From the IMG/VR virus record IMGVR_UViG_3300036792_000158, positions 1-57,504 of that record: a stretch of DNA of 57,504 bases, one strand, 5' to 3'. The translations under genes and the position numbers were made by a program. Within the stretch, counting starts at the first letter, position 1. Every line of letters starts with the position of its first letter. The notes beneath the pieces were generated by a model. It was not told the origin of the DNA, searched no databases, and saw nothing but the letters and a program-made list of their open reading frames with translations. This DNA comes from a virus. Lineage: Duplodnaviria; Caudoviricetes. Below are positions 1-57,504 of this stretch, one piece after another.

Positions 1-139
1 GGGTTCCAGCCCCCCCGCGCCCGATCAGCCCATCAAGTCCGCGTTGTCGGCGGCGAAACGCTGAAACGCTTTGGTGTGCGTGACCATCTGATCGCGCGCC
101 GCCGCGTCTTTGACGCAATAAAACGCGTACTCTTTCGGC
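1..139. repeat. Terminal direct repeat (assembly overlap of a circular genome), copy 1
   Basis: 1-139 matches 57366-57504 except one base (C13 vs G57378). Confidence 0.95.
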
Positions 140-1014
140 ATCCGGTCGACGTATTGGAGCACGCGGTCGAAATTCGCGTCCGTCGCTTTGCGGGCGAGCC
201 CCGCGGCGATGGCGAACAGCGCGCCCGTGTCCGTCGGCACGTCCGCTTTCTTCGGGTTGAGCAAGATGGCGTCGAGCGACGGCAGCTGCCGGTACACCTG
301 CAGGAAGCCGACAAACTCGGCGGCCGGGCCCTCGCCCACCGTGCCCGAATAAAGCGCGTGCTCGATCGTCACGTCGGGATCGGCGTTGAGAATTTCGCCG
401 ACAAACTCCCACGATCGCGGGCACGGGAACGCTTTCTCGGTGCTGCTGGGCTCGTATCTGTGCAGCAGCTCCGGGCGGAAGCGGAGGAACGCGATCAGCT
501 CCGGTCGCATGTCCGCGTCGATTGCCCATTTCGTCCAGTCGTCAAGATCGGGCTCGACGGGCAGATGGACGAAGCGACTGGCGAGCGCTTCCGACATGCG
601 CGTGACGCCGCGGTGCGTATCGGGGTTGCCGGCAGCGATCACGGCATGCTGATCGCCGAGCCGGTAGTCGCCGACTTGACGATCAAGCGACAGCTGCAGG
701 CACGAATTCTGCACCATCTGCGCCGCTCGATTGATCTCGTCGAGCAAGATAACGGTCGGCGGATCGTCCTCGCGGGGCAGAAAATCGGGCGTCGCCCAAT
801 GGGCGCGGCCGTCGCCGTTGACGTGCGGCAGCCCTTTGATGTCGACCGGGTCGAGCAACACGGCGCGAATGTCGACGAGGCGCATGCCGAGCGTCTCCGT
901 CACCTGCCGGCAGATGCGCGACTTGCCGACGCCGGCCTCGCCGACGAGAAATGCCGGCCGCTTGATCGTGATCAACAGCTTCAACGCTTCTGTAATTTCG
1001 CTTGGCTTCATCAC
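25..1014 (-). CDS. MoxR/CbbQ-like AAA+ ATPase
   Basis: Walker A GEAGVGKS, Walker B ILLDEINRA, AAGN sensor, ALASRF, PRSW; co-transcribed with a VWA gene across the join. Confidence 0.88.
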   Translation of the reverse strand: MMKPSEITEALKLLITIKRPAFLVGEAGVGKSRICRQVTETLGMRLVDIRAVLLDPVDIKGLPHVNGDGRAHWATPDFLPREDDPPTVILLDEINRAAQMVQNSCLQLSLDRQVGDYRLGDQHAVIAAGNPDTHRGVTRMSEALASRFVHLPVEPDLDDWTKWAIDADMRPELIAFLRFRPELLHRYEPSSTEKAFPCPRSWEFVGEILNADPDVTIEHALYSGTVGEGPAAEFVGFLQVYRQLPSLDAILLNPKKADVPTDTGALFAIAAGLARKATDANFDRVLQYVDRMPKEYAFYCVKDAAARDQMVTHTKAFQRFAADNADLMG

Positions 1015-1028
1015 TCTCTCCTGTGTTT

Positions 1029-1047
1029 GCCCGTGTTCCAGACGGGC
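1029..1047 (-). promoter_or_regulatory. CUGGA-loop hairpin upstream of AAA ATPase RBS
   Basis: Minus strand GCCCGT-CTGGAAC-ACGGGC then AAACACAGGAGA. Confidence 0.75.
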
Positions 1048-1050
1048 GGG

Positions 1051-1245
1051 TTAGATCGCGCGGACAGTCAGCCCGAGCGTAATTTCGTCGTCGGAGAACC
1101 CGCCCTCGAAGGAGCGGAAAAACTCGCGGCGGCGCTGTTCATCGGCGATGACTTCCGCCATCGTTCGATGTTCGAGAAATGCCCAGCGGTCGCCGGGCGG
1201 GACGTCGCGGGCAACGCGGTGATCGCGGCGCGTCATAGGACACAC
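1051..1245 (-). CDS. Small hypothetical protein
   Basis: Overlaps the upstream ORF; its stop precedes the conserved hairpin; start may be 1236. Confidence 0.6.
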   Translation of the reverse strand: MCPMTRRDHRVARDVPPGDRWAFLEHRTMAEVIADEQRRREFFRSFEGGFSDDEITLGLTVRAI

Positions 1246-1445
1246 GCGGATTTGCCGTTGCGGATGACGAAGTTCGCGTTGCCGATCGCCGCCGTCACGG
1301 CGTTCACGTGCTCGCGGGCGAGAACGTCAAGACGCTTCTGATTGGCGGCCGCTTCCATGCTGAAGCGCTTCATCCGCTTCATCGGTTCCGAATGCAGCGT
1401 CCGGCCGGCGGCGTCGTACAAGGTGATATTCCAGACGATATTCAT
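1233..1445 (-). CDS. Small hypothetical protein
   Basis: 70 aa with strong RBS AAACAGGAGA. Confidence 0.7.
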   Translation of the reverse strand: MNIVWNITLYDAAGRTLHSEPMKRMKRFSMEAAANQKRLDVLAREHVNAVTAAIGNANFVIRNGKSACVL

Positions 1446-1460
1446 CGTGTTCTCCTGTTT

Positions 1461-1478
1461 GCTCGGGTCCAGCCGAGC
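1461..1478 (-). promoter_or_regulatory. CUGGA-loop hairpin upstream of RBS
   Basis: Minus strand GCTCGG-CTGGAC-CCGAGC-AAACAGGAGA. Confidence 0.75.
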
Positions 1479-1482
1479 GGGG

Positions 1483-1749
1483 TTAGATCAGCGGCGCGAG
1501 GCCACGAACGGGCATCGCGCGAAACTCGGGCGTGAGGGCATTGACGACGCCGTGGGCGCCGTCGATCGCGACGTGGAACGGCACGTCGAAGATCGCCCGC
1601 CGGATCATCTTCTGACTCCCGCTTCCGCGGGCGACGCGCTGGAAGATCACGACTTCGACCCCGCCCTCGGCGTCGTCGACTCGTGCTTCAAACCAGCCGT
1701 TATCACTTACAATTTTGATCATCGTGGCACTCGTCCTGTATTTCGTCAT
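1483..1749 (-). CDS. Small hypothetical protein, first gene of the accessory operon
   Basis: 88 aa ORF downstream of a TTGACA promoter; alternative start 1722 with ACAGGA RBS. Confidence 0.65.
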   Translation of the reverse strand: MTKYRTSATMIKIVSDNGWFEARVDDAEGGVEVVIFQRVARGSGSQKMIRRAIFDVPFHVAIDGAHGVVNALTPEFRAMPVRGLAPLI

Positions 1750-1790
1750 AAGGAACGGCGCGCACGTTGCGTCAGAGGTTCTGCTGTCAA
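1740..1790 (-). promoter_or_regulatory. Leftward promoter with two 17-bp operator-like sites
   Basis: TTGACA at 1790-1785 (minus); ATTTCGTCATAAGGAAC 1740-1756; GTTGCGTCAGAGGTTCT 1766-1782. Confidence 0.65.
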
Positions 1791-1944
1791 GCTGACGGAC
1801 TGATTACCGTTCAGGGCTTCGCTATTGCCGGGCTCGTCGCTGCTGCTGCGGGTTTGAACCGCTGGACGGGTGGACCGGGCTCGCTGGGTCGCTCCGCGAA
1901 TGATCGCGCGGCCGATATGTTCTGACGCAACGTGCGCGTCGTTC
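1753..1944. repeat. 24-bp inverted repeat (1753-1776 / 1921-1944, one mismatch)
   Basis: GAACGGCGCGCACGTTGCGTCAGA vs TCTGACGCAACGTGCGCGTCGTTC. Confidence 0.85.
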
Positions 1945-2209
1945 AAGAGCTATATTGAAGGGCATTTAATGCAGCCCGCCAAGGGCAAACCCACGCGCGC
2001 GAGGGCCATCGCCCTGCATTTGATCTATCCAGAAGGGGGGCGCTCCTGGATTGCCCCCGCCCATCGAGGGGCGAAACGTCGGGCGGGCGCGGGCCGTGGG
2101 CGCTGGTGCGCTCGGGTCGATGGGCTGTTGGGATACGTCCCGACGTGTGTTCTTCAAACGTTCAGGAGGGGCGATTGCCCCGATCTCGGGCGGGGCAACC
2201 GTCGGGTGA

Positions 2210-2281
2210 TCAGCTGCCCCAGAGCGCGTTTGCGACGAGGGCGAGTGCCAGCAGCAGCAGGGTGGCAACAGCGATTTTCAC
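2210..2281 (-). CDS. Possible 23-aa hydrophobic peptide
   Basis: GTGA overlap with terS stop; MKIAVATLLLLALALVANALWGS. Confidence 0.35.
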   Translation of the reverse strand: MKIAVATLLLLALALVANALWGS

Positions 2282-2865
2282 GCGGCCGTGTCCTCGACGA
2301 ATTCGGGCCCCTCGTCGGCCGCCTCGCGGTTCGCGGCCGCGGCTCGGGCCCGCACGCCGCGCCACCAGCGGCGGATCGCCAGCAGGCGCTCGCGCGCGTC
2401 GAGCCCTTCCAGGGCCGCGTTCAGGTCGACGAAAGACCCCTCCACGTCCAGCAGGAACCCCGACAGCGTGCGCGTCCACTCGGCTTCGACGGATGACGCC
2501 AGCACGTATTTGCCGCGCTCCTCGTTCAGCTTGCGCCGCTTTACCTCGGCGTCGACCGAGGCTGACACCGCGCGGGCACGGAGCAGCTGGAAGTTCGCCT
2601 TGTTGGTCGGCGACCAGGCGGTGATGTCATCTTCCCCGTCTGTCATGGGAGCGGCGCCTCGCATGGCCCGCCGGTTCGCCCCTGCGCTCATCATCGGATC
2701 CACGGAACGCGACAGCTGCATGTCCGCAATCCCGGCATCGATCATGCCGTCAGGTCGCAGCGCCGGCGGCGTCAAATGCCGGCGCTTGATCCAGTTCGAC
2801 ACCGCCGATTGGTTCACACCGGCATGCGCCGCATATTCGGTCTTGGTCATTATTTCCGGCGGCAT
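2278..2865 (-). CDS. terS: Terminase small subunit (Nu1-like)
   Basis: N-terminal wHTH (MTKTEYAAHAGVNQSAVSNWIK), coiled coil with RKLNEERGKYV; immediately downstream of a cos-like site. Confidence 0.75.
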   Translation of the reverse strand: MPPEIMTKTEYAAHAGVNQSAVSNWIKRRHLTPPALRPDGMIDAGIADMQLSRSVDPMMSAGANRRAMRGAAPMTDGEDDITAWSPTNKANFQLLRARAVSASVDAEVKRRKLNEERGKYVLASSVEAEWTRTLSGFLLDVEGSFVDLNAALEGLDARERLLAIRRWWRGVRARAAAANREAADEGPEFVEDTAA

Positions 2866-2931
2866 CGCACGAATGTAAGTGGCGAACCCGTTCCTTCACA
2901 AGCCGGCGGCACTCTCACTGTCGAAAAGACC

Positions 2932-2975
2932 CGCGCGTGAAAACGCTCGCATTGGCCCGCGGTGGGAAAGGACCC
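2932..2975 (-). other. Putative cos site (cosQ plus cosN)
   Basis: Minus strand GGGTCCTTTCC-17nt-AGCGTTTTCACG-CGCGGG resembles lambda GGGTCCTTTCC-19nt-12nt end-CGCGGG. Confidence 0.65.
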
Positions 2976-3024
2976 CACGGGCGGGGCGGCATTGCTTGGG
3001 TCTGCCGACGCATCGGGCTGCCGT

Positions 3025-3561
3025 TCATGGGTTGTCCCGCCGAAGCCAAATGTATTGCCCGCGCTGGGTCTCGCCGTCGCGATTGAGCATCTGTTCGGCC
3101 TTGTGACGGCAGCCCTCCTTGTGCCGGCCAGGCGGGACGGTATCGCCGCAGTCCACGCAATAGGCGGCGGCCAGCCATGATGGGCGGGGCTGATCGTGCC
3201 ACGGCGGGTTGCGCACCTGGAACATCTCGCCACGCACGACGCCGTTATTGGAAGTGCGCTTCGGCGGATCAGCGATGTTCGAGGGCGGCAACATGTCTTT
3301 ACCCTGAAGGCGGCGATAAAGCGCGTATAGCTCCGCCAGGCCCTTTTCGGCCAGCATGGCGCCGTTGGGCAGGCGGTCGAGCCGAAGTGCATAGATGATC
3401 GGGTTCAGCACGATGGGCTTGCCCTGCAGGTCCGTCATCGGCTTGCCGAGGCTGTCCTTTGGCGGCTTCCACGATGTCAGGCGATCGGGCAGGCGATCGT
3501 AATAGATCACCGGCGTCTCACCTTCTGGGGTGCGCTCGACCACGAAAAAGATCGGCTCCAT
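3025..3561 (-). CDS. Hypothetical protein with CxxC...H...C motif
   Basis: AGGAGA RBS before ATG 3561; 178 aa. Confidence 0.6.
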   Translation of the reverse strand: MEPIFFVVERTPEGETPVIYYDRLPDRLTSWKPPKDSLGKPMTDLQGKPIVLNPIIYALRLDRLPNGAMLAEKGLAELYALYRRLQGKDMLPPSNIADPPKRTSNNGVVRGEMFQVRNPPWHDQPRPSWLAAAYCVDCGDTVPPGRHKEGCRHKAEQMLNRDGETQRGQYIWLRRDNP

Positions 3562-3827
3562 TTGGCTCTCCTGATGTGGCTCAGCAATTCGCCTACCCGG
3601 CGCGTTGCCGCATGGTCGACGAGAAATTCCCCCGCGAAACTGGCCGGCTGTTCCGAGACGGTGGTGGGGTCGAGCGGAACGCGGCCGCTTCCGCCGCAGC
3701 GGTCGCATGGTTCTTTTGGGGACGAGTTCGCCAGATGAATATCCGTCTGGCGATCAACGAGTCCCGTTCCCATGCACCGGCCGCAGTCCATTGTGGTTTT
3801 CGGCCTGGCGCTGCTGCCGGTAATCAT
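3507..3827 (-). CDS. Zn-finger protein (two CxxCxGxG)
   Basis: CGRCMGTG and CDRCGGSG; ATGA overlap with the upstream gene. Confidence 0.55.
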   Translation of the reverse strand: MITGSSARPKTTMDCGRCMGTGLVDRQTDIHLANSSPKEPCDRCGGSGRVPLDPTTVSEQPASFAGEFLVDHAATRRVGELLSHIRRAKWSRSFSWSSAPQKVRRR

Positions 3828-4099
3828 CGGCCTGCCATTAGGCGCGCCAGCGATGGCGGCTTAATATATCCGTCCTCGAGGACCGGAAGCGCTGCCGGCT
3901 CCTCAGGTGTCAGGAAATTCGGCTTCGGTTTTTCTCGCTCATCGCCTGACCGCAGATTTCGCAAACCCAGCTTCCGGCCGATCTGGGAAATGCGTTGGCG
4001 CGATACGCCGAATTCCTCTGCCATCTGCTGAAGGGTCATCGTACCCCAATTCCTGCGAACGAATTCGTGGTTTACCGGGCTTCCGTTTTGCCGTGCCAT
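3824..4099 (-). CDS. HTH protein (sigma region 4-like), possible late regulator
   Basis: MTLQQMAEEFGVSRQRISQI. Confidence 0.6.
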   Translation of the reverse strand: MARQNGSPVNHEFVRRNWGTMTLQQMAEEFGVSRQRISQIGRKLGLRNLRSGDEREKPKPNFLTPEEPAALPVLEDGYIKPPSLARLMAGR

Positions 4100-4143
4100 C
4101 GCCAGCTGCCTCGCGGATGACGGACTCAGTCCTATGATCAAAC

Positions 4144-4430
4144 GACAGTGACACTCCCTTTTTCCGCTGTCACCGTCGGGCAGCAGACCGCCTACCTCCG
4201 CCGGGCCACTGCCGGTTTCAGTAAGCGTCTACTGCCCCGCGGAATTACCGCGCGTCGGGCAGCGACAGGGTTTTTTCCGAGCGCCGCGGCGTGACCGGCA
4301 AGCCGATCCGTTATTCCGCGTCCGGGCTCGGGCGAGATCGGCGCTCCCCGTCATTCGACCGAGCGCCTGCGGTGTCGTCTCGCTTCCCCGCGTACCGCCT
4401 TTCCCTCCCAGCAGCTCGGGCGGTAAACCC
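4144..4430 (-). ncRNA. Candidate structured non-coding RNA or leader
   Basis: Consecutive long stems whose mismatches become G-U pairs on the minus strand; no convincing ORF. Confidence 0.35.
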
Positions 4431-4563
4431 GCCGACCGCTCTGCCGAGTGCTATCAGAATCGCCGCAGCCAGCCGTAGCCCTGCACCGTCACCCCGATAG
4501 CCAGCGCCCGCCGTTGTCCCGGTTGTAGCCGGTGTCCCGTCAGCGCCGGAGCATGCCGATACG

Positions 4564-4728
4564 TCATGTCACGGTTTTCGGGATGGCCGCGCGCTTGCGG
4601 CCTTCCTTTTTCTCGATCTGGCGAATTTTGCGCACGAACCCCGGATCGTTTCGGCGCAGCCACGCATCGGTTCGCCCGGGCATGGCCTTCGGCCGGTTCT
4701 CGCGAGGATCTGGCTTGATGTTCGCCAT
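4564..4728 (-). CDS. Small basic hypothetical protein (54 aa)
   Basis: Manually read MANIKPDPREN...WLRRNDPGF...; below the ORF-track cutoff. Confidence 0.45.
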   Translation of the reverse strand: MANIKPDPRENRPKAMPGRTDAWLRRNDPGFVRKIRQIEKKEGRKRAAIPKTVT

Positions 4729-4885
4729 ATCGGAATCCCGTTGTCACAACGCCTTCTAATCAATGTGCCACTACCCTCGAACCTGGCGGCCAGCCTTCCG
4801 CTTATTTGTTCGTCCCCTGTGGCGGGGCTCGATTGCGACGGCGGCAGTTAGCCGACGCCGTGGCCTACGGCTCGAACCTCGCCGG

Positions 4886-6094
4886 CTATTCGCCGGCGGC
4901 ACTCGGTTGTTCCTCCTGCTTCCGCTGTTTCGGGACGTCAGGCAGCCACGGCTGCTCGTCGTCGTAATAGGGGCCGTCGTGTGGCCGGATCAGGCATTTC
5001 TTGCTGACCTCGACCCGCACGATTTGGCCTGTGTCGATCAGCGCCTCTTGCGCCAGGTACAGATCGTTGAGGCCGACGCGGTTGATCTGCGGATCGGTCG
5101 AGCGGCGAGCGCGGTTCGGCATCGAGCCCGGTTGCATCACGTCGGCCGGCACCTTGGCGCCGTTCTGCAGCTGGCGGCGCAGCCCGGTCAGCAGCCGATA
5201 GCGGAGATCGGTCATCTCCGACAGCGACAGCGGCCCGCGCTTTTCCCGATGCTCGGGGTCGGCGCGCACGAACACGCCGTCCTGATACTCGAGCCTTTCG
5301 GCGCCGACGCCGCCGCCGTAGTTCGAGCCGAGGCCGCGGAGCACGCGGATGTTCCTCGGCTCGCCAGTCTCCGGGTCGAAGTCGACGGGTCTGCCAAGCG
5401 ACAAGCCGGCGCGAACGGAAGCGAGCCAGGCCGTGTTGCCGGAATAGCTGTTCGGGTTCGAGCGCGAGGGATGCGCGTTGAGGATTATGGCGCCGTCGAT
5501 TTCCAGGGCGAGCCGCTGCAAATCACGTAGGAACCGCGTCGTCTGTGTTCTCATGTTCTCGTTGCCACCGAAAACCGCAGCGGCCGTGTCCAGGCCAATG
5601 ACCTGAATCCCCTCGTCTTTCACGTAGGCAACGAGTTGATGGAATAAATTGGTGTATTTCGGCCGATCGGTGAACCGCTCGAATTCGACCAGCAGCGCCT
5701 CCTTGCCGTCGCGCGAGGCCCACGAAAAATCCGTCTCGAAATCGGCCGGGTCGCGATCGTGATGGACGTTGATGTCCACCTGCCGGCGTTCCAGCTCCTC
5801 CTGCGCATCCTCGCAGAACAAGCCGAAGGTCTTACACCGCACGGTCTGGCGGCCGAGCCAGTTGTCACCGATGGCGAGCGCGGTCAACATCTGCTGCAAC
5901 AGCAGCGATTTCCCGATCTTCGGCGGGCCCGCGAACAGCATTACGGTTCGCCGCAGCAGGACGCCGTCGACCAGCCATTGCCGCGGCGCCGGGGTGCGGC
6001 CCTGCATCTCCGAGGCGTAGAACGGCCGGAACAGCTCGATCGGCTGCTGCTGCTGCCGTGGCAGCCGCACGACGTTGTCGCGGCGCTCGTTCAT
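4886..6094 (-). CDS. RepA-like (AAA_25) replicative helicase
   Basis: PRQWLVDG, Walker A GPPKIGKS, IGLDT, AHP motif. Confidence 0.85.
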   Translation of the reverse strand: MNERRDNVVRLPRQQQQPIELFRPFYASEMQGRTPAPRQWLVDGVLLRRTVMLFAGPPKIGKSLLLQQMLTALAIGDNWLGRQTVRCKTFGLFCEDAQEELERRQVDINVHHDRDPADFETDFSWASRDGKEALLVEFERFTDRPKYTNLFHQLVAYVKDEGIQVIGLDTAAAVFGGNENMRTQTTRFLRDLQRLALEIDGAIILNAHPSRSNPNSYSGNTAWLASVRAGLSLGRPVDFDPETGEPRNIRVLRGLGSNYGGGVGAERLEYQDGVFVRADPEHREKRGPLSLSEMTDLRYRLLTGLRRQLQNGAKVPADVMQPGSMPNRARRSTDPQINRVGLNDLYLAQEALIDTGQIVRVEVSKKCLIRPHDGPYYDDEQPWLPDVPKQRKQEEQPSAAGE

Positions 6095-6513
6095 GGCGAG
6101 CGCACGATGTACGTGATCCAGAAAAACCCATCCGTCATCGGGCCGACGATCCCCGGATTGAAGGGATTCGGATCGTGGATCACACCGAAGGGCGAAGCGA
6201 CGACGGAATGGTTGTGCCCATTTTTCGACGTGCCGCCGAGCAGGAATATCCTGCCTGGGTTCCAGCTGCGCACGGCCTCGAACAGCTGATCCAAGTCCGC
6301 AGCCTGAACCGGCAGCTGGATGCGATCTAGCCCATGAGCGCGCAGGAACTCGTTCTCGCGCGTTTGGAACTCGGCGGAATCATCGTCGATCCCGTCCATG
6401 AAATGCGGCACGTCCTCATAGGCCAGGTCGAGCAACGAGGCGACCGCCGCGCGATGGCAGTCGCCATAGCTCTCGGGCGGGTTGTGGAGGATGCGCTGAT
6501 AGACGGGCGTCAT
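6091..6513 (-). CDS. Hypothetical protein, possible minimal papain-like fold
   Basis: GDCHRAAVASLL ... HSVV ... IHDP gives Cys-His-Asp order. Confidence 0.6.
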   Translation of the reverse strand: MTPVYQRILHNPPESYGDCHRAAVASLLDLAYEDVPHFMDGIDDDSAEFQTRENEFLRAHGLDRIQLPVQAADLDQLFEAVRSWNPGRIFLLGGTSKNGHNHSVVASPFGVIHDPNPFNPGIVGPMTDGFFWITYIVRSP

Positions 6514-6788
6514 CGGGTGCGCGCCTGGCGTAGCATCGCCTGGAAGACCATCGTCACCAGCTCCCGCTGTTCGATCGCGCGGCGGCCGGTGGCCCGATCC
6601 AGCGCCTCGACGCCGGCGCTGACCATATCGCGGTCGGGCTCGCCCAGCACGTCGAACACGACGCTGGTGGCGATCTCGGCGACGACTTCAGGGTGCGTCT
6701 CGCCGGTGATCAGCTTCAGGATCTTCGCTTCCGCCAGCCCCTCGGGCGAGCGCCAGGCGGTCGTGTCGGGATAGGTGACTTCCGTCAT
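6510..6788 (-). CDS. Hypothetical protein
   Basis: ATGA overlaps at both ends. Confidence 0.65.
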   Translation of the reverse strand: MTEVTYPDTTAWRSPEGLAEAKILKLITGETHPEVVAEIATSVVFDVLGEPDRDMVSAGVEALDRATGRRAIEQRELVTMVFQAMLRQARTR

Positions 6789-7021
6789 GCCGACCTCCGT
6801 TCGCGGGTTTCGAGGGCCAGCAGCCAGCTCTGCCGGCGCTCGACCAGATCGTGCAGACAGGCCAGTTCGACTTCACGGCAGAGCGCTTCCGTGAAGTGCG
6901 CGCCGATTTGCTGCGGAGCGAGCAAATACCAAGCGATTTCGTAGGGCGTGCCGTTGCGCTCGGCATAGGAAACATCGATCGCCCGGCCGTCGCGCAGGGT
7001 TATGTGAAGTCGCCGGCTCAT
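6785..7021 (-). CDS. Hypothetical protein
   Basis: ATGA overlaps at both ends. Confidence 0.6.
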   Translation of the reverse strand: MSRRLHITLRDGRAIDVSYAERNGTPYEIAWYLLAPQQIGAHFTEALCREVELACLHDLVERRQSWLLALETRERRSA

Positions 7022-7686
7022 GCTGCCGCGGCCTCGAACTTCCGGGTCTCGTCACCCCAGGCGGTCCAGCCGGGCCGGGTCGAGCGCGCGAACAGTTCCA
7101 GATACGGGCCGGCGCAATAGTCCTCGATCAGCACCCGCGCCTCGTCCGGTTTCCGCGAGTGCTCGCGCACCGGCGCCAGGATCACTTCGCGGACGCCGCG
7201 GCCGATCCGGCGGGGACTGCCGCGGCGCGCCAGCAGGCAAATTTCGGTGTTCTTTCGGGTGGTCAGCCCGAGCCCGACATGGAGATCGCCGTCGAGCAGC
7301 GGCAGGAAGCGGAGTTGGGTCGGCTGGTGGGTCCGTTTCAGCTTGACCCACACGAAGGCGGTCGACGAATAGCGGAAGCCCCAGGCGTCGAGCACGTCGA
7401 ACGCCAGCCGCAGACACGGGCCGGTTGTCCACAGGAACAGGTGGCAATCTGGTGCGGCCAGCTGGCGAACCGGCAGCGCCGCGATCTCCTCCGGGCGCAG
7501 CACGCTGTAGTGGCGCTCGTTGTCGCGCCGGCTCGACGGGTTGAGGCTTTGAGGCGCGGTGTACGATTTGAACCGCCAGGGCGGGTCCGCCAGGATCGCG
7601 GCGTAATGGCCGCGCCGCAGCCCGTCAAACGGCAGCGGCGCCGACGCGAGCGCGGGTGTCGTCACCGTCTCGCGCCGGCTCCTCAT
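7018..7686 (-). CDS. MT-A70 family N6-adenine methyltransferase
   Basis: ILADPPW, LFLWTT, WGFRY, FVWVK, NTEICLL, HSRKP, LELFAR. Confidence 0.92.
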   Translation of the reverse strand: MRSRRETVTTPALASAPLPFDGLRRGHYAAILADPPWRFKSYTAPQSLNPSSRRDNERHYSVLRPEEIAALPVRQLAAPDCHLFLWTTGPCLRLAFDVLDAWGFRYSSTAFVWVKLKRTHQPTQLRFLPLLDGDLHVGLGLTTRKNTEICLLARRGSPRRIGRGVREVILAPVREHSRKPDEARVLIEDYCAGPYLELFARSTRPGWTAWGDETRKFEAAAA

Positions 7687-8162
7687 GCCGCCGCCCCAAG
7701 CTCTTTCGGCCGCTCGTAGGCGACCGCAGCGTGCGCCGCGCAATAGGGGCGGCCGCGCAGCGCGGCTTCGTCGCAATAGTGGAAGTCCCGCTGATCAGGA
7801 TGGCCGTGCGGCCAGGCGCAGCAGCCGGCGAGCGGCACCGGCGGGATGAACGCTGGCGGCGTCGGCGGACGCCGCGGTGACGGTTTGCGGGCCCACTGCA
7901 GACAAAGCCGATAGGCCCGGCCGATCACGGCGTTTTTGCTGACGCCGATCTCCGCGCCGGCGGCAGTGGCCGTCTTCCCGGCCTCGACCAGCTCGCGCAG
8001 CTTGCAGTCGTTCCGTTCCCAGAACTCGGATGCGATGAGTCCGCCTCGCAAACCGCGGCGCCGTCTTGGGACGTGATCAGCCGGCAGATAGCGGCCGCGA
8101 TAAAGCACAATATCGAGCCGTTCGTCCGCTGGCGGATTGTTGTGGCCGATGCCGACGGTCAT
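7683..8162 (-). CDS. gcrA: GcrA-family cell-cycle regulator homologue
   Basis: EIGVSKNAVIGRAYRL and CAWPHGHP..FHYC..GRPYCAAH..AY. Confidence 0.88.
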   Translation of the reverse strand: MTVGIGHNNPPADERLDIVLYRGRYLPADHVPRRRRGLRGGLIASEFWERNDCKLRELVEAGKTATAAGAEIGVSKNAVIGRAYRLCLQWARKPSPRRPPTPPAFIPPVPLAGCCAWPHGHPDQRDFHYCDEAALRGRPYCAAHAAVAYERPKELGAAA

Positions 8163-9292
8163 GCCGCCATCTCCCCGAGCAGCTGGCTGTTGAAGTCGTC
8201 GAATCGATCCGGCGGGAAGATCGCGTCGGCTTCGAGCCCGTGCCGGCGCCACCACCAGGCGGCATAGCGGGCGACGATCTGGCCGGTCTCGCCGTTGTCG
8301 CCGTAGATCAGCAGGTGATTGACCTCTGGCGGGATCCAGATGCTCGGTGCCCTCTCCTCGACCCGGGCGACGGGCACGCCCGCCGGCGGCTTCACAGGCG
8401 CGAACCACAGCCGCGGGCGCTGACCTGGCGGCGTGCGCTCGCGCCAGTGCGCCGGGAACCCCAAGCGAGCGGTGCCGCAGACCGCCCAGGTCGGCACGCC
8501 CAGGTTCAGCTCCATCGTGGCGGCGGCCGTCTCGACGCCTTCGGCCAGGCCGAGCAAGGGCCCGGCCGGGCGCAGCCGCACCGCACCGTCACCTAGATCG
8601 CCGAGCGACTTTTTCCGGGTGCTGACGGGCGCGCGGCTGTCGGCTGTGCCGGCGAACCATTTGTCCGACACCCATATGCGCTGGATCGCGATGATCTCGC
8701 CCTTGCTCGACGCGATCGGCGCCACCAGCGCCGGGAATTCGCGGCCCCGATACCAGCGGCCATCCTTTCGAGACTGCCACCGGCGCCAGCCGTCTTGTTC
8801 CTCTCGCGGCCCGTCGGCCGGCTCGGCATAGGGCAGTGCCTCGTGCGCGAACAATTCCAGCTTGTCGATCTGCCTTTGGCGAATCCCGCGCGAAATGAGA
8901 TAGAGGCGCCCGGGGCTCCAACTGGCGATCGGCACGCATTGATCGAGGATCCGGCGGATGTTCTCGCTGTGATCAATCTCCCGCTGCCGCGGTGCAGCGG
9001 CAGTCGCCGCCTCGTCCTTCGGCTTCAACTGGGGCAGACCCAGCAGCTCTTGTACGGCCTCGAGGAAATCGAGCCCGCGAACGGCCATCACATAGTCGAT
9101 CGCCGTGCCGTGGGCGCCGCAGCCGTGGCAGTGATAGAAGCCCTTGTCGACGACGATGGCGAACGAGGGCGTTTTCTCGTTGTGGAAGGGGCAGAGCCCG
9201 ACCAGCTCGCGGCCCTTCCGGCGCATCGGCACGTCGGCGGCAATTACGTCCCAACGCGTTCTGGCGCGTTCCAGATCGGACTCGGCGTACAT
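8159..9292 (-). CDS. DNA primase (CHC2 Zn finger plus Toprim)
   Basis: CPFHNEKTPSF..CHGC; AEGVETA; YGDNG; DDFN. Confidence 0.88.
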   Translation of the reverse strand: MYAESDLERARTRWDVIAADVPMRRKGRELVGLCPFHNEKTPSFAIVVDKGFYHCHGCGAHGTAIDYVMAVRGLDFLEAVQELLGLPQLKPKDEAATAAAPRQREIDHSENIRRILDQCVPIASWSPGRLYLISRGIRQRQIDKLELFAHEALPYAEPADGPREEQDGWRRWQSRKDGRWYRGREFPALVAPIASSKGEIIAIQRIWVSDKWFAGTADSRAPVSTRKKSLGDLGDGAVRLRPAGPLLGLAEGVETAAATMELNLGVPTWAVCGTARLGFPAHWRERTPPGQRPRLWFAPVKPPAGVPVARVEERAPSIWIPPEVNHLLIYGDNGETGQIVARYAAWWWRRHGLEADAIFPPDRFDDFNSQLLGEMAA

Positions 9293-9546
9293 CACGCCAT
9301 CTCCCGAACAAGCGCGCGAGCGCGAGCGACGGTCTCTTTCGGCTTGGCGCCGCAGCCGACACAGGCATCGCCGCAATACGCGGGCGGGCCCTGTTCGACC
9401 CAGCACCGATCGCCGCCGTGACAGCCGGCCGGCGTACACATGGCGCGCAGCGGGCGCAGCTGGGCGAAGCGCTCGATTTGGGCTTCGCTGTAATGCTGGG
9501 ATGGGCCGAATAGCGGCGCGTTGCCGCCGTATCGCCGCGATCTCAT
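9292..9546 (-). CDS. Cys-rich hypothetical protein
   Basis: Stop overlaps the primase start. Confidence 0.5.
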   Translation of the reverse strand: MRSRRYGGNAPLFGPSQHYSEAQIERFAQLRPLRAMCTPAGCHGGDRCWVEQGPPAYCGDACVGCGAKPKETVARARALVREMA

Positions 9547-9654
9547 CGGCGATCTCCCGACGGGGCTATTTCAGCGCGCCGTTCCCAGCCCTTGTGCCTC
9601 TGCTCCGAAAAATCACCAGCTTTTGATCGCGCACGGTTGAATTTTTCGGCTGGA

Positions 9655-10287
9655 TCATATAAGTGATGGTTGCCGACCATGATTTGACGAGCCCTCGTCA
9701 TTGTGGTTCAGAGGCGCCGGGGTAGCAGCCGGCGCCTCTTTCTTTTGCGGAAGGAACAGCCTGCCGTCACCGCGCAGAGACGACGCGCGCGGGTTCAGCT
9801 TCGCCTCTGCCATCGCCCACAGCGCCAGCGCATCGGCGGCATTGTCATCGCCGCCGACATCCCAGCCGTAGGCCCGGCACATCTCGACCGTCGCGGCCTT
9901 TTTCGCGTCGCGGCCGCCGTGTCGAGCCGACCCGGTAAAGAACTTCGTGATCTCCGAGGGGCGCGACTCGCAGCACTCGATTCGCAACTCGAAGGCGATC
10001 GCCTCGACGATCCCCACCATCGCCAGCAGCCGGCGCAGCACCAGCGCGTTCATCGGCGGGCCGGTGCGTTTGCCGGGATGCGGGATGTAGGGCGACTCGA
10101 ACACGATCAGGCGGGGTTTCAGCTCGAAGCATCGGGCATTGAGCCAGTGGCGGAATTTCGCGATGACCTCGCCATTGCCACCGCGACCGCTGAAATCCCG
10201 CGCGCCCCATTGCAGGAGCGGCGGGTTCGCACCGGCCGGGCCGTGGGCCCAGCCGGTGACGGTCGCGGTGTCGAGGGCGAGGATCAT
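9655..10287 (-). CDS. RuvC-like Holliday junction resolvase
   Basis: ILALD..TGWA, VFE, K..T, DDNAADALALW. Confidence 0.82.
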   Translation of the reverse strand: MILALDTATVTGWAHGPAGANPPLLQWGARDFSGRGGNGEVIAKFRHWLNARCFELKPRLIVFESPYIPHPGKRTGPPMNALVLRRLLAMVGIVEAIAFELRIECCESRPSEITKFFTGSARHGGRDAKKAATVEMCRAYGWDVGGDDNAADALALWAMAEAKLNPRASSLRGDGRLFLPQKKEAPAATPAPLNHNDEGSSNHGRQPSLI

Positions 10288-10298
10288 CGCTGGGGCGA

Positions 10299-10784
10299 TT
10301 ACGCGCCGGTGGTGGTGCCGCCGCCGCCGGTGCCGCCGCCGCCCGCCGCTGGCGTGTTTGCGACCACCGCCTGCGACAGCGAAGTGCTGTTCGCGTCGAT
10401 GCCGTCGGCGAGCTGTTGCAGCTGATCCGCCGTCACGGTGCCCGCCGCGGCCATATCCCGAAGTTCCTGGGACAGCTCGCTCAGCAGCGTATTGTTGCTT
10501 TGGATCACCGTCGTCTGCGCGGCGACCTTGCTCTGAAGCGTCTGGAAATCCATCGTCATCGTCTGCTCCAATTGTCTGAGCATCCTTTGCGTCTCCCCTT
10601 CATCCGGGCGGCGACGCTCGCTTTCCGCTGCGGAGGGAGTCGGTGGTGTGGGATCGGCCGGAAGCGAATATCCGGCCGCGGCCAGAGCCTCGATCACGCG
10701 ATCGGCGCGAAGCCGGCACCAGCCGGGCATCGAGTGTTGCGGCGCATCCCAAATGGCCGCGGCGATGATGTCGCGCAGTGGCAT
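10299..10784 (-). CDS. Hypothetical coiled-coil protein
   Basis: Helical C-half with Gly/Thr tail; internal GGAG-ATG at 10559 may be a start. Confidence 0.55.
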   Translation of the reverse strand: MPLRDIIAAAIWDAPQHSMPGWCRLRADRVIEALAAAGYSLPADPTPPTPSAAESERRRPDEGETQRMLRQLEQTMTMDFQTLQSKVAAQTTVIQSNNTLLSELSQELRDMAAAGTVTADQLQQLADGIDANSTSLSQAVVANTPAAGGGGTGGGGTTTGA

Positions 10785-11272
10785 CAGGCGCGCTTCCTTC
10801 TCTTTTGTGCCTTGCGGCTAAGCTCGATCGCCTGCTGGACTGTCACGCTGTCGTCCGGCATGAACGGGAACAGGAATTGATTTTTGATGCGCTGATCGCG
10901 AATGCGCACATTGGTTCGTCTGACGAGCGCGACTTTCGTTTCGACATAGGCGGTCAGATCAGACCTGACCGCGTTGGCGTATTTGATGATCGGCTTTGGT
11001 CCGAGGTCAGAATGTCCGCTGATGTAGGCGGGCGCCGGCAGGCCCGGCAAATCCAGTTGTGACTTTGGCCCTTCGCCGGTCTCCTCTGGATCAAGAATGC
11101 GACGCGTCGCATCGGCGAGCGCGCGAAGATGCCCACGATCTGCCGCGGCGTCCTCGTCTTGGCGAAGTTCTTCGGGGTATAGCTCGCGCGCTACGGCCAG
11201 AATATCCCGCGGCGCGGCTCGACCGCGATCAGTCGCCACGTCGATGCAGTGAAACCATTTAACGGCTTCCAC
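10784..11272 (-). CDS. Hypothetical protein
   Basis: 162 aa, overlaps both neighbours in the operon. Confidence 0.65.
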   Translation of the reverse strand: MEAVKWFHCIDVATDRGRAAPRDILAVARELYPEELRQDEDAAADRGHLRALADATRRILDPEETGEGPKSQLDLPGLPAPAYISGHSDLGPKPIIKYANAVRSDLTAYVETKVALVRRTNVRIRDQRIKNQFLFPFMPDDSVTVQQAIELSRKAQKRRKRA

Positions 11273-12131
11273 GATGAGCCTCCCACAGTCGGGTAAAGTC
11301 CAGAAACCACGCCGCCGCCGCGTCGAAGCTTTTGTCGATCAGCTCGTCGAGATAGCGGCCGGAACCATCGTGTGACGGCAGCGAGGCGATGTAGTCGGCT
11401 GGTGAAATTTCGACAGTGCCGAGCGCCTCGATCGCCTCAATGACCTGGAAATAGACGTTGGTCTGAGCCGCGGCGGCGCGTTCTTCTTCGATGCTACGGC
11501 CGTCGTATATTTTCCCGTCACGAGCCACCACGCCGCGCCCACTCTCCCTCGCAAGCTTCCGCGCGGCGGCCGCCGTCGGGCGTTTCACCAGCTCGCGCTG
11601 CTCCGGTTCCGGCTTGCGTGCTATCTCGGCGGCAGCGCTGACTGCGATCTCACCGCGCTCGACGGCCCCGCCCAGCTCGGGGACGCCGTGCCGCTGCACC
11701 ACCGCTGCGTTTCGGACAGAACGATCACTCACCGAGAGCATTTGCGCCGCGCCGGCTTGCGACACTTTCGGCAAATCTGCCGAAGGTTGAAGGTCCGTGC
11801 GCTCGCCCTGCCGCATGGTGGCGATCCGCGCCGCGACCATCGCCCGCTGGCTCTCGTCGAGATGACGCCGCCGCAGATTTCGCGAGATGACAAAATCGAG
11901 TGGATCGCCGTCGCTGAAAGGCGCGAACCGTGGCGCCACTTCTGCGATCAAGCACGCGCGATAGCGGTTGCGCCCATCGAGAATTTTGCCGTCGAGTAAC
12001 ACGATCTCATCGCGCAACCCTTTCGCGGCAATGTCGTCTGCCAGCTCGATCAATTCTCGCTCTGATAGCAGCGGGAAAATGCTGGCGAGCGGGTGATCGT
12101 CGAGAACGATCAGGCGGCCATCGTCGGGCAT
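11259..12131 (-). CDS. ParB/Spo0J-like N-terminal domain plus HTH protein
   Basis: HPLASIFP, ILDGRNRYRAC, NLRRRHL, QGERTDL, SQAGAAQMLSVSDRSV. Confidence 0.85.
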   Translation of the reverse strand: MPDDGRLIVLDDHPLASIFPLLSERELIELADDIAAKGLRDEIVLLDGKILDGRNRYRACLIAEVAPRFAPFSDGDPLDFVISRNLRRRHLDESQRAMVAARIATMRQGERTDLQPSADLPKVSQAGAAQMLSVSDRSVRNAAVVQRHGVPELGGAVERGEIAVSAAAEIARKPEPEQRELVKRPTAAAARKLARESGRGVVARDGKIYDGRSIEEERAAAAQTNVYFQVIEAIEALGTVEISPADYIASLPSHDGSGRYLDELIDKSFDAAAAWFLDFTRLWEAHRGSR

Positions 12132-12478
12132 CAGGCCGCCTCCTCTCTCGCGGTGGCGTGCGGCGACATCGACCGGCTGCCGAACCAAACCCCGTCGGGT
12201 CGCACGCGGAAGCGATAGCGCCAGTCTTTGATCACCTGCCGCACGTCGCGGCCTTGGCTCCGGGCGACAGCCCTGGCACACGCCAGGGCGCCGATGCAGT
12301 GGCCGCACTCCGCGCGGAGCTGATTGCAGCGGTGACACGATGGCCGCAGGTTCGACGGGTCATCGTCACCCAGCATCGCCTTCGGCAGAATGTGATCGCG
12401 GGTCCGCGTCGCGTCTTTGTGAGCGCGCCGCCTATTCGGGCGGCTCATGCGGCGCCGGCAGTAGGCGCATCGCATCAA
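12131..12478 (-). CDS. HNH endonuclease
   Basis: CAYC..TRDHILPK..NLRPSCHRCN. Confidence 0.85.
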   Translation of the reverse strand: MMRCAYCRRRMSRPNRRRAHKDATRTRDHILPKAMLGDDDPSNLRPSCHRCNQLRAECGHCIGALACARAVARSQGRDVRQVIKDWRYRFRVRPDGVWFGSRSMSPHATAREEAA

Positions 12479-13110
12479 TGCACCTGCTGATTGTCGCCGC
12501 TCCCACCGGCTTCACCCGCCGCAGCGGCAGGCTCGCGGCTCTTCTTGCCCGACCCGCGCGGCCGACCGCGCGGCCGCCCGCCGTTGGCGCCGGCGGCTCG
12601 GGCCGCCTCGGCGGCGCCGGGCGTCTTCGCCGTGCTGGCAGCGATCTCGGCCTGGCCGCGCAGCCAGGCGGTGTCCCAGCGGGTGTAAGCCTCGGTGCCC
12701 GGCGTGTAGGAATTGCTGTCGCGCCGGCGCCCGCCCTTCCCGGCCTCGAACCCTTCGTTGTCGATGCGCTTCAGCTCGTGGATGTTCAGCGCGGCCACGC
12801 CGGGCTCGTCCGTCTCCAAATCCATCGACGCCTGGAAGCCGACCGGCTTGTGCCGCCAGGCCATCATGCGCCGATACCAGGTCTCCTCGTGCTCGCGGAT
12901 CTCGCCCGACTTCTCGGAATCCTTCCGGGTGCGGTCGAACGCGGCGAGCGGGATGCCGGCGGCCTTGATCGACGCGCGCAGGTTCTTGCGGGCGTCGACG
13001 GCCGCCCGAACCTCGTTATCGGCGTCGGCGTAGCGGTCGAGAAATTCGAGATACGTCGCCTGCGTTACGTTGGAGCCCGGCATCTGCCGGCTCGCCAATG
13101 CGTCGGCCAT
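12475..13110 (-). CDS. GapR(DUF2312)-like protein with Rmf/CrpP-like motif and AT-hook-like tail
   Basis: RKNLRASIKAAGI helix pattern; GFEAG..NSYTPG..WDTAWLRG; GRPRGRPRG. Confidence 0.6.
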   Translation of the reverse strand: MADALASRQMPGSNVTQATYLEFLDRYADADNEVRAAVDARKNLRASIKAAGIPLAAFDRTRKDSEKSGEIREHEETWYRRMMAWRHKPVGFQASMDLETDEPGVAALNIHELKRIDNEGFEAGKGGRRRDSNSYTPGTEAYTRWDTAWLRGQAEIAASTAKTPGAAEAARAAGANGGRPRGRPRGSGKKSREPAAAAGEAGGSGDNQQVH

Positions 13111-13140
13111 ATGAGCCCTCCCGTGGGTGGGCCGACGTCA

Positions 13141-13413
13141 TCAAGCACCCGCAGAGCGATCGGCGTCGCCCGGCGGACTCCATTGGATGATGGCGTCGGC
13201 TTTGATTTTGTTTCCGGCCGCCTTGAGCAGCTTTCGCGTCATGGCGAGCGAAGGTTTCAGCGTGCCAGCCTCGATTCGGCTGATCGTGCTGGTCGTTACG
13301 CCTGCCCGGCGCGCCAGCTCGGCCATTCTCATGTCGTTGTTTTTCCGCCGAAAGGTGGTCAGCGGGTGCTCGCCTGCGAGGGGTTGGCCGGGCTTTTCCG
13401 AGCGGTCGGGCAT
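13141..13413 (-). CDS. Cro-like XRE HTH regulator
   Basis: MAELARRAGVTTSTISRIEAG..PS; divergent from the CI-like gene; start uncertain. Confidence 0.8.
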   Translation of the reverse strand: MPDRSEKPGQPLAGEHPLTTFRRKNNDMRMAELARRAGVTTSTISRIEAGTLKPSLAMTRKLLKAAGNKIKADAIIQWSPPGDADRSAGA

Positions 13414-13422
13414 GGCCGCGAG

Positions 13423-13516
13423 GTTGCTATCCATGAAATGACGAGTCAAGCGTCATTGCATCAGAAGAAACGAGTCCTCGAAAAATCGTTTGACAACTCG
13501 TTGCGTGCCGCGCAAC
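13423..13516. promoter_or_regulatory. Divergent switch promoters with three 17-bp operators
   Basis: TTGACT (minus 13449-13444), TTGACA (plus 13490); sites 13423-13439, 13455-13471, 13500-13516. Confidence 0.75.
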
Positions 13517-13546
13517 ACACGGGCGGGGAACTCGCGGCAATGGGCA

Positions 13547-13873
13547 ATGAAGCGCTTTAAGAAATCGGGCACCCCGCTGCCTCACTACATGCGGGCATGG
13601 CGCGAGGCCCGAGGCATCTCGCTAGACGAGATGACGCGCCGGATCGGGCTCTCGAAACCGTCGCTCAGCCGGATCGAGAACGGCAAAACGCCGTACTATC
13701 AGGACGTGCTTGAAGCTTACGCCGAAGTATTAGATTGCACACCCGGCGATCTATTGACACGCAAGCCCACCGACCCGGAAGAACTGTGGGCGGTCTGGGA
13801 TACGCTGCGGGAGGAGGCCAAGCCCGTAGGGATTCGCCTGCTGAAAGCGCTGGCGGCAAACGGCACCGGATAG
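13547..13873 (+). CDS. CI-like XRE repressor without S24 peptidase domain
   Basis: AWREARGISLDEM..LSRIENG..LDCTPGDLL; 108 aa. Confidence 0.82.
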   Translation: MKRFKKSGTPLPHYMRAWREARGISLDEMTRRIGLSKPSLSRIENGKTPYYQDVLEAYAEVLDCTPGDLLTRKPTDPEELWAVWDTLREEAKPVGIRLLKALAANGTG

Positions 13874-13918
13874 GGCCGCCGAAACCCCTCAAATTCTACG
13901 ATATTTTTTCGCCGAACG

Positions 13919-13935
13919 GTTGCATCGTGAGAAAC
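13919..13935. promoter_or_regulatory. 17-bp operator-like site
   Basis: GTTGCATCGTGAGAAAC. Confidence 0.6.
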
Positions 13936-13996
13936 GATCAGCGTAGCGTGAGGCGCCCCGAAAGGGCCAAAGAACCGCAAGCGAGGGAGCGCCCCC

Positions 13997-14287
13997 ATGT
14001 CCACCGCCGACGTCGCCGAGGCTCGTTTCGACGCAATCCCGGGGCAAGGATTGGGCCCCCTGCCAGCGCATCTGCGTCGCGTCCGGGATCTGGTCGCCTT
14101 CGCCGATCGCATCCCCGAGCATCGGGTAATGTCTGCCATCAGCGAATATGGCCGGCGCCTCGGTGATCTGCCCGCCGAAGGGGTCGAGAATCAACGGGCG
14201 CGTTATCTCGTCGTGATCGGCGCGCTTGTAAATCGGGCCATGTTTGAGCTGCTGCAGCTCCCCCGAGACGCCAATCATGTTCTCTGA
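13997..14287 (+). CDS. Hypothetical protein
   Basis: GAGGGAG RBS; 96 aa. Confidence 0.65.
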   Translation: MSTADVAEARFDAIPGQGLGPLPAHLRRVRDLVAFADRIPEHRVMSAISEYGRRLGDLPAEGVENQRARYLVVIGALVNRAMFELLQLPRDANHVL

Positions 14288-14291
14288 TTGA

Positions 14292-14341
14292 TTTTCGTTG
14301 GGTGCAACGACGGGGCTTGACATCGTTTCCTCTGACGCAAC
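14292..14341 (+). promoter_or_regulatory. xis-int promoter with two operator-like sites
   Basis: TTGACA 14317; TTTTCGTTGGGTGCAAC 14292-14308; GTTTCCTCTGACGCAAC 14325-14341. Confidence 0.7.
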
Positions 14342-14380
14342 AACATCGGGCTCTCTCCGTCCCCCACGGCAGAGCTGCGA

Positions 14381-14692
14381 ATGCCCGATACGATCGAAGA
14401 CATCGCCCCCCGCTGCGCCAGCAGCGCGCTCCCGTCGAGCCTGCCGCCGCGCGGTCTGTCGCGGCTGCAGGCGGCGGAATACATCGGCGTCGGAGTGACG
14501 AAATTCGATGAGATGGTCGCCGACGGCCGGATGCCGAAGCCGAAGCGGATCGACGGCCCGACCCGCGATGCGCCGAGGCGCACCGGCCGCGTGATCTGGG
14601 ATAGGGTGCAGCTCGACGAGGCGTTCTCGCTGCTAGATCAAGATCCCGAGGTCGAGACCGCGTCGGGCGGCAATAAGTGGGACAAGCTATGA
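14381..14692 (+). CDS. Excisionase / AlpA-like recombination directionality factor
   Basis: PRGLSRLQAAEYIGVG..FDEMV..GRMPKP..RVIWD; overlaps the integrase start. Confidence 0.8.
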   Translation: MPDTIEDIAPRCASSALPSSLPPRGLSRLQAAEYIGVGVTKFDEMVADGRMPKPKRIDGPTRDAPRRTGRVIWDRVQLDEAFSLLDQDPEVETASGGNKWDKL

Positions 14693-15936
14693 AGGTGCGC
14701 CTGGCCGACGGCAGCGGCACCCGCGAATATCGGTATCTGTGGGCCGACGTCGACCGCTGGGGCAACGAGCGCGTCTACTTCAAGCGCAAGGGCAAGGCCA
14801 AGGTCCGGTTGCAGGCGAAGCCCGGCACGGCCGAATTCGACGACGAATACAACGCGATCTTCGCCGGCGCGCCGATCGTGAAGCGAGCGCCTCAAACGAG
14901 AGCGCAAAAAGTTACGTGCCCGCAATCGCTTTGCTGGCTTGCCCAGCAGTATTACGCGTCGGCGCCGTTTCTCGCGCTCGACGCCAGCACGCGCAAAGTC
15001 CGCCGCGCCATTCTCGACGGCATCTGTGATCTGACGATCGAAGGCGAGCGCGTCGGCGACTTCCCTTACGCCCAGATGCGGCCGCGAGACGTGGCGAAGC
15101 TGCGCGATCAGAAGGCCGATTTCCCCGAGGCGGCGAACGGCCGGGTGAAGGCGCTGCGGGCGCTGTTCCGTTGGGCCACGTCCCCGGAATACGGCCATGC
15201 CGAAAGCAACCCTGCGCGCGAGGTTGCCTATCTTGCCTCCAACAACCCCGACGGCTTCCGCACGTGGTCGATCGAAGAAATCGAGCAATTCGAACGGCAC
15301 CACCCGATCGGCAGCAAGCCGCGGCTCGCCCTCGATCTGCTGCTGCTGAGCGGCGTCCGACGCAGCGACGTGATCCGCCTGGGCCCGCAAATGGAGCGCT
15401 GGGCCATCGAGCGGCTCGACGACGGCACCACCGTCCGCGTGCAGAAGCTCATCTTCTCCGAATTCAAGGGCCGCCGGCGCATCGAGAAAAAGCACGAGCT
15501 GCCGATCCTGTCGCGCCTGCGCGCCTCGATCGACGCCACGCCGTCGGGGCAGCTCAACTACCTTGTGACCGAGCGCGGCCAGCCCTACACCCGCGCCGGG
15601 TTCGGGAATTGGTTCGCCCGCCAGTGCCGTCTCGCCGGCCTCACGGGTCTATCGGCGCATGGGCTCCGCAAGGCCGGGGCGACGATCGCCGCCGAGCTTG
15701 GCGCGACCGAGGCGCAGCTGATGGCGCTCTACGGCTGGGAGTCGACGAAGCAGGCCGGCATCTATACGAAGCGCGCCCGCCGGCAGCGGCTCGAAGCCGA
15801 GGCATCCCATCTGTTGCAGGGACAGCAACGGCCGTCGGGCTCGATCAGCGGCCGTTTTGGACGGAGCGAGAACGAAACACTCCCACCTGGACAGGCAGTG
15901 TCTTCCGGTGGGAGTTTCAGGGGAAAAAAGCGATGA
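14689..15936 (+). CDS. int: Tyrosine integrase
   Basis: SGVRRSD (R), HGLRK (HxxR), YGW, IYT (Y). Confidence 0.95.
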   Translation: MKVRLADGSGTREYRYLWADVDRWGNERVYFKRKGKAKVRLQAKPGTAEFDDEYNAIFAGAPIVKRAPQTRAQKVTCPQSLCWLAQQYYASAPFLALDASTRKVRRAILDGICDLTIEGERVGDFPYAQMRPRDVAKLRDQKADFPEAANGRVKALRALFRWATSPEYGHAESNPAREVAYLASNNPDGFRTWSIEEIEQFERHHPIGSKPRLALDLLLLSGVRRSDVIRLGPQMERWAIERLDDGTTVRVQKLIFSEFKGRRRIEKKHELPILSRLRASIDATPSGQLNYLVTERGQPYTRAGFGNWFARQCRLAGLTGLSAHGLRKAGATIAAELGATEAQLMALYGWESTKQAGIYTKRARRQRLEAEASHLLQGQQRPSGSISGRFGRSENETLPPGQAVSSGGSFRGKKR

Positions 15937-16070
15937 AATTCAATGGCGTTTTTTGGGAGTGGTGCCCAGGGGCGGAGTTTAGACCTCACGCGAAATCAAC
16001 GCCTTGGGTTTTTGGTGGGAGTGTTGCGGTCTCGCGCAACTCCGCCGATTTCCGCAACGTAGGCTCCCAC
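15879..16070. other. attP: core 15960-15976 with arm-type repeats and an IHF-like site
   Basis: Core TGGTGCCCAGGGGCGGA is the reverse complement of tRNA 3' end TCCGCCCCTGGGCACCA; GTGGGAG repeats at 15879, 15907, 16014, 16064; AATCAACGCCTTG at 15994. Confidence 0.82.
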
Positions 16071-16263
16071 TCGCTTAGCACCCGATTCGACGTCGGCGGG
16101 GGTTGCTTATGATGCAACCGGACACCCGCACCCGCTCGCTCGAACAGTATCTCGCCGAGCTGGTCGAGCAATTCAAAAGCCTTCCGCTAACCTCCCGGCT
16201 GCGCCCGAAGCTGGCGCAGCGTATCCGCCAGGTCGAGGAGGAGATCGACGCGAGGCAGCCGCT

Positions 16264-16611
16264 ATGACCGGCGGCGTCGCGGTGGCCGGGCTGTCGATCG
16301 ACACGGTGATTGTCGGCAGCGGCTATAAGGGCTGGCAGGCGATCCGCGCCGTCAAGATGATGGCGCCCGGCGATCAGGTGCGGCTCGTCCGCGAGCGCGA
16401 TAATCGTCACGACGCCAATGCCGTCGCCTGCCACTACCTCGGCATGCACGTCGGCTATGTGCCGCGGCAGGCGAACCCGCGCGTCGCCGCGGCGATCGAC
16501 GCCGGCGCCGAGGCAATCGCGATCGTGACCCACGCTGCCGGGGTCCACGAGTTCGCCGGCAAAACGAAGATCACCGTCGAGCCGAAGATCAAGATCAGCT
16601 GGGGAGCGTGA
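16264..16611 (+). CDS. HIRAN domain protein
   Basis: LVRERDNRHDANAV..VGYVPR. Confidence 0.85.
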   Translation: MTGGVAVAGLSIDTVIVGSGYKGWQAIRAVKMMAPGDQVRLVRERDNRHDANAVACHYLGMHVGYVPRQANPRVAAAIDAGAEAIAIVTHAAGVHEFAGKTKITVEPKIKISWGA

Positions 16612-17069
16612 CGATGCGGCTCGCGATTGCGACGGCGGCGGCGTTGCGTCTGGTCGAGTGTTTGGAGGCGAGCGACGATCTTCTGGCCGGGCCCGAAATT
16701 TCGCGGCCGCGGCAGACGCGACGCGCCTTCGAGGCGACCGTCGCGGCGCCCGCGTTCTGGACGGGCGCGATCGGCGCGCATCGCCAGCTCTGCCGAATCG
16801 AGGAAGCCGACGGCCAGCCGACGGCGCGTTTGGCCGACCTGCACGCCATCGAGAAACATGCCCACGCGCGCGGCGATCTGCGCTGGCTTCCGGCCTATCG
16901 GCGATGGGCGGTGCGCGGGCTCGCCCTGACGGCGCTAATGCTGACGCTGAATGCGTGCGGCGGCGCGATGGCTCTATCCGCGGCCGGTGGCGCGATCACG
17001 CTGGCGAAGGATGTCGTCGGGCTCGACGTGTCGATCCACCAGCTCGAAGACGCGGAGCGCTGCAAATGA
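16608..17069 (+). CDS. Hypothetical protein with C-terminal hydrophobic segment
   Basis: GTGA overlap; LALTALMLTLNAC. Confidence 0.5.
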   Translation: MTMRLAIATAAALRLVECLEASDDLLAGPEISRPRQTRRAFEATVAAPAFWTGAIGAHRQLCRIEEADGQPTARLADLHAIEKHAHARGDLRWLPAYRRWAVRGLALTALMLTLNACGGAMALSAAGGAITLAKDVVGLDVSIHQLEDAERCK

Positions 17070-17284
17070 CGGAAGCGCAGGCAGCGCGCCGCTCCACGGC
17101 GACGCCGGCGGTGACTATCACGATCCCCTGGCATCTGCGCGGCCGGGTCGCGTCGCTGATCTATGAGGATGTCCGCCAGAACGAAGCCGAAGCGGCCGGC
17201 GCCCGGCGGAACAGCGTGCGGCACCGAAATCTGAACCGGAGGGCTAACGAGCTGCGCGATCTGGCTGACGAGATCGTGCCATGA
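17066..17284 (+). CDS. Hypothetical protein
   Basis: ATGA overlaps at both ends. Confidence 0.55.
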   Translation: MTEAQAARRSTATPAVTITIPWHLRGRVASLIYEDVRQNEAEAAGARRNSVRHRNLNRRANELRDLADEIVP

Positions 17285-17844
17285 ACGAGTTGCGCTGGCG
17301 CTTCATCTTGGGCGGTCACAAATGGCTGCCTGACGTCGGATCGGAAGCTATCGCGTGGTTTTCCGCGAACCCGCTCAGCCACGTCGACCAGATAGTACCG
17401 GATGGCATTTCGTGGGCACGCGAAGGCTGGATGCTCGGCGCCCGTGCCGACGCGCTCGCAGGTCTGCCGGCCGGCTTCCGTCCGCGGCCGCCGAATTACA
17501 CGACGTTCAGCCGATGGGTCATCGTGAGCCTGCCGGTGACGGATCGCCAATACCAGCGCGCATGGGAATTCCACGAGGCCCAGCTTGGGAAGCCCTACGA
17601 CAGCACCGCGATCGTCGCGTTCCTCCTCAGCCGTGACTGGCGCCGCGACGATTCGTGGATGTGCTCGGAGGAGCAAACCGCAATGTGCGAGCACGCGGAG
17701 ATAATGCCCGCCGGCGAGCCGGCAGGGCGACATCTCTACTTCACGCCGAACAAGGTGACGCCGGCGCACTTCGCCTGCCTGCTCTCCGTATTGCCGGGTG
17801 TCGCGATCGAGCATTCGGCCGGGTTTGCGGGGAGAACCAAATGA
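17281..17844 (+). CDS. Permuted papain-like (YiiX/YebB-type NlpC/P60) protein
   Basis: SHV .. QLGKPYD .. WMCSE, His before Cys. Confidence 0.78.
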   Translation: MNELRWRFILGGHKWLPDVGSEAIAWFSANPLSHVDQIVPDGISWAREGWMLGARADALAGLPAGFRPRPPNYTTFSRWVIVSLPVTDRQYQRAWEFHEAQLGKPYDSTAIVAFLLSRDWRRDDSWMCSEEQTAMCEHAEIMPAGEPAGRHLYFTPNKVTPAHFACLLSVLPGVAIEHSAGFAGRTK

Positions 17845-18062
17845 GCACCGCCGATTTCATCGAACGCGCGCTTCTTACCGACCGGCGGAACGCGGCCGCC
17901 GTTCTCGACGAGATCAAGCCGCGGCTGAAGGCGCAGGGGTGCGTCTGGTTTCGGATGCACACGGCCAGCGACGCCAGCGGGTATCCCGTCTTTATTGTGG
18001 AGGGCTGGAAGGTCCGCCCGCCGCTTGACGGCGAAGGCCCGCTGCCGGAGCCCCAGCCGTGA
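17841..18062 (+). CDS. Hypothetical protein
   Basis: GGAG RBS and overlap with the upstream stop. Confidence 0.55.
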   Translation: MSTADFIERALLTDRRNAAAVLDEIKPRLKAQGCVWFRMHTASDASGYPVFIVEGWKVRPPLDGEGPLPEPQP

Positions 18063-18231
18063 CGCCGACCGTCGCGCTCGCGCTCGGGGTGGCCCTCGTT
18101 GCTGCCGCCGCCATTGCTGGGCTAAGCTGGTGGATCAATGTCGGATCGGCGCGCCGGCACTGGCGCCAGGCGCACGAGAAAACCGTGCGCGACTTCCGGC
18201 AGCAGTTCGGCCCCGACTGGACGCCCCCGGA

Positions 18232-18633
18232 ATGAGCACGATCCCGCCACCGCGCTACTTCCTGATGCGCCAGCGCCGCGACGGCCCGCTCGTGCCGGCC
18301 CGCCTGTGGTGGTGCGATCACGATCCGGCCGACCCCGACAACAAGCTCGACCGCGGGTATTCGCCCTATCCGCGCGCCGACATCGCCGGCCTCGAAGTCG
18401 ATCCCCAGCACATTTTCGACCGCACCATGAGCCAGACCGATCTGCGGCCCGGCGTGCCGGCGACGCACTGGAAGTACCCGCAGCCGATCACCGAGACCGA
18501 ATATCGCTATCAATTCGAGCGGATGCGCTGGGCCGAGCGAAACGCGCCGCAGGATCCGACACTGCGGCCGAAGGCGCCCGTCGATCCGCGCCAGGCACCG
18601 CTGCCGGATTTCAACAGGGAGAATGCCTTATGA
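18232..18633 (+). CDS. Hypothetical phage protein
   Basis: YFLMRQRRDGPLVPARLWW..PITETEY; protein-like composition. Confidence 0.65.
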   Translation: MSTIPPPRYFLMRQRRDGPLVPARLWWCDHDPADPDNKLDRGYSPYPRADIAGLEVDPQHIFDRTMSQTDLRPGVPATHWKYPQPITETEYRYQFERMRWAERNAPQDPTLRPKAPVDPRQAPLPDFNRENAL

Positions 18634-18800
18634 ACGGCCAGAACGAATTGACACCGGCCGAGCGCGCGCTGATGGCGCGCACCCTCTCCGCGGTAAAGCG
18701 CTGGTGGCTGACACCGCCGGGCTCGCCGCAGGAACAGCCGCACGCCGAGCAGCTGATCGACGCTGTGCAGGACTTAGCGCGCGAGGTCGATAAGCGATGA
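18630..18800 (+). CDS. Small hypothetical protein
   Basis: GGAG RBS and ATGA overlaps. Confidence 0.5.
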   Translation: MNGQNELTPAERALMARTLSAVKRWWLTPPGSPQEQPHAEQLIDAVQDLAREVDKR

Positions 18801-19063
18801 GCGAGGCGAAGATTTTCGCGTCTCTGAAACTCGGCGACCCGATCGATGAAGATCATTTCGTCGAATTCTTCATCGACCCGGCCGCCGGCGTGACGATTTG
18901 CTTTCCCAACGCGCCTACTGAAGCTCCGCAGCAGATCACTATTGCGACGAGCCAGTTCATCGACGCGATGCAGGGGTTCCTGCTGCTGTTGGGTCAGCTT
19001 CCGTCGCCGGCCGAGCCGGTGCGCGAGCGACGCCGCTTTTCGTTGCAGGAGAAGCCAGAATGA
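18797..19063 (+). CDS. Hypothetical protein
   Basis: GAGG RBS and ATGA overlap. Confidence 0.55.
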   Translation: MSEAKIFASLKLGDPIDEDHFVEFFIDPAAGVTICFPNAPTEAPQQITIATSQFIDAMQGFLLLLGQLPSPAEPVRERRRFSLQEKPE

Positions 19064-19175
19064 ACGTGTGCGCCATCTGCCAAAGCGAGAAATGCCCGGC
19101 CGCGTCCGACGACGGCGCCGAATGCACCGGCGGCATCGGGCCGCTGCCGGAAGGTGAATACGCGATCGTCGAGCT

Positions 19176-19529
19176 GTGCCGGAACCCGTGCTGATCGTCG
19201 ATCCGCGCAGCTGCAAGCGCCTGCAGGGCCGCAGCGTGCGCGAGTGCATCTGCAAGCTGCCGAACGAGGCGGGGTGGGCGCAGTGTCCCGAGGAGGCGCA
19301 GGGTCTCCTTGAGCCGGTTCCCGTCGACTCGCCGCCGCCGGCGCCCGCTGCCGCTGCCGCGAAGCCCGACGGCGAGCTGTTGATGGCGCCGAGCATTCAC
19401 GCCGTCGGCCGATCTGTGCTGCCGAGCCCGAGCGGCGAAATGTGCGAATCGTGCGGCAGCTTCAACACGGTGCGCACCGGCACCTGTGTCACCTGTCACG
19501 ACTGCTACCACGCGGGAGGCTGCGGATGA
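19176..19529 (+). CDS. Zn-ribbon protein
   Basis: C-terminal CESCG..VRTGTCVTCHDC..GGCG. Confidence 0.6.
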   Translation: MPEPVLIVDPRSCKRLQGRSVRECICKLPNEAGWAQCPEEAQGLLEPVPVDSPPPAPAAAAAKPDGELLMAPSIHAVGRSVLPSPSGEMCESCGSFNTVRTGTCVTCHDCYHAGGCG

Positions 19530-19762
19530 TCATCTATCGCTACACGATGCAACGCACAGCGGCCGACGATCAAAGCTGGGAAACCGAAACACTGGTGGTG
19601 TCGCCGGCTGACTTCGGCAGCATCGCCGACTTGGCGCTGCGGGACACCTTTCAGAAATTGACCAACGGAAAGGCCGTGTTCGGCTCCCCGGGCGTCGGGT
19701 GCAAAGGGCCGTACACGATCACAAAGCTGGTCGTCGAAAAGATAGCGGACGAGCCCGGCTGA
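19526..19762 (+). CDS. Hypothetical protein
   Basis: GGAGG RBS and ATGA overlap. Confidence 0.6.
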   Translation: MIIYRYTMQRTAADDQSWETETLVVSPADFGSIADLALRDTFQKLTNGKAVFGSPGVGCKGPYTITKLVVEKIADEPG

Positions 19763-20700
19763 TGGCTGAAAACCAGCTCCTCGCGGAAGCCGAGGGCACG
19801 CCCGATCTTGACGAGTTCGAGGGCATGTCGACGCGCGACATCGCCGCGTCGATCGCGCTCTGGCCCGACGGCAGCGAGGATCAGCAGCGCGCCCTGGCGG
19901 CGCTGCGGGCTCGCGCGCCCGGCATCGGCCATAACCGGCCTCCGCTCGACGAGACGATCGACGACGAGATCGCGCCGCTGCGGGCCCGCGCCACCGAGCT
20001 GATCGACGTCGCCGCGAAGGCGGTCATCATCGACGACGTGAGCGCCGGCAAGGTGACGGACCTGATCGCGATGATGCGCGGACTGGAACGCGATCTTGAA
20101 GCGGCGCGCGAGAAGCGGGTGCGGCCTTACATCGACGGCCAGCGCTTGGTGAACGCGAAGTTCTCGGCGGTGATGACGCCGCTGTCGGCGGCCCGCCAGG
20201 GCGAGAACGGCCGCGGCGGGCTCCGTGGCGCGCTGACCGCCTATGACGACAAGCGCGAGCGTGAGGCGGAAGCCGAGCGGCAGCGGCTACGGGCGGAAGC
20301 CGAGGAGCGTGAGCGCCAGGCGGCCGCCGCGAGGGAAGCCGCCCAGCGTCAGACCATCACCGGAGGTTGGAGCGTACCCGCCGAGCTGGAAGCCCTGCGC
20401 GCCGCAGATGAAGCGGCCCGGCTGACCGAACGGGCCGAGGCGATCAGGCCAGACCCGATCCGCTCCCATCTTGGTCAGGTGAACAGGCGCCGCGACGTCC
20501 GGTTCAACATCGAGAACTTGCGGCTGGCGCTGGGCTGGCTCGTGAAACAAGACGGGCTGCGGAACAATTTGACCCAGGCGGTCAACACGATCCTCGGCGC
20601 GCACTTCCGCGCGATCGGTGTCGATGCGGTCGAGCGGGGCGTCAGCATCCCGGGTGTCAGGGTGTGGATCGAGAAGGGAGCGGCGAATGTGCGTCGTTAA
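19762..20700 (+). CDS. Coiled-coil phage protein upstream of RecT
   Basis: GIGHNRPP, long charged helix, C-terminal IPGVRV. Confidence 0.75.
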   Translation: MAENQLLAEAEGTPDLDEFEGMSTRDIAASIALWPDGSEDQQRALAALRARAPGIGHNRPPLDETIDDEIAPLRARATELIDVAAKAVIIDDVSAGKVTDLIAMMRGLERDLEAAREKRVRPYIDGQRLVNAKFSAVMTPLSAARQGENGRGGLRGALTAYDDKREREAEAERQRLRAEAEERERQAAAAREAAQRQTITGGWSVPAELEALRAADEAARLTERAEAIRPDPIRSHLGQVNRRRDVRFNIENLRLALGWLVKQDGLRNNLTQAVNTILGAHFRAIGVDAVERGVSIPGVRVWIEKGAANVRR

Positions 20701-20883
20701 ATTGCCTGCCATAGCGCTGCTGTCGATGCCGCTACTGGCGCTGCTGCCGATGGCGGCTCTGCCGGCGCCGACGCACGTCGAACAGGCCGCGGCGCAGGTG
20801 TCGCGCGCAACGACGATGTTATTGCGATCAGCCGAAACCAACGACGTCGGCTGCGAACCGGGCATCAAATAGGAGGAGCAAAT

Positions 20884-22443
20884 ATGGCCGCACAGCAGCA
20901 GCAGCAACGGACGGATCGGCAGGTGGCGATCGTTCAGGAGCGCAACCGCGTCGCCCGCGAGATCAGCGACATCATCGAGGCCCGATCAGGGAATTTCGCC
21001 GACGTGCTGCCACCGCAAATCTCGGTGGACGAGTTCAAGCGAACGCTGCTGACCGCGATCAGCGGCAACCCCGATTTGATGTATGCCGACCGGCGCACGC
21101 TGATCAATTCGGCCGTGAAATGCGCCTCGGATGGGCTGCTTCCCGACGGCCGGCGCGCCGCGCTGGTGGTCTACAACACCAAGATCAAAGAGCGCGACCC
21201 GAACACCGGGCTCGACGTCGAGCGCCGGATCGACGCCGTTCAATATCTGCCGATGGTGTTCGGCATTCGCGAGCAGATGCGGAACAGCGGCGAGGTCGAG
21301 AGCGCCATCGCCGAGGCCGTACACAGGAACGATCAGTTCCGGTATCGGCTCGGCGACAACGCCTACATCGAGCACGAGCCGCCGCCGCTCGGCGAGGACC
21401 GCGGCGACGTGATCGGCGCCTACGCCATCATCAAGCTGCGCAGCGGCGAGATCATCCGCGATGTGATGGACAAGGCGCGGATCGAGAAGGCGCGACAGCA
21501 GAGCCGCGCCAAGGACTCGCTGATGTGGACGCAGTTCTACGGCGAGGGAGCCTGCAAGACGGTGCTGAAGCACGCTTCCAAGCAAGCGCCGCTGTCACCG
21601 AAATTGATGCGGCTCGTCCATCGTGACGAGGAGCCGATGGAGCTGACCCACGGCATCGACGAGCGGCGCGAGATCGGCGACCAGCACCAGGCCGAGCCCG
21701 AGCCGACGCGAGACGCGGGCCCGCGCCTGGTCGACCAGGTGGAGACAGGCCCACAATTCGCCGTCGTCGATCTGGACGGGGTGGAGAACCTGTTCAGCGT
21801 CGGCGGGCGAGCCCTCGAAGCGATGACGCTTCTCCTCGACGAAGCCGCGAAGACCGGCCTGGCGCAGCTCGAGGGCTTCTGGGAGACGAACGGGCCGACG
21901 ATCGAGCTGCTGGCCGCGTCCGGGTTCGGCGACAGGGTCGAGGAACTGGCCCGCCGGTTCACCGACGCACGAGCGCAGCTCAGCGCGCCCCCACCCGCGG
22001 CCGCCCAGACCGCCACCAGCACCGGCACCGTGGCCGCCAGCGCGTCAGCATCGGCCCAACCCGGGGCAAGGCTCGGCCTCGGCGTGCCCGAGCAGGGCGG
22101 CCAGGCGCCGGCGTCTGCAGGCCAGGCGGCGCCGGCGGCCGCGGCGACCGCGGACACAGGGGCCGCTACGGGCGAGCCCGCCGGCGAGCAACAGCAGGGC
22201 AGCGCGGATCGGCCCGAGAACCTGCACATCCCGCCGGTGATGAAACAGGGCAAGGCCGACTGGCGCACCTGGGCGGTGGCGCTGTTCCTGCCGAAGCTTC
22301 GTCGCCAGCGGGATCCTGTGATGCTCGCCTACCTCCTCGGTGACAACGAGGAGAACCTGGAACAAGCGCGGGCGACGCTGGGCAAGGATGATCTGGAAGA
22401 ACTGACCCGCGCCATCGCGCTGCAAAAACAGGCCGCATCCTGA
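20884..22443 (+). CDS. recT: RecT-family single-strand annealing protein with long C-terminal extension
   Basis: CASDGLLPDGR..QYLPMVFG..IGAYA..W..KTVLKH..K.APLS; AGGAGGAG RBS. Confidence 0.88.
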   Translation: MAAQQQQQRTDRQVAIVQERNRVAREISDIIEARSGNFADVLPPQISVDEFKRTLLTAISGNPDLMYADRRTLINSAVKCASDGLLPDGRRAALVVYNTKIKERDPNTGLDVERRIDAVQYLPMVFGIREQMRNSGEVESAIAEAVHRNDQFRYRLGDNAYIEHEPPPLGEDRGDVIGAYAIIKLRSGEIIRDVMDKARIEKARQQSRAKDSLMWTQFYGEGACKTVLKHASKQAPLSPKLMRLVHRDEEPMELTHGIDERREIGDQHQAEPEPTRDAGPRLVDQVETGPQFAVVDLDGVENLFSVGGRALEAMTLLLDEAAKTGLAQLEGFWETNGPTIELLAASGFGDRVEELARRFTDARAQLSAPPPAAAQTATSTGTVAASASASAQPGARLGLGVPEQGGQAPASAGQAAPAAAATADTGAATGEPAGEQQQGSADRPENLHIPPVMKQGKADWRTWAVALFLPKLRRQRDPVMLAYLLGDNEENLEQARATLGKDDLEELTRAIALQKQAAS

Positions 22444-22570
22444 TGACCGTCTACGACTTCATTCACTGCGCCGGCTATTGGGCCGCTCGCCCGCGATGGT
22501 TTCATCGGGGTCCGGGCAAGGGGTTCTGCAACTTCCTGTTCGCCTATGACAAATGGAAAGGCGGCGAGTG

Positions 22571-22795
22571 ATGGCCGAGCTGTTCGCGCCGTCGCTCGCC
22601 GATCAGATCGCGTGCGTCGAGCGCGAGATCAGGATGCGCGAGCAGGTGTATCCGCGTCGCGTCGGCGATCGGAAGATGAAACAGGAAGCGGCCGATCGCG
22701 AGATCGCCGCCATGCGGGCCGTGCTCGACACTCTGCTAGCGGTGAAAGACGGCAGCATCGTCGCGCGCGTCGTCATGTACCGTTCGAGCAGCTGA
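22571..22795 (+). CDS. Hypothetical phage protein
   Basis: QIACVEREIRMREQVYPRRV; overlaps the next start. Confidence 0.7.
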   Translation: MAELFAPSLADQIACVEREIRMREQVYPRRVGDRKMKQEAADREIAAMRAVLDTLLAVKDGSIVARVVMYRSSS

Positions 22796-23250
22796 TGCTG
22801 TACGGCTTCAAAAAGCAATTTGTCGATCCGATCCTCGACGGCCGGAAGGGCGGCACGATCAGAGTCACCCGGAAGGGCGGCGGCGATCGGCCGGGCGGGC
22901 ACGCGCGGCCGGGCGAGACGCTGCATCTGTACTACGGGCTCCGCACGCGCCAGTGCACGAAGATCACCGAGAAGATGTGCATCGGCAGCGTGCCGATCGC
23001 GATTCATTTCGACCCCAAGCCGCTCGTCCATATCGCGCTGTCGGAGCAGCGCAAGATGTTCTTCTCGACGCCGGCCGAGCTGGACGCGTTCGCGGTGTTC
23101 GACGGTTTCGCGGCATTCGAGGAGCTGGCCGCGTTCTGGCGGGCGACGCACGGCCCGGTGAAGATTTTCGACGGATGGCATATCCGCTGGCTGCCGCTGC
23201 CCGGCGAGAACGAGCCGCCCTGGATCCTGCCGCTGGAGTCGACTCGATGA
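22795..23250 (+). CDS. ASCH/PUA-like protein
   Basis: FKKQFVDPILDGRKGGTIR..PGETLHLY..FAVFDGF. Confidence 0.75.
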   Translation: MLYGFKKQFVDPILDGRKGGTIRVTRKGGGDRPGGHARPGETLHLYYGLRTRQCTKITEKMCIGSVPIAIHFDPKPLVHIALSEQRKMFFSTPAELDAFAVFDGFAAFEELAAFWRATHGPVKIFDGWHIRWLPLPGENEPPWILPLESTR

Positions 23251-23462
23251 GATGCGAAGACTGCCGCGGCGTCGGCAGCATGCGCGTCATGCCGCCGTGG
23301 CGACCCATAGAAGACCCGTTCCGAGACCCGCGCGTGATCGACACCGCAAGGCTGTTGGAACCGCCGCCGATCACCGTTCCGTGCCCGAGCTGCGGCGGCA
23401 CCGGCACCGCATCGTGCTGCGAGGGTGCCGTCGGGCTCGCCGGCGACGTGACCAATGGCTGA
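23247..23462 (+). CDS. Small Zn-finger protein
   Basis: CEDCRG..CPSCGGTG. Confidence 0.6.
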   Translation: MRCEDCRGVGSMRVMPPWRPIEDPFRDPRVIDTARLLEPPPITVPCPSCGGTGTASCCEGAVGLAGDVTNG

Positions 23463-25170
23463 TTACCCGATCCCCGACGCCTCGTTCGCGAGCCATATCG
23501 CGATGCTCGGTAAGACCGGCAGCGGCAAGTCCAACGCCGCCGCCACGCTGGTCGAGCGGCTGCTGTCTCGCAAGGAACGCGTCTGCATCATCGATCCGAC
23601 CGATCGCTATTGGGGGCTGCGCCTCTCGGCCGACGGAACGAAGCCGAGCCGCTTTCAGCCGGTGATCTTCGGCGGCGCGCACGGCGATCTGCCGCTGGCG
23701 GAACAGCACGCGCGCACCATCGCCGAGGTTGTCGGCACGACGACGACGCCGACGATCATCTCGACGCGCATGATGACGGTGGGCGAGCGCACGCGCTTTT
23801 TCACCGGCTTCGCGGAGACGCTGTTGCGCACGAATCGGGGCGCGCTGCATCTGGTGATCGACGAGGCGCATCTGTTCGCGCCGCAGCAGGGCGCCAGCGG
23901 TGGTCGGGATCTTCCGGCGCTGCTGCACGCCACGAACAATCTGGTGAGTCTCGGCCGGGGCATCGGGCTTCGGATCACGCTCATTTCGCAGCGGCCGGCG
24001 AAGCTGCACAATGACTCGCTCGGCCAGGTCGAGACGCTGATCGCCTTCCGGCTGCTGCTGCCACACGATCGCTTCGCCGTCCGATACTGGATAAAGGAGT
24101 GCGCTGATGAGAAGATAGGCGCCGACCTGCTGGCATCGCTGCCGTCGCTGCGCACCGGCGAGGCGTGGGTCTGGGCCCCCGGAGCCGACGTTCTGGACCG
24201 TGTTCATTTCCCGCTGGTTTCCACCTTCGACAGCGGCAAGCCGGTGCCTGACGGCCAGGGCCCGACGCTGGCGCCGATCGACCTAGCGGCGCTGCAGGGC
24301 CAGCTTGAAGCGGTTGCGAGCGAGGCGCTGGCGAACGATCCCGCTAGGCTGAAGCGCCGCATCGCCGAGTTGGAAGCCGAGGTTCGCCGGCGACCCGTGA
24401 AGCCCGAAAATCTCGACCAGGTGCTCGCGGCGCACGACGAGGGCTATCAGCAGGGCTACCGACAGGGCCGGGCCGAGCAGCTCGCCGAGGACGAGCGGCG
24501 CATCCGCGACCGCCAGGCGGCGATCGAGGCGGCCGCCAGGGCGCTCCATCTGTTCATAGGCCCCAACGCCGACGACGCGCCGGCGGCGATCCAGGCGCCG
24601 CCATCGAGACCAGATCGGCACGGCTCAGCCGAGGGCGCGTCCCCGCGCGTCCAGCCGAGGCGAACCCCACCGCCGAAGCGCCGATCTGGCCTATCGCTGA
24701 ACGGCGGCGAGTCGACTCAACTGCCGAAGGGCGAGCGCGCGGTCCTGATCGCCATCGCCCAGCACCCGATCGGCGTTACGCGCCAGCAGCTCACGCTGTT
24801 GACCGGCTACAAAAAGTCGAGCCGTGACGCCTATGTCTCGCGACTTGCGGCGAAGAATTTTGTCATCGCCGACGTCGGCCGCTTCTTCGCGACCGCGGCG
24901 GGGATCGCCGCACTCGGCGATGATTACGAGCCTCTTCCGACCGGCGACAATCTGCGCGCCTGGTGGATCGACAGGCTGCCGGAAGGCGAGCGGAAGGTGT
25001 TGGAGACGATCGTCGGCTATTATCCTGATCTGGCGGAACGCGACGAGATCAGCGACGCCACCGGCTATAAGAAATCGTCTCGGGACGCGTATATCTCGCG
25101 CCTGGCCGCCCGCGAGCTGGTGATCGCGACGCGCGAGGGCGTGCGCGCCGCGGAGGAGCTGTTCGGATGA
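23455..25170 (+). CDS. HerA/FtsK-like (DUF87) ATPase with two C-terminal wHTH-like repeats
   Basis: GKTGSGKS, IIDP, LVIDEAH, SQRP; TGYKKSSRDAY twice. Confidence 0.85.
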   Translation: MADYPIPDASFASHIAMLGKTGSGKSNAAATLVERLLSRKERVCIIDPTDRYWGLRLSADGTKPSRFQPVIFGGAHGDLPLAEQHARTIAEVVGTTTTPTIISTRMMTVGERTRFFTGFAETLLRTNRGALHLVIDEAHLFAPQQGASGGRDLPALLHATNNLVSLGRGIGLRITLISQRPAKLHNDSLGQVETLIAFRLLLPHDRFAVRYWIKECADEKIGADLLASLPSLRTGEAWVWAPGADVLDRVHFPLVSTFDSGKPVPDGQGPTLAPIDLAALQGQLEAVASEALANDPARLKRRIAELEAEVRRRPVKPENLDQVLAAHDEGYQQGYRQGRAEQLAEDERRIRDRQAAIEAAARALHLFIGPNADDAPAAIQAPPSRPDRHGSAEGASPRVQPRRTPPPKRRSGLSLNGGESTQLPKGERAVLIAIAQHPIGVTRQQLTLLTGYKKSSRDAYVSRLAAKNFVIADVGRFFATAAGIAALGDDYEPLPTGDNLRAWWIDRLPEGERKVLETIVGYYPDLAERDEISDATGYKKSSRDAYISRLAARELVIATREGVRAAEELFG

Positions 25171-25415
25171 GCGCTTCGGAAACGGGGGCGACTTGGAAGC
25201 TTCGAGCCAGGGCGGCGCGTCTAACGAACGTGTTTATTGGCGAGGCGCTCGGCTACGCAAACAGAGCGAAGATCGCGCAGGCGTGGTCATGGGAAAAGAC
25301 ACCCATCGCCATCAAGCTGTTCATCGTGCTCGCAGAGCGGGTTTCGCCCCGAGAACTGGCCGAAATCATTGCTGCCCTCCATCGCGATGAACGAGAACGA
25401 TCCCGACGAGACTGA
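25167..25415 (+). CDS. Hypothetical protein
   Basis: GGAGGAG RBS and ATGA overlap. Confidence 0.5.
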   Translation: MSASETGATWKLRARAARLTNVFIGEALGYANRAKIAQAWSWEKTPIAIKLFIVLAERVSPRELAEIIAALHRDERERSRRD

Positions 25416-25498
25416 GGGCAGGAAGCTCTATAGAGCCGCGGCCGACGCGCTGGCGCGCGCGCAGATCGCGATGGCCGGCCGGCGCGTTGAGATGACCG

Positions 25499-25936
25499 CT
25501 AGCCGTCGCGATCCTTCGGATCCCACTCCGCCACCCACTCGCGGCGCACCGTCCCGCCCTCGGCGGCGAACTTATCCCAGCCGGTGAAGGGCGGAACCTG
25601 GACCCCCTGCTTTCGCAGCAGATAGGCCATGTGCTGGGTATAGAGCACCAGGTTGTTCGTCAGATGCCGCCAGCGCGAGTCCAGCGCCTCCATGTCGGCA
25701 CGGTAGCGATCGACAAGATCGCGTTCGCGGGAGCCCGCCGCATCAAGCCGCGTTTCGAGGTCGGCGACGCGATCCACCAGCTCCGTCACGAATTTTGCCC
25801 GCACGCTGATTTCGGTCTGATCGGCCTGTTGACGGTCGGTTCGTCGGCCGGCGAGACGCGTGGTGATGTACGTGGTAACGGCGGCAACGATCACTGCCAG
25901 AACCGTCGCGATGGCCGTGTATCTGTTGTCGCCCAC
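25499..25936 (-). CDS. Membrane-anchored coiled-coil protein (lysis cassette)
   Basis: N-terminal TM followed by heptad repeats. Confidence 0.65.
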   Translation of the reverse strand: MGDNRYTAIATVLAVIVAAVTTYITTRLAGRRTDRQQADQTEISVRAKFVTELVDRVADLETRLDAAGSRERDLVDRYRADMEALDSRWRHLTNNLVLYTQHMAYLLRKQGVQVPPFTGWDKFAAEGGTVRREWVAEWDPKDRDG

Positions 25937-25937
25937 A

Positions 25938-26378
25938 TCAAGTCTGCCCTGGCATGCCCGGCGGCGGCAGGCCAAGCGCGCCTCGCCGGATGATCCAGAC
26001 GGAAGCGATAATCCCCATAAGGCACCAGGGGTTCACCCCGGCCGCGATCCAGCCGATCAGGATGTTTTTCGTCAGAATGTAGACCCAGACGCTCATGCCC
26101 ATCGCGGCGCCGGCGATCCTGAAAAACCGCGAGCACGGATAGCCGGCATGATTGAGGGCCAGCCCCAAGAAGGACGTCCCGCCGGCGAGAAAAAACGGCA
26201 GAGCCAAGACCAATTTCGGCAGATTGACATCGTTGATCGCCAGCATGAAGACGGGCCAGGGCGACGCCGCGATCATCAGGGCGTATTGCAGCTTCACGAA
26301 CGCGAGCGCGCTTTCGAGAGCGCGCCCGTGTCCGAGATAGGCGTTGAGCGCGGCGAGGAGAGCCGCCAGTCGCCGCAT
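25938..26378 (-). CDS. Multi-pass membrane protein (lysis cassette)
   Basis: About four hydrophobic helices. Confidence 0.65.
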   Translation of the reverse strand: MRRLAALLAALNAYLGHGRALESALAFVKLQYALMIAASPWPVFMLAINDVNLPKLVLALPFFLAGGTSFLGLALNHAGYPCSRFFRIAGAAMGMSVWVYILTKNILIGWIAAGVNPWCLMGIIASVWIIRRGALGLPPPGMPGQT

Positions 26379-26383
26379 CCGGC

Positions 26384-26632
26384 CTAGCGCGGAACGCCGC
26401 GAGCTGCCTGTTTGCCGGCAACGTCCTGCACGATCGCCGCGATGGCATCGCTTGCCAGCCCGACGCAGGCGGGCGAGCCGGCCGCCACCGACAGCAGCTT
26501 GATGGGATCGCTGGTGCCGGAACCGAGAAGCGCTGCAGCGCAGCCCGTCGCATCGCTCTGCTGTGCCGCACAACCGGCGACGGCCGGCGCCAGCGCGGCG
26601 ACGATCAGGAGGGATCGCATGGTTTTGGTCAT
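26384..26632 (-). CDS. Lipoprotein, spanin candidate
   Basis: Lipobox AVAGC after a signal peptide. Confidence 0.65.
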   Translation of the reverse strand: MTKTMRSLLIVAALAPAVAGCAAQQSDATGCAAALLGSGTSDPIKLLSVAAGSPACVGLASDAIAAIVQDVAGKQAARGVPR

Positions 26633-26877
26633 CACATGGCCTTTGCGGGGGAGGCGATCTGTTTCGTCGCCCGGAGGCGGCCCCAGATCGCGACAAGGCC
26701 ACCCACGATCGTCATGGCGCTGGTGACGACGGTAACGCCGCTCGTGATCAGGTTCACCAAGGCTGCCTGATCGCTGGGCGACATCGTGTACCCGGCGAGC
26801 TGCGCCGCGCCGGCGAGGACCGCCACGCCGGCGCCCCAGATCGTGACGGACGCGGCCGCGGACTTCGTCTCGTTCAT
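26632..26877 (-). CDS. Putative holin (2 TM)
   Basis: 81 aa, two TMs, basic tail IWGRLRATK; directly after the endolysin. Confidence 0.65.
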   Translation of the reverse strand: MNETKSAAASVTIWGAGVAVLAGAAQLAGYTMSPSDQAALVNLITSGVTVVTSAMTIVGGLVAIWGRLRATKQIASPAKAM

Positions 26878-27593
26878 GGCTGGATTCCTTGTGCCAGAGC
26901 CGCGCCGATGGATGCGCTGCCGATCGCCTGGGGGTAATAGGCGCGCGAGAGAGCGGCCACCGGCGAGGGCGCGGCGTTGTCGCCGTTGCGGACGTAGTGC
27001 CAGTAGGCCGCCGCGAGTTTCGTGTCGTAGCCTTGCGCGTGCTCGCCGACGCCGTTGTAGCCGACGGACAACGTCGTGAATTTCGGCGGATTGGCTTGAA
27101 GCGCCGGCAGCAGGCCGGTCGCGCGAATGTACGCGCCAAAGCCGGCGAGATGGGCAGGTTCGCCGTCGCAGAACGCCGCCCACATATCGTCGACCGTCTT
27201 GTAGCCGAGCATCCCGAAATTGAAGGCCATCACCTGATAGCGGCCGATCGAGCAGCTTTGGAGCGCCGCTTCGGGGTCCAGCTTCATCGCGGCCGCAAGG
27301 CGATCGTATTGGTGGGCGCCCGGCGCTCCGTAGAGCGCGCGGTTCCAGACCGGGGAGGAAATGTTCGGGTTCACCTGATCGTATTTGCCGCCGGTCAGGT
27401 GATGGAAGTATCGGGCCTCGTACAGCATCGCCGGTCGGCCGTCGTGAATAATAAAGGCCGCGCCGCCACTCTCGTTATCGCTGAACGCGTGCATGATCGC
27501 GACCGAGCAATGAAGCGCCGCAGCTTCGTTCGAAATATCGCTGGCGCCGAGCGGTGTCGCCTTGCCTTTGAAATTCGGCGGTATTGTGCTCAT
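26874..27593 (-). CDS. Endolysin, DUF3380-like N-acetylmuramidase
   Basis: ESGG..PAMLYE..AALQSCSIGRYQVMAFN..YNG..YDTKL. Confidence 0.88.
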   Translation of the reverse strand: MSTIPPNFKGKATPLGASDISNEAAALHCSVAIMHAFSDNESGGAAFIIHDGRPAMLYEARYFHHLTGGKYDQVNPNISSPVWNRALYGAPGAHQYDRLAAAMKLDPEAALQSCSIGRYQVMAFNFGMLGYKTVDDMWAAFCDGEPAHLAGFGAYIRATGLLPALQANPPKFTTLSVGYNGVGEHAQGYDTKLAAAYWHYVRNGDNAAPSPVAALSRAYYPQAIGSASIGAALAQGIQP

Positions 27594-27655
27594 CGCGTTT
27601 CCGCAACTACCGGGTGACTATTCGGTGTAACATTCCTGCCTGACCTCTGTTGCCG

Positions 27656-28060
27656 TCAAGCAATGATTGAGACCGCCGTTTGAAGAGTCAGCGCACCGCT
27701 TGACGTAGGGCGTAGGACTTCCGCGACGACTCGGCTGACGAAAATGGCAGGATTGTGAGCGGCGAGAATCTCCGCCAGCACGCCACCCGAGCGCAGACCG
27801 TTGTGCGAACCGAGAACTTCCGCCGCCACGCGCCCCACGAAAATCGGGTTGTGCGCCGACGAGCGCAGGACCTCCACGAAGCTGATCGCCAGGCGAGCCG
27901 CCGGCTGATGCGAGGCCAGCACTTCAGCGACAACACGCGCGCTGCGCAGCGATGACGCGTGCACGACGAGCGCCTCCGCGACGGCGCCCGAGACTCTGAG
28001 GCTCGACGTGTTGACGGCCAGAACCTCGGCGAAACTGCCGGCGACATTGGCGGTCGTCAT
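27656..28060 (-). CDS. Repetitive (AEVL repeat) protein, probably virion-associated
   Basis: Seven ~17-aa repeats ending (A/V)E(V/A/I)L. Confidence 0.7.
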   Translation of the reverse strand: MTTANVAGSFAEVLAVNTSSLRVSGAVAEALVVHASSLRSARVVAEVLASHQPAARLAISFVEVLRSSAHNPIFVGRVAAEVLGSHNGLRSGGVLAEILAAHNPAIFVSRVVAEVLRPTSSGALTLQTAVSIIA

Positions 28061-28063
28061 TCG

Positions 28064-29650
28064 CTACGCCGCGACGCTGTAGCCGGTCTTCATCGCGTTG
28101 ACGCCGCTGGCCGTCCATGCCGCTCCGGTCGCGGGATCTGTGTCGTAATTGACGGAATAGAACTGCATCGACGTGCCGATGGTGATGGCGGCCGAGGCGC
28201 TATCGGTCGAGCCGGATTTCAGGTTCGTCGAAAGCGTGCGCGCGCCGCTGTCCGACTTCTGCGCCAGGACGGTGACAACCACCGTCGCGATCGACTGCGG
28301 CGTCACCGGCAAGGCCGACATCGTGAACAAATCTTCCTGCCCCACGGTGCTCGAGGAATTGTAAGCCAGGTCGGCGCCCTGAGAGACCGGGCCCGGCGCG
28401 TTGATGACCTGCGCGTAATTGCTGGCCGCCCCCGTGCAGTTGCCCCAGATCGCCCAGAGCGGTTGACCCGTCGTCACGGCCGGCGCCGTCCCGGGCGCCC
28501 CGCTGGTATAGGTGTTGTTGGCCGAAACCCCGGTCGCGGAGATGTTGTCGGACTGCTGAATCGCGATCGAGGTATCGGTGATATAGCCGATCCAGTAAGC
28601 CGTGCCGGCCGTGAGCGCCTGCGGCGTCGTCAGCGCCAGGCTCAAATTAGTGCCGTTCGTGCAGCCGATCGCTTCCGTGCCGCTCGACAGCAGCGTGCCG
28701 GGCGAGCCCGAGCTGTCGGCGTAAACGACGCCTTTGAACTTCGCCGTCGCGCTCGTCGCGACCGGCAGGATGCCGATGCTGTTGAGCGTGACGCCGACGG
28801 CCGGTGTGACCTTTTCGAGCACCAGCTTGTTCGCGCCTGGCGCGTTGTTCGAGAGCGTCGCCTGTCGGTAGTTGCCGATCACCGAGGCGGTTTTCGCGAA
28901 TGCCACGGCGCTGTCCGCGGTCGCGACCAGCAGATCAACCGTGCTGTCTCCGCGCTGCGCGTTGTTCGCGGCGCCCGTCGTGTCGAAGCAATACATATCG
29001 TCGAAGGCGGCGGCGCCGCTGCCGGTGACGGTCACGAGCGCGATCTGATTGACGTAGTTGTTGGTGCTGCCGCCGCGGGTGTTCTGGGCGCTTTGGTTCG
29101 TGATGCTGGCGCCGTCGAGCCAGATTTGGAAGGCGCCCGTTGTGCTGTTGATCGTCAGGTCGATCTCGATGTAGTGCCAGCTGTTGGCCGGGATCGTCTG
29201 CGTCGACGTGTATTGGGCGGTTCCGCCGACGTCGCCGTGCCCGAAATTGATGTGCCCGCCGCTGTCCACCCAGAGCGCGCATTGCACGGTGCCGTTGTCG
29301 TTGAACCGCACCCCGCAATTGCCGATCAGCACGCTTTGGAAGGCGAAGCCGAGGATAATGCGGGAGTCGTTCGCCGGCAGGTTCCGGGTCGCGGTGATGA
29401 GGCCTGTTGTGGATTTCAGGACGAAGGCAAGTGTGCCCGCGCCGCCGCGGCCCTGCATCAGCGATGCGAAGCCGTTCGACGTTGTGAGCGCCAGCCAGGC
29501 CCCCAGGAGAAAGCCTTGGCTGGCCTCGTTGGTGTTGCCGCCGTTGCCGAGGCTCGCCGTGGTGGCGATGACGCCGGCCAGCGTGCTCGGCACGTCGGGG
29601 GTGCCGCTGGGCCCGTATTTCTCGAAGCCGTCGACGAAAACTACTGCCAT
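28064..29650 (-). CDS. Virion/tail protein, ConA-like beta-sandwich
   Basis: FVDGFE N-terminus; NSWHYIE..LWLDG-type motif; T/G/S rich. Confidence 0.7.
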   Translation of the reverse strand: MAVVFVDGFEKYGPSGTPDVPSTLAGVIATTASLGNGGNTNEASQGFLLGAWLALTTSNGFASLMQGRGGAGTLAFVLKSTTGLITATRNLPANDSRIILGFAFQSVLIGNCGVRFNDNGTVQCALWVDSGGHINFGHGDVGGTAQYTSTQTIPANSWHYIEIDLTINSTTGAFQIWLDGASITNQSAQNTRGGSTNNYVNQIALVTVTGSGAAAFDDMYCFDTTGAANNAQRGDSTVDLLVATADSAVAFAKTASVIGNYRQATLSNNAPGANKLVLEKVTPAVGVTLNSIGILPVATSATAKFKGVVYADSSGSPGTLLSSGTEAIGCTNGTNLSLALTTPQALTAGTAYWIGYITDTSIAIQQSDNISATGVSANNTYTSGAPGTAPAVTTGQPLWAIWGNCTGAASNYAQVINAPGPVSQGADLAYNSSSTVGQEDLFTMSALPVTPQSIATVVVTVLAQKSDSGARTLSTNLKSGSTDSASAAITIGTSMQFYSVNYDTDPATGAAWTASGVNAMKTGYSVAA

Positions 29651-29666
29651 TGCTGCACCCGGTTCC

Positions 29667-32126
29667 TTATGTCTCGTACGCGACGAGGGTGGCGTAGAAA
29701 TTCGCAAAACTCGCGTCGGCGCTTGCGGGCGCAATCGCGCGTAGTCTGTCGCCCTGCGCCGCATTCTGGTCGACTCCGCCCGTGGTGGCGAAGGTCGGCG
29801 TTACCGTTCCGGCCGCGAAGGTGATCGTGCCGATCGTCGACCATGTGTTCGGCGAGGCCGCGAGCGCCTTGTCGATGTTGATGACGGTCGAGCCCGTCGC
29901 CGCGGCGGTGCCGCCGGCCTGCGACGCGTGCCCCAGATGCGCGCCGAAATTTGCCGGGATCGTGATGTCTTTGCTGACCGGGTGAATGCCGAGAAGCTGG
30001 CTGGCGGCCAGCACACCCCCGACGAACGAGAACGCGAAATTGTATTTCGGCCGCTTATTCTCGAACTTCGCCGCGACGGAATCGTAGACCAGGAGATCGC
30101 TGTCGGCCGGGCTTCCGATCTGCAGCCAGTTCGCGCCGGCCGCCACGTTCGCTCCCGCGATCTGTACGAACGCGATCGTCACGGTGCCGATTTTGAGGTT
30201 CGGCGCGCTCCCGCTCACGTTGGCGATCCACATGCTCGAACCGTTGACCGTGCCGTTCAGCACGTACCAGACGTGACCCGAATCGATGTTTGATGCCTGC
30301 GGATCGTTGTCGCCCTGATCGGCGTCCACAGCGCGGGTCAGGATCCAGGGATGCGTGGAGTCGCCGACCTGCGTGATCGTGTAGACGCCGTTCTGCGTCT
30401 GATCGACCTGATCTTTCACCAGCACCCGGAAGCCGACCAGCGCCGCGGTCGGAACGCTGTCGATCGAGCCGAGCGCACCGTTGGCGGTGGCCGTCAGGGT
30501 CGCGCCTACGCCGCTGCTGCCGTTGCTGTACGTGCACGACGGCAGCGCCGCCGTCGTCGCCATGCCTACGGTCTGGTGGAACGAGTTCGAGCCGACGTAG
30601 TACCAGAAGGGCAGCGCGGCCCCGCCCGACATGAGCGCCTGGGTGCTGGCGCGCCCCGCCGCCACAGCGGACCAAGCCGAGGCGCCGCGCGCCAGCATGG
30701 TGCCCGCCGTCGTGCCGAACAGCGCATCGAGGAGCGCCGTCAGCGTCCGGTTTTCCCACTTCCCGGCCGAGGTCACGAAGCTGAGCAGATCGTGATCGGC
30801 CGGGCTGGTCAGGGCGACATCGGTATCGCCCGAGAGCGTGGTGCTGACCGCCGCGGCATTGACGTTGTGCCACTTCGAGAGGCTCGCGCTGTATTCGAGC
30901 ACCTGGCCGTCGAGCGGACTGCTGATCACCACGTCGGCGAGAAGCGACAGCACATAGGCGGCGTTGATCCAGTGCGCGCCGTCGTATTTGAGAACCTCAT
31001 CGGCGCCGAGGCTCGTCAGCGCGACATCGGACAGCGCGGCGAGCGTCGAGGCGCCTGCGCCGCCGCCGGGGTTGACGTTGATCCACTTCGACGTGGCGGC
31101 GTGCCAGGCCAGGACTTGCGTGTCCGAGAGGCTGCTGATCGTGACGTCCGAGAGACCGGCCAGGCCGGGCAGGTTGTCGTTCACCCATTTGGACGCGCTC
31201 GCGTTCCACCGCAGATATTGCTTATCCGCGAGGCTCGTGAGCGCGACATCGGCCTTGCCGCCGAGCGTATCGGCCTCGTTGCCCCAATCGCTGCCGTCGT
31301 AGACGAGATGCTGACCCGCAACAGGCGTGACGATCGCCACGTCGGAGAGCGCCGATAGAGCGGTCGAGCCGCCGCCGGTGCCACCGGCATTGACGTTGAC
31401 CCATTTGTTCGTCGCCGCGTGCCAGGCCAAGACTTGGGTATCGCCGAGCGACGTAAGCTGCACGTCGGGCAGACTCGATAGGCCAAGCGGCGCCGTGTTC
31501 TTCCATTTGGCCGCAGTCGAGTCGTACGTCAGAACTTGCCCATTGGCCGGGCCCGTCAGCGTGACATCGGTAAGGCTGCCGAGCCCAGTCGACCCCGGCA
31601 GAGTGGCGTTGATCCACTTCGAGCTGGTCGCGTCCCATTTCAGGTATTGCTGATCGGAGAGGCCGGTCAGCAGGACGTCGTCGAGCCCGGCGATGCCGGC
31701 CGCGGCCGCTTCCATCAGCTTGTAGTAGAGCGGGTTGCCGCCGGTGTCGGTTGCGTTTTCGTCGAACGTGGCGGCGCTGGTGTGATTCAGGAGGACGAAG
31801 TACAGCCCGACGCCGTCCACCTTGAACGCATCGAGCTGCACATATGCGGTCGTTGGCGACCAGGTGCCGAGGAAGCGAAAGGCAAGGATCGGGATCGGGA
31901 TCGGGCCGATCGCGGTCCCGTCCTGCAGATGCACGGTCAGGTTTGAGCCTGTAACCGTGATGCTGACGATGTTGTTGGGTTCCGGCCGATCGGCGAGCAG
32001 ATCGGTGATGGACTGCACGATGTTCCAGAAATTGCCATCGACATCGGCCGCGGTGAGATTGTGGCCGACGCCGCTGCCCCAACGGGAACCGTCTGTCGTG
32101 CGGTATGTGATCGCCGGAACTGGCAT
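29667..32126 (-). CDS. Tail fibre with L-x-D-V repeats
   Basis: About nine repeats LSDV.lts....qvL.y.....kW.N; RVLVKDQ..QNGVY..LTRA module. Confidence 0.82.
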   Translation of the reverse strand: MPVPAITYRTTDGSRWGSGVGHNLTAADVDGNFWNIVQSITDLLADRPEPNNIVSITVTGSNLTVHLQDGTAIGPIPIPILAFRFLGTWSPTTAYVQLDAFKVDGVGLYFVLLNHTSAATFDENATDTGGNPLYYKLMEAAAAGIAGLDDVLLTGLSDQQYLKWDATSSKWINATLPGSTGLGSLTDVTLTGPANGQVLTYDSTAAKWKNTAPLGLSSLPDVQLTSLGDTQVLAWHAATNKWVNVNAGGTGGGSTALSALSDVAIVTPVAGQHLVYDGSDWGNEADTLGGKADVALTSLADKQYLRWNASASKWVNDNLPGLAGLSDVTISSLSDTQVLAWHAATSKWINVNPGGGAGASTLAALSDVALTSLGADEVLKYDGAHWINAAYVLSLLADVVISSPLDGQVLEYSASLSKWHNVNAAAVSTTLSGDTDVALTSPADHDLLSFVTSAGKWENRTLTALLDALFGTTAGTMLARGASAWSAVAAGRASTQALMSGGAALPFWYYVGSNSFHQTVGMATTAALPSCTYSNGSSGVGATLTATANGALGSIDSVPTAALVGFRVLVKDQVDQTQNGVYTITQVGDSTHPWILTRAVDADQGDNDPQASNIDSGHVWYVLNGTVNGSSMWIANVSGSAPNLKIGTVTIAFVQIAGANVAAGANWLQIGSPADSDLLVYDSVAAKFENKRPKYNFAFSFVGGVLAASQLLGIHPVSKDITIPANFGAHLGHASQAGGTAAATGSTVINIDKALAASPNTWSTIGTITFAAGTVTPTFATTGGVDQNAAQGDRLRAIAPASADASFANFYATLVAYET

Positions 32127-32770
32127 CAGGGGAAATCCTGCTCTGTGCGACTGACAATTCCGGTCTTGTCGAACAGCCACTCGACGATGCGGCCGCCGCG
32201 CGAAGGCGTCTCCGCGGTGTCCGTCGTGTCGAAGACCAGCGTTCCCGCGTCGCTTTCGACCTCGAAGCCGCTTGCGACCGTGAAATCCGTCGGCGTGCGG
32301 TAGCCGCGTATTCGCAGAATGCTCGGCTGCGCCCCACCGCTGGCGAAGCCGAGGCCCGCGAACGTGTTGACCGAGATCGAATAGCTGGCTTTGGGCAGCG
32401 GATGGCTTCCGCCGGCGGCATCTGAATAGGTGTCGCCCTGATGCTTGGGGAACCCGGTGTTCAGATTGAATATCCAGCTCTTGCGCTTGTTGAAGAAAGG
32501 ATCGACCCCATCCGAGCCGTATGCGCCGAGCGGCACCCAGCCGCCGGCAAAGTCGTCGAAGCCGAATTCAGAAATATCGACCGAGTGCCAATCGGTCTTT
32601 CTTATCTTGCCGCCCGGGTTCGCGGGGGCGAGGCTGAAATCCACCCCTGCAAAGTCGCCCAAGATAACCGCCTGAAAGTCGGGGAGCGTCAGATCGAGGA
32701 TCACCGCGAATATGCCGCCCCATTGCACGTTCACGATGTCCGTCCAAGGGTCGAGATTTACGCCGCTCAC
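32126..32770 (-). CDS. Hypothetical tail-region protein
   Basis: LDPWTDIVNVQW; overlaps both neighbours. Confidence 0.65.
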   Translation of the reverse strand: MSGVNLDPWTDIVNVQWGGIFAVILDLTLPDFQAVILGDFAGVDFSLAPANPGGKIRKTDWHSVDISEFGFDDFAGGWVPLGAYGSDGVDPFFNKRKSWIFNLNTGFPKHQGDTYSDAAGGSHPLPKASYSISVNTFAGLGFASGGAQPSILRIRGYRTPTDFTVASGFEVESDAGTLVFDTTDTAETPSRGGRIVEWLFDKTGIVSRTEQDFP

Positions 32771-33258
32771 GATATCAGGTCTCCGTCTCCCGGCGGCGGC
32801 TTCAGCTGGAATTCCTCGTTGCTCGGCTGCGGCGGCGCCGTTGGCGGCGGCTGCGGCGTATTCTCAGATGGCGGCACCCCATCAACCGGCTGCTGGCCTC
32901 CCGGTGTCTGCGTCCCGTCCGGGTTCGTCGGCGGCGCAAGCGTAGTTGAGCCCGCAGGTGACATGGCGGTGGTTGGCTGGAACGATATATTCTTGATGCG
33001 CGCCACGTCCACAAATTGCGTCGGGTCATCCTTGTTCTTCACTCGCACGGTTTCGGTGGTGCGCGACTTCTCAACGTACTTGTTCTCGTTCGGGAATTTG
33101 ATCGTCGCGATCTGCACCAGCACCGGCTGCGCCAGCGAGCCCGCCGCACCCCATTGCAGCACAGCCGGTTCCGGCGGCGTCTTCTCCGTCGCGATGACAA
33201 TGCGGGCGGTCGCCGTGACGCCCGGGCTTTGAAACGGGCGAACAATGCCCTCAAGCAC
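32767..33258 (-). CDS. Hypothetical tail-region protein
   Basis: IVRPFQ..E.SR.TETVRV.N.DD..FVDV.R; Pro-rich tail. Confidence 0.7.
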   Translation of the reverse strand: MLEGIVRPFQSPGVTATARIVIATEKTPPEPAVLQWGAAGSLAQPVLVQIATIKFPNENKYVEKSRTTETVRVKNKDDPTQFVDVARIKNISFQPTTAMSPAGSTTLAPPTNPDGTQTPGGQQPVDGVPPSENTPQPPPTAPPQPSNEEFQLKPPPGDGDLIS

Positions 33259-35899
33259 TCGGCGCCTCCAAGTCGATCGTCTTCGGCACCATCAGCGTCG
33301 AAACCGCGGGCTCGAAGATCGTCTGAAAAGGGCCGCCCGTCACTGAGACGAGATTGACCGCCACCCTCGTTGGCGCCGCCGAGAGCGCCGCGGTCGGGTC
33401 GGGGAGACGCGGTGACGTGAACGGAGTGATGCTGAACAGGCCCTCCACACCGTCTATGGCCGCGTCGACCGCCCTGCGCTGCGCCGGCGGGCCGTTTGTA
33501 ACGGAAATCCCGTTGACGCTCGTAAGCTCGGTCTGTCCCGTGATCGCGAACACAGAGGCCGACAGCGTCGCGGTCGCCGGCGCGTTCATCGCGACGGGCG
33601 ATCCGAAGAAAACGAAGGTCGCCCCGGAAGGAATGCCGGGCCCGCTGATGCCATATGTGAGCCCCTGTTCCATGCCGTCCGTATTGTCGAGATGCACGGC
33701 GCTGCTTCGGATGACGGTGCTGCCGGTGGTGCTGATCGACATATCCGCATCGATCAGGCCCGAGCGCAGCACATTCGCCGGGGTCATATTCAGCAGATCG
33801 ACGCCATCGTCATCCAACAGCAGCTCGTCAAAACTCTGATATGCGATCTCGCCCGGCAGCAGCGTCACCATGCCGCCGGAAGAGAGCTGATACCCGGGCT
33901 CGACATAGCCCACGTCCACATAATCGGGCGTGCCGTCAAGCGCCGCGAGCGTGTTCCCGTGACCCACGCTGCAGCCGATCGTGATCTCGCCGAATTGGCC
34001 CGTCGCGGCCGCGACCGAAAGTCGATGCTCGATGACCTTTCCGATCGCCTCGCCGCCGGGCAGCCGTCGATCGTACAGGCGCACGCTATGCCGGCACGTC
34101 AGCGCGATGGCGACTTCCCAGCGAGCGCGGAACTTGATCTTCACGGTGCGCGCACGCGCCAGCAGCTTCGCGCGGGCGATCAGCAACAGGAACTCGAAGC
34201 TGTAGGCGCCGCGGTCGGTTCTGAAATAGCTGTTGAGCCTGACATCCCTGATGGGCAGCGCGCCTTCGGGATCAATGGGCTGGTCGACCAGCGCGGAGGA
34301 TAGGCTGATGGTCTCCTGTTCCACCGCGTTCGCGGCCGGCAGCGTAATCGTCAACGCGACGCCGGTGGCATCGGCAATCGCCTCCGACTTCATCGTGACC
34401 GAAAGCCCCTGGACCGTCGCGGTGATAAGGAGGTCGATCGAATCGCCGTTGCCGACCGCCGGCGCGCTGATGAAGAGAATGGCACCGCGAGAGGGCGCGA
34501 CGAACGTTGCACCCGTCGGGATCGTGCTGCCGGATATGCCGTAGACGGCGCCCGGGATCAGCCCGGAGATGCTGCCGATATGATCGAGGACGGCGCTGCC
34601 GAGGCGGGTGTCGGCCGTCGTATGCAGCGCGAATCCGGGATCGCTCCATTGACCTTCGTCAACGGCGATGAAGGTGTTGCCTGGCGGTATCCCCGCGCCC
34701 TCAATCTTATAGGTGAGACCCGGCACGATGCCGGCCAGGCTTCCGATATTCTGGACAACGAGGCTCCCGTTGGTCGTATCTCCCGTGGTGTTGAGAACGA
34801 AATCCTGGTCGGCCTCGGTCTGCACCGCTTGGACATCGGCCGAGAGGTTGAAGCTGACGACTTCCGATCGCTTCCGGCTCGCGTCGTAATGCACCTGAAA
34901 GACGATGGAGTAGAAATCCAGGGGAAAGGTGATCGTGTAGGCGCCGCGCTCGCCGGGCGGAATGCCCGGGTTGCTGAACAGCTCTTGAACCGCGCTGAAG
35001 CCGTAGGACCGCGTATAGGTTCCCGGCAGGACGTATTGCCCCGGGATCTTCGGCACCGCAAAGAGCGGCGCGAGCTGCTTGGGTAGATCGCTCTGAGGCG
35101 TCAGCGGATTGATACTGGCCTGGGTGATGGACGAGGCGAAAGAGACAGACCAGCCGCCGCCGATGCTCGTGCCAGGCTTCGGCCACGAATTGAATAGGCC
35201 GTCGCCGGTGAAGCTGCTGATCATCGGATAATTGCCCGACGATCCGGCCGCTTGGAACGACTGCACCATCTCCCGGGTCAGATCAACGTCGCCGCTTCCG
35301 ATCTGCGTCCAGCTGAGCGAAGCGATCACGGTCACGGCATGAAGTGGCGGCTGGCCGTACGTCGTTTCCATGTGATCGTAAAGATGCGAGTCTTCGTCGA
35401 CATCGACGATGCCGGCCTCGCCCACCAGGATGTCCGAAATGCTGAGCGTCAGCGTGACGCGATCGACATGCCAGAGCGAGCTGCGGGTTTCGAGCACCGT
35501 ATCGGGATCATCGACCTTGTCGACCAGCCAAACCGGATCCCAGAACGGCAGCACCCGCAGACTGTCCGCGAGCGCCGCCTTGCGTTCGAGGTAGTCGAGG
35601 GGGCGCGCGACGAATGCCAGCTTGACGATTTCCCCTGTCAGATTGTCGGGCACACCGACGATGCGGCCATAGAACAGCGGCACGACACCGCTGCCGCTGT
35701 CCCAGGAGAGAAAGGCCCAGAGCTGACGGCCAGGCGCCAGAAGCCCTACCCGCGGGTTCCTGATCTCGATCTGCGCCTGCGCGAAGTCGCCCTCGTTCTG
35801 GGTGATCTCGACCGAGACGATCTGCTCGTCCTCGCGTTCCAGCGACGAATCGAAGGTTTGGCCCGGCCCGCACCAAGCGAAGAAGAACGGGCCCGCCAC
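33251..35899 (-). CDS. Tail tip/hub protein with inserted beta-modules
   Basis: 882 aa, second gene after the tape measure; PLFYGRIVGVP. Confidence 0.72.
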   Translation of the reverse strand: MAGPFFFAWCGPGQTFDSSLEREDEQIVSVEITQNEGDFAQAQIEIRNPRVGLLAPGRQLWAFLSWDSGSGVVPLFYGRIVGVPDNLTGEIVKLAFVARPLDYLERKAALADSLRVLPFWDPVWLVDKVDDPDTVLETRSSLWHVDRVTLTLSISDILVGEAGIVDVDEDSHLYDHMETTYGQPPLHAVTVIASLSWTQIGSGDVDLTREMVQSFQAAGSSGNYPMISSFTGDGLFNSWPKPGTSIGGGWSVSFASSITQASINPLTPQSDLPKQLAPLFAVPKIPGQYVLPGTYTRSYGFSAVQELFSNPGIPPGERGAYTITFPLDFYSIVFQVHYDASRKRSEVVSFNLSADVQAVQTEADQDFVLNTTGDTTNGSLVVQNIGSLAGIVPGLTYKIEGAGIPPGNTFIAVDEGQWSDPGFALHTTADTRLGSAVLDHIGSISGLIPGAVYGISGSTIPTGATFVAPSRGAILFISAPAVGNGDSIDLLITATVQGLSVTMKSEAIADATGVALTITLPAANAVEQETISLSSALVDQPIDPEGALPIRDVRLNSYFRTDRGAYSFEFLLLIARAKLLARARTVKIKFRARWEVAIALTCRHSVRLYDRRLPGGEAIGKVIEHRLSVAAATGQFGEITIGCSVGHGNTLAALDGTPDYVDVGYVEPGYQLSSGGMVTLLPGEIAYQSFDELLLDDDGVDLLNMTPANVLRSGLIDADMSISTTGSTVIRSSAVHLDNTDGMEQGLTYGISGPGIPSGATFVFFGSPVAMNAPATATLSASVFAITGQTELTSVNGISVTNGPPAQRRAVDAAIDGVEGLFSITPFTSPRLPDPTAALSAAPTRVAVNLVSVTGGPFQTIFEPAVSTLMVPKTIDLEAPSA

Positions 35900-36327
35900 T
35901 ACACTTCCTCAAGGTCGAGTTGCCAATCCTCTACCGCCTGCCACTCCTCAAGCGTATCGGTGAAGGCCATCACCATCATAGTCAGTTGCGGCCGATAGAA
36001 GGTGAAGTCGCCGTCGACTCGTGACGAGCCCGAGACAACTGTCCGCGACGGCGCCCCGCCGGCGGTCAGATACGACAGCTCTTTGACGCAATCGACGGTC
36101 ACGATCATGCCCGGCCAGAGGCCATCGAAGGCCGGCGGGTTTTGATCCTGGCAGGTGATGGTCGACTTGAACTTCCGCATCTGAGTCGGCGAAAGATCGA
36201 TCAGCGTGCCGTTGACCGTGCGCGCGGTGACTTTCGTCCCGTCGATCGGCTCGAGCTTCTGTTTCAGGCCGCGGGCGGAATAGGGCGGGATACCGTTCGG
36301 CGAGATGACTAGAAGCGTATCAGCCAC
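35899..36327 (-). CDS. Distal tail protein-like
   Basis: RTVNGTLIDLS..LEEV; follows the tape measure. Confidence 0.65.
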   Translation of the reverse strand: MADTLLVISPNGIPPYSARGLKQKLEPIDGTKVTARTVNGTLIDLSPTQMRKFKSTITCQDQNPPAFDGLWPGMIVTVDCVKELSYLTAGGAPSRTVVSGSSRVDGDFTFYRPQLTMMVMAFTDTLEEWQAVEDWQLDLEEV

Positions 36328-38707
36328 CGACCCACCCCGGCTTCCGCCCGGTGCTGAGAAGCTGCGCCGATCGGGCGGCGGTTTGAAGATCGCTTACCGT
36401 GCGCTGCGGCCCCGTGAGGCTGTACGTCTGCCCGTCGAGATGCAGGTGCACCGGCGTCCCGCCCGACGTGGTGGCGGCGGCCGTGATGAGCCCGCCTGCG
36501 GCGAAGCGCTGTATCCCCATCGCTCGCGGCATGGCGAGCCCCGCCATCGGGTTCTTCTGGCCGTTGATCCACTGCAGCAGCGGCAGGAAGGCCCGCGTCG
36601 CGAGCGCGTTGACCATGAACTCGCCGTCCGAGCCCCACAGCGGAACGCTATCGCTGGTGCCGGTGCCGGGCCCATGCACAAGCCCGCCCTCGGCATACCC
36701 GGAGGCCGGCGGGATCGGCGCGGTCGCCATAGGTGACGCCCCGCCTCCGCCCATGCCAAGGAAGCGGGCGAGCGCGTCGATCATCGCGCCGATCTTGGCG
36801 AGCACCGCGTCGAACCACCCCAGCACCATTGTCACGCCGCTGCCGATCGCGGCCGTCACCTGTTCCCAAGTCACGTTCCAGGTTGCGAGCGCGGCAATGA
36901 TCGCGCCGATGCCGGCCGCGAGCACGAGCGGCCAGTTGATTGCGCCGGCGATCCCGATCAGCGCCGCCAGCATGCCCTCGAACAGAGGCACGGCCGCCGT
37001 CAGCGCGGCGGAGACGCCGGTGAACACCGCGGCCCACGGCAGCGCCAGCAGCACGCCGGCAACGCTCCCGACCAGCGTAATCGCTGACGACAGCAGACCA
37101 AACAGCCCGACCATCTGGCCTACGACGGCGACGACGATCAGACCAAGCCCGCTAAACTCGGTGCCGAACACCGCGTTGAGCGCTGCGGCCACACCGTCGG
37201 CGGCGCTAAGGATCGCCCCGAACGCGACCTTTACCGTCGGCCACAGCCCGAGGAGCTGATCGCGCCAGTAGACGAGGCTCTTTACGAAGTCGCTTTTCAT
37301 AGTCTCGGCGGCGGCACCGCGGAGAAGTGCGATCAGATCCTCGACAGCGGGTTTCACCGCGTCCGCAATGCTGGCGGCCCAAGCCTTGATCATCGGAACC
37401 TGGCTGCTGATCGCTTCCGTAATTGCGTCGATCAGCGGGATCAGGACCGGCGCGAAGGCGAGGCCGATCAGATTTTTGATGCCGCTCAGGGAAATTGACA
37501 GACGCTCGAACGACTGGAACAGCTCAACGCCCAGCTTGGTGCTCGCCAAATCGAAGGCGACACCGAGCTGCACGAATTTGGTAGTCAGCTCTTCCAGTTC
37601 CTTGCCGCCGCTGTTCAGGATCGGAACGAGCGCCTGCCATTGCTTGCCCAATATCTGCTGCGCCTCGAAGGCGCGCACGGCCGGATCGCGGATTTGCTGA
37701 AGCTTGCTCGCAAACTCGACCAGCGTTTCTTCCAGCGGCCGAACCTTGCCGGTGGCGAGATCGACGGCCTCGACCCCGAGCTGTTGCAGTCGCAGCGACA
37801 GGTCTTTCCCGGCATCCTTGGCGCGCAGCAGCGCGTCCGTCATCGTAGTCGGCGGCAGCGCGTTGCCGAGCAGCTTTCCAAGCTTCTCCCGGTTCGCGTC
37901 GCTCTCATTCGCGAATGCGATCCACTGCTGCCGAATCGCCTGGATCGACTGGACCGCCGAGGCCGGGATCATGCCGGAAGCGGCGAGCTGCTGTTCCTCT
38001 TTCAAGAGCCGCTGCGCCAGCGGCTCGATCGCGGCGAACGTTTGCTTTATGTCGCCGATCAAGCGCGATGTCGTCTTGGCGTGGGCGTTCAGAATCTCGA
38101 CGCCGTTGGCCGTCACGCCCTTGCTCGCTTCGGCGCCGAGCGTTAGCACCTGCGTCTTGATCTCCTCGGCCGCCTGGCCGATCGATCGCGAGAGACGCCC
38201 GAAGATGCGCGCAAACGTATCCTGCTCGATGCCGGCTTGGCGCGCGGCAGCGCTGAGCGCCTGATACGCTTCAACCCCGAGCCCGAATTGCTCCGCACCC
38301 TTCTCGACCTGGTGCGCGGTCTCGCCGGCGCTCTTTGCCAGCTCGACCAGGCCGGCGATCGACGCCGCGGTGCCGAGCGCAAAGGCTTCCTTAAAATGCG
38401 GGATGATGCTCTCGGCAAAGCGATTCATCTGCTCGCCGAATTGAGCGGCGTGCTCGCGCACCGATGACAGCTGCTCCGCGACCGGCTTCAGCGATGCACC
38501 GATCGCGCGGAAGCTGTTGCCGGCGCCGCTGATGATGCTCGACAGGCGGGCGAGCGAGCTGTTCGCGCCGGCGTCGACCGCGTTCTCGATCCGCTTGAAC
38601 TCTTTCTCGCCGGCGTCGCCGATGTCCTTCAGGCGCTTTTTGATGTCGTCATCGCCTTCGATGGCGATGCGCTGCGAGATGGTGTTGCTGCTGCGGCTGG
38701 CGGCCAT
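36320..38707 (-). CDS. Tail tape measure protein
   Basis: 795 aa Ala-rich helical with hydrophobic segments; YAEGGLVHGPGTGTSDSV..SDGEF. Confidence 0.88.
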   Translation of the reverse strand: MAASRSSNTISQRIAIEGDDDIKKRLKDIGDAGEKEFKRIENAVDAGANSSLARLSSIISGAGNSFRAIGASLKPVAEQLSSVREHAAQFGEQMNRFAESIIPHFKEAFALGTAASIAGLVELAKSAGETAHQVEKGAEQFGLGVEAYQALSAAARQAGIEQDTFARIFGRLSRSIGQAAEEIKTQVLTLGAEASKGVTANGVEILNAHAKTTSRLIGDIKQTFAAIEPLAQRLLKEEQQLAASGMIPASAVQSIQAIRQQWIAFANESDANREKLGKLLGNALPPTTMTDALLRAKDAGKDLSLRLQQLGVEAVDLATGKVRPLEETLVEFASKLQQIRDPAVRAFEAQQILGKQWQALVPILNSGGKELEELTTKFVQLGVAFDLASTKLGVELFQSFERLSISLSGIKNLIGLAFAPVLIPLIDAITEAISSQVPMIKAWAASIADAVKPAVEDLIALLRGAAAETMKSDFVKSLVYWRDQLLGLWPTVKVAFGAILSAADGVAAALNAVFGTEFSGLGLIVVAVVGQMVGLFGLLSSAITLVGSVAGVLLALPWAAVFTGVSAALTAAVPLFEGMLAALIGIAGAINWPLVLAAGIGAIIAALATWNVTWEQVTAAIGSGVTMVLGWFDAVLAKIGAMIDALARFLGMGGGGASPMATAPIPPASGYAEGGLVHGPGTGTSDSVPLWGSDGEFMVNALATRAFLPLLQWINGQKNPMAGLAMPRAMGIQRFAAGGLITAAATTSGGTPVHLHLDGQTYSLTGPQRTVSDLQTAARSAQLLSTGRKPGWVGG

Positions 38708-39366
38708 CAGCGGCCCGCCTGAATGTGCCGCAGATACGCCGGCCCGAGGCTGGCACGCGCCGCTTCAAACACCGCCTGAAGGTCGAAATGCTTGTGCAGC
38801 TGCACCTGTGTCACGCCGACGAACAGCGGCACCGATACGAGCCCAGCGGTGCGGCCGTTCCGGGACGCCCGAGCGCCGGCGCGCAGCTTCGGCAGCGTAA
38901 TCTTGCCGGGGCCGCGCTTGCCCAGCGGCATGTACCCCGCGAGCATCGGCCGCCGGCCGGGCGCGCGGATCGAGTGCAGCGGGCCGACCGCCGCTGCATA
39001 ATTTCTAGGCGTCATCCGGCGGCCGCCGATCTTGGCCGGAAGTGAGCCCAGGGGCAGCCATAGCAGAGGACTGCCGCCGATCCGCGCGCCGGTCTCGAAG
39101 ACCCCGGCATACGGGATCTTGTGATAGGCCAGCAGCGCCGGTTTCGCGCTGACGGCGCGACCCGGGTAATAGTTCACCTTCAGCGTGCGCTGCCATTTCG
39201 GGCCGAAGCCGCCCGAGGCTATCGCGGCTCGGCCATCCCGCAGCACCAGCGCCCCGGCGTCGTGTATGGCTGCAGTCGCCGCCACCGCGATCGGCTGATA
39301 CATCGCCTGGATGGCGTCGGTGAATTGCCCCTTCACCGCGCTGACGACGAGACGCAGACTAGCCAT
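38707..39366 (-). CDS. Basic tail-completion/neck-like protein
   Basis: Arg/Lys rich, FETGARIGG.PLLWLP; in the tail operon. Confidence 0.6.
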   Translation of the reverse strand: MASLRLVVSAVKGQFTDAIQAMYQPIAVAATAAIHDAGALVLRDGRAAIASGGFGPKWQRTLKVNYYPGRAVSAKPALLAYHKIPYAGVFETGARIGGSPLLWLPLGSLPAKIGGRRMTPRNYAAAVGPLHSIRAPGRRPMLAGYMPLGKRGPGKITLPKLRAGARASRNGRTAGLVSVPLFVGVTQVQLHKHFDLQAVFEAARASLGPAYLRHIQAGR

Positions 39367-39580
39367 CGGTCAGCTTCCGCAGCTCGCGTTCGATCGCCGG
39401 CCATTCACCCCGAGCCGCGAGCGTGTGCAGCATGAGCTGCTGCGCCAGGGCAGCGCGGACGCGACGATGGCCGAGTTGCAGAAACGCGGCGATCTGACGA
39501 GGGGTGTAATTCCACACGTCCACGCTCGAATGCCCCATCGAGATCAGTTCTTCTACGGCGGCGGCGAGTTGTTCGGTTGC
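39359..39580 (-). CDS. Tail assembly chaperone T-like ORF (possible frameshift product)
   Basis: EELISMGH..VWNYTPRQI in the -1 frame overlapping the end of the G-like gene. Confidence 0.5.
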   Translation of the reverse strand, partial: ATEQLAAAVEELISMGHSSVDVWNYTPRQIAAFLQLGHRRVRAALAQQLMLHTLAARGEWPAIERELRKLTDG

Positions 39581-40014
39581 GCCGGCGCTTCGGCGTCGCC
39601 GCGCTCGCTGGGTCCGGGCGCCGACAAGGCGGACCCGTTTGAAGGGCGCGCCGGCGCCGCGGGATAGGTCAGGCGCATGATCACCGTGATCAGCGCCGCC
39701 GACACTTCCATGCGGAACCCGGCGGCCGTTTCCTCGGTCTTCTCGTCGCCGGGCTGCCCGACACCGCATGCGATGATGGCCGGCCAGGCGCCGGTGGTCA
39801 TCTTCATCATCGCGGACAGCATTTCGGGCTTCGCCCCGGCTTCGCCCTCCTCCGGTGCCGCAATACCCATCAGCGCCTCGAACTCGGGGAAGCGGCGCAC
39901 GATCGACCCCAGATCGCGCGCGGAGAGGCCCTGGACTTCGATGTCGGCCTCGCCGATCCGAACCGTTTCCTTTGGCGGCCCCAGCGCCGACGCGATGTCG
40001 GCGAGATTGGTCAC
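39553..40014 (-). CDS. Tail assembly chaperone G-like
   Basis: Directly after the major tail gene; VQGLSARDL..RFPE. Confidence 0.7.
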   Translation of the reverse strand: MTNLADIASALGPPKETVRIGEADIEVQGLSARDLGSIVRRFPEFEALMGIAAPEEGEAGAKPEMLSAMMKMTTGAWPAIIACGVGQPGDEKTEETAAGFRMEVSAALITVIMRLTYPAAPARPSNGSALSAPGPSERGDAEAPAQPNNSPPP

Positions 40015-40778
40015 GGATTTACCTCCTCGGTGATGTTCCAATACCAGGTGCCGAAGATGCCCGTCGTCGGATCGCCGACAACCTCGCCGCTGACCTCGAT
40101 CGGCCCCCACTCATCGGCGCTGTGGATCAGCGACAGCGCGGCACCCGGCGCCAGCGTCACGTTCGGCAGATCGACCTGCATCTTCGGGCCGACCTCGTTC
40201 TGCCCGATGAAGCGTAACGAGCCCTGAACCTCCGACAGCGCCAGGATGTCGATGCTGATAGGGGTGCCCGGCGAGCCGGCGACGGCCGCGTGCTCGATGC
40301 CCATCAGCACCAGCAGCAGATTTTCCGCCGTCCACTCCTCCATGATCATTTTGACCGTGGCCTGTCGCTGAGTGACGATGGAGCGGTCTTTGAAGCGAAG
40401 CCCCTGTCTGGCGCTGTAGTGGTCGAGGCGCGTCACGGTCGGGTTGAACTCGAATGTCGGGGCGTTGCCGACGTCCCGCCAGTCCTCACCGATCGTGGCC
40501 GCTGCCGCCGTCGCGGTCGCGGTCGCGGGCGCGCTCAACACGATGGCGTCGCCGTTCGCGGCGACATATTCGAATGACGTGTCCGCGGGGATGCCGGCGC
40601 CAGAAATGTCATAGGTGACGCCGTCGTCGAGCCCGGCCGTGCTCGCAAGCGTTGCGTCGGCGCTCCCGGTGGTCGTGCCGATCGTCGTCGAGAGCGAGAA
40701 GCCGGCCGGCTTCCACTTCACGATACCTTTGCCGCTGTAATAGTTGTCGACGTTCGGCGACCTGTTGCTGACGGCCAT
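40011..40778 (-). CDS. Major tail tube protein with inserted beta-module
   Basis: NYYSGKG..DVGNAPTFEF..LDHYSAR..EEWTAENL..N.VGP. Confidence 0.82.
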   Translation of the reverse strand: MAVSNRSPNVDNYYSGKGIVKWKPAGFSLSTTIGTTTGSADATLASTAGLDDGVTYDISGAGIPADTSFEYVAANGDAIVLSAPATATATAAAATIGEDWRDVGNAPTFEFNPTVTRLDHYSARQGLRFKDRSIVTQRQATVKMIMEEWTAENLLLVLMGIEHAAVAGSPGTPISIDILALSEVQGSLRFIGQNEVGPKMQVDLPNVTLAPGAALSLIHSADEWGPIEVSGEVVGDPTTGIFGTWYWNITEEVNP

Positions 40779-40787
40779 TACTTCCTC

Positions 40788-41246
40788 CTATGGCGCCAAA
40801 TCGGAAACCTTGAAGACGTATTCGAAGGCGAAATTGCACTCCATTCGACCCTCGCGGGCCTCGCCGGCCTCGCTGGTGACGGCGCACCCTTCGTAGCGGA
40901 TTTGGCTGTTGCTGTTCGGGCCGCCGCAGAGATTGATCAGCTCGGGGTCTTGCAGCACGAGTGGCAGCAGCGCGGCCCTGATCCCGTTGAGCGTGGTTCC
41001 GAGCTGCTCTGTCGTCGTGCCGGCCAAGATGACCAGCTGCGGCGTCATCGTCGCCTTGTCGACCGCCGAGAAGCGCGGCGCCGTCTCCTTGTTGTTTTCG
41101 GTCTGCTCGTCTCCGTCATGTAGCAGGATCGCGGGGCGTGCCTTGCCGGTGACGTCCTGGCGATTGCGGCCAGCCGCCTTCACGCCGGGCACCGTCTCGA
41201 TGATGTCGCGCAACCGCACGAGGATGGCTTCCCGCTTGTCGATCAT
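40788..41246 (-). CDS. Tail terminator-like protein
   Basis: REAIL.RL..PAILLHDGDE; precedes the tail tube gene. Confidence 0.65.
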   Translation of the reverse strand: MIDKREAILVRLRDIIETVPGVKAAGRNRQDVTGKARPAILLHDGDEQTENNKETAPRFSAVDKATMTPQLVILAGTTTEQLGTTLNGIRAALLPLVLQDPELINLCGGPNSNSQIRYEGCAVTSEAGEAREGRMECNFAFEYVFKVSDLAP

Positions 41247-41587
41247 CCGGCGGTGCCTTCCAGCAGCAGGTAGATTTCACCGTCCGCCTGCCCCGCCGGC
41301 GACGGCATGTAGCGCGTGCTGTTCACCTTCCACACGCGATCGTTCAGCTCGAGGGTGGCGTCATCCAGGGCGTCAGGATCAATGCCGGTGTCGAGCAAAT
41401 CGCCGACCAGCATCGAGGCTACCGGGCGCAGCGTCTCCACTTCGGCCAGCGGGCCCGGCAGCTGCACGCCCGCTGTCTTGTCGATCGCGGTCAGGCCATC
41501 GAACACCTGACCCGAGGCCAGCGTCAGCTTCGCGCCGACTCCCTCGATCTGGTAGACGGGGTCGTAAAGGACGCTGCGATAATCCAA
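41243..41587 (-). CDS. Head-tail joining (FII-like) protein
   Basis: TTG start; LYDPVY..AIDKT..LNDRVWKV. Confidence 0.6.
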   Translation of the reverse strand: MDYRSVLYDPVYQIEGVGAKLTLASGQVFDGLTAIDKTAGVQLPGPLAEVETLRPVASMLVGDLLDTGIDPDALDDATLELNDRVWKVNSTRYMPSPAGQADGEIYLLLEGTAG

Positions 41588-41591
41588 GGGA

Positions 41592-42164
41592 TCAGCCGGT
41601 TTCCCCGGTCCCCTGCTGCGCGACCATACCGGGCTGCTGCACGGTGCCGGCCTGTGCGACAGTTTCGGCCGTGCCCACCGTGCCCACCGTGCCGGCGGTG
41701 CCGACCGTTCCGACGTTGTGGACGCTGCCCTCGGCGGCGACCGTGCCGGCGTGCTCCATCGTGCCGGCATTCTCGATCGTGCCGGTGCCCGAGATCGTGC
41801 CGGGCTCCTGCACGGCGCCCGACTGCTGGACGGCGGTGCTCGGCGGTACGAGCGGGTTGTTGCCCGGAAGGACCGGGCCACCAGCTGCCGCCTGGCGCAG
41901 CGCGCGACTGTCGGCGGTGGCCGGCATGCGCTGACCGTAATGGCCCTGGAACCCGTCTTCGAACAGGTTGATCAGGCCGCCGACGTGCTCGCGGCACAGC
42001 CGCTCGAACGCATGAATGTTGCCGGCGGCGTGATGCCATGCGGCCTCGGCCACGTCTTCCTTGTCGTGCTCGCCGGCGTCGATATGCGCCGGGAATTGCG
42101 GCGGCTTGCCGGGAGCGACGATGCCCTGATCCCGCTGCCGCTGATCTTCGTCTCGATCGTCCAT
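41592..42164 (-). CDS. Hypothetical protein with hexapeptide G-T-V-x-x-x repeats
   Basis: About twelve 6-aa repeats in the C-half; at the lambda FI position. Confidence 0.6.
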   Translation of the reverse strand: MDDRDEDQRQRDQGIVAPGKPPQFPAHIDAGEHDKEDVAEAAWHHAAGNIHAFERLCREHVGGLINLFEDGFQGHYGQRMPATADSRALRQAAAGGPVLPGNNPLVPPSTAVQQSGAVQEPGTISGTGTIENAGTMEHAGTVAAEGSVHNVGTVGTAGTVGTVGTAETVAQAGTVQQPGMVAQQGTGETG

Positions 42165-42247
42165 GATGACGCTCCCGAAGCTGTTTCTGCCGCCCGTCTC
42201 ACCGGGCTGTCACGGCCGGCTGACGGCCGCAGAGGTTCCGGCGCCGC

Positions 42248-43345
42248 TCAGCTTTCGAGGCGGCCCGAGTAAAGGATGTCGGGGCGCGTCGCGACGTACA
42301 TCGGGTACGAATAGACTTCGAGACGCACTTTCGCGTTGCGCTCGCGATCCGGCAGGATCATCGCGTACACCGGCAGCCCCATCTGCCCGAGCTGGTCAAA
42401 CGTCTCGCCCGGCGCCAGCACTTCCTGAAAGAGCCCGGGGATCACCGGGATGAATTTGCATTTGTCGTCGGGGATCGCGATCGTCTCTTCGTCGTCGGTG
42501 CCGCGGTAGTTGACCCACTCGACCCCGGCCCACGGGAAGGTGTCGAAGGCATCGATGTTCGGGTTCGGGCTGCCGAGGCGCGCCAGCGCGGTCTGCGAAG
42601 CCGTCACCTGATAGGTGTTGTAGGCCGTGATCACGTCGGGATGGTTCACGAAGGTGTCGAAGAACGCGTCGCCGCAAAGCGCGATCAGGCGAACGCTGGC
42701 GAGATTGCCGGCGCGCGCGGTGCGCAGGATCGTACGCTTCAGATCGCGGATCAGATTGGCGAGCACGCCCGGAGTGGGGTTCGCCGCACTCAGGCTGAAC
42801 GGGATTTCGGCCGGAAGCGAAAAGCCCAAGAGGCTCGGCCAGTCGTAAAGAACGCTGCCGTCGGCGTCGAGCACGACGCCCGAGATCGCGCCGAGCCGCA
42901 TCCGCTCCTTGGTGGTCTCCATCTTCGCCTGCAGCCCGATCGGGCCGTCCATGCGATAGGCGATTTCGCTGGCGAGGTCCTGCAGGATCAGCGCCATCGT
43001 ATCGGAGCCCACCTGCCAGGCGTTCCGCGCGATGATGCCCATCAGCTCCGCGGCGGTGATCGTGTCGCCGGCCGCGATCCGCGGCGTCTCGAAGGATTTG
43101 AGGTTCTGCACCGGCACCGTCTGTTCGTAGACAGGCGCGCCGCGGGGCGAGGTCGGAATGATCTTCAGATCGCCCTCGTCGGTGATGATCACCGAGCCCT
43201 TTGTGGTTCGCGTCGGAACGCGGGTGAAGATCCCGAGCGACCCCAGGAAGTTCGGCTGATATGGCCGCTTGTTGATCGCGGTGGTCAGCGTGATCGTGTT
43301 GAACGCGCCGCCGGCGGACGTGTCGAAGAGATCGAGCAGTTCCAT
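42248..43345 (-). CDS. Major capsid protein (lambda gpE-like)
   Basis: LTTAINK.PY.P..IPTSPRG..TKERMRLGAISG.VLDADG..SYPMY..TRP. Confidence 0.92.
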   Translation of the reverse strand: MELLDLFDTSAGGAFNTITLTTAINKRPYQPNFLGSLGIFTRVPTRTTKGSVIITDEGDLKIIPTSPRGAPVYEQTVPVQNLKSFETPRIAAGDTITAAELMGIIARNAWQVGSDTMALILQDLASEIAYRMDGPIGLQAKMETTKERMRLGAISGVVLDADGSVLYDWPSLLGFSLPAEIPFSLSAANPTPGVLANLIRDLKRTILRTARAGNLASVRLIALCGDAFFDTFVNHPDVITAYNTYQVTASQTALARLGSPNPNIDAFDTFPWAGVEWVNYRGTDDEETIAIPDDKCKFIPVIPGLFQEVLAPGETFDQLGQMGLPVYAMILPDRERNAKVRLEVYSYPMYVATRPDILYSGRLES

Positions 43346-43360
43346 GTGACCGTCCTCCCG

Positions 43361-44032
43361 TTAAACCGAGGGCCGCGCGATGACGCGCATGGGTTCGCCC
43401 GCCATCAATGCGATGGCGGCGGCGATCTGGCCGGATGTGGCGCCCGAGAACCACGTCAGCTCGGCGACATTCACCTGCGCGTCACGCACGACCGCGGCGC
43501 CGTTTACGTCGGCAGCCGAGGCGTCGTAGACGTCCCAGGAAATCGCGGCCGGGAATTGCGACCCGTCGGTATTCGCCGGGTTGTATTCCTTGAATTTCTC
43601 GGTGCCGCCCGAGATCGTGATGCTGAACCGATCGCCGGCGACGAAATCGGTGGCGCCGTCCGCCAGCGTGAACGAGAGCCCGCCGCCGGCGAAAGCGACG
43701 CCGACGCTGCCGGTGCCGATGATCAGGCCGTTCGGATCGGCAACCTCGAACCGGCCGGCATTCGCCGCGGCCTCGATGATCACCAGCTGATAGGTGCCGA
43801 CCCGGGCGGCGTTGCCCGCTGTGACCGCGCCCATGACGCCGTTGCCGGTGTTGCCGGATGCCGGCGCCGACACCGCGCTCGCGCCCACCACCACCTTGCC
43901 GAGCACATGACCGGCCTTTAAGACCTGGCCGCTCAGCACGACGATCTGTTCTCGCGAGCGGAAGTGCTCTGCCTCGGAGACCAGAAAACCACCAGCGCGC
44001 GGCTGGATCGAGGAAAGCGTTGTCAACGCCAT
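43361..44032 (-). CDS. Head decoration protein (gpD-like) with insertion
   Basis: FLVSEA..SRE..AGHVLG..DGSQ..RDAQV. Confidence 0.82.
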   Translation of the reverse strand: MALTTLSSIQPRAGGFLVSEAEHFRSREQIVVLSGQVLKAGHVLGKVVVGASAVSAPASGNTGNGVMGAVTAGNAARVGTYQLVIIEAAANAGRFEVADPNGLIIGTGSVGVAFAGGGLSFTLADGATDFVAGDRFSITISGGTEKFKEYNPANTDGSQFPAAISWDVYDASAADVNGAAVVRDAQVNVAELTWFSGATSGQIAAAIALMAGEPMRVIARPSV

Positions 44033-44109
44033 TGGTGATTGCCTTTCCTGCCGACTCTCGGTAATGAGACTGGCAGGGAAAGGCGCGGCGGCGACTTACC
44101 TCATACTCT

Positions 44110-44138
44110 GAAGGCGGCACTTCCCAGGTGCCGCCTTC
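44110..44138 (-). terminator. Hairpin after the protease gene
   Basis: 11-bp perfect stem GAAGGCGGCAC/GTGCCGCCTTC with loop CTGGGAA; no U tract. Confidence 0.45.
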
Positions 44139-44140
44139 GT

Positions 44141-44156
44141 TGTTTCACATGAAACG
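44141..44156. other. parS-like palindrome
   Basis: TGTTTCACATGAAACG, 14/16 to TGTTTCACGTGAAACA; intergenic. Confidence 0.55.
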
Positions 44157-44165
44157 CTTCGAGGC

Positions 44166-44567
44166 TCAAGCCCCTCGTGCGGTCGCGAACGCCTTGTCCC
44201 ACAAATCGGTGACGGCGGCGGCGCCCATCTTCGCCTGCGCCGGCCGATGATTGGACAGTTCGCCGATCTCCTTGTCTTCCTTCGCGCGCGCGTCGACCAA
44301 TGCCTTGCGCACGTCGGCGACGGACTTGCCGGTGGCGATGAAATCGGCCGCAAGCGCCGGCTTTCCGGCCAGCTGGCACAGCTCGGCAATCTCGCGCACT
44401 TCCGCAGCATAGGTCTCTCGGCCCTGCTCACGCGCGCTGTCGAGCGAGACGATATTGCCATCGGCCGCCGCAGCAGCGGCCGGTGGCGCCGGCGGAGTCG
44501 GGGGCTTCGGCGGCGCGGGGGGTTGCGCGGTGGCGCCCGCGGGCGGCTTCGGCGTGTTTTCGTCCAT
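44166..44567 (-). CDS. Nested in-frame scaffold protein (Nu3-like)
   Basis: GGAGGAGG RBS before internal ATG 44567, after a Pro/acidic linker. Confidence 0.55.
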   Translation of the reverse strand: MDENTPKPPAGATAQPPAPPKPPTPPAPPAAAAAADGNIVSLDSAREQGRETYAAEVREIAELCQLAGKPALAADFIATGKSVADVRKALVDARAKEDKEIGELSNHRPAQAKMGAAAVTDLWDKAFATARGA

Positions 44568-45509
44568 AACTTCCTCCTCCGGGGCTTCCGGGTCGGGCTG
44601 TTGTTCGTCTTCGTCATCGCCGTCAGGCGGCTCGACCGGAGCCGGCTGCGGCGCAGGCGCCGGCGGCGTTGCTATAGAAGAAACTACAACAGTCGAGGCG
44701 AGTTCTGCAAAAACATCGTCGAAGGTCGAAATTCCGTCGACCAGCTTCAGCTTCAGCGCATCGTCCGCGTCGTACCATTGCGCTTCCGTAGCGCCGACGG
44801 CTTTTGCGGTCAGACCCTTCCGCGCGCGAACAACCGTGCTGATGAATTTCGTGCGCACCTTGTCAAGCGACTCCTGCACCTTTTCGGCGGCGGCGCGCGT
44901 CAGCGGCTCGTAGCTGTTGAGTTCGGCCTTGCGCAGACCGGCGCGAATCACCGTGTATGTAATCCCCATCGATTCGTTCATCTGCGAGCGTTCGCAGTGC
45001 ACGGCGACGGCGCCGATCGATCCGGCACTTCCTGACGGCGCGACAAACACCCGCTCAGCTTGCGACAGGATCGCATAGCCGGCGCTCAACGCGTCCACAT
45101 CGGCGACGGCCCACATCGGCTTCTGCCCGCGAGCCTTGTAGAGCTGGTCGCACAGCTCGAAGCATCCGGTCGCCTCGCCGCCCATCGTGTCGAGCTGCAA
45201 CAGGATCGCCTTCACCCGCGCGTCGTCGAGCGCGCATTGCATCGCGCCGGCGATGTCGGAATAGCTGGTCAGGCCCGACCAGGCGTCCATCATGGATTTG
45301 CGCCGGATGAGCGTGCCGATGATCGGGATGACGGCGATGCTGTTCGCGAGCGCCGGTTCGAGCTGGCGCGCGGGCGCGCTGTCGCCGGTGTCGTCGTCGT
45401 CTCCGTTGAGCCGCCGCATGAAGGCCGGCACGATCGCGTCGAGTTTGCGCGCGTCGACCAGAAGCGGCGTCCCGAACAGCCGTGACGAGAGATGCGGGAG
45501 ATCGCGCAT
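44166..45509 (-). CDS. S49 prohead protease (gpC-like)
   Basis: GLTSY..LDTMGGE..SAGYAI..GSIG. Confidence 0.92.
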   Translation of the reverse strand: MRDLPHLSSRLFGTPLLVDARKLDAIVPAFMRRLNGDDDDTGDSAPARQLEPALANSIAVIPIIGTLIRRKSMMDAWSGLTSYSDIAGAMQCALDDARVKAILLQLDTMGGEATGCFELCDQLYKARGQKPMWAVADVDALSAGYAILSQAERVFVAPSGSAGSIGAVAVHCERSQMNESMGITYTVIRAGLRKAELNSYEPLTRAAAEKVQESLDKVRTKFISTVVRARKGLTAKAVGATEAQWYDADDALKLKLVDGISTFDDVFAELASTVVVSSIATPPAPAPQPAPVEPPDGDDEDEQQPDPEAPEEEVMDENTPKPPAGATAQPPAPPKPPTPPAPPAAAAAADGNIVSLDSAREQGRETYAAEVREIAELCQLAGKPALAADFIATGKSVADVRKALVDARAKEDKEIGELSNHRPAQAKMGAAAVTDLWDKAFATARGA

Positions 45510-45518
45510 CGGACGCTC

Positions 45519-47132
45519 CTATGCAGCCCGGCCCGTCGCGGGCGGCTGCCGGGCCGGTTCGCCGGCGGGCACGTCCGCTCCCTCGGGGTTCAGATCGGCG
45601 CCGGCCGGGGCGTCGGGTTGCTTCGAGAACCCGACAGCGAATTCCAGCCCCAGCTCCTCCTCGCGCTTGTGGTCGGCCGCGATCCGCTCGTCGGTTGCCA
45701 GCGCATCCTCGCCGGTGCTCTCGATCACGTCGGAGCGCGCCTTGAAGCCCGAGTCGACGGCCAGCTTCTCGGCCTGCATGTCCTTAAGCGGGTCGACCCA
45801 ATCCCATTTCGGGGTGATCCACTTCACCCGCCGCAATACGCGCTGATTGCGCGGATAACCCGGCAAATACACGGTTCCGGCCAGCACTGCCGCGTCCATG
45901 AAGTTGTTCCAGACCGGCCGGCAGAATTGATAGATGAGCGTCTGCCACTGAAATTGCTCGATGCGCCGCTTTACTTCCAACAGCGCCGCGCGAAGCGAGC
46001 TGTAGTTGGACCGGCTTACGTCGCCCGTGACCGCATGATAGGGCAGCCCCATCGAGGCGCAGAGCGTATAGAGATTCCTGACCTGGAAGTTTTCGTAATT
46101 CGGGCCGACATCCGCCGGGTTCGAGAACTTCACGTCGAACCCTTGCGGCAGGATGTTCATCACCGAGGGCTCCATCATCAGATCGGCCAGCCCCGCCTCG
46201 TCAGGGTCGCTTGCACCATCGAGGAGACCGGAAGCGGCCGCGTCCTGATTTAGCCCTTTGGTCAGGAACGCCATGAACATCGCGGCGCCTTTTTTGCGCG
46301 ACAGCTCGGCGTCGTCGTATTGGTCGAGGTCGTACATCTTCACCATGCCGCTGGTCAGCCAGGGACGGCCGCGGATTTGCCCCGGGCGCAGCGGCTTGAA
46401 GATGTGAATAATGTTCGCGGCCGGAATGCGCATGCGCTCCAAATTGAAGCCGCTGATAATCGTTGAGTCGCCTGGGTGCTCCCGAAAGAACCAATAGGCG
46501 ACGCGCTGCCCGCCGGCATCGAACTCGACCCCTTGCCGGATCGGGTTGCCGGTCGGCCCCACGGCCATCGTGTAGGCCATGTCGAGCTGCTCAGATTCGA
46601 GCAACTGCAGCTGGAATGGCACCGTCAGCCCGTCGACGATCGCCCGCGGCCGAAGGCGGACGAAGACTTCGCCGGCATCGAACAGCGCGCGCGCCGCGAT
46701 CTGCTGCAGCCCATAAAAATCCGTCAGCCCGTCGGCGTCCGCCTCGTCCGTCCAGTCGTTGAACGCCTGCTCGACCGCGGTCTTCTGACGCTCTGACGTG
46801 ATCAGGCTGGACGGCTTGATGCCGGTGCCGGCGGCATAGCCGGCGAACACTTCCGAGGCGTTGGAGCCATAGGGCGAGTTGGCAACGAGCGAACGCGATC
46901 GGGCGCGAAGCGTGGGCCCTTCAGTCGCCAGCAGCGTATTGATATGCGCTCGCGTTGGTCGCCACGGCGAAAGCCGGCGCGCCTGCGAGGCGGCTTCATA
47001 GCCGGTGCTCGGGATCGGCGCCGCGGCGCTATCGCTCGGCGAAAACCCGTCCGTCGCATCGAGCCGGCGCGCCAGGCGGCCGAGCCCGCTGGCGAGTCGG
47101 CTGCGCAACGAAGGGCGAGGGGTGGTCTGCAT
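45519..47132 (-). CDS. Portal protein (lambda gpB family)
   Basis: LRARSR..AGEVF..QIRGRPW..NYSS.R..WVDPLKD. Confidence 0.93.
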   Translation of the reverse strand: MQTTPRPSLRSRLASGLGRLARRLDATDGFSPSDSAAAPIPSTGYEAASQARRLSPWRPTRAHINTLLATEGPTLRARSRSLVANSPYGSNASEVFAGYAAGTGIKPSSLITSERQKTAVEQAFNDWTDEADADGLTDFYGLQQIAARALFDAGEVFVRLRPRAIVDGLTVPFQLQLLESEQLDMAYTMAVGPTGNPIRQGVEFDAGGQRVAYWFFREHPGDSTIISGFNLERMRIPAANIIHIFKPLRPGQIRGRPWLTSGMVKMYDLDQYDDAELSRKKGAAMFMAFLTKGLNQDAAASGLLDGASDPDEAGLADLMMEPSVMNILPQGFDVKFSNPADVGPNYENFQVRNLYTLCASMGLPYHAVTGDVSRSNYSSLRAALLEVKRRIEQFQWQTLIYQFCRPVWNNFMDAAVLAGTVYLPGYPRNQRVLRRVKWITPKWDWVDPLKDMQAEKLAVDSGFKARSDVIESTGEDALATDERIAADHKREEELGLEFAVGFSKQPDAPAGADLNPEGADVPAGEPARQPPATGRAA

Positions 47133-47134
47133 CT

Positions 47135-47914
47135 TTAGCCGACCGTGTCGATGACCCAGAAATTGGACGCAAGATCGCCGCGCAGCACGTATTCGTACGG
47201 CATTAGGAAGTAACCTCGCAGCCCCCAATTGGCGGCCCAGCTGTTGCGGACGAGGAAGTTTCGGTCGCCGTCATCGTAGCCGGCGATCATCACCGCATGA
47301 CCGCCCAGCGTGCGTTCGGCGGGCGCCGGGAGCGGCAGCCGGCCGCCGGTCGCGACCGTCTCGCCATCGAGCGCGGAGAAGCAGGAGAACCCGAACACGA
47401 CGGGATCTTTGGCGGCAAGCGCGCCGCGTATCTGCTGGGCGATCTGCGGCACGGCGCGATAGCGCAGCGCCCGATCCTTCAGCGCCGCCTGGTAGCACTG
47501 CTGCGGCGGGGCATCGGTGAACTTCGAGGGATCGTAGGGCCACCCGTCCGGGCCGTCCTCGAAGCAGGTGCCGTTCTGCGCCACCATCTTGATGCCATCG
47601 CGGATTTCCGCGCCGGCATCGCTCTGGACTGTGCCTTCGAGCTGGCGTTCCTCGAAATAGATCATCAGCCGCGACGGCACCCGATCGGCGTCCGGGAGCC
47701 CCTGCCGCATCCGATCGTATTGCAGCGCGCCGGCGATGGCGTTGGCGGTGCAGCTGCCGAGCTGGCCTTGGTCATATACCGGCGGCATTTGCGGCCGCAG
47801 ATCGACCATTGTCGGAAGATTGCCGGTGATAGGCGCCGAATACATCAGATCGCGGTGATCGGGCAGTTGCGGGCGCCAGCCGAGCCCGCGTCCGTTCGGG
47901 GTGTGATGCGCCAT
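47135..47914 (-). CDS. C1A papain-family cysteine peptidase
   Basis: DQGQLGSCTANA, GGHAV, RNSW..WG..GYF; AAACAGGAG RBS. Confidence 0.92.
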   Translation of the reverse strand: MAHHTPNGRGLGWRPQLPDHRDLMYSAPITGNLPTMVDLRPQMPPVYDQGQLGSCTANAIAGALQYDRMRQGLPDADRVPSRLMIYFEERQLEGTVQSDAGAEIRDGIKMVAQNGTCFEDGPDGWPYDPSKFTDAPPQQCYQAALKDRALRYRAVPQIAQQIRGALAAKDPVVFGFSCFSALDGETVATGGRLPLPAPAERTLGGHAVMIAGYDDGDRNFLVRNSWAANWGLRGYFLMPYEYVLRGDLASNFWVIDTVG

Positions 47915-48000
47915 CACGGCTCCTGTTTCTTGATAAACAACGGTGTGCGCCGCTAATGTGCCGCATTGGCTCGCCCCAGGAAAGGCCGATGCGCTTGTCT

Positions 48001-48017
48001 GTTCCTTAAGACGCAAC
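48001..48017. promoter_or_regulatory. 17-bp operator-like site in the divergent late promoter region
   Basis: GTTCCTTAAGACGCAAC. Confidence 0.6.
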
Positions 48018-48038
48018 GGATTCGGAGAGGAAGCGCCG

Positions 48039-50081
48039 GTGCTCGCGAGCACTCGAACCGTCGGACAGGACGCATTCTCGCCGGATTTTCTGGCGAACGC
48101 GGCCCGGCGTGCGGCGATCGTCGCGGCGGCCGTTCTGGAACCTCCGCCGGAAGTCGATCTCAACGCGTGGGCAAAGAATCATCTGGTGGTCGGGACGGAA
48201 AGCCCCTTCCCCGGCCGCTACGACGGCTCGCGATTCCCGTTCTTCACCGAAATCCTGATCGTGCTCGGCCCCGAGGAGCCGGCGCGCGTGATCGTCGTGC
48301 GCGGCTCGGCGCAGATCGGGAAGACGTTCCTGGCACAAATCTTCATCGCCGCGTCGCTCGATCTCGATCCGGGCCAGATCCTCTACGTTCACCCGACCGA
48401 GCCCAACGCGATCCGATTCGCCCGGACGAAACTGCGGCCGATGATCCGGTCGACACCGCGACTCGCCGAAATACTCGAGGCGAAGCAGTCGAAGGAAGGC
48501 GGCAACAGCACGCTTTATCAGGAACGAAAAGACGGTCGCGGCTCGATCCTGCTGGGCGGCGCCAACTCGGCCGCCTCGCTCTCGCTGGTGACGGCGAAGC
48601 GCCAGGTGCAGGACGATCTGGCGAAATGGGAAAAGAATTCAGCCGGCGATCCCGAGAGCCAGGCCGACAATCGCTCGAAAGCCTTCGACGACGCGAAGAT
48701 CCTGAAGATCAGCACGCCGCTTCTAGCCGGCAGCTGTCGGATCACCCGGGCCTTTGAAGGCAGCACACAGCATAATTTCCATGTGCCGTGCCCGCATTGC
48801 GGCCATGAACATCCGCTCGAACCTGACAACTTCATCGAGCACATCGACCCCGAGCATCCCGAGCTGGCGCACTTCACCTGCCCCGCTTGCGATGGCGAGA
48901 TTTACGAGCGTCATCGGCGGGCAATGGTGCGCGCAGGCCGTTGGGTGGCGCACAATCCCGGCGCGGCGAACATCGGCTTTTCGCTGTGGGCTGCATATGC
49001 GCCGCTCGAAAGCTGGGAGCGGATCGCCCGCGGTTATCTCGACGCGCAGGGCGATCCGACGAGCGAGCAGACCTGGTGGAACGACACCGCTGGAAGGGCC
49101 TACGAATTGCCGGGCGAGGCGCCACCGTGGCGGGATTTGAAGGTGCGCGCCGAGGCCCGCGGCCGCCAGCTCGGCCAGGTGCCGAAGGGCGCGATCCTGC
49201 TGACGCTCTCGCTCGACGCGCAGGACGATTATCTCGACGGCGTCGTGATTGGCTGGGGGCGCGACCTGCGCCGCTGGGTGATCGCCCGCGTCCGTGTCGA
49301 AGGCCACATCGCGAACCCGGAGACCCGCCAGGAACTGAACCGGCTGGTGGCGTTCGAATGGCCGACGTTCTGCGGCACCCGTCGCGCGGTCGATCTGACC
49401 GGCATCGATGCGAATGCTTGGACGGACGATGTTTTCGACTGGACGCAAGGCCACCCGAAATCGAAGGTGATCATGCTGCGCGGCGTCCGAGGCGACGCCG
49501 CACCGACGCTCTCGATGGTGCGCCGCGAGCGCCGGCCTGACGGTCGCCCGGTGAAATATCAGGGGCGGTTCTTCAATGTCGGGGTCAATGGCCTTAAGGG
49601 CGCGCTCTACAAATTCCTACGCGTTGAGAACCCGGAAGCGCGCGGCTATGTCGATTTCCCGGCCGGGCTCGACGATGACTATTACGAGCAGCTGACATCG
49701 GAGAAGCGGACGCCGAAAATCGACCGCTCGGGTTTTGCGGTCTATGCCTGGATCAAGCCGCGCGGTCAGCGCAACGAACAGCTCGACGTGATGGTCTACG
49801 GCCAGGCGCTCGCCTGGCGGCTGGGCTGGCGCGTGATGCACGATCGGCATTGGGATCGGTTGACCGCCCAGCGCGAGCCCGAGGGCGCGCCGTTATCCGA
49901 CGAGCACGCCGCGAACGAGTTTTGGAGCCATGAGGCAGCCATTCGCAGCGCGCCCGACACCATCGCGGAAGTGCTGCAGCAGCCCGCGCTGCCCCCGACG
50001 TTACCGCGGCCGAGCGCTATTCCGCCGGCGCCGCGCCGCACCGTGATCAGAAGCCGTTTCGGCGGCGGGAGGCGTTTCTAA
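48039..50081 (+). CDS. terL: Terminase large subunit (gpA family)
   Basis: GSAQIGKT, KISTP, CPHC/CPAC, SLDAQ, QLTSE, RNEQLD. Confidence 0.95.
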   Translation: MLASTRTVGQDAFSPDFLANAARRAAIVAAAVLEPPPEVDLNAWAKNHLVVGTESPFPGRYDGSRFPFFTEILIVLGPEEPARVIVVRGSAQIGKTFLAQIFIAASLDLDPGQILYVHPTEPNAIRFARTKLRPMIRSTPRLAEILEAKQSKEGGNSTLYQERKDGRGSILLGGANSAASLSLVTAKRQVQDDLAKWEKNSAGDPESQADNRSKAFDDAKILKISTPLLAGSCRITRAFEGSTQHNFHVPCPHCGHEHPLEPDNFIEHIDPEHPELAHFTCPACDGEIYERHRRAMVRAGRWVAHNPGAANIGFSLWAAYAPLESWERIARGYLDAQGDPTSEQTWWNDTAGRAYELPGEAPPWRDLKVRAEARGRQLGQVPKGAILLTLSLDAQDDYLDGVVIGWGRDLRRWVIARVRVEGHIANPETRQELNRLVAFEWPTFCGTRRAVDLTGIDANAWTDDVFDWTQGHPKSKVIMLRGVRGDAAPTLSMVRRERRPDGRPVKYQGRFFNVGVNGLKGALYKFLRVENPEARGYVDFPAGLDDDYYEQLTSEKRTPKIDRSGFAVYAWIKPRGQRNEQLDVMVYGQALAWRLGWRVMHDRHWDRLTAQREPEGAPLSDEHAANEFWSHEAAIRSAPDTIAEVLQQPALPPTLPRPSAIPPAPRRTVIRSRFGGGRRF

Positions 50082-50620
50082 TGCCCCGGATAAGTCGCAA
50101 TTTCCCGACGGCGCAGCCGAGCGGAAGCCAGCACTACACGGTGGATTTCACCGGCTATCTGCCGGCCGGCAGCAATCTCGCCTCGGCGGTCTGGGATCTG
50201 TCCGTTGATCGGACGCTTTCCGGCTTCGCACCCGATTCGAGCCCGAATGCGCGCAAGATCGGCGCGCCCGCGATCGACGGGAGCACGAGCACCCAGGAGA
50301 TCGGCGGGACGGTCGCCGGCAACGATTACGTGGTGACGGTGACGGGCGCCACGGACGCCGGCGACGAAGTGGTGCTGTGGACGATCCTGCCGTCGCGATC
50401 GGCCGGCAGCGCGGGAGTGACCGTTGACGATCGCGTGCGGCGGCTCGCTTCGATCGAGCGGGCGCGCGACAGCGGCGTGCTGACGGTGCGGCACGGCGAC
50501 ACCCAGACGACGTTCCGCACGCTGGCCGAAATGGACGAGATCATCTATCGGCTGCGCCGCGAGATTTACGGCATCAATCAGACGAAGCGCTTGCGCATCC
50601 TGACGACGAAGGGCCTGTGA
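50081..50620 (+). CDS. Ig-like adaptor domain fused to gpW-like head-tail joining domain
   Basis: N-half YTVDF..SAVW..GG..AG.DY.VT; C-half ARDSGVLTVRHGD..TFRTLAEM. Confidence 0.7.
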   Translation: MPRISRNFPTAQPSGSQHYTVDFTGYLPAGSNLASAVWDLSVDRTLSGFAPDSSPNARKIGAPAIDGSTSTQEIGGTVAGNDYVVTVTGATDAGDEVVLWTILPSRSAGSAGVTVDDRVRRLASIERARDSGVLTVRHGDTQTTFRTLAEMDEIIYRLRREIYGINQTKRLRILTTKGL

Positions 50621-51252
50621 TGCAGAGCGGGCGCCGGATACATCGCGGCCAGAACGGCGCAGCGCGCCGGCCGCGCCAGGGGTTGCCGCCCGGGTTCAAG
50701 ATGGCGACGAAGATCGTCCAACGCTCCACGGCGTCGCTGCTGCCTTATGCGCGCAACGCCCGCGTGCACAGCGAAGCCCAGCTCGACGCGCTCGAACGGG
50801 CGATGCGGCGGTTCGGCTTCGTCACGCCGGTCGCGGTCGATGACGCGGGCGGCATCTGGGCCGGGCACGCCCGCGTCATCGTCGCCCATGATCGCCTCGG
50901 GCTTACGCGCGTGCCGACGATCGACATCAGCTACCTGAGCCCCGAAGAACGGCGCGCCTATGCGCTCGCCGACAATCAGATCGCTCTGCTGGCGAGCTGG
51001 GACGAGGAGCTGCTGACCGGCGAGCTGGCCGATCTACAGCTGGGCGGCTTCGATCTCGACGCGATCGGCTTCTCGGATGCGGACCTGGCCGGGCTCGGCG
51101 TCGGCGGGCCGGGCCAGCCCGGCGACGCGCCGCGCGAGAAGGTGCCGTCCTCGTGGGCGGTGGTGGTCGAGTGCAAAGACGAGGCCGACCAGGTGGCGCT
51201 GATCGATCGCCTGCAGGCCGACGGCTACAAGGTGAAAGGTACGATCGGATGA
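50617..51252 (+). CDS. ParB/Srx-like protein
   Basis: PYARNARVH..FGF..P..AGHAR..LADNQIA..WD..LL. Confidence 0.88.
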   Translation: MMQSGRRIHRGQNGAARRPRQGLPPGFKMATKIVQRSTASLLPYARNARVHSEAQLDALERAMRRFGFVTPVAVDDAGGIWAGHARVIVAHDRLGLTRVPTIDISYLSPEERRAYALADNQIALLASWDEELLTGELADLQLGGFDLDAIGFSDADLAGLGVGGPGQPGDAPREKVPSSWAVVVECKDEADQVALIDRLQADGYKVKGTIG

Positions 51253-52385
51253 AGATCGACATCACCCGCGAATGCGAGGTCGAGCGCAGCGCGCGCGTCG
51301 TGCAGGTGGCCGGCATGTTCGATGTCGACGTCGGCGACAAAAGCCGCGTCCACATCGCCGGCGAGCTGCCGATCGAGGAGCGCGAGTGGAACATCGGGCT
51401 GATCGTCGGGCCCTCGGGCTCGGGGAAGTCCAGCGTCGCCCGCGAAATCTTCGGCGGCGCGCTCGTCACCGGCTATGACTGGCCGGCCGATCGCAGCATT
51501 CTCGACGGCTTCCCCGACATCGGGATCAAGGAGATCACCGGGCTCCTCAACGCCGTCGGCTTCGGCTCGGTGCCGAACTGGCTGCGGCCGTTCCATGTTC
51601 TGTCCAACGGCGAGCAATTCCGGGCGACGGTCGCCCGCGCGCTCGCCGAGACCCGCGATCTGGTGGTGATCGACGAGTTCACCAGCGTTGTCGATCGCCA
51701 GGTCGCCAAGATCGCCTCTCACTGTGTCCAGAAGGCCGTGCGCAACGCCGGCCGGAAGCTGATCGCCGTAGCATGCCATTACGACATCCTCGAATGGCTG
51801 CAACCGGATTGGGTGTTCGAGCCCCATCTGGCGGCGTTCGAATGGAGGGAGCTTCAGCGACGACCCCAAATCACCGTTGAAATCCGCTCTGTTGGTCGAG
51901 AGGTCTGGCACCGATTTAGCCAGTATCACTATCTGACCGCATCGCTGAACCCGGCCTCGTTCTGCGTCGGCGCGTTCATCGAGGGGAAGTGCGTCGGGTT
52001 CTGCGCCATCGCGAAGTTCCCGCATCCGAAGGCGCACAACATCTTCGCCGAGCATCGGACGGTGGTGCTGCCCGACTATCAGGGGCTCGGGCTCTCGCGC
52101 GCGATGACGGAATGGATCGGGCGGCACCTGTGGGAGCGCGGGTTCCGGTTTCATGCGGTGACGTCGCACCCGGCGATCATCGCGCAGAAGGCCAATTCGC
52201 CGCGTTGGAGATTGATGCGACATGGCACACAAAGCCCCGGCGGGCGACGAGCCGACCCCGGCTTCAAAAAGCACCAAGCCAAATTCAGCGAACGGCGGAT
52301 TTCCGCGGCTTTCGCCTACTGTGCCCCTGACGGCACACAGACAAGCCACAAACCCGAATGGTCCGGGCCGCTGCTGGGGCGATGA
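51249..52385 (+). CDS. ABC-type ATPase fused to GNAT acetyltransferase
   Basis: GPSGSGKS, LSNGEQ, VIDEFTS, CHYD; HYL..RTVVLPDYQGLGL. Confidence 0.88.
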   Translation: MKIDITRECEVERSARVVQVAGMFDVDVGDKSRVHIAGELPIEEREWNIGLIVGPSGSGKSSVAREIFGGALVTGYDWPADRSILDGFPDIGIKEITGLLNAVGFGSVPNWLRPFHVLSNGEQFRATVARALAETRDLVVIDEFTSVVDRQVAKIASHCVQKAVRNAGRKLIAVACHYDILEWLQPDWVFEPHLAAFEWRELQRRPQITVEIRSVGREVWHRFSQYHYLTASLNPASFCVGAFIEGKCVGFCAIAKFPHPKAHNIFAEHRTVVLPDYQGLGLSRAMTEWIGRHLWERGFRFHAVTSHPAIIAQKANSPRWRLMRHGTQSPGGRRADPGFKKHQAKFSERRISAAFAYCAPDGTQTSHKPEWSGPLLGR

Positions 52386-52448
52386 CGACTGGATCGAGGA
52401 GCTGATCGGTCGGGCCGGCGCTCCGCGATGACGCCAAAGCGGCGGGCG

Positions 52449-52811
52449 CTACTTGCGCCCGCCTCGCACGATCGACGGCGGCGGGTAATCGTCCGCGTGG
52501 CGTTCCGGCCAGACCCCGGTGTTGAGCCACTGCCGACACGCGCGATTCATGTAGGGGTCGAGCCCCGGCAACTCGTCATAAATGCGACAGAACTCGATCA
52601 CGCGCCATACGCCCTCGATCTGCGCGTCTGTGACGACGGGCTCCTGCTGCTGCTGTTGTGCCTCGCTGAGATCCGGCGGCTTCGGCGGGATGAGCGCTTC
52701 GGCGCCGAGGGCTGCGGCCGTCAGGCCGAGCAGGGCGCCGAGCAGCGTGGCGGCGGTGGCGATCGGTACTCTCATGCGCGCGATCGTCGCGCGAAATGGT
52801 TGCCAGACCAT
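52449..52811 (-). CDS. Secreted or membrane-anchored hypothetical protein
   Basis: Hydrophobic N-region, two Cys; start uncertain. Confidence 0.5.
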   Translation of the reverse strand: MVWQPFRATIARMRVPIATAATLLGALLGLTAAALGAEALIPPKPPDLSEAQQQQQEPVVTDAQIEGVWRVIEFCRIYDELPGLDPYMNRACRQWLNTGVWPERHADDYPPPSIVRGGRK

Positions 52812-52908
52812 TACCGACTCCCCGACAAGATCAGCAGGATCAGAAGCAGCGCCGGCAGCGGGTAGCGCAGCGCGAGATAGACGACGACGCCGACGGCGAG
52901 GGCGATCA

Positions 52909-53451
52909 TCAGGCGGCCTCCTCGTCCAAGGGCCGCTGCACCGCGCCGCCGCCGCTCTCGCTCGACACGACGCGCCCGGCGTCATAGCCGAAGGGGAAGC
53001 GCCAGCCCGGCTCGGCGCAGACCCAGATGTGGTAGGAATTGGCCGTGTCCATGAGTCGACTCTCGGCCGGATACAGCTCGATCCCCTCGCACTCAGGGCC
53101 GACCAGCTCGTTTTTAATCCGCTGCATGTCGCGCCAGTCGCGGATCGGCGCGCGATCGAAGCGACGAATGGACAGGTGCACCACGGGCATTTCCCCGCCG
53201 GGCCCGCTCAGCCAGCGCCGCCGATGCACCGTGTATTGATCGTTTTTCCAAATCTCGCTGTTCTCGGTCTCGTCCATGAGGTTCGCGCGGACTTGCTCGG
53301 CCGTGACCTCGGGGCAAATTCGTCGAGCCATCGCGATGTGCTCGGCGATCTGCGCTTCGGTCAGCGGCACGCGCACCCCGCGTTGGAGCGGCACCCAGCC
53401 ATGTTTCGCCTTGGCCGCGCGTCGTTGCTTTCGATTGAGCGTCTGTTTCAT
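52909..53451 (-). CDS. Hypothetical phage protein
   Basis: HLSIRR..DWRDMQRIKNEL.G.E..E.YP..H.W; ACAGGAGA RBS. Confidence 0.8.
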   Translation of the reverse strand: MKQTLNRKQRRAAKAKHGWVPLQRGVRVPLTEAQIAEHIAMARRICPEVTAEQVRANLMDETENSEIWKNDQYTVHRRRWLSGPGGEMPVVHLSIRRFDRAPIRDWRDMQRIKNELVGPECEGIELYPAESRLMDTANSYHIWVCAEPGWRFPFGYDAGRVVSSESGGGAVQRPLDEEAA

Positions 53452-53553
53452 GGTGTGATCTCCTGTGGGCAGAGCGATCGACCCAATCCCCAGGATTTTA
53501 GCGAAATCCGGGGACTTTCCAGCGGGTCGACGTTGCTTATAAACGATATGCGC

Positions 53554-53570
53554 GTTGCGTCATAGACAAC
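53554..53570. promoter_or_regulatory. 17-bp operator-like site
   Basis: GTTGCGTCATAGACAAC within a longer palindrome. Confidence 0.6.
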
Positions 53571-53730
53571 GCGCGATCCCGTCTAGGGCCGAGCGCCCCT
53601 GAGCGGGTCGGGGCTTCGAGCGCATTCCCAGCGCGCCCCGATCGCCGATCGCGCTAGGCGCCCGCCCCTCGCCCCCGCAGACGCGATCCCGTCGCGGGCC
53701 AGCGTCGCCGAGCTGGGGGTAAGCTGGGGC

Positions 53731-53753
53731 GCGCTGGGGAGCGTCCCCAGCGC
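53731..53753. terminator. GC-rich hairpin after the ASCH gene
   Basis: GCGCTGGGGA-GCG-TCCCCAGCGC. Confidence 0.45.
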
Positions 53754-54124
53754 TAGCCCGTCTCCCTCGCGCTCCCTGCGCCCCGATAGACGCGAAGCCC
53801 GATCAGCGCGAGTTCAGCATCGGGGGAAAGATCGGGATAGACGCGTTCGAGCGAAGCCCGGGCGCCCTGGATTTGAGACAAACACGGGTCGCCCGCCCGC
53901 ATCACGTCGAAACTCAAGACGCGGGCGATAAGCGACGGGTGCAGCTTGATGTTGAAATTCGGAGCGATCCGCACCCAGCGCCCCGGGTAGTACGCTTTGC
54001 GCGTGAAGGGCGCGCGGTGCAGGCGATATTCGATCGTCTTCCGGCCGGCCTCGTATTCGTCGTAATAGCAGCGCTTCACGACAATGAGCGGGAAACGCCC
54101 GTTGATCGGCGGGTTGTCGTTCAT
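53753..54124 (-). CDS. ASCH/PUA-like protein
   Basis: YYDEYEAGRKTIEYR (GxKxxExR); ATGA overlap with the HTH gene. Confidence 0.72.
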   Translation of the reverse strand: MNDNPPINGRFPLIVVKRCYYDEYEAGRKTIEYRLHRAPFTRKAYYPGRWVRIAPNFNIKLHPSLIARVLSFDVMRAGDPCLSQIQGARASLERVYPDLSPDAELALIGLRVYRGAGSARETG

Positions 54125-54339
54125 GGCGTCTCCATTTCTCGGGCGACATCGCGCTCGAATTTCAGCGCCAGCGCCGCGAGGGCGACGGCGCGCGGGATCC
54201 TGTCGAGCGGCGTGCCGCTGCTGGTCACGCCCTGCTCGTAGTAGCGATATGTGCGAATGTTCACGTCGAGGCGTCGCGCCGCGCTGGTCTGCGGCAAGGC
54301 CATCGCCTCGCGCCATTGCTTCAATTCGTTTGCGGTCAT
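54121..54339 (-). CDS. Small XRE HTH protein (Aca-like)
   Basis: MTANELKQWRE..QTSAARRLDVNIRTYRYYEQG..IPRAVALA. Confidence 0.82.
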   Translation of the reverse strand: MTANELKQWREAMALPQTSAARRLDVNIRTYRYYEQGVTSSGTPLDRIPRAVALAALALKFERDVAREMETP

Positions 54340-54412
54340 CGGCGTCTCCGATTATCTGAAAGCCCTCTGATGGTCGCGCGTCGTCTCCTGTGGCGCTCGG
54401 CCGACGGGGCAA

Positions 54413-54443
54413 GCGGCGGGGGCTGTCCAGAGCCGCCCGCCGC
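54413..54443 (-). promoter_or_regulatory. CUGGA-loop hairpin
   Basis: Minus strand GCGGCGGG-C-GGCT-CTGGAC-AGCC-CCCGCCGC, then ACAGGAGA. Confidence 0.72.
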
Positions 54444-54451
54444 AACCCCAC

Positions 54452-54729
54452 TCACCACCCGAATCGCCACGCCGGCCAGTCGTCGCAGTCGTCGCCGGAG
54501 TCGTTATTCAGGACGAAGCGCTCGATCTCGCGAATTGTCTGCAATGGCGTCCCTTCGGGCGCTTGCGTGTCGATCAGCTGCAGCGGCGCCTCGTCATCAA
54601 CGACGACGCGCACAACGCGCATCGCGCCGCCGTCATCGCGCTAGACGTTGACGTAGAGCGGGACACGGCACTCGACGACGGCTTCGGATGGGACTTGGTA
54701 GGGCGATGCAGCTTCGGATGGGACTTCAT
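54452..54729 (-). pseudogene. Disrupted small gene (frameshift plus in-frame TAG)
   Basis: RBS and ATG 54729 out of frame with a protein-like frame that is interrupted by TAG at 54641-54643. Confidence 0.5.
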
Positions 54730-55148
54730 GCTGCAATCTCCTTGATGCGCGTCTCGCCCTCGCACGCGCCCTCGCAAACGGCGTGGTCGAACACGTTCTG
54801 CAGAACCCATTGCTGCTGCTCCACGTCCCATTCTGCCCACGCGTCGCGCAGCACGTCGTCGCTCCCGCACGTCGCGCAGACCATCTTGATTCGCGCGCGG
54901 GGCTCGGGCGCGCCGAAGCCGAAGAACGCCCGCGGCGGCTCGGCGAGAAGCGCACGATCCATCAGCGCCGTTCGGAAATTCGGCCCGTCGGCGAAGCACG
55001 CGTCCAGATGATTGCTGACGATCGCCGCGAGCGCGGCGCGGGTCGCCGGCGGGTGCGCTTCGAGCCGGTCGAGCACGAGCGCGGGGTTTTTGTCCGTCCA
55101 CATATCCGCCAGAACGCGGGCCTGGCGGGCGAGCATGTCACGATCCAT
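54726..55148 (-). CDS. Hypothetical protein with Zn ribbon
   Basis: CATCGSDDV.RDAWAEWD..W..C...C; CAGGAGA RBS. Confidence 0.78.
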   Translation of the reverse strand: MDRDMLARQARVLADMWTDKNPALVLDRLEAHPPATRAALAAIVSNHLDACFADGPNFRTALMDRALLAEPPRAFFGFGAPEPRARIKMVCATCGSDDVLRDAWAEWDVEQQQWVLQNVFDHAVCEGACEGETRIKEIAA

Positions 55149-55169
55149 TTTCGGTCTCCTGCTGTTGAG

Positions 55170-55187
55170 CGGGCGATCCAGCGCCCG
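55170..55187 (-). promoter_or_regulatory. CUGGA-loop hairpin upstream of RBS
   Basis: Minus strand CGGGCG-CTGGAT-CGCCCG ... CAGGAGA. Confidence 0.75.
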
Positions 55188-55238
55188 AGTGCTGGCGCAC
55201 TGTGACGCGGCCGGGCTCGCCGGCCGCGCTGCACTACG

Positions 55239-56396
55239 TCAGCTGTTGATGTTGATGATCTCGCCGAACGGCGCGCTGCCGCGCTGCGTCGCGCACCACA
55301 AGACGGGATAGGGCGGCGGCGGGCCGAAGTCGGCGCATTCAAGATCGGTGAAGTAGATCAGGCAGTCGGGGTCGAGCCCCTTGTCCCTGACCCATTCGAA
55401 CACGGGCGAGAACATCGTGCCGCCGCGGCCGGCCATCGTCATCGCCCGGATCGGATAATCGTCGGGCTCAAACGCCGTCGTCGCGCTGATCGCTGTATCG
55501 CACTCGACGACGTGCACCACGTCGGGCTGGACATCGTTCGCGATCGTGTTCAGCTCGGCGAGCGCCTGCGCCAGCGCTTTCGCGTCCATGCTCTGCGACG
55601 TGTCGATGGCGAACACGATCGTTTCGATCTTTTCGGAGTACAGCGAGGGCAGATAGAGCCCCTGCGCGATGTAGCGTCGATTGGGCGGGAGCCAGCTGTA
55701 ATCCTGCTGGGCGCGCGACGTGACGAAGCGCTTAAGCGCCTCGCGCCAGTCGACGCGGGCGCCGCGCATCGCTTCGATCATTTCGGCGACACTGCCCGGA
55801 AGATCGCCCGCCCGCTTTGCGAGCGCCGCGGCCTGCAGCGTCGCAGCTTGCCACTCGCGCGCAAGCTGTTGCACTTCGGCCGCCGGCGCCGGCTTCTGCG
55901 GGTCTTTCGCGTCGGCCGGCCGGGTGAACACGCCGCACCCGCCGACATTGCCGACTTCGGCCCCCTTGCCGCCGCCGCCGCCGCTCTTGCGACGGGGCAG
56001 CTTCGGGTAAATCTCCTCGGCGGCCATGCCGTCGTATTGCGGGTCGACGAGCCCGTCAGGCGGTAGTTCGAGCCCGGCTTTCAACACAAGCGGGTTGATC
56101 GCGTAATCGGCCGCCTCGTTGAACGTCTCATGGTCGCGGCTGCCGATCCGCATCGGGTGCCCCGCGGCGCAGTGCATGACTTCGTGCGCGACCAGGCCGA
56201 CGCGCTGCGCGTGCGTCAGCGCCATCACGAAATCGGCGTTGTAGCGGAGCGCGCGGCCGTCAACGCTGGCGGTCTCCGTCGCGGCATCTTCGAGCATGTG
56301 CAGTCGAAGCGCGAGAGTGCCGAAGAACGGCTGCGCCAGCACCAGCGAGGCGCGCGCCTTGAGCATTGCCCGCTGGGCGGGCGTCATCGTCGACAT
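55239..56396 (-). CDS. HEXXH metallopeptidase plus VWA (DUF2201-like)
   Basis: AHEVMH, NEAADYAIN, DTSQS MIDAS, GRGGT.F, YFTD. Confidence 0.88.
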   Translation of the reverse strand: MSTMTPAQRAMLKARASLVLAQPFFGTLALRLHMLEDAATETASVDGRALRYNADFVMALTHAQRVGLVAHEVMHCAAGHPMRIGSRDHETFNEAADYAINPLVLKAGLELPPDGLVDPQYDGMAAEEIYPKLPRRKSGGGGGKGAEVGNVGGCGVFTRPADAKDPQKPAPAAEVQQLAREWQAATLQAAALAKRAGDLPGSVAEMIEAMRGARVDWREALKRFVTSRAQQDYSWLPPNRRYIAQGLYLPSLYSEKIETIVFAIDTSQSMDAKALAQALAELNTIANDVQPDVVHVVECDTAISATTAFEPDDYPIRAMTMAGRGGTMFSPVFEWVRDKGLDPDCLIYFTDLECADFGPPPPYPVLWCATQRGSAPFGEIININS

Positions 56397-56426
56397 GGGT
56401 AAATCTCCTGTTTCAGAAAAGAGGAA

Positions 56427-56448
56427 GGGCGGCGTTCCAGCGCCGCCC
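56427..56448 (-). promoter_or_regulatory. CUGGA-loop hairpin with pyrimidine tract
   Basis: Minus strand GGGCGGCG-CTGGAA-CGCCGCCC-TTCCTCTTTT..AAACAGGAGA. Confidence 0.78.
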
Positions 56449-56453
56449 CGTGA

Positions 56454-57326
56454 TCACGCCATCGCGTTCTTAATCTCGGCCAGGATCGCTTCGGCGTTCT
56501 GCGCCACTTCCTTGCGCACCGTCGCGTTCTCGCGCAGCACCGTCGCGTCGATCTGGCAGAGTTCATCGTTGAGCCGGTGCCGCATATCCTCGAGCATGTT
56601 GTTGCCCGTGATGTTGAGTTTCGGCAGCAGCTCGACGAGTTCCCGAATGTTCGTGACGAGCGAGTCGCGGAAGGCGTTTTTGACCTTCCCGTTCGAGTCG
56701 ACGGAGTAGTTTTTGAGCCGCTCCACCATCCGCTCGACCGCTTCGAACATCCGCTCCCAAACGTGTTGCATCGCGCCCTCGACGGCCTCGTCAAGCCGCC
56801 CCTGTATCTGTTCGCGGATGCGGGCGTTCTCGGCATCGGACAGCGACACGCGGAAGTCCTCGGCCTCTGGCATCGGGGCGATCTCAACGGTCATCGCGAA
56901 CATGCCCGCGATGTCGCTCGCGGCGGGGTAATCTTCCGGCCTGAACAACCCGTTGAGCGATCGTTTCGCCTCGTCCACATACGCGGGATATTCGCGCGCG
57001 AAGCCGGCGACCGCCTGTTCGAACAGCGCCTTTAAATCGTTCTGCTGTTGCATGTAGTCGAAATAATTGGCCGCGGGCAGGATCCGCGCGCCGTCGTCGA
57101 GCCACGGCAACGTGTTCTCGTAATGATGATGACGGGCGCGCGTCGCGATCTGCGCGATTTCTTCGAGTCGTTCCTTCGCAATCAGGCGCTTTGAATAGCG
57201 CCCCATCGTCGGGTCGGCGCCGTGTTTCTTCGCCACTTCCTCGGTGATGTTCTTGTCGTGCTTCGAGGCAGACCAGCGCGAGATTTTGAGGCTCGCCAGC
57301 ATTGCTTTATCGGTGACTACGCTCAT
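56454..57326 (-). CDS. DUF3150-like helical protein
   Basis: LKISRWSA..K.L..TLPW..GARILP..DYP; lies between the AAA and VWA genes. Confidence 0.7.
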   Translation of the reverse strand: MSVVTDKAMLASLKISRWSASKHDKNITEEVAKKHGADPTMGRYSKRLIAKERLEEIAQIATRARHHHYENTLPWLDDGARILPAANYFDYMQQQNDLKALFEQAVAGFAREYPAYVDEAKRSLNGLFRPEDYPAASDIAGMFAMTVEIAPMPEAEDFRVSLSDAENARIREQIQGRLDEAVEGAMQHVWERMFEAVERMVERLKNYSVDSNGKVKNAFRDSLVTNIRELVELLPKLNITGNNMLEDMRHRLNDELCQIDATVLRENATVRKEVAQNAEAILAEIKNAMA

Positions 57327-57358
57327 TCGATTTCTCCCGTTTGAAGATGGAAAAGAGG

Positions 57359-57383
57359 GCGGGCGGGGTTCCAGCCCGCCCGC
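57359..57383 (-). promoter_or_regulatory. CUGGA-loop hairpin with pyrimidine tract
   Basis: Minus strand GCGGGCGGG-CTGGAAC-CCCGCCCGC-CCTCTTTT..AAACGGGAGA. Confidence 0.78.
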
Positions 57384-57504
57384 GCCCGATCAGCCCATCA
57401 AGTCCGCGTTGTCGGCGGCGAAACGCTGAAACGCTTTGGTGTGCGTGACCATCTGATCGCGCGCCGCCGCGTCTTTGACGCAATAAAACGCGTACTCTTT
57501 CGGC
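57366..57504. repeat. Terminal direct repeat, copy 2
   Basis: Duplicate of 1-139. Confidence 0.95.

Follow-up and report, generated by a model that had tools for sequence, protein, structure and literature searches.

The accessory operon of a temperate soil phage (circular genome of 57,365 bp) raises the question of what is signalled by hairpins that differ in their stems but repeat one loop from gene junction to gene junction. The window, i.e., the whole stretch of DNA analysed, comprises 57,504 nt, and the hairpin-bearing operon occupies ~6.7 kb of its minus strand, with an accessory module of MoxR-AAA, DUF3150, DUF2201-VWA, HTH, ASCH-like and DUF7694 genes and several small genes. Three other phages also carry such hairpins, each along with a single small regulator gene, and the hairpins are thus probably an RNA control signal. 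This signal appears to be undescribed, as the first-pass annotation had supposed, and an Rfam search gave no family that matches the hairpins.

Seven hairpins had been annotated on the minus strand, and all are present in the sequence (Table 1). They lie on the coding strand at seven of the eight non-overlapping gene junctions of the operon; the stems are unrelated across the seven copies, and every loop reads CUGGA(N). The coordinates stand as first given except for hp4, which is one base longer at each end than the annotated 56427-56448. For each of hp1 to hp6, the minimum-energy fold of its own gap contains the hairpin, while hp7 folds with an MFE of -32.3 kcal/mol (z = -2.54) and includes three G.U pairs, at helix ends. 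The hairpins of the window end 2-21 nt before a ACAGGAGA-type motif, and ACAGGAGA itself occurs six times on the minus strand and never on the plus strand, with five of the six directly 3' of a hairpin. The claim that an RBS follows each copy is correct in part: the exact motif follows five hairpins and related motifs follow hp3 and hp5, but the copy after hp6 is enclosed in a small GCGC/GCGC hairpin as its loop, and as no start codon (ATG, GTG or TTG) is close enough for it to serve, it is an orphan rather than a working RBS. The upstream context reported as common to hp1 and hp2 is real (GATCTAACCC); these two copies have flanks and loop in common, and their stems differ with full compensation.

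Table 1. Hairpins of the CUGGA-loop family, a near-variant and the HTH gene in the window.
Feature	Coordinates	Strand	Location	Structure or domain	Motif 3' of the hairpin
hp1	1461..1478	-	between the 79/88-aa gene and the 70-aa gene; stop codon 4 nt before hairpin start	GCUCGG-CUGGAC-CCGAGC, perfect stem	ACAGGAGA (1451-1458), 2 nt after hairpin end
hp2	1029..1047	-	5' of MoxR-type AAA gene	GCCCGU-CUGGAAC-ACGGGC, perfect stem	ACAGGAGA (1017-1024)
hp3	57359..57383	-	AAA/DUF3150 junction	GCGGGCGGG-CUGGAAC-CCCGCCCGC, perfect 9 bp	pyrimidine-rich tail, then ACGGGAGA (57333-57340)
hp4	56426..56449	-	DUF3150/VWA junction	GGGGCGGCG-CUGGAA-CGCCGCCCU, 9 bp including one G.U	U/C-rich tail, then ACAGGAGA (56404-56411)
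hp5	55170..55187	-	3' of VWA gene	CGGGCG-CUGGAU-CGCCCG, perfect 6 bp	CAGGAGA (55155-55161)
hp6	54413..54443	-	HTH-gene leader (54384..54443)	12 pairs: outer 8 bp, bulged C on 5' arm, inner 4 bp, loop CUGGAC	ACAGGAGA (54384-54391)
hp7	53459..53530 (structure 53478-53530)	-	5' of DUF7694 gene	expanded variant: outer 9-bp helix, CUGGAAA 7-nt bulge (53516-53522), inner 12-bp helix	ACAGGAGA (53459-53466)
near-variant	44110..44138	-	head operon, between S49 protease gene and next head gene	GAAGGCGGCAC-CUGGGAA-GUGCCGCCUUC, 11-bp stem	no ACAGGAGA
g9	54121..54339	-		72-aa XRE-type HTH; Pfam HTH_31/HTH_3 E ~3e-4, below curated cut-offs	

Other structures of the window include a second hairpin in the hp5 gap (55206-55228, loop CGAGC) and one copy that lies antisense within a plus-strand gene (24581-24603).

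The minus strand carries five perfect CTGGA-loop hairpins, whereas 500 dinucleotide-shuffled sequences give 0.47 +/- 0.70 (maximum 3; 0/500 reach 5), and the equal frequency in shuffled sequence that had been considered as an alternative does not hold. Other GC-rich pentamers also reach 5-8 genome-wide, and the count alone is therefore not unique. What is exceptional is the restriction of these hairpins to the gene gaps of one ~6.7-kb operon, where all perfect copies counted sit in gaps, together with the use of one pentamer in seven independent loops. Under a relaxed definition, the background is 91 matches in 4.85 Mb of strand (0.19 per 10 kb). Among 500 other locus-strands, 475 have no hairpin of the family, 24 have one and one has two, compared to five in the window and 6-7 in phage G309. 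A covariance model (R1) built from four window hairpins, with hp2 and hp3 held out, scores the training members hp1 and hp4 at 24.8 and 28.1 bits and recovers, among its matches in the window, the held-out hp3 at rank 6 (18.3 bits) and hp2 at rank 9 (14.6 bits). On 95 kb of other genomes, its top five matches are family hairpins of G309, G312 and G001 (26.2 to 20.0 bits), while the stretch of G003 yields a single match (E 0.79).

The scan of other phages places the family in G309, G312 and G001, always on the sense strand and before SD-like motifs; window-family loops are absent from the hairpins of other phage loci (0/254 hexaloop and 0/224 heptaloop hairpins; 1.2 Mb, stems >= 7 bp). G309, which has only the module genes in common with the window, carries nine copies (loop CUGGAA/A), all nine on the sense strand before an SD-like motif, and the junctions they occupy include the same ones as in the window (pre-AAA, AAA/DUF3150, DUF3150/VWA, post-VWA and pre-HTH). 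G312, located via the DNA pattern and not via a protein, has 4-5 copies with the loop CUGGAA (four in MFE folds and one in the centroid fold only). In both phages, 3-22 nt separate the hairpin from the SD-like motif that follows it, and many stems are just 4-5 bp, with unremarkable folding z-scores (+0.17 to -1.5; 0.01 for one G309 junction). G001, the nearest relative, carries three copies orthologous to those of the window, at three of five junctions. While every copy of the window, G309 and G312 reads CUGGA, all three G001 loops read CUGAAA(AA); judged from these sequences, this is a concerted loop switch, the pattern that would be expected of a cis site co-evolving with its reader. The complete genome of G003 (64.8 kb) has no CTGGA-loop hairpin on either strand.

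Structure is likewise conserved among these phages. Two pairs of the AAA/DUF3150 hairpin are flipped between hp3 and its G001 orthologue. The pre-HTH hairpin has the same build in the window, G001 and G309 (8 bp, bulged C, 4-5 bp and hexaloop), and the bulged C and all 12-14 pairs are kept in the three genomes, with both-side changes at three of the eight outer pairs (hand count). The early suggestion that variable stems with a fixed loop mark a selected single-strand structure before RBSs is thus strengthened by cross-genome conservation, compensatory changes and the concerted loop switch.

As to the reader, both the HTH and the ASCH-like protein of the operon had been put forward, and the HTH (g9) is retained by association. 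A g9-like HTH is the sole window protein common to all four hairpin-bearing genomes (identity of 55% in G001, 43% in G309 and 48% in G312) and is absent from the related hairpin-less G003 and G004; when window ORFs are compared to whole records, only g9 and DUF7694 are in G001 and G309 but not in G003/G004. These grounds make g9 the foremost candidate for reading the hairpins. The association rests on few independent events, because the window, G001 and G309 inherit the whole module by descent, and G312 would essentially contribute one independent event. At six loci whose HTH proteins are more distantly related (35-40% identity), there are 0-1 family-like hairpins each, which equals the background. 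The L153 fragment (14.6 kb; record 23% complete) carries two strong hairpins with the loop CUGGAA, but within those 14.6 kb it encodes no g9-like HTH. HTH domains normally read double helices. The ASCH-like protein is not supported as reader, since G003 has the protein but no hairpins and G312 has hairpins but not the protein; it has no match to Pfam ASCH even at E <= 5 and resembles ASCH at the fold level only. Of the co-occurrence of the hairpins with HTH, ASCH and AAA-VWA genes, which the first-pass annotation had raised as a question, the HTH part holds in all four genomes, but G312 is without AAA, DUF3150, VWA, ASCH and DUF7694.

The hairpins may be intercistronic RNA operators whose loop is read by a trans factor, with the HTH as best candidate, a tentative reading given slightly less than an even chance. 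RNA as the molecule read, binding by a factor, the HTH as that factor and the direction of the effect are all proposed from sequence comparison. The hairpins would act in cis, as signals within the polycistronic transcript of the accessory module. Each would form in the stretch from a stop codon to the Shine-Dalgarno sequence that follows and present an unvarying loop of six or seven bases (YUGRAN; in the window CUGGAN) on a stem of free sequence. A trans factor that travels with the module would recognise the loop, together with the bulged C in the case of the HTH leader, and one regulator, for which g9 is the best candidate, would thereby be tied to every cistron junction. The conserved two-hairpin leader before the HTH gene would be the autoregulatory site of g9, if g9 is the reader. 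Bound 2-22 nt 5' of the SD, the factor would most simply lower (or set) the translation initiation of each cistron; alternatively, it may alter mRNA cleavage or decay. Against the operator reading, the conserved part is the single-stranded loop, whereas Aca1/Aca2 recognise the stem; a hairpin-to-SD spacing of 2-22 nt is loose for a purely steric repressor; and the element is also a DNA palindrome, which may be read as single-stranded DNA.

Several known systems share features with the family. In lambdoid N/boxB systems, the loop carries specificity, and loops are uniform within a phage and differ between related phages. Compared to boxB of nut sites as commonly described, the window family is similar in its short hairpins with a loop that is uniform per phage and different in a related phage. 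A genome has one or two nut sites, which lie close to early promoters, combine a GNRA-like pentaloop with a boxA partner and function in antitermination; by contrast, the family has a hexaloop, lacks a consistent boxA and numbers 7-9 sites per operon, each just 5' of an SD. The pre-HTH hairpin resembles, by analogy, the PP7 coat-protein operator, in which a bulged base on the 5' arm lies 4-5 bp below a 6-nt loop. PP7/MS2 coat-protein operators are single sites that include the replicase gene start region, whereas the family is multicopy and its other hairpins have no bulge. The phage HTH regulators Aca1 and Aca2 each bind hairpins within the 5' UTR of their own mRNA, and in the case of Aca2 this blocks the RBS (PMC13551039). 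Likenesses include a small phage HTH in the operon that it putatively controls, hairpins that adjoin the RBS, a two-hairpin leader before the regulator gene and the proposal of translational repression. Aca motifs, however, have a conserved stem sequence, a helix that is read like operator DNA and a location in the 5' UTR only (PMC13551039), whereas the window family has free stems, a constant single-stranded hexaloop, up to nine cistron junctions and a putative reader. With stems that are not conserved, the hairpins do not fit an Aca2-type mechanism. In Cluster K mycobacteriophages, the SAS/ESAS are SD-containing repeats before a subset of non-structural genes, in one orientation, and about half of the SAS have an inverted repeat just upstream, with a role in translation suspected (PMC3203893). 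The family is similar in its SD-bearing repeats before genes, upstream inverted repeat and single orientation, but ESAS have conserved 17-bp arms and a variable spacer (PMC3203893), the reverse of the variable arms and constant loop seen here; unlike SAS, the family has an SD-type motif of just 7-8 nt that changes from genome to genome (ACAGGAGA vs GAAAGGA).

An unlikely explanation, though not a negligible one, is that the hairpins are passive intercistronic structures without a specific reader. They would shield the 3' ends left by endonucleolytic cleavage, grade operon expression as weak attenuators, or insulate the next SD from upstream coding RNA, with the loop kept for folding or by descent. 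The terminator-like hp3 and hp4 with their U/C-rich tails would suit such a role, as would the hairpin start 3-8 nt past the stop codon in five of the seven window gaps, the ordinary GNRA/triloop hairpins and pyrimidine tails of the relatives L050 and L051 at the same junctions, and the structured pre-gene cassettes common in this phage group (22 ACAGGAG sites in G002, 21 with a hairpin; L049; L129-131). Unpaired loops should nonetheless drift faster than stems, yet these are invariant in seven window, nine G309 and 4-5 G312 copies and switch in concert in G001. U-rich tails follow only two of seven window copies and none of nine in G309, stems of 4-5 bp make poor exonuclease blocks, CUGGAN is not generally favoured as a loop (0/254), and the operon-end hairpin (52441-52463) has a different loop, AAGUA. 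It is improbable that a host CsrA/RsmA-type protein is the reader, its dimer bridging the loop GGA and the SD GGA and repressing translation of each cistron. In three of the four genomes the hexaloop GGA is joined by a second GGA in the SD (ACAGGAGA or GAAAGGA), which in the window lies ~15-40 nt downstream (~60 nt at hp7; hand count), and the working range of CsrA between GGA sites is 10-63 nt. A GcrA homologue in the phage (Pfam E 3e-17) points to an alphaproteobacterial host, and of 301 genomes sampled from the class to which G006 belongs (Alphaproteobacteria, taken from the MAG title), 62 have a CsrA match and 239 have none. The CsrA-type reading is weakened by G001, where all three orthologous hairpins read CUGAAA and have no GGA; moreover, the CU ahead of GGA is invariant, although the CsrA consensus does not include it, and the window has no CsrA gene.

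Equally slim is the prospect of RNA-RNA docking, in which the YUNR loop start (CUGG, CUGA) would form a U-turn and offer GGA/GAA for fast pairing with a complementary RNA (e.g., a phage or host small RNA, the 16S rRNA 3' end or a tRNA-like RNA). Every loop starts Y-U-N-R, consistent with the YUNR U-turn rule, the 7-nt CUGGAAC and CUGGAAA are laid out like an anticodon loop, and the one-base GGA to GAA switch is what a changed pairing partner would give. No co-varying complementary UCCAG hairpin or conserved non-coding block was found, however, and the window and G001, despite their different loops, share TCCAG in a conserved block that lies upstream of the operon; the sole TCCAG-loop candidates are weak and within genes, and three paired bases are very little. 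A DNA-level element is similarly improbable. Here the palindromes would extrude as single-stranded DNA hairpins in replication or recombination and, much as PeSLs and the attC sites of integrons do, act as recombination points for cassette swaps, or else they would signal priming or nicking. HUH-endonuclease origins likewise combine a constant loop with a variable stem, the gene set of the phage includes RecT, a primase and an HNH protein, the module is common to otherwise unrelated phages (G309 and the window share module genes only), and gene content between hairpins varies among relatives, with g1-g3, g7 and g8 lacking homologues in G001, in G309 and in every other locus compared. PeSL cassettes of T4-type phages are composite terminator/promoter elements with conserved sequence that enables homologous exchange (PMC4122927). 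Like PeSLs, the hairpins are repeated small structured elements that flank accessory genes in a variable region whose gene content varies among relatives; unlike PeSLs, they have the loop alone conserved and no promoter-like site beside them (0 in 52300-57504). The conserved stretch of just 5-6 nt is too short for homologous exchange, and every copy in the four genomes is on the mRNA-sense strand between stop codon and SD. Sense-orientation G.U pairs (one internal in a G309 copy; the three of hp7, at helix ends) likewise speak, weakly, against a DNA-level element.

On the minus strand, the accessory operon extends from ~1800 across position 1 to 52449, and a CUGGA hairpin occupies seven of its eight non-overlapping junctions (see table). 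In every gap the hairpin follows the stop codon (by 3-8 nt in five of the seven cases) and lies 2-22 nt before the Shine-Dalgarno (SD) motif. Five perfect CUGGA(N)(N)-loop hairpins are detected in the operon gaps by a mechanical scan; hp6 includes one bulged C, while in hp7 the CUGGAAA is a 7-nt bulge that separates two helices. Hairpins hp1-hp6 are all present in the minimum-energy folds of their own gaps. The SD-type motif of the operon, ACAGGAGA, is unlike the GGAGG-type SD used elsewhere in the window genome and occurs in six minus-strand and no plus-strand copies. The first-pass annotation had placed a ribosome-binding site after each hairpin; this stands in that five of the six ACAGGAGA copies are directly 3' of a hairpin, and fails at hp6, after which the motif has no start codon downstream and is enclosed in the loop of another, small hairpin.

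Features of the hairpin operon and of other elements in the window, with positions and strand
Feature	Position	Strand	Remarks
79/88-aa gene		(-)	first in operon
hp1	1461-1478	(-)	
70-aa and 61/64-aa genes		(-)	overlapping
hp2	1029-1047	(-)	
MoxR-type AAA	25-1014	(-)	AAA_5, phrog_1297
hp3	57359-57383	(-)	
DUF3150-like gene	56454-57326	(-)	E 3e-4, below cut-off
hp4	56426-56449	(-)	
DUF2201_N + DUF2201 metallopeptidase/VWA	55239-56396	(-)	
hp5	55170-55187	(-)	
140-aa gene		(-)	then a gap of 103 nt that includes a 16-bp direct repeat
16-bp direct repeat AAGTCCCATCCGAAGC	54681-54696 and 54711-54726	(-)	30 bp apart; in the sole operon junction without a CUGGA hairpin
56-aa gene		(-)	
hp6	54413-54443	(-)	
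g9, XRE-type HTH	54121-54339	(-)	overlaps g10
g10, ASCH-like	53753-54124	(-)	then a gap of 301 nt that includes two more hairpins
10-bp hairpin	53731-53753	(-)	in the 301-nt gap, directly after the g10 stop codon
Direct repeat GACGGGATCGCG, two copies	53572-53583 and 53682-53693	(-)	in the 301-nt gap
hp7	53478-53530	(-)	
g11, DUF7694	52909-53451	(-)	
Two small overlapping genes	to 52449	(-)	
Operon-end hairpin	52441-52463	(-)	loop AAGUA
TGACGCAACG(Y)GCGC, copy 1	~1766-1790	(-)	copies near the starts of the operon's two parts
TGACGCAACG(Y)GCGC, copy 2	~1925-1945	(+)	
TGACGCAACG(Y)GCGC, copy 3	53550-53574	(-)	itself an 8-bp hairpin
Conserved non-coding block	~1820-1890	(-)	upstream of operon; GGTCCACCCGTCCAGCGGTTCAA.CCCGC...CAGCGACGAGCCCG
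Terminal repeat, 139 nt	1-139 and 57366-57504		1 mismatch (13 vs 57377)
GcrA homologue	7683-8408	(-)	Pfam E 3e-17; adjoins the methylase
MT-A70 methylase	7018-7776	(-)	
ParB-like and ABC-ATPase/GNAT genes	50617-52385	(+)	
Hairpin, 8 bp	24581-24603	(-)	loop CCUGGAU; antisense within a plus-strand HerA-like ATPase gene
Hairpin, 11 bp, strong	44110-44138	(-)	loop CUGGGAA; between S49 protease and next head gene

The motif is not equally frequent in shuffled sequence: dinucleotide shuffles (n = 500) give 0.47 ± 0.70 CTGGA-loop hairpins per strand with a maximum of three, compared to the five observed. Genome-wide hairpin counts in the window are comparable for certain GC-rich pentamers of other sequence; thus, the strength of the case is that one loop is common to seven independent junction hairpins. 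With P(CTGGA) ~0.001 from base composition, six further coincidences come to ~1e-18 (hand arithmetic, no tool). A CTGGA-loop hairpin with an SD and start codon behind it is absent from 475 of 500 other locus-strands, occurs once in 24 and twice in 1, and is counted five times in the window and 6-7 times in G309, a phage that shares the family. Among hairpins of at least seven pairs in 1.2 Mb of other phage loci, CUGGA-type loops account for 0 of 254 hexaloops and 0 of 224 heptaloops, and CUGAAA is found once. No Rfam 15 family is matched at gathering thresholds in the whole window, in agreement with the first-pass annotation, which did not recognise a described element here; in E-value mode, three chance-level matches (E 1.3-3.2, far below gathering) fall in 52300-57504 and none in 1-2400. 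No description of CUGGA-loop intergenic phage hairpins was found in print, a statement that rests on a limited literature search and Rfam.

No RNA run was found to contain this DNA. The window ends are repeated and the one public run that contains it, probably the source sample, includes a 57,395-base contig that spans 52449-57504 unbroken, with no differences and with variant-free hairpins; thus, the phage genome is circular (57,365 bp) and was opened inside the hairpin operon, while IMG/VR classes the record as linear. The single mismatch of the repeat is at position 13, in the 5' arm of hp3, where it would break a pair. As the 57377 version pairs and matches the run contig, the base at position 13 probably stems from an assembly error at the contig end. 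This is a temperate phage with lambda-like head genes; it encodes an integrase, XRE repressor, RecT, DnaG-type primase, AAA_25 helicase, MT-A70 methylase, gpA terminase, lambda-family portal, S49 protease and capsid protein E. Window G+C is 65.7%, and a DNA-level match was not found among deposited phages. Given where GcrA occurs among bacteria, the GcrA homologue points to an alphaproteobacterial host.

Phages with the AAA-DUF3150-VWA triad (39 + 7 + 1 + 32 + 7 loci) mostly lack the CUGGA motif, and in many of them these junctions hold structured elements of another kind. The hairpin family is present in three other genomes (G001, G309 and G312). The metagenome scan and first viral scans returned only relatives of up to 62% identity, DUF3150 protein homologues exist at 65-85% identity, and g10 as a single query found no relatives. 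G001 (L048/L080) is 62-64% identical to the window in AAA and DUF3150, and its hairpins carry the loops CUGAAAAA (pre-AAA), CUGAAA (AAA|DUF3150) and CUGAAA (pre-HTH), all in minimum-energy folds; its remaining two junctions hold a different, duplicated element. G309 (L132/L133), located through alignment of the ASCH-like protein, has nine hairpins with loop CUGGAA or CUGGAAA (pre-AAA, AAA|DUF3150, DUF3150|VWA, post-VWA, before four small genes and pre-HTH), each followed by GAAAGGA and a start codon, and has only the module genes in common with the window, with no shared structural genes at E <= 1e-5. G312 (L178) was located by a DNA pattern drawn from the hairpin itself, independent of any protein query. 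Four of its hairpins are in minimum-energy folds, one again with a bulged C, while a fifth, pre-HTH, appears in the centroid fold only; all are followed by GAAAGGA. The IMG/VR scan with this pattern, CGGCGCTGGAA(N)CGCCG, returned at least 119 single-match stretches that are mostly chance and yielded L178 and L153, the latter a 14.6-kb fragment (59% G+C) in which two 11-12-bp CUGGAA hairpins flank a small gene (reverse strand 577-604 and 1080-1109).

A covariance model, as the first-pass annotation had proposed, was built from only the four window copies with 6-nt loops, since MAFFT placed the loop-length gap at the end and made a joint alignment unusable. While too small for database-scale searching, the model recovers the family: its five best matches in 95 kb are hairpins of G001, G309 and G312, with all three represented, and a searched 20-kb stretch of the related phage G003 gives one match at E 0.79. 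Because alignment tools misplace the loop gap, which also made RNAalifold overlook the principal hairpin of the HTH leaders, orthologous pairs were counted by hand. The AAA|DUF3150 stems are GCGGGCGGG/CCCGCCCGC in the window and GCGGGGCGG/CCGCCCCGC in G001, a difference of two flipped pairs. The sequence of the pre-HTH hairpin is GCGGCGGG-C-GGCU-CUGGAC-AGCC-CCCGCCGC in the window, GCCGCCCG-C-GUCG-CUGGAA-CGAC-CGGGCGGC in G309 and GCGGCCGG-C-GGUUG-CUGAAA-CAACC-CCGGCCGC in G001; by hand count all pairs are kept, outer pairs 3, 6 and 7 are changed on both sides and the bulged C is conserved. The loop is uniform inside each genome, and the window differs from its nearest relative, G001, at one position in three of three orthologous copies. 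Such a concerted difference is unexpected from drift and expected from co-evolution with a reader.

The hairpins are confined to the sense strand, after a stop codon and before an SD, which argues for action as RNA that affects either initiation or the junction's fate. The preferred reading, judged from sequence, is that the hairpins would be RNA operators read via the loop, which we place slightly short of an even chance. Control by CsrA fits in part: the GGA it would bind is in the loop in the window, G309 and G312, but three orthologous G001 copies read CUGAAA and have no GGA in the loop. A PF02599 match was not found in the window. Of 301 genomes sampled from the class of G006, the likely host class (Alphaproteobacteria, judging by the MAG title), 62 have CsrA. 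Termination is not what is conserved, as a U-rich tail follows two of the seven window copies and none of the nine in G309; in a simple scan, only hp3 and hp4 pass as intrinsic (Rho-independent) terminators, having a GC-rich hairpin and a direct U-run, whereas the G309 hairpins (9/9) are followed by ACA..GAAAGGA, with no U-run, and the G001 copies by C-runs. Sigma-70-like sites are absent from 52300-57504 and 1-14500, and the sequence common to the hairpin junctions is limited to the loop and the short SD motif. Sigma-54 and ECF -35 readings of the loop do not fit 6-nt loops (by eye only), a DNA operator with CTGGA half-sites was rejected with one TCCAG-N13-CTGGA (2028-2050) at about chance level, and a search for an anti-loop small RNA found none.

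To ask which protein might read the loop, all candidate window ORFs were compared with whole records. Only HTH g9 and DUF7694 g11 are common to G001 and G309 and absent from G003 and G004, related phages that lack the family (no CTGGA-loop hairpins on either strand of G003 and three scattered background ones in G004) and that have the AAA-DUF3150-VWA triad together with the ParB-like and ABC-GNAT genes. The HTH of G312 is 48% identical to g9 over 67 residues, and AAA, DUF3150, VWA, ASCH-like and DUF7694 proteins are all absent from that genome. As G312 shares the HTH without g11, a g9-like HTH is the sole protein common to the four hairpin genomes, and in each its gene is downstream of hairpins on the same strand. 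Of the companions named by the first-pass annotation, the HTH thus follows the hairpins, being in all four genomes and absent from G003 and G004. The ASCH-like protein, which was also put forward as a reader, does not (present in hairpin-less G003 and in L128-L131, absent from G312), nor does the AAA-VWA pair (triad in hairpin-less G003 and G004, absent from hairpin-bearing G312). DUF7694 g11 was rejected as a lambda-N-like reader: it is in 36 further loci without any constant-loop family and absent from G312, and its basic N-terminus and conserved Trp (invariant W19) are family-wide, including phages without hairpins. No PDB fold matches the g11 model (pLDDT 78.6) at E <= 0.001, and PDB searches by sequence returned nothing informative for g11, g10 or g7. 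For g10, Pfam including PF04266 (ASCH) has no match at E <= 5; five clusters that bear ASCH align with its Atlas model (pTM 0.77) at TM 0.66-0.69, and the predicted ASCH fold is a lead.

The 72-residue g9 would be the likeliest reader, with its own leader as the primary site, although on this evidence the identification is itself rather unlikely. It aligns with its three orthologues, and its score against HTH_31/HTH_3, 21 bits (E ~3e-4), falls short of their cut-offs (27 and 23). Three results count against a simple HTH-hairpin rule: in a prospective test, six new loci whose HTHs are distant relatives (35-40% identity) show background hairpins only; the 14.6 kb of L153 include two strong CUGGAA hairpins and no g9-like HTH, or homologue of any other operon protein; and the module is inherited by descent in three of the four hairpin genomes. 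The fullest form of the proposal, which we put at about one chance in four, is that the XRE-type HTH would be an RNA-binding governor of the operon, recognizing a single-stranded hexaloop on arbitrary stems at up to nine junctions and its own leader. The loop would be CUGGAN, switched to CUGAAA in the sister phage, and HTH and hairpins would together be a portable post-transcriptional regulon, passing among phages not otherwise related and irrespective of the genes that the hairpins separate.

The family is not part of the nearest described systems. The lambdoid nut consensus places boxA beside a hairpin with a GNRA-like pentaloop. The loop logic of N/boxB is similar, while the number, place and partner elements are unlike: a CUCUUUU stretch is at hp3 and hp4 only, 3' of the hairpin (by eye), and the loops are 6-7 nt CUGGAN. 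Closest are the RNA motifs of the Aca2/Aca1 HTH proteins, which have a conserved stem sequence and a single 5'-UTR site (PMC13551039). The Aca2/Aca1 regulators are encoded in the operon that carries the motif, and g9, with an HTH match below cut-offs, is a candidate counterpart; the seven window stems share no sequence, and the copies are at internal junctions as well as the HTH leader. In the SAS/ESAS of Cluster K mycobacteriophages, inverted-repeat arms of 17 bp are conserved, the spacer varies, and a 13-bp repeat that contains the SD comes next (PMC3203893); the start-associated layout is alike, but here the arms vary, the loop (spacer) is constant and the SD-type motif is 7-8 nt. PeSLs join an early promoter to a stem-loop that is conserved in sequence across copies (PMC4122927), and share the cassette-boundary position, whereas the scanned stretches of the present operon gave no promoter-like site and its copies have only the loop and short SD motif in common.

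If the operator reading is correct, phages would have a compact means of subjecting numerous accessory genes of unrelated kinds to a shared post-transcriptional control, in which a short hairpin with the right loop is added before each gene and free stems avoid repeat-driven deletions and misfolding. The recent finding that phage HTH regulators bind RNA as well, so far at one helix in a 5' UTR, would then widen to a code that is specific to the loop and spans the operon. CUGGA and CUGAAA with their respective HTH orthologues offer a natural specificity pair for experiments, and the motif would be a marker for regulated accessory modules in uncultured phages and could be an orthogonal translational control part. 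If the hairpins are passive instead, an unusual and strongly conserved loop preference would still need explanation.

Other elements are evident in and around the module. TGACGCAACG(Y)GCGC looks like an operator or promoter element. The conserved block upstream of the operon is also in L080 (~5535-5600, plus strand), includes a tRNA T-arm-like GGTTCAAACCCGC and may be a small RNA or related to cos. In G001, G309, G003 and G004 alike, AAA-DUF3150-VWA is accompanied by the ParB-like and ABC-ATPase/GNAT genes (25-69% identity), and together these form a predicted larger mobile module, though G309 is without structural genes in common with the window. The loop of the head-gene hairpin is one G longer than the operon motif, with no ACAGGAGA downstream, while the hairpin antisense to the HerA-like gene (covariance-model rank 5, 19.5 bits) may be chance or an antisense element. 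Repeated start-associated elements are found in other phages. L087 (G002 67500-87000, reverse strand), from a 93.5-kb phage with terminal repeats, has 24 copies of AACAGGAG on one strand, 22 within 16 kb, and nearly every copy is preceded by a cassette of ATGTTTCT, a variable GC hairpin, AGAAGCAT..GCTTCA and ACAGGAGGAG; with complementary, covarying outer arms, the cassettes are a putative PeSL/SAS-like system. L129-L131 (~700-5300, plus strand) have CTGCAATGGAG(A/C)CC before many starts, each after a variable-loop hairpin, as a further start-associated motif. Throughout L049 (plus strand), each junction between genes has a large hairpin that recurs with conserved arms, GAAGCCACTCG...CGAGTGGCTTTC, and ends 2-3 nt before the ATG, and hairpins with UUUGGAAC loops are present too.
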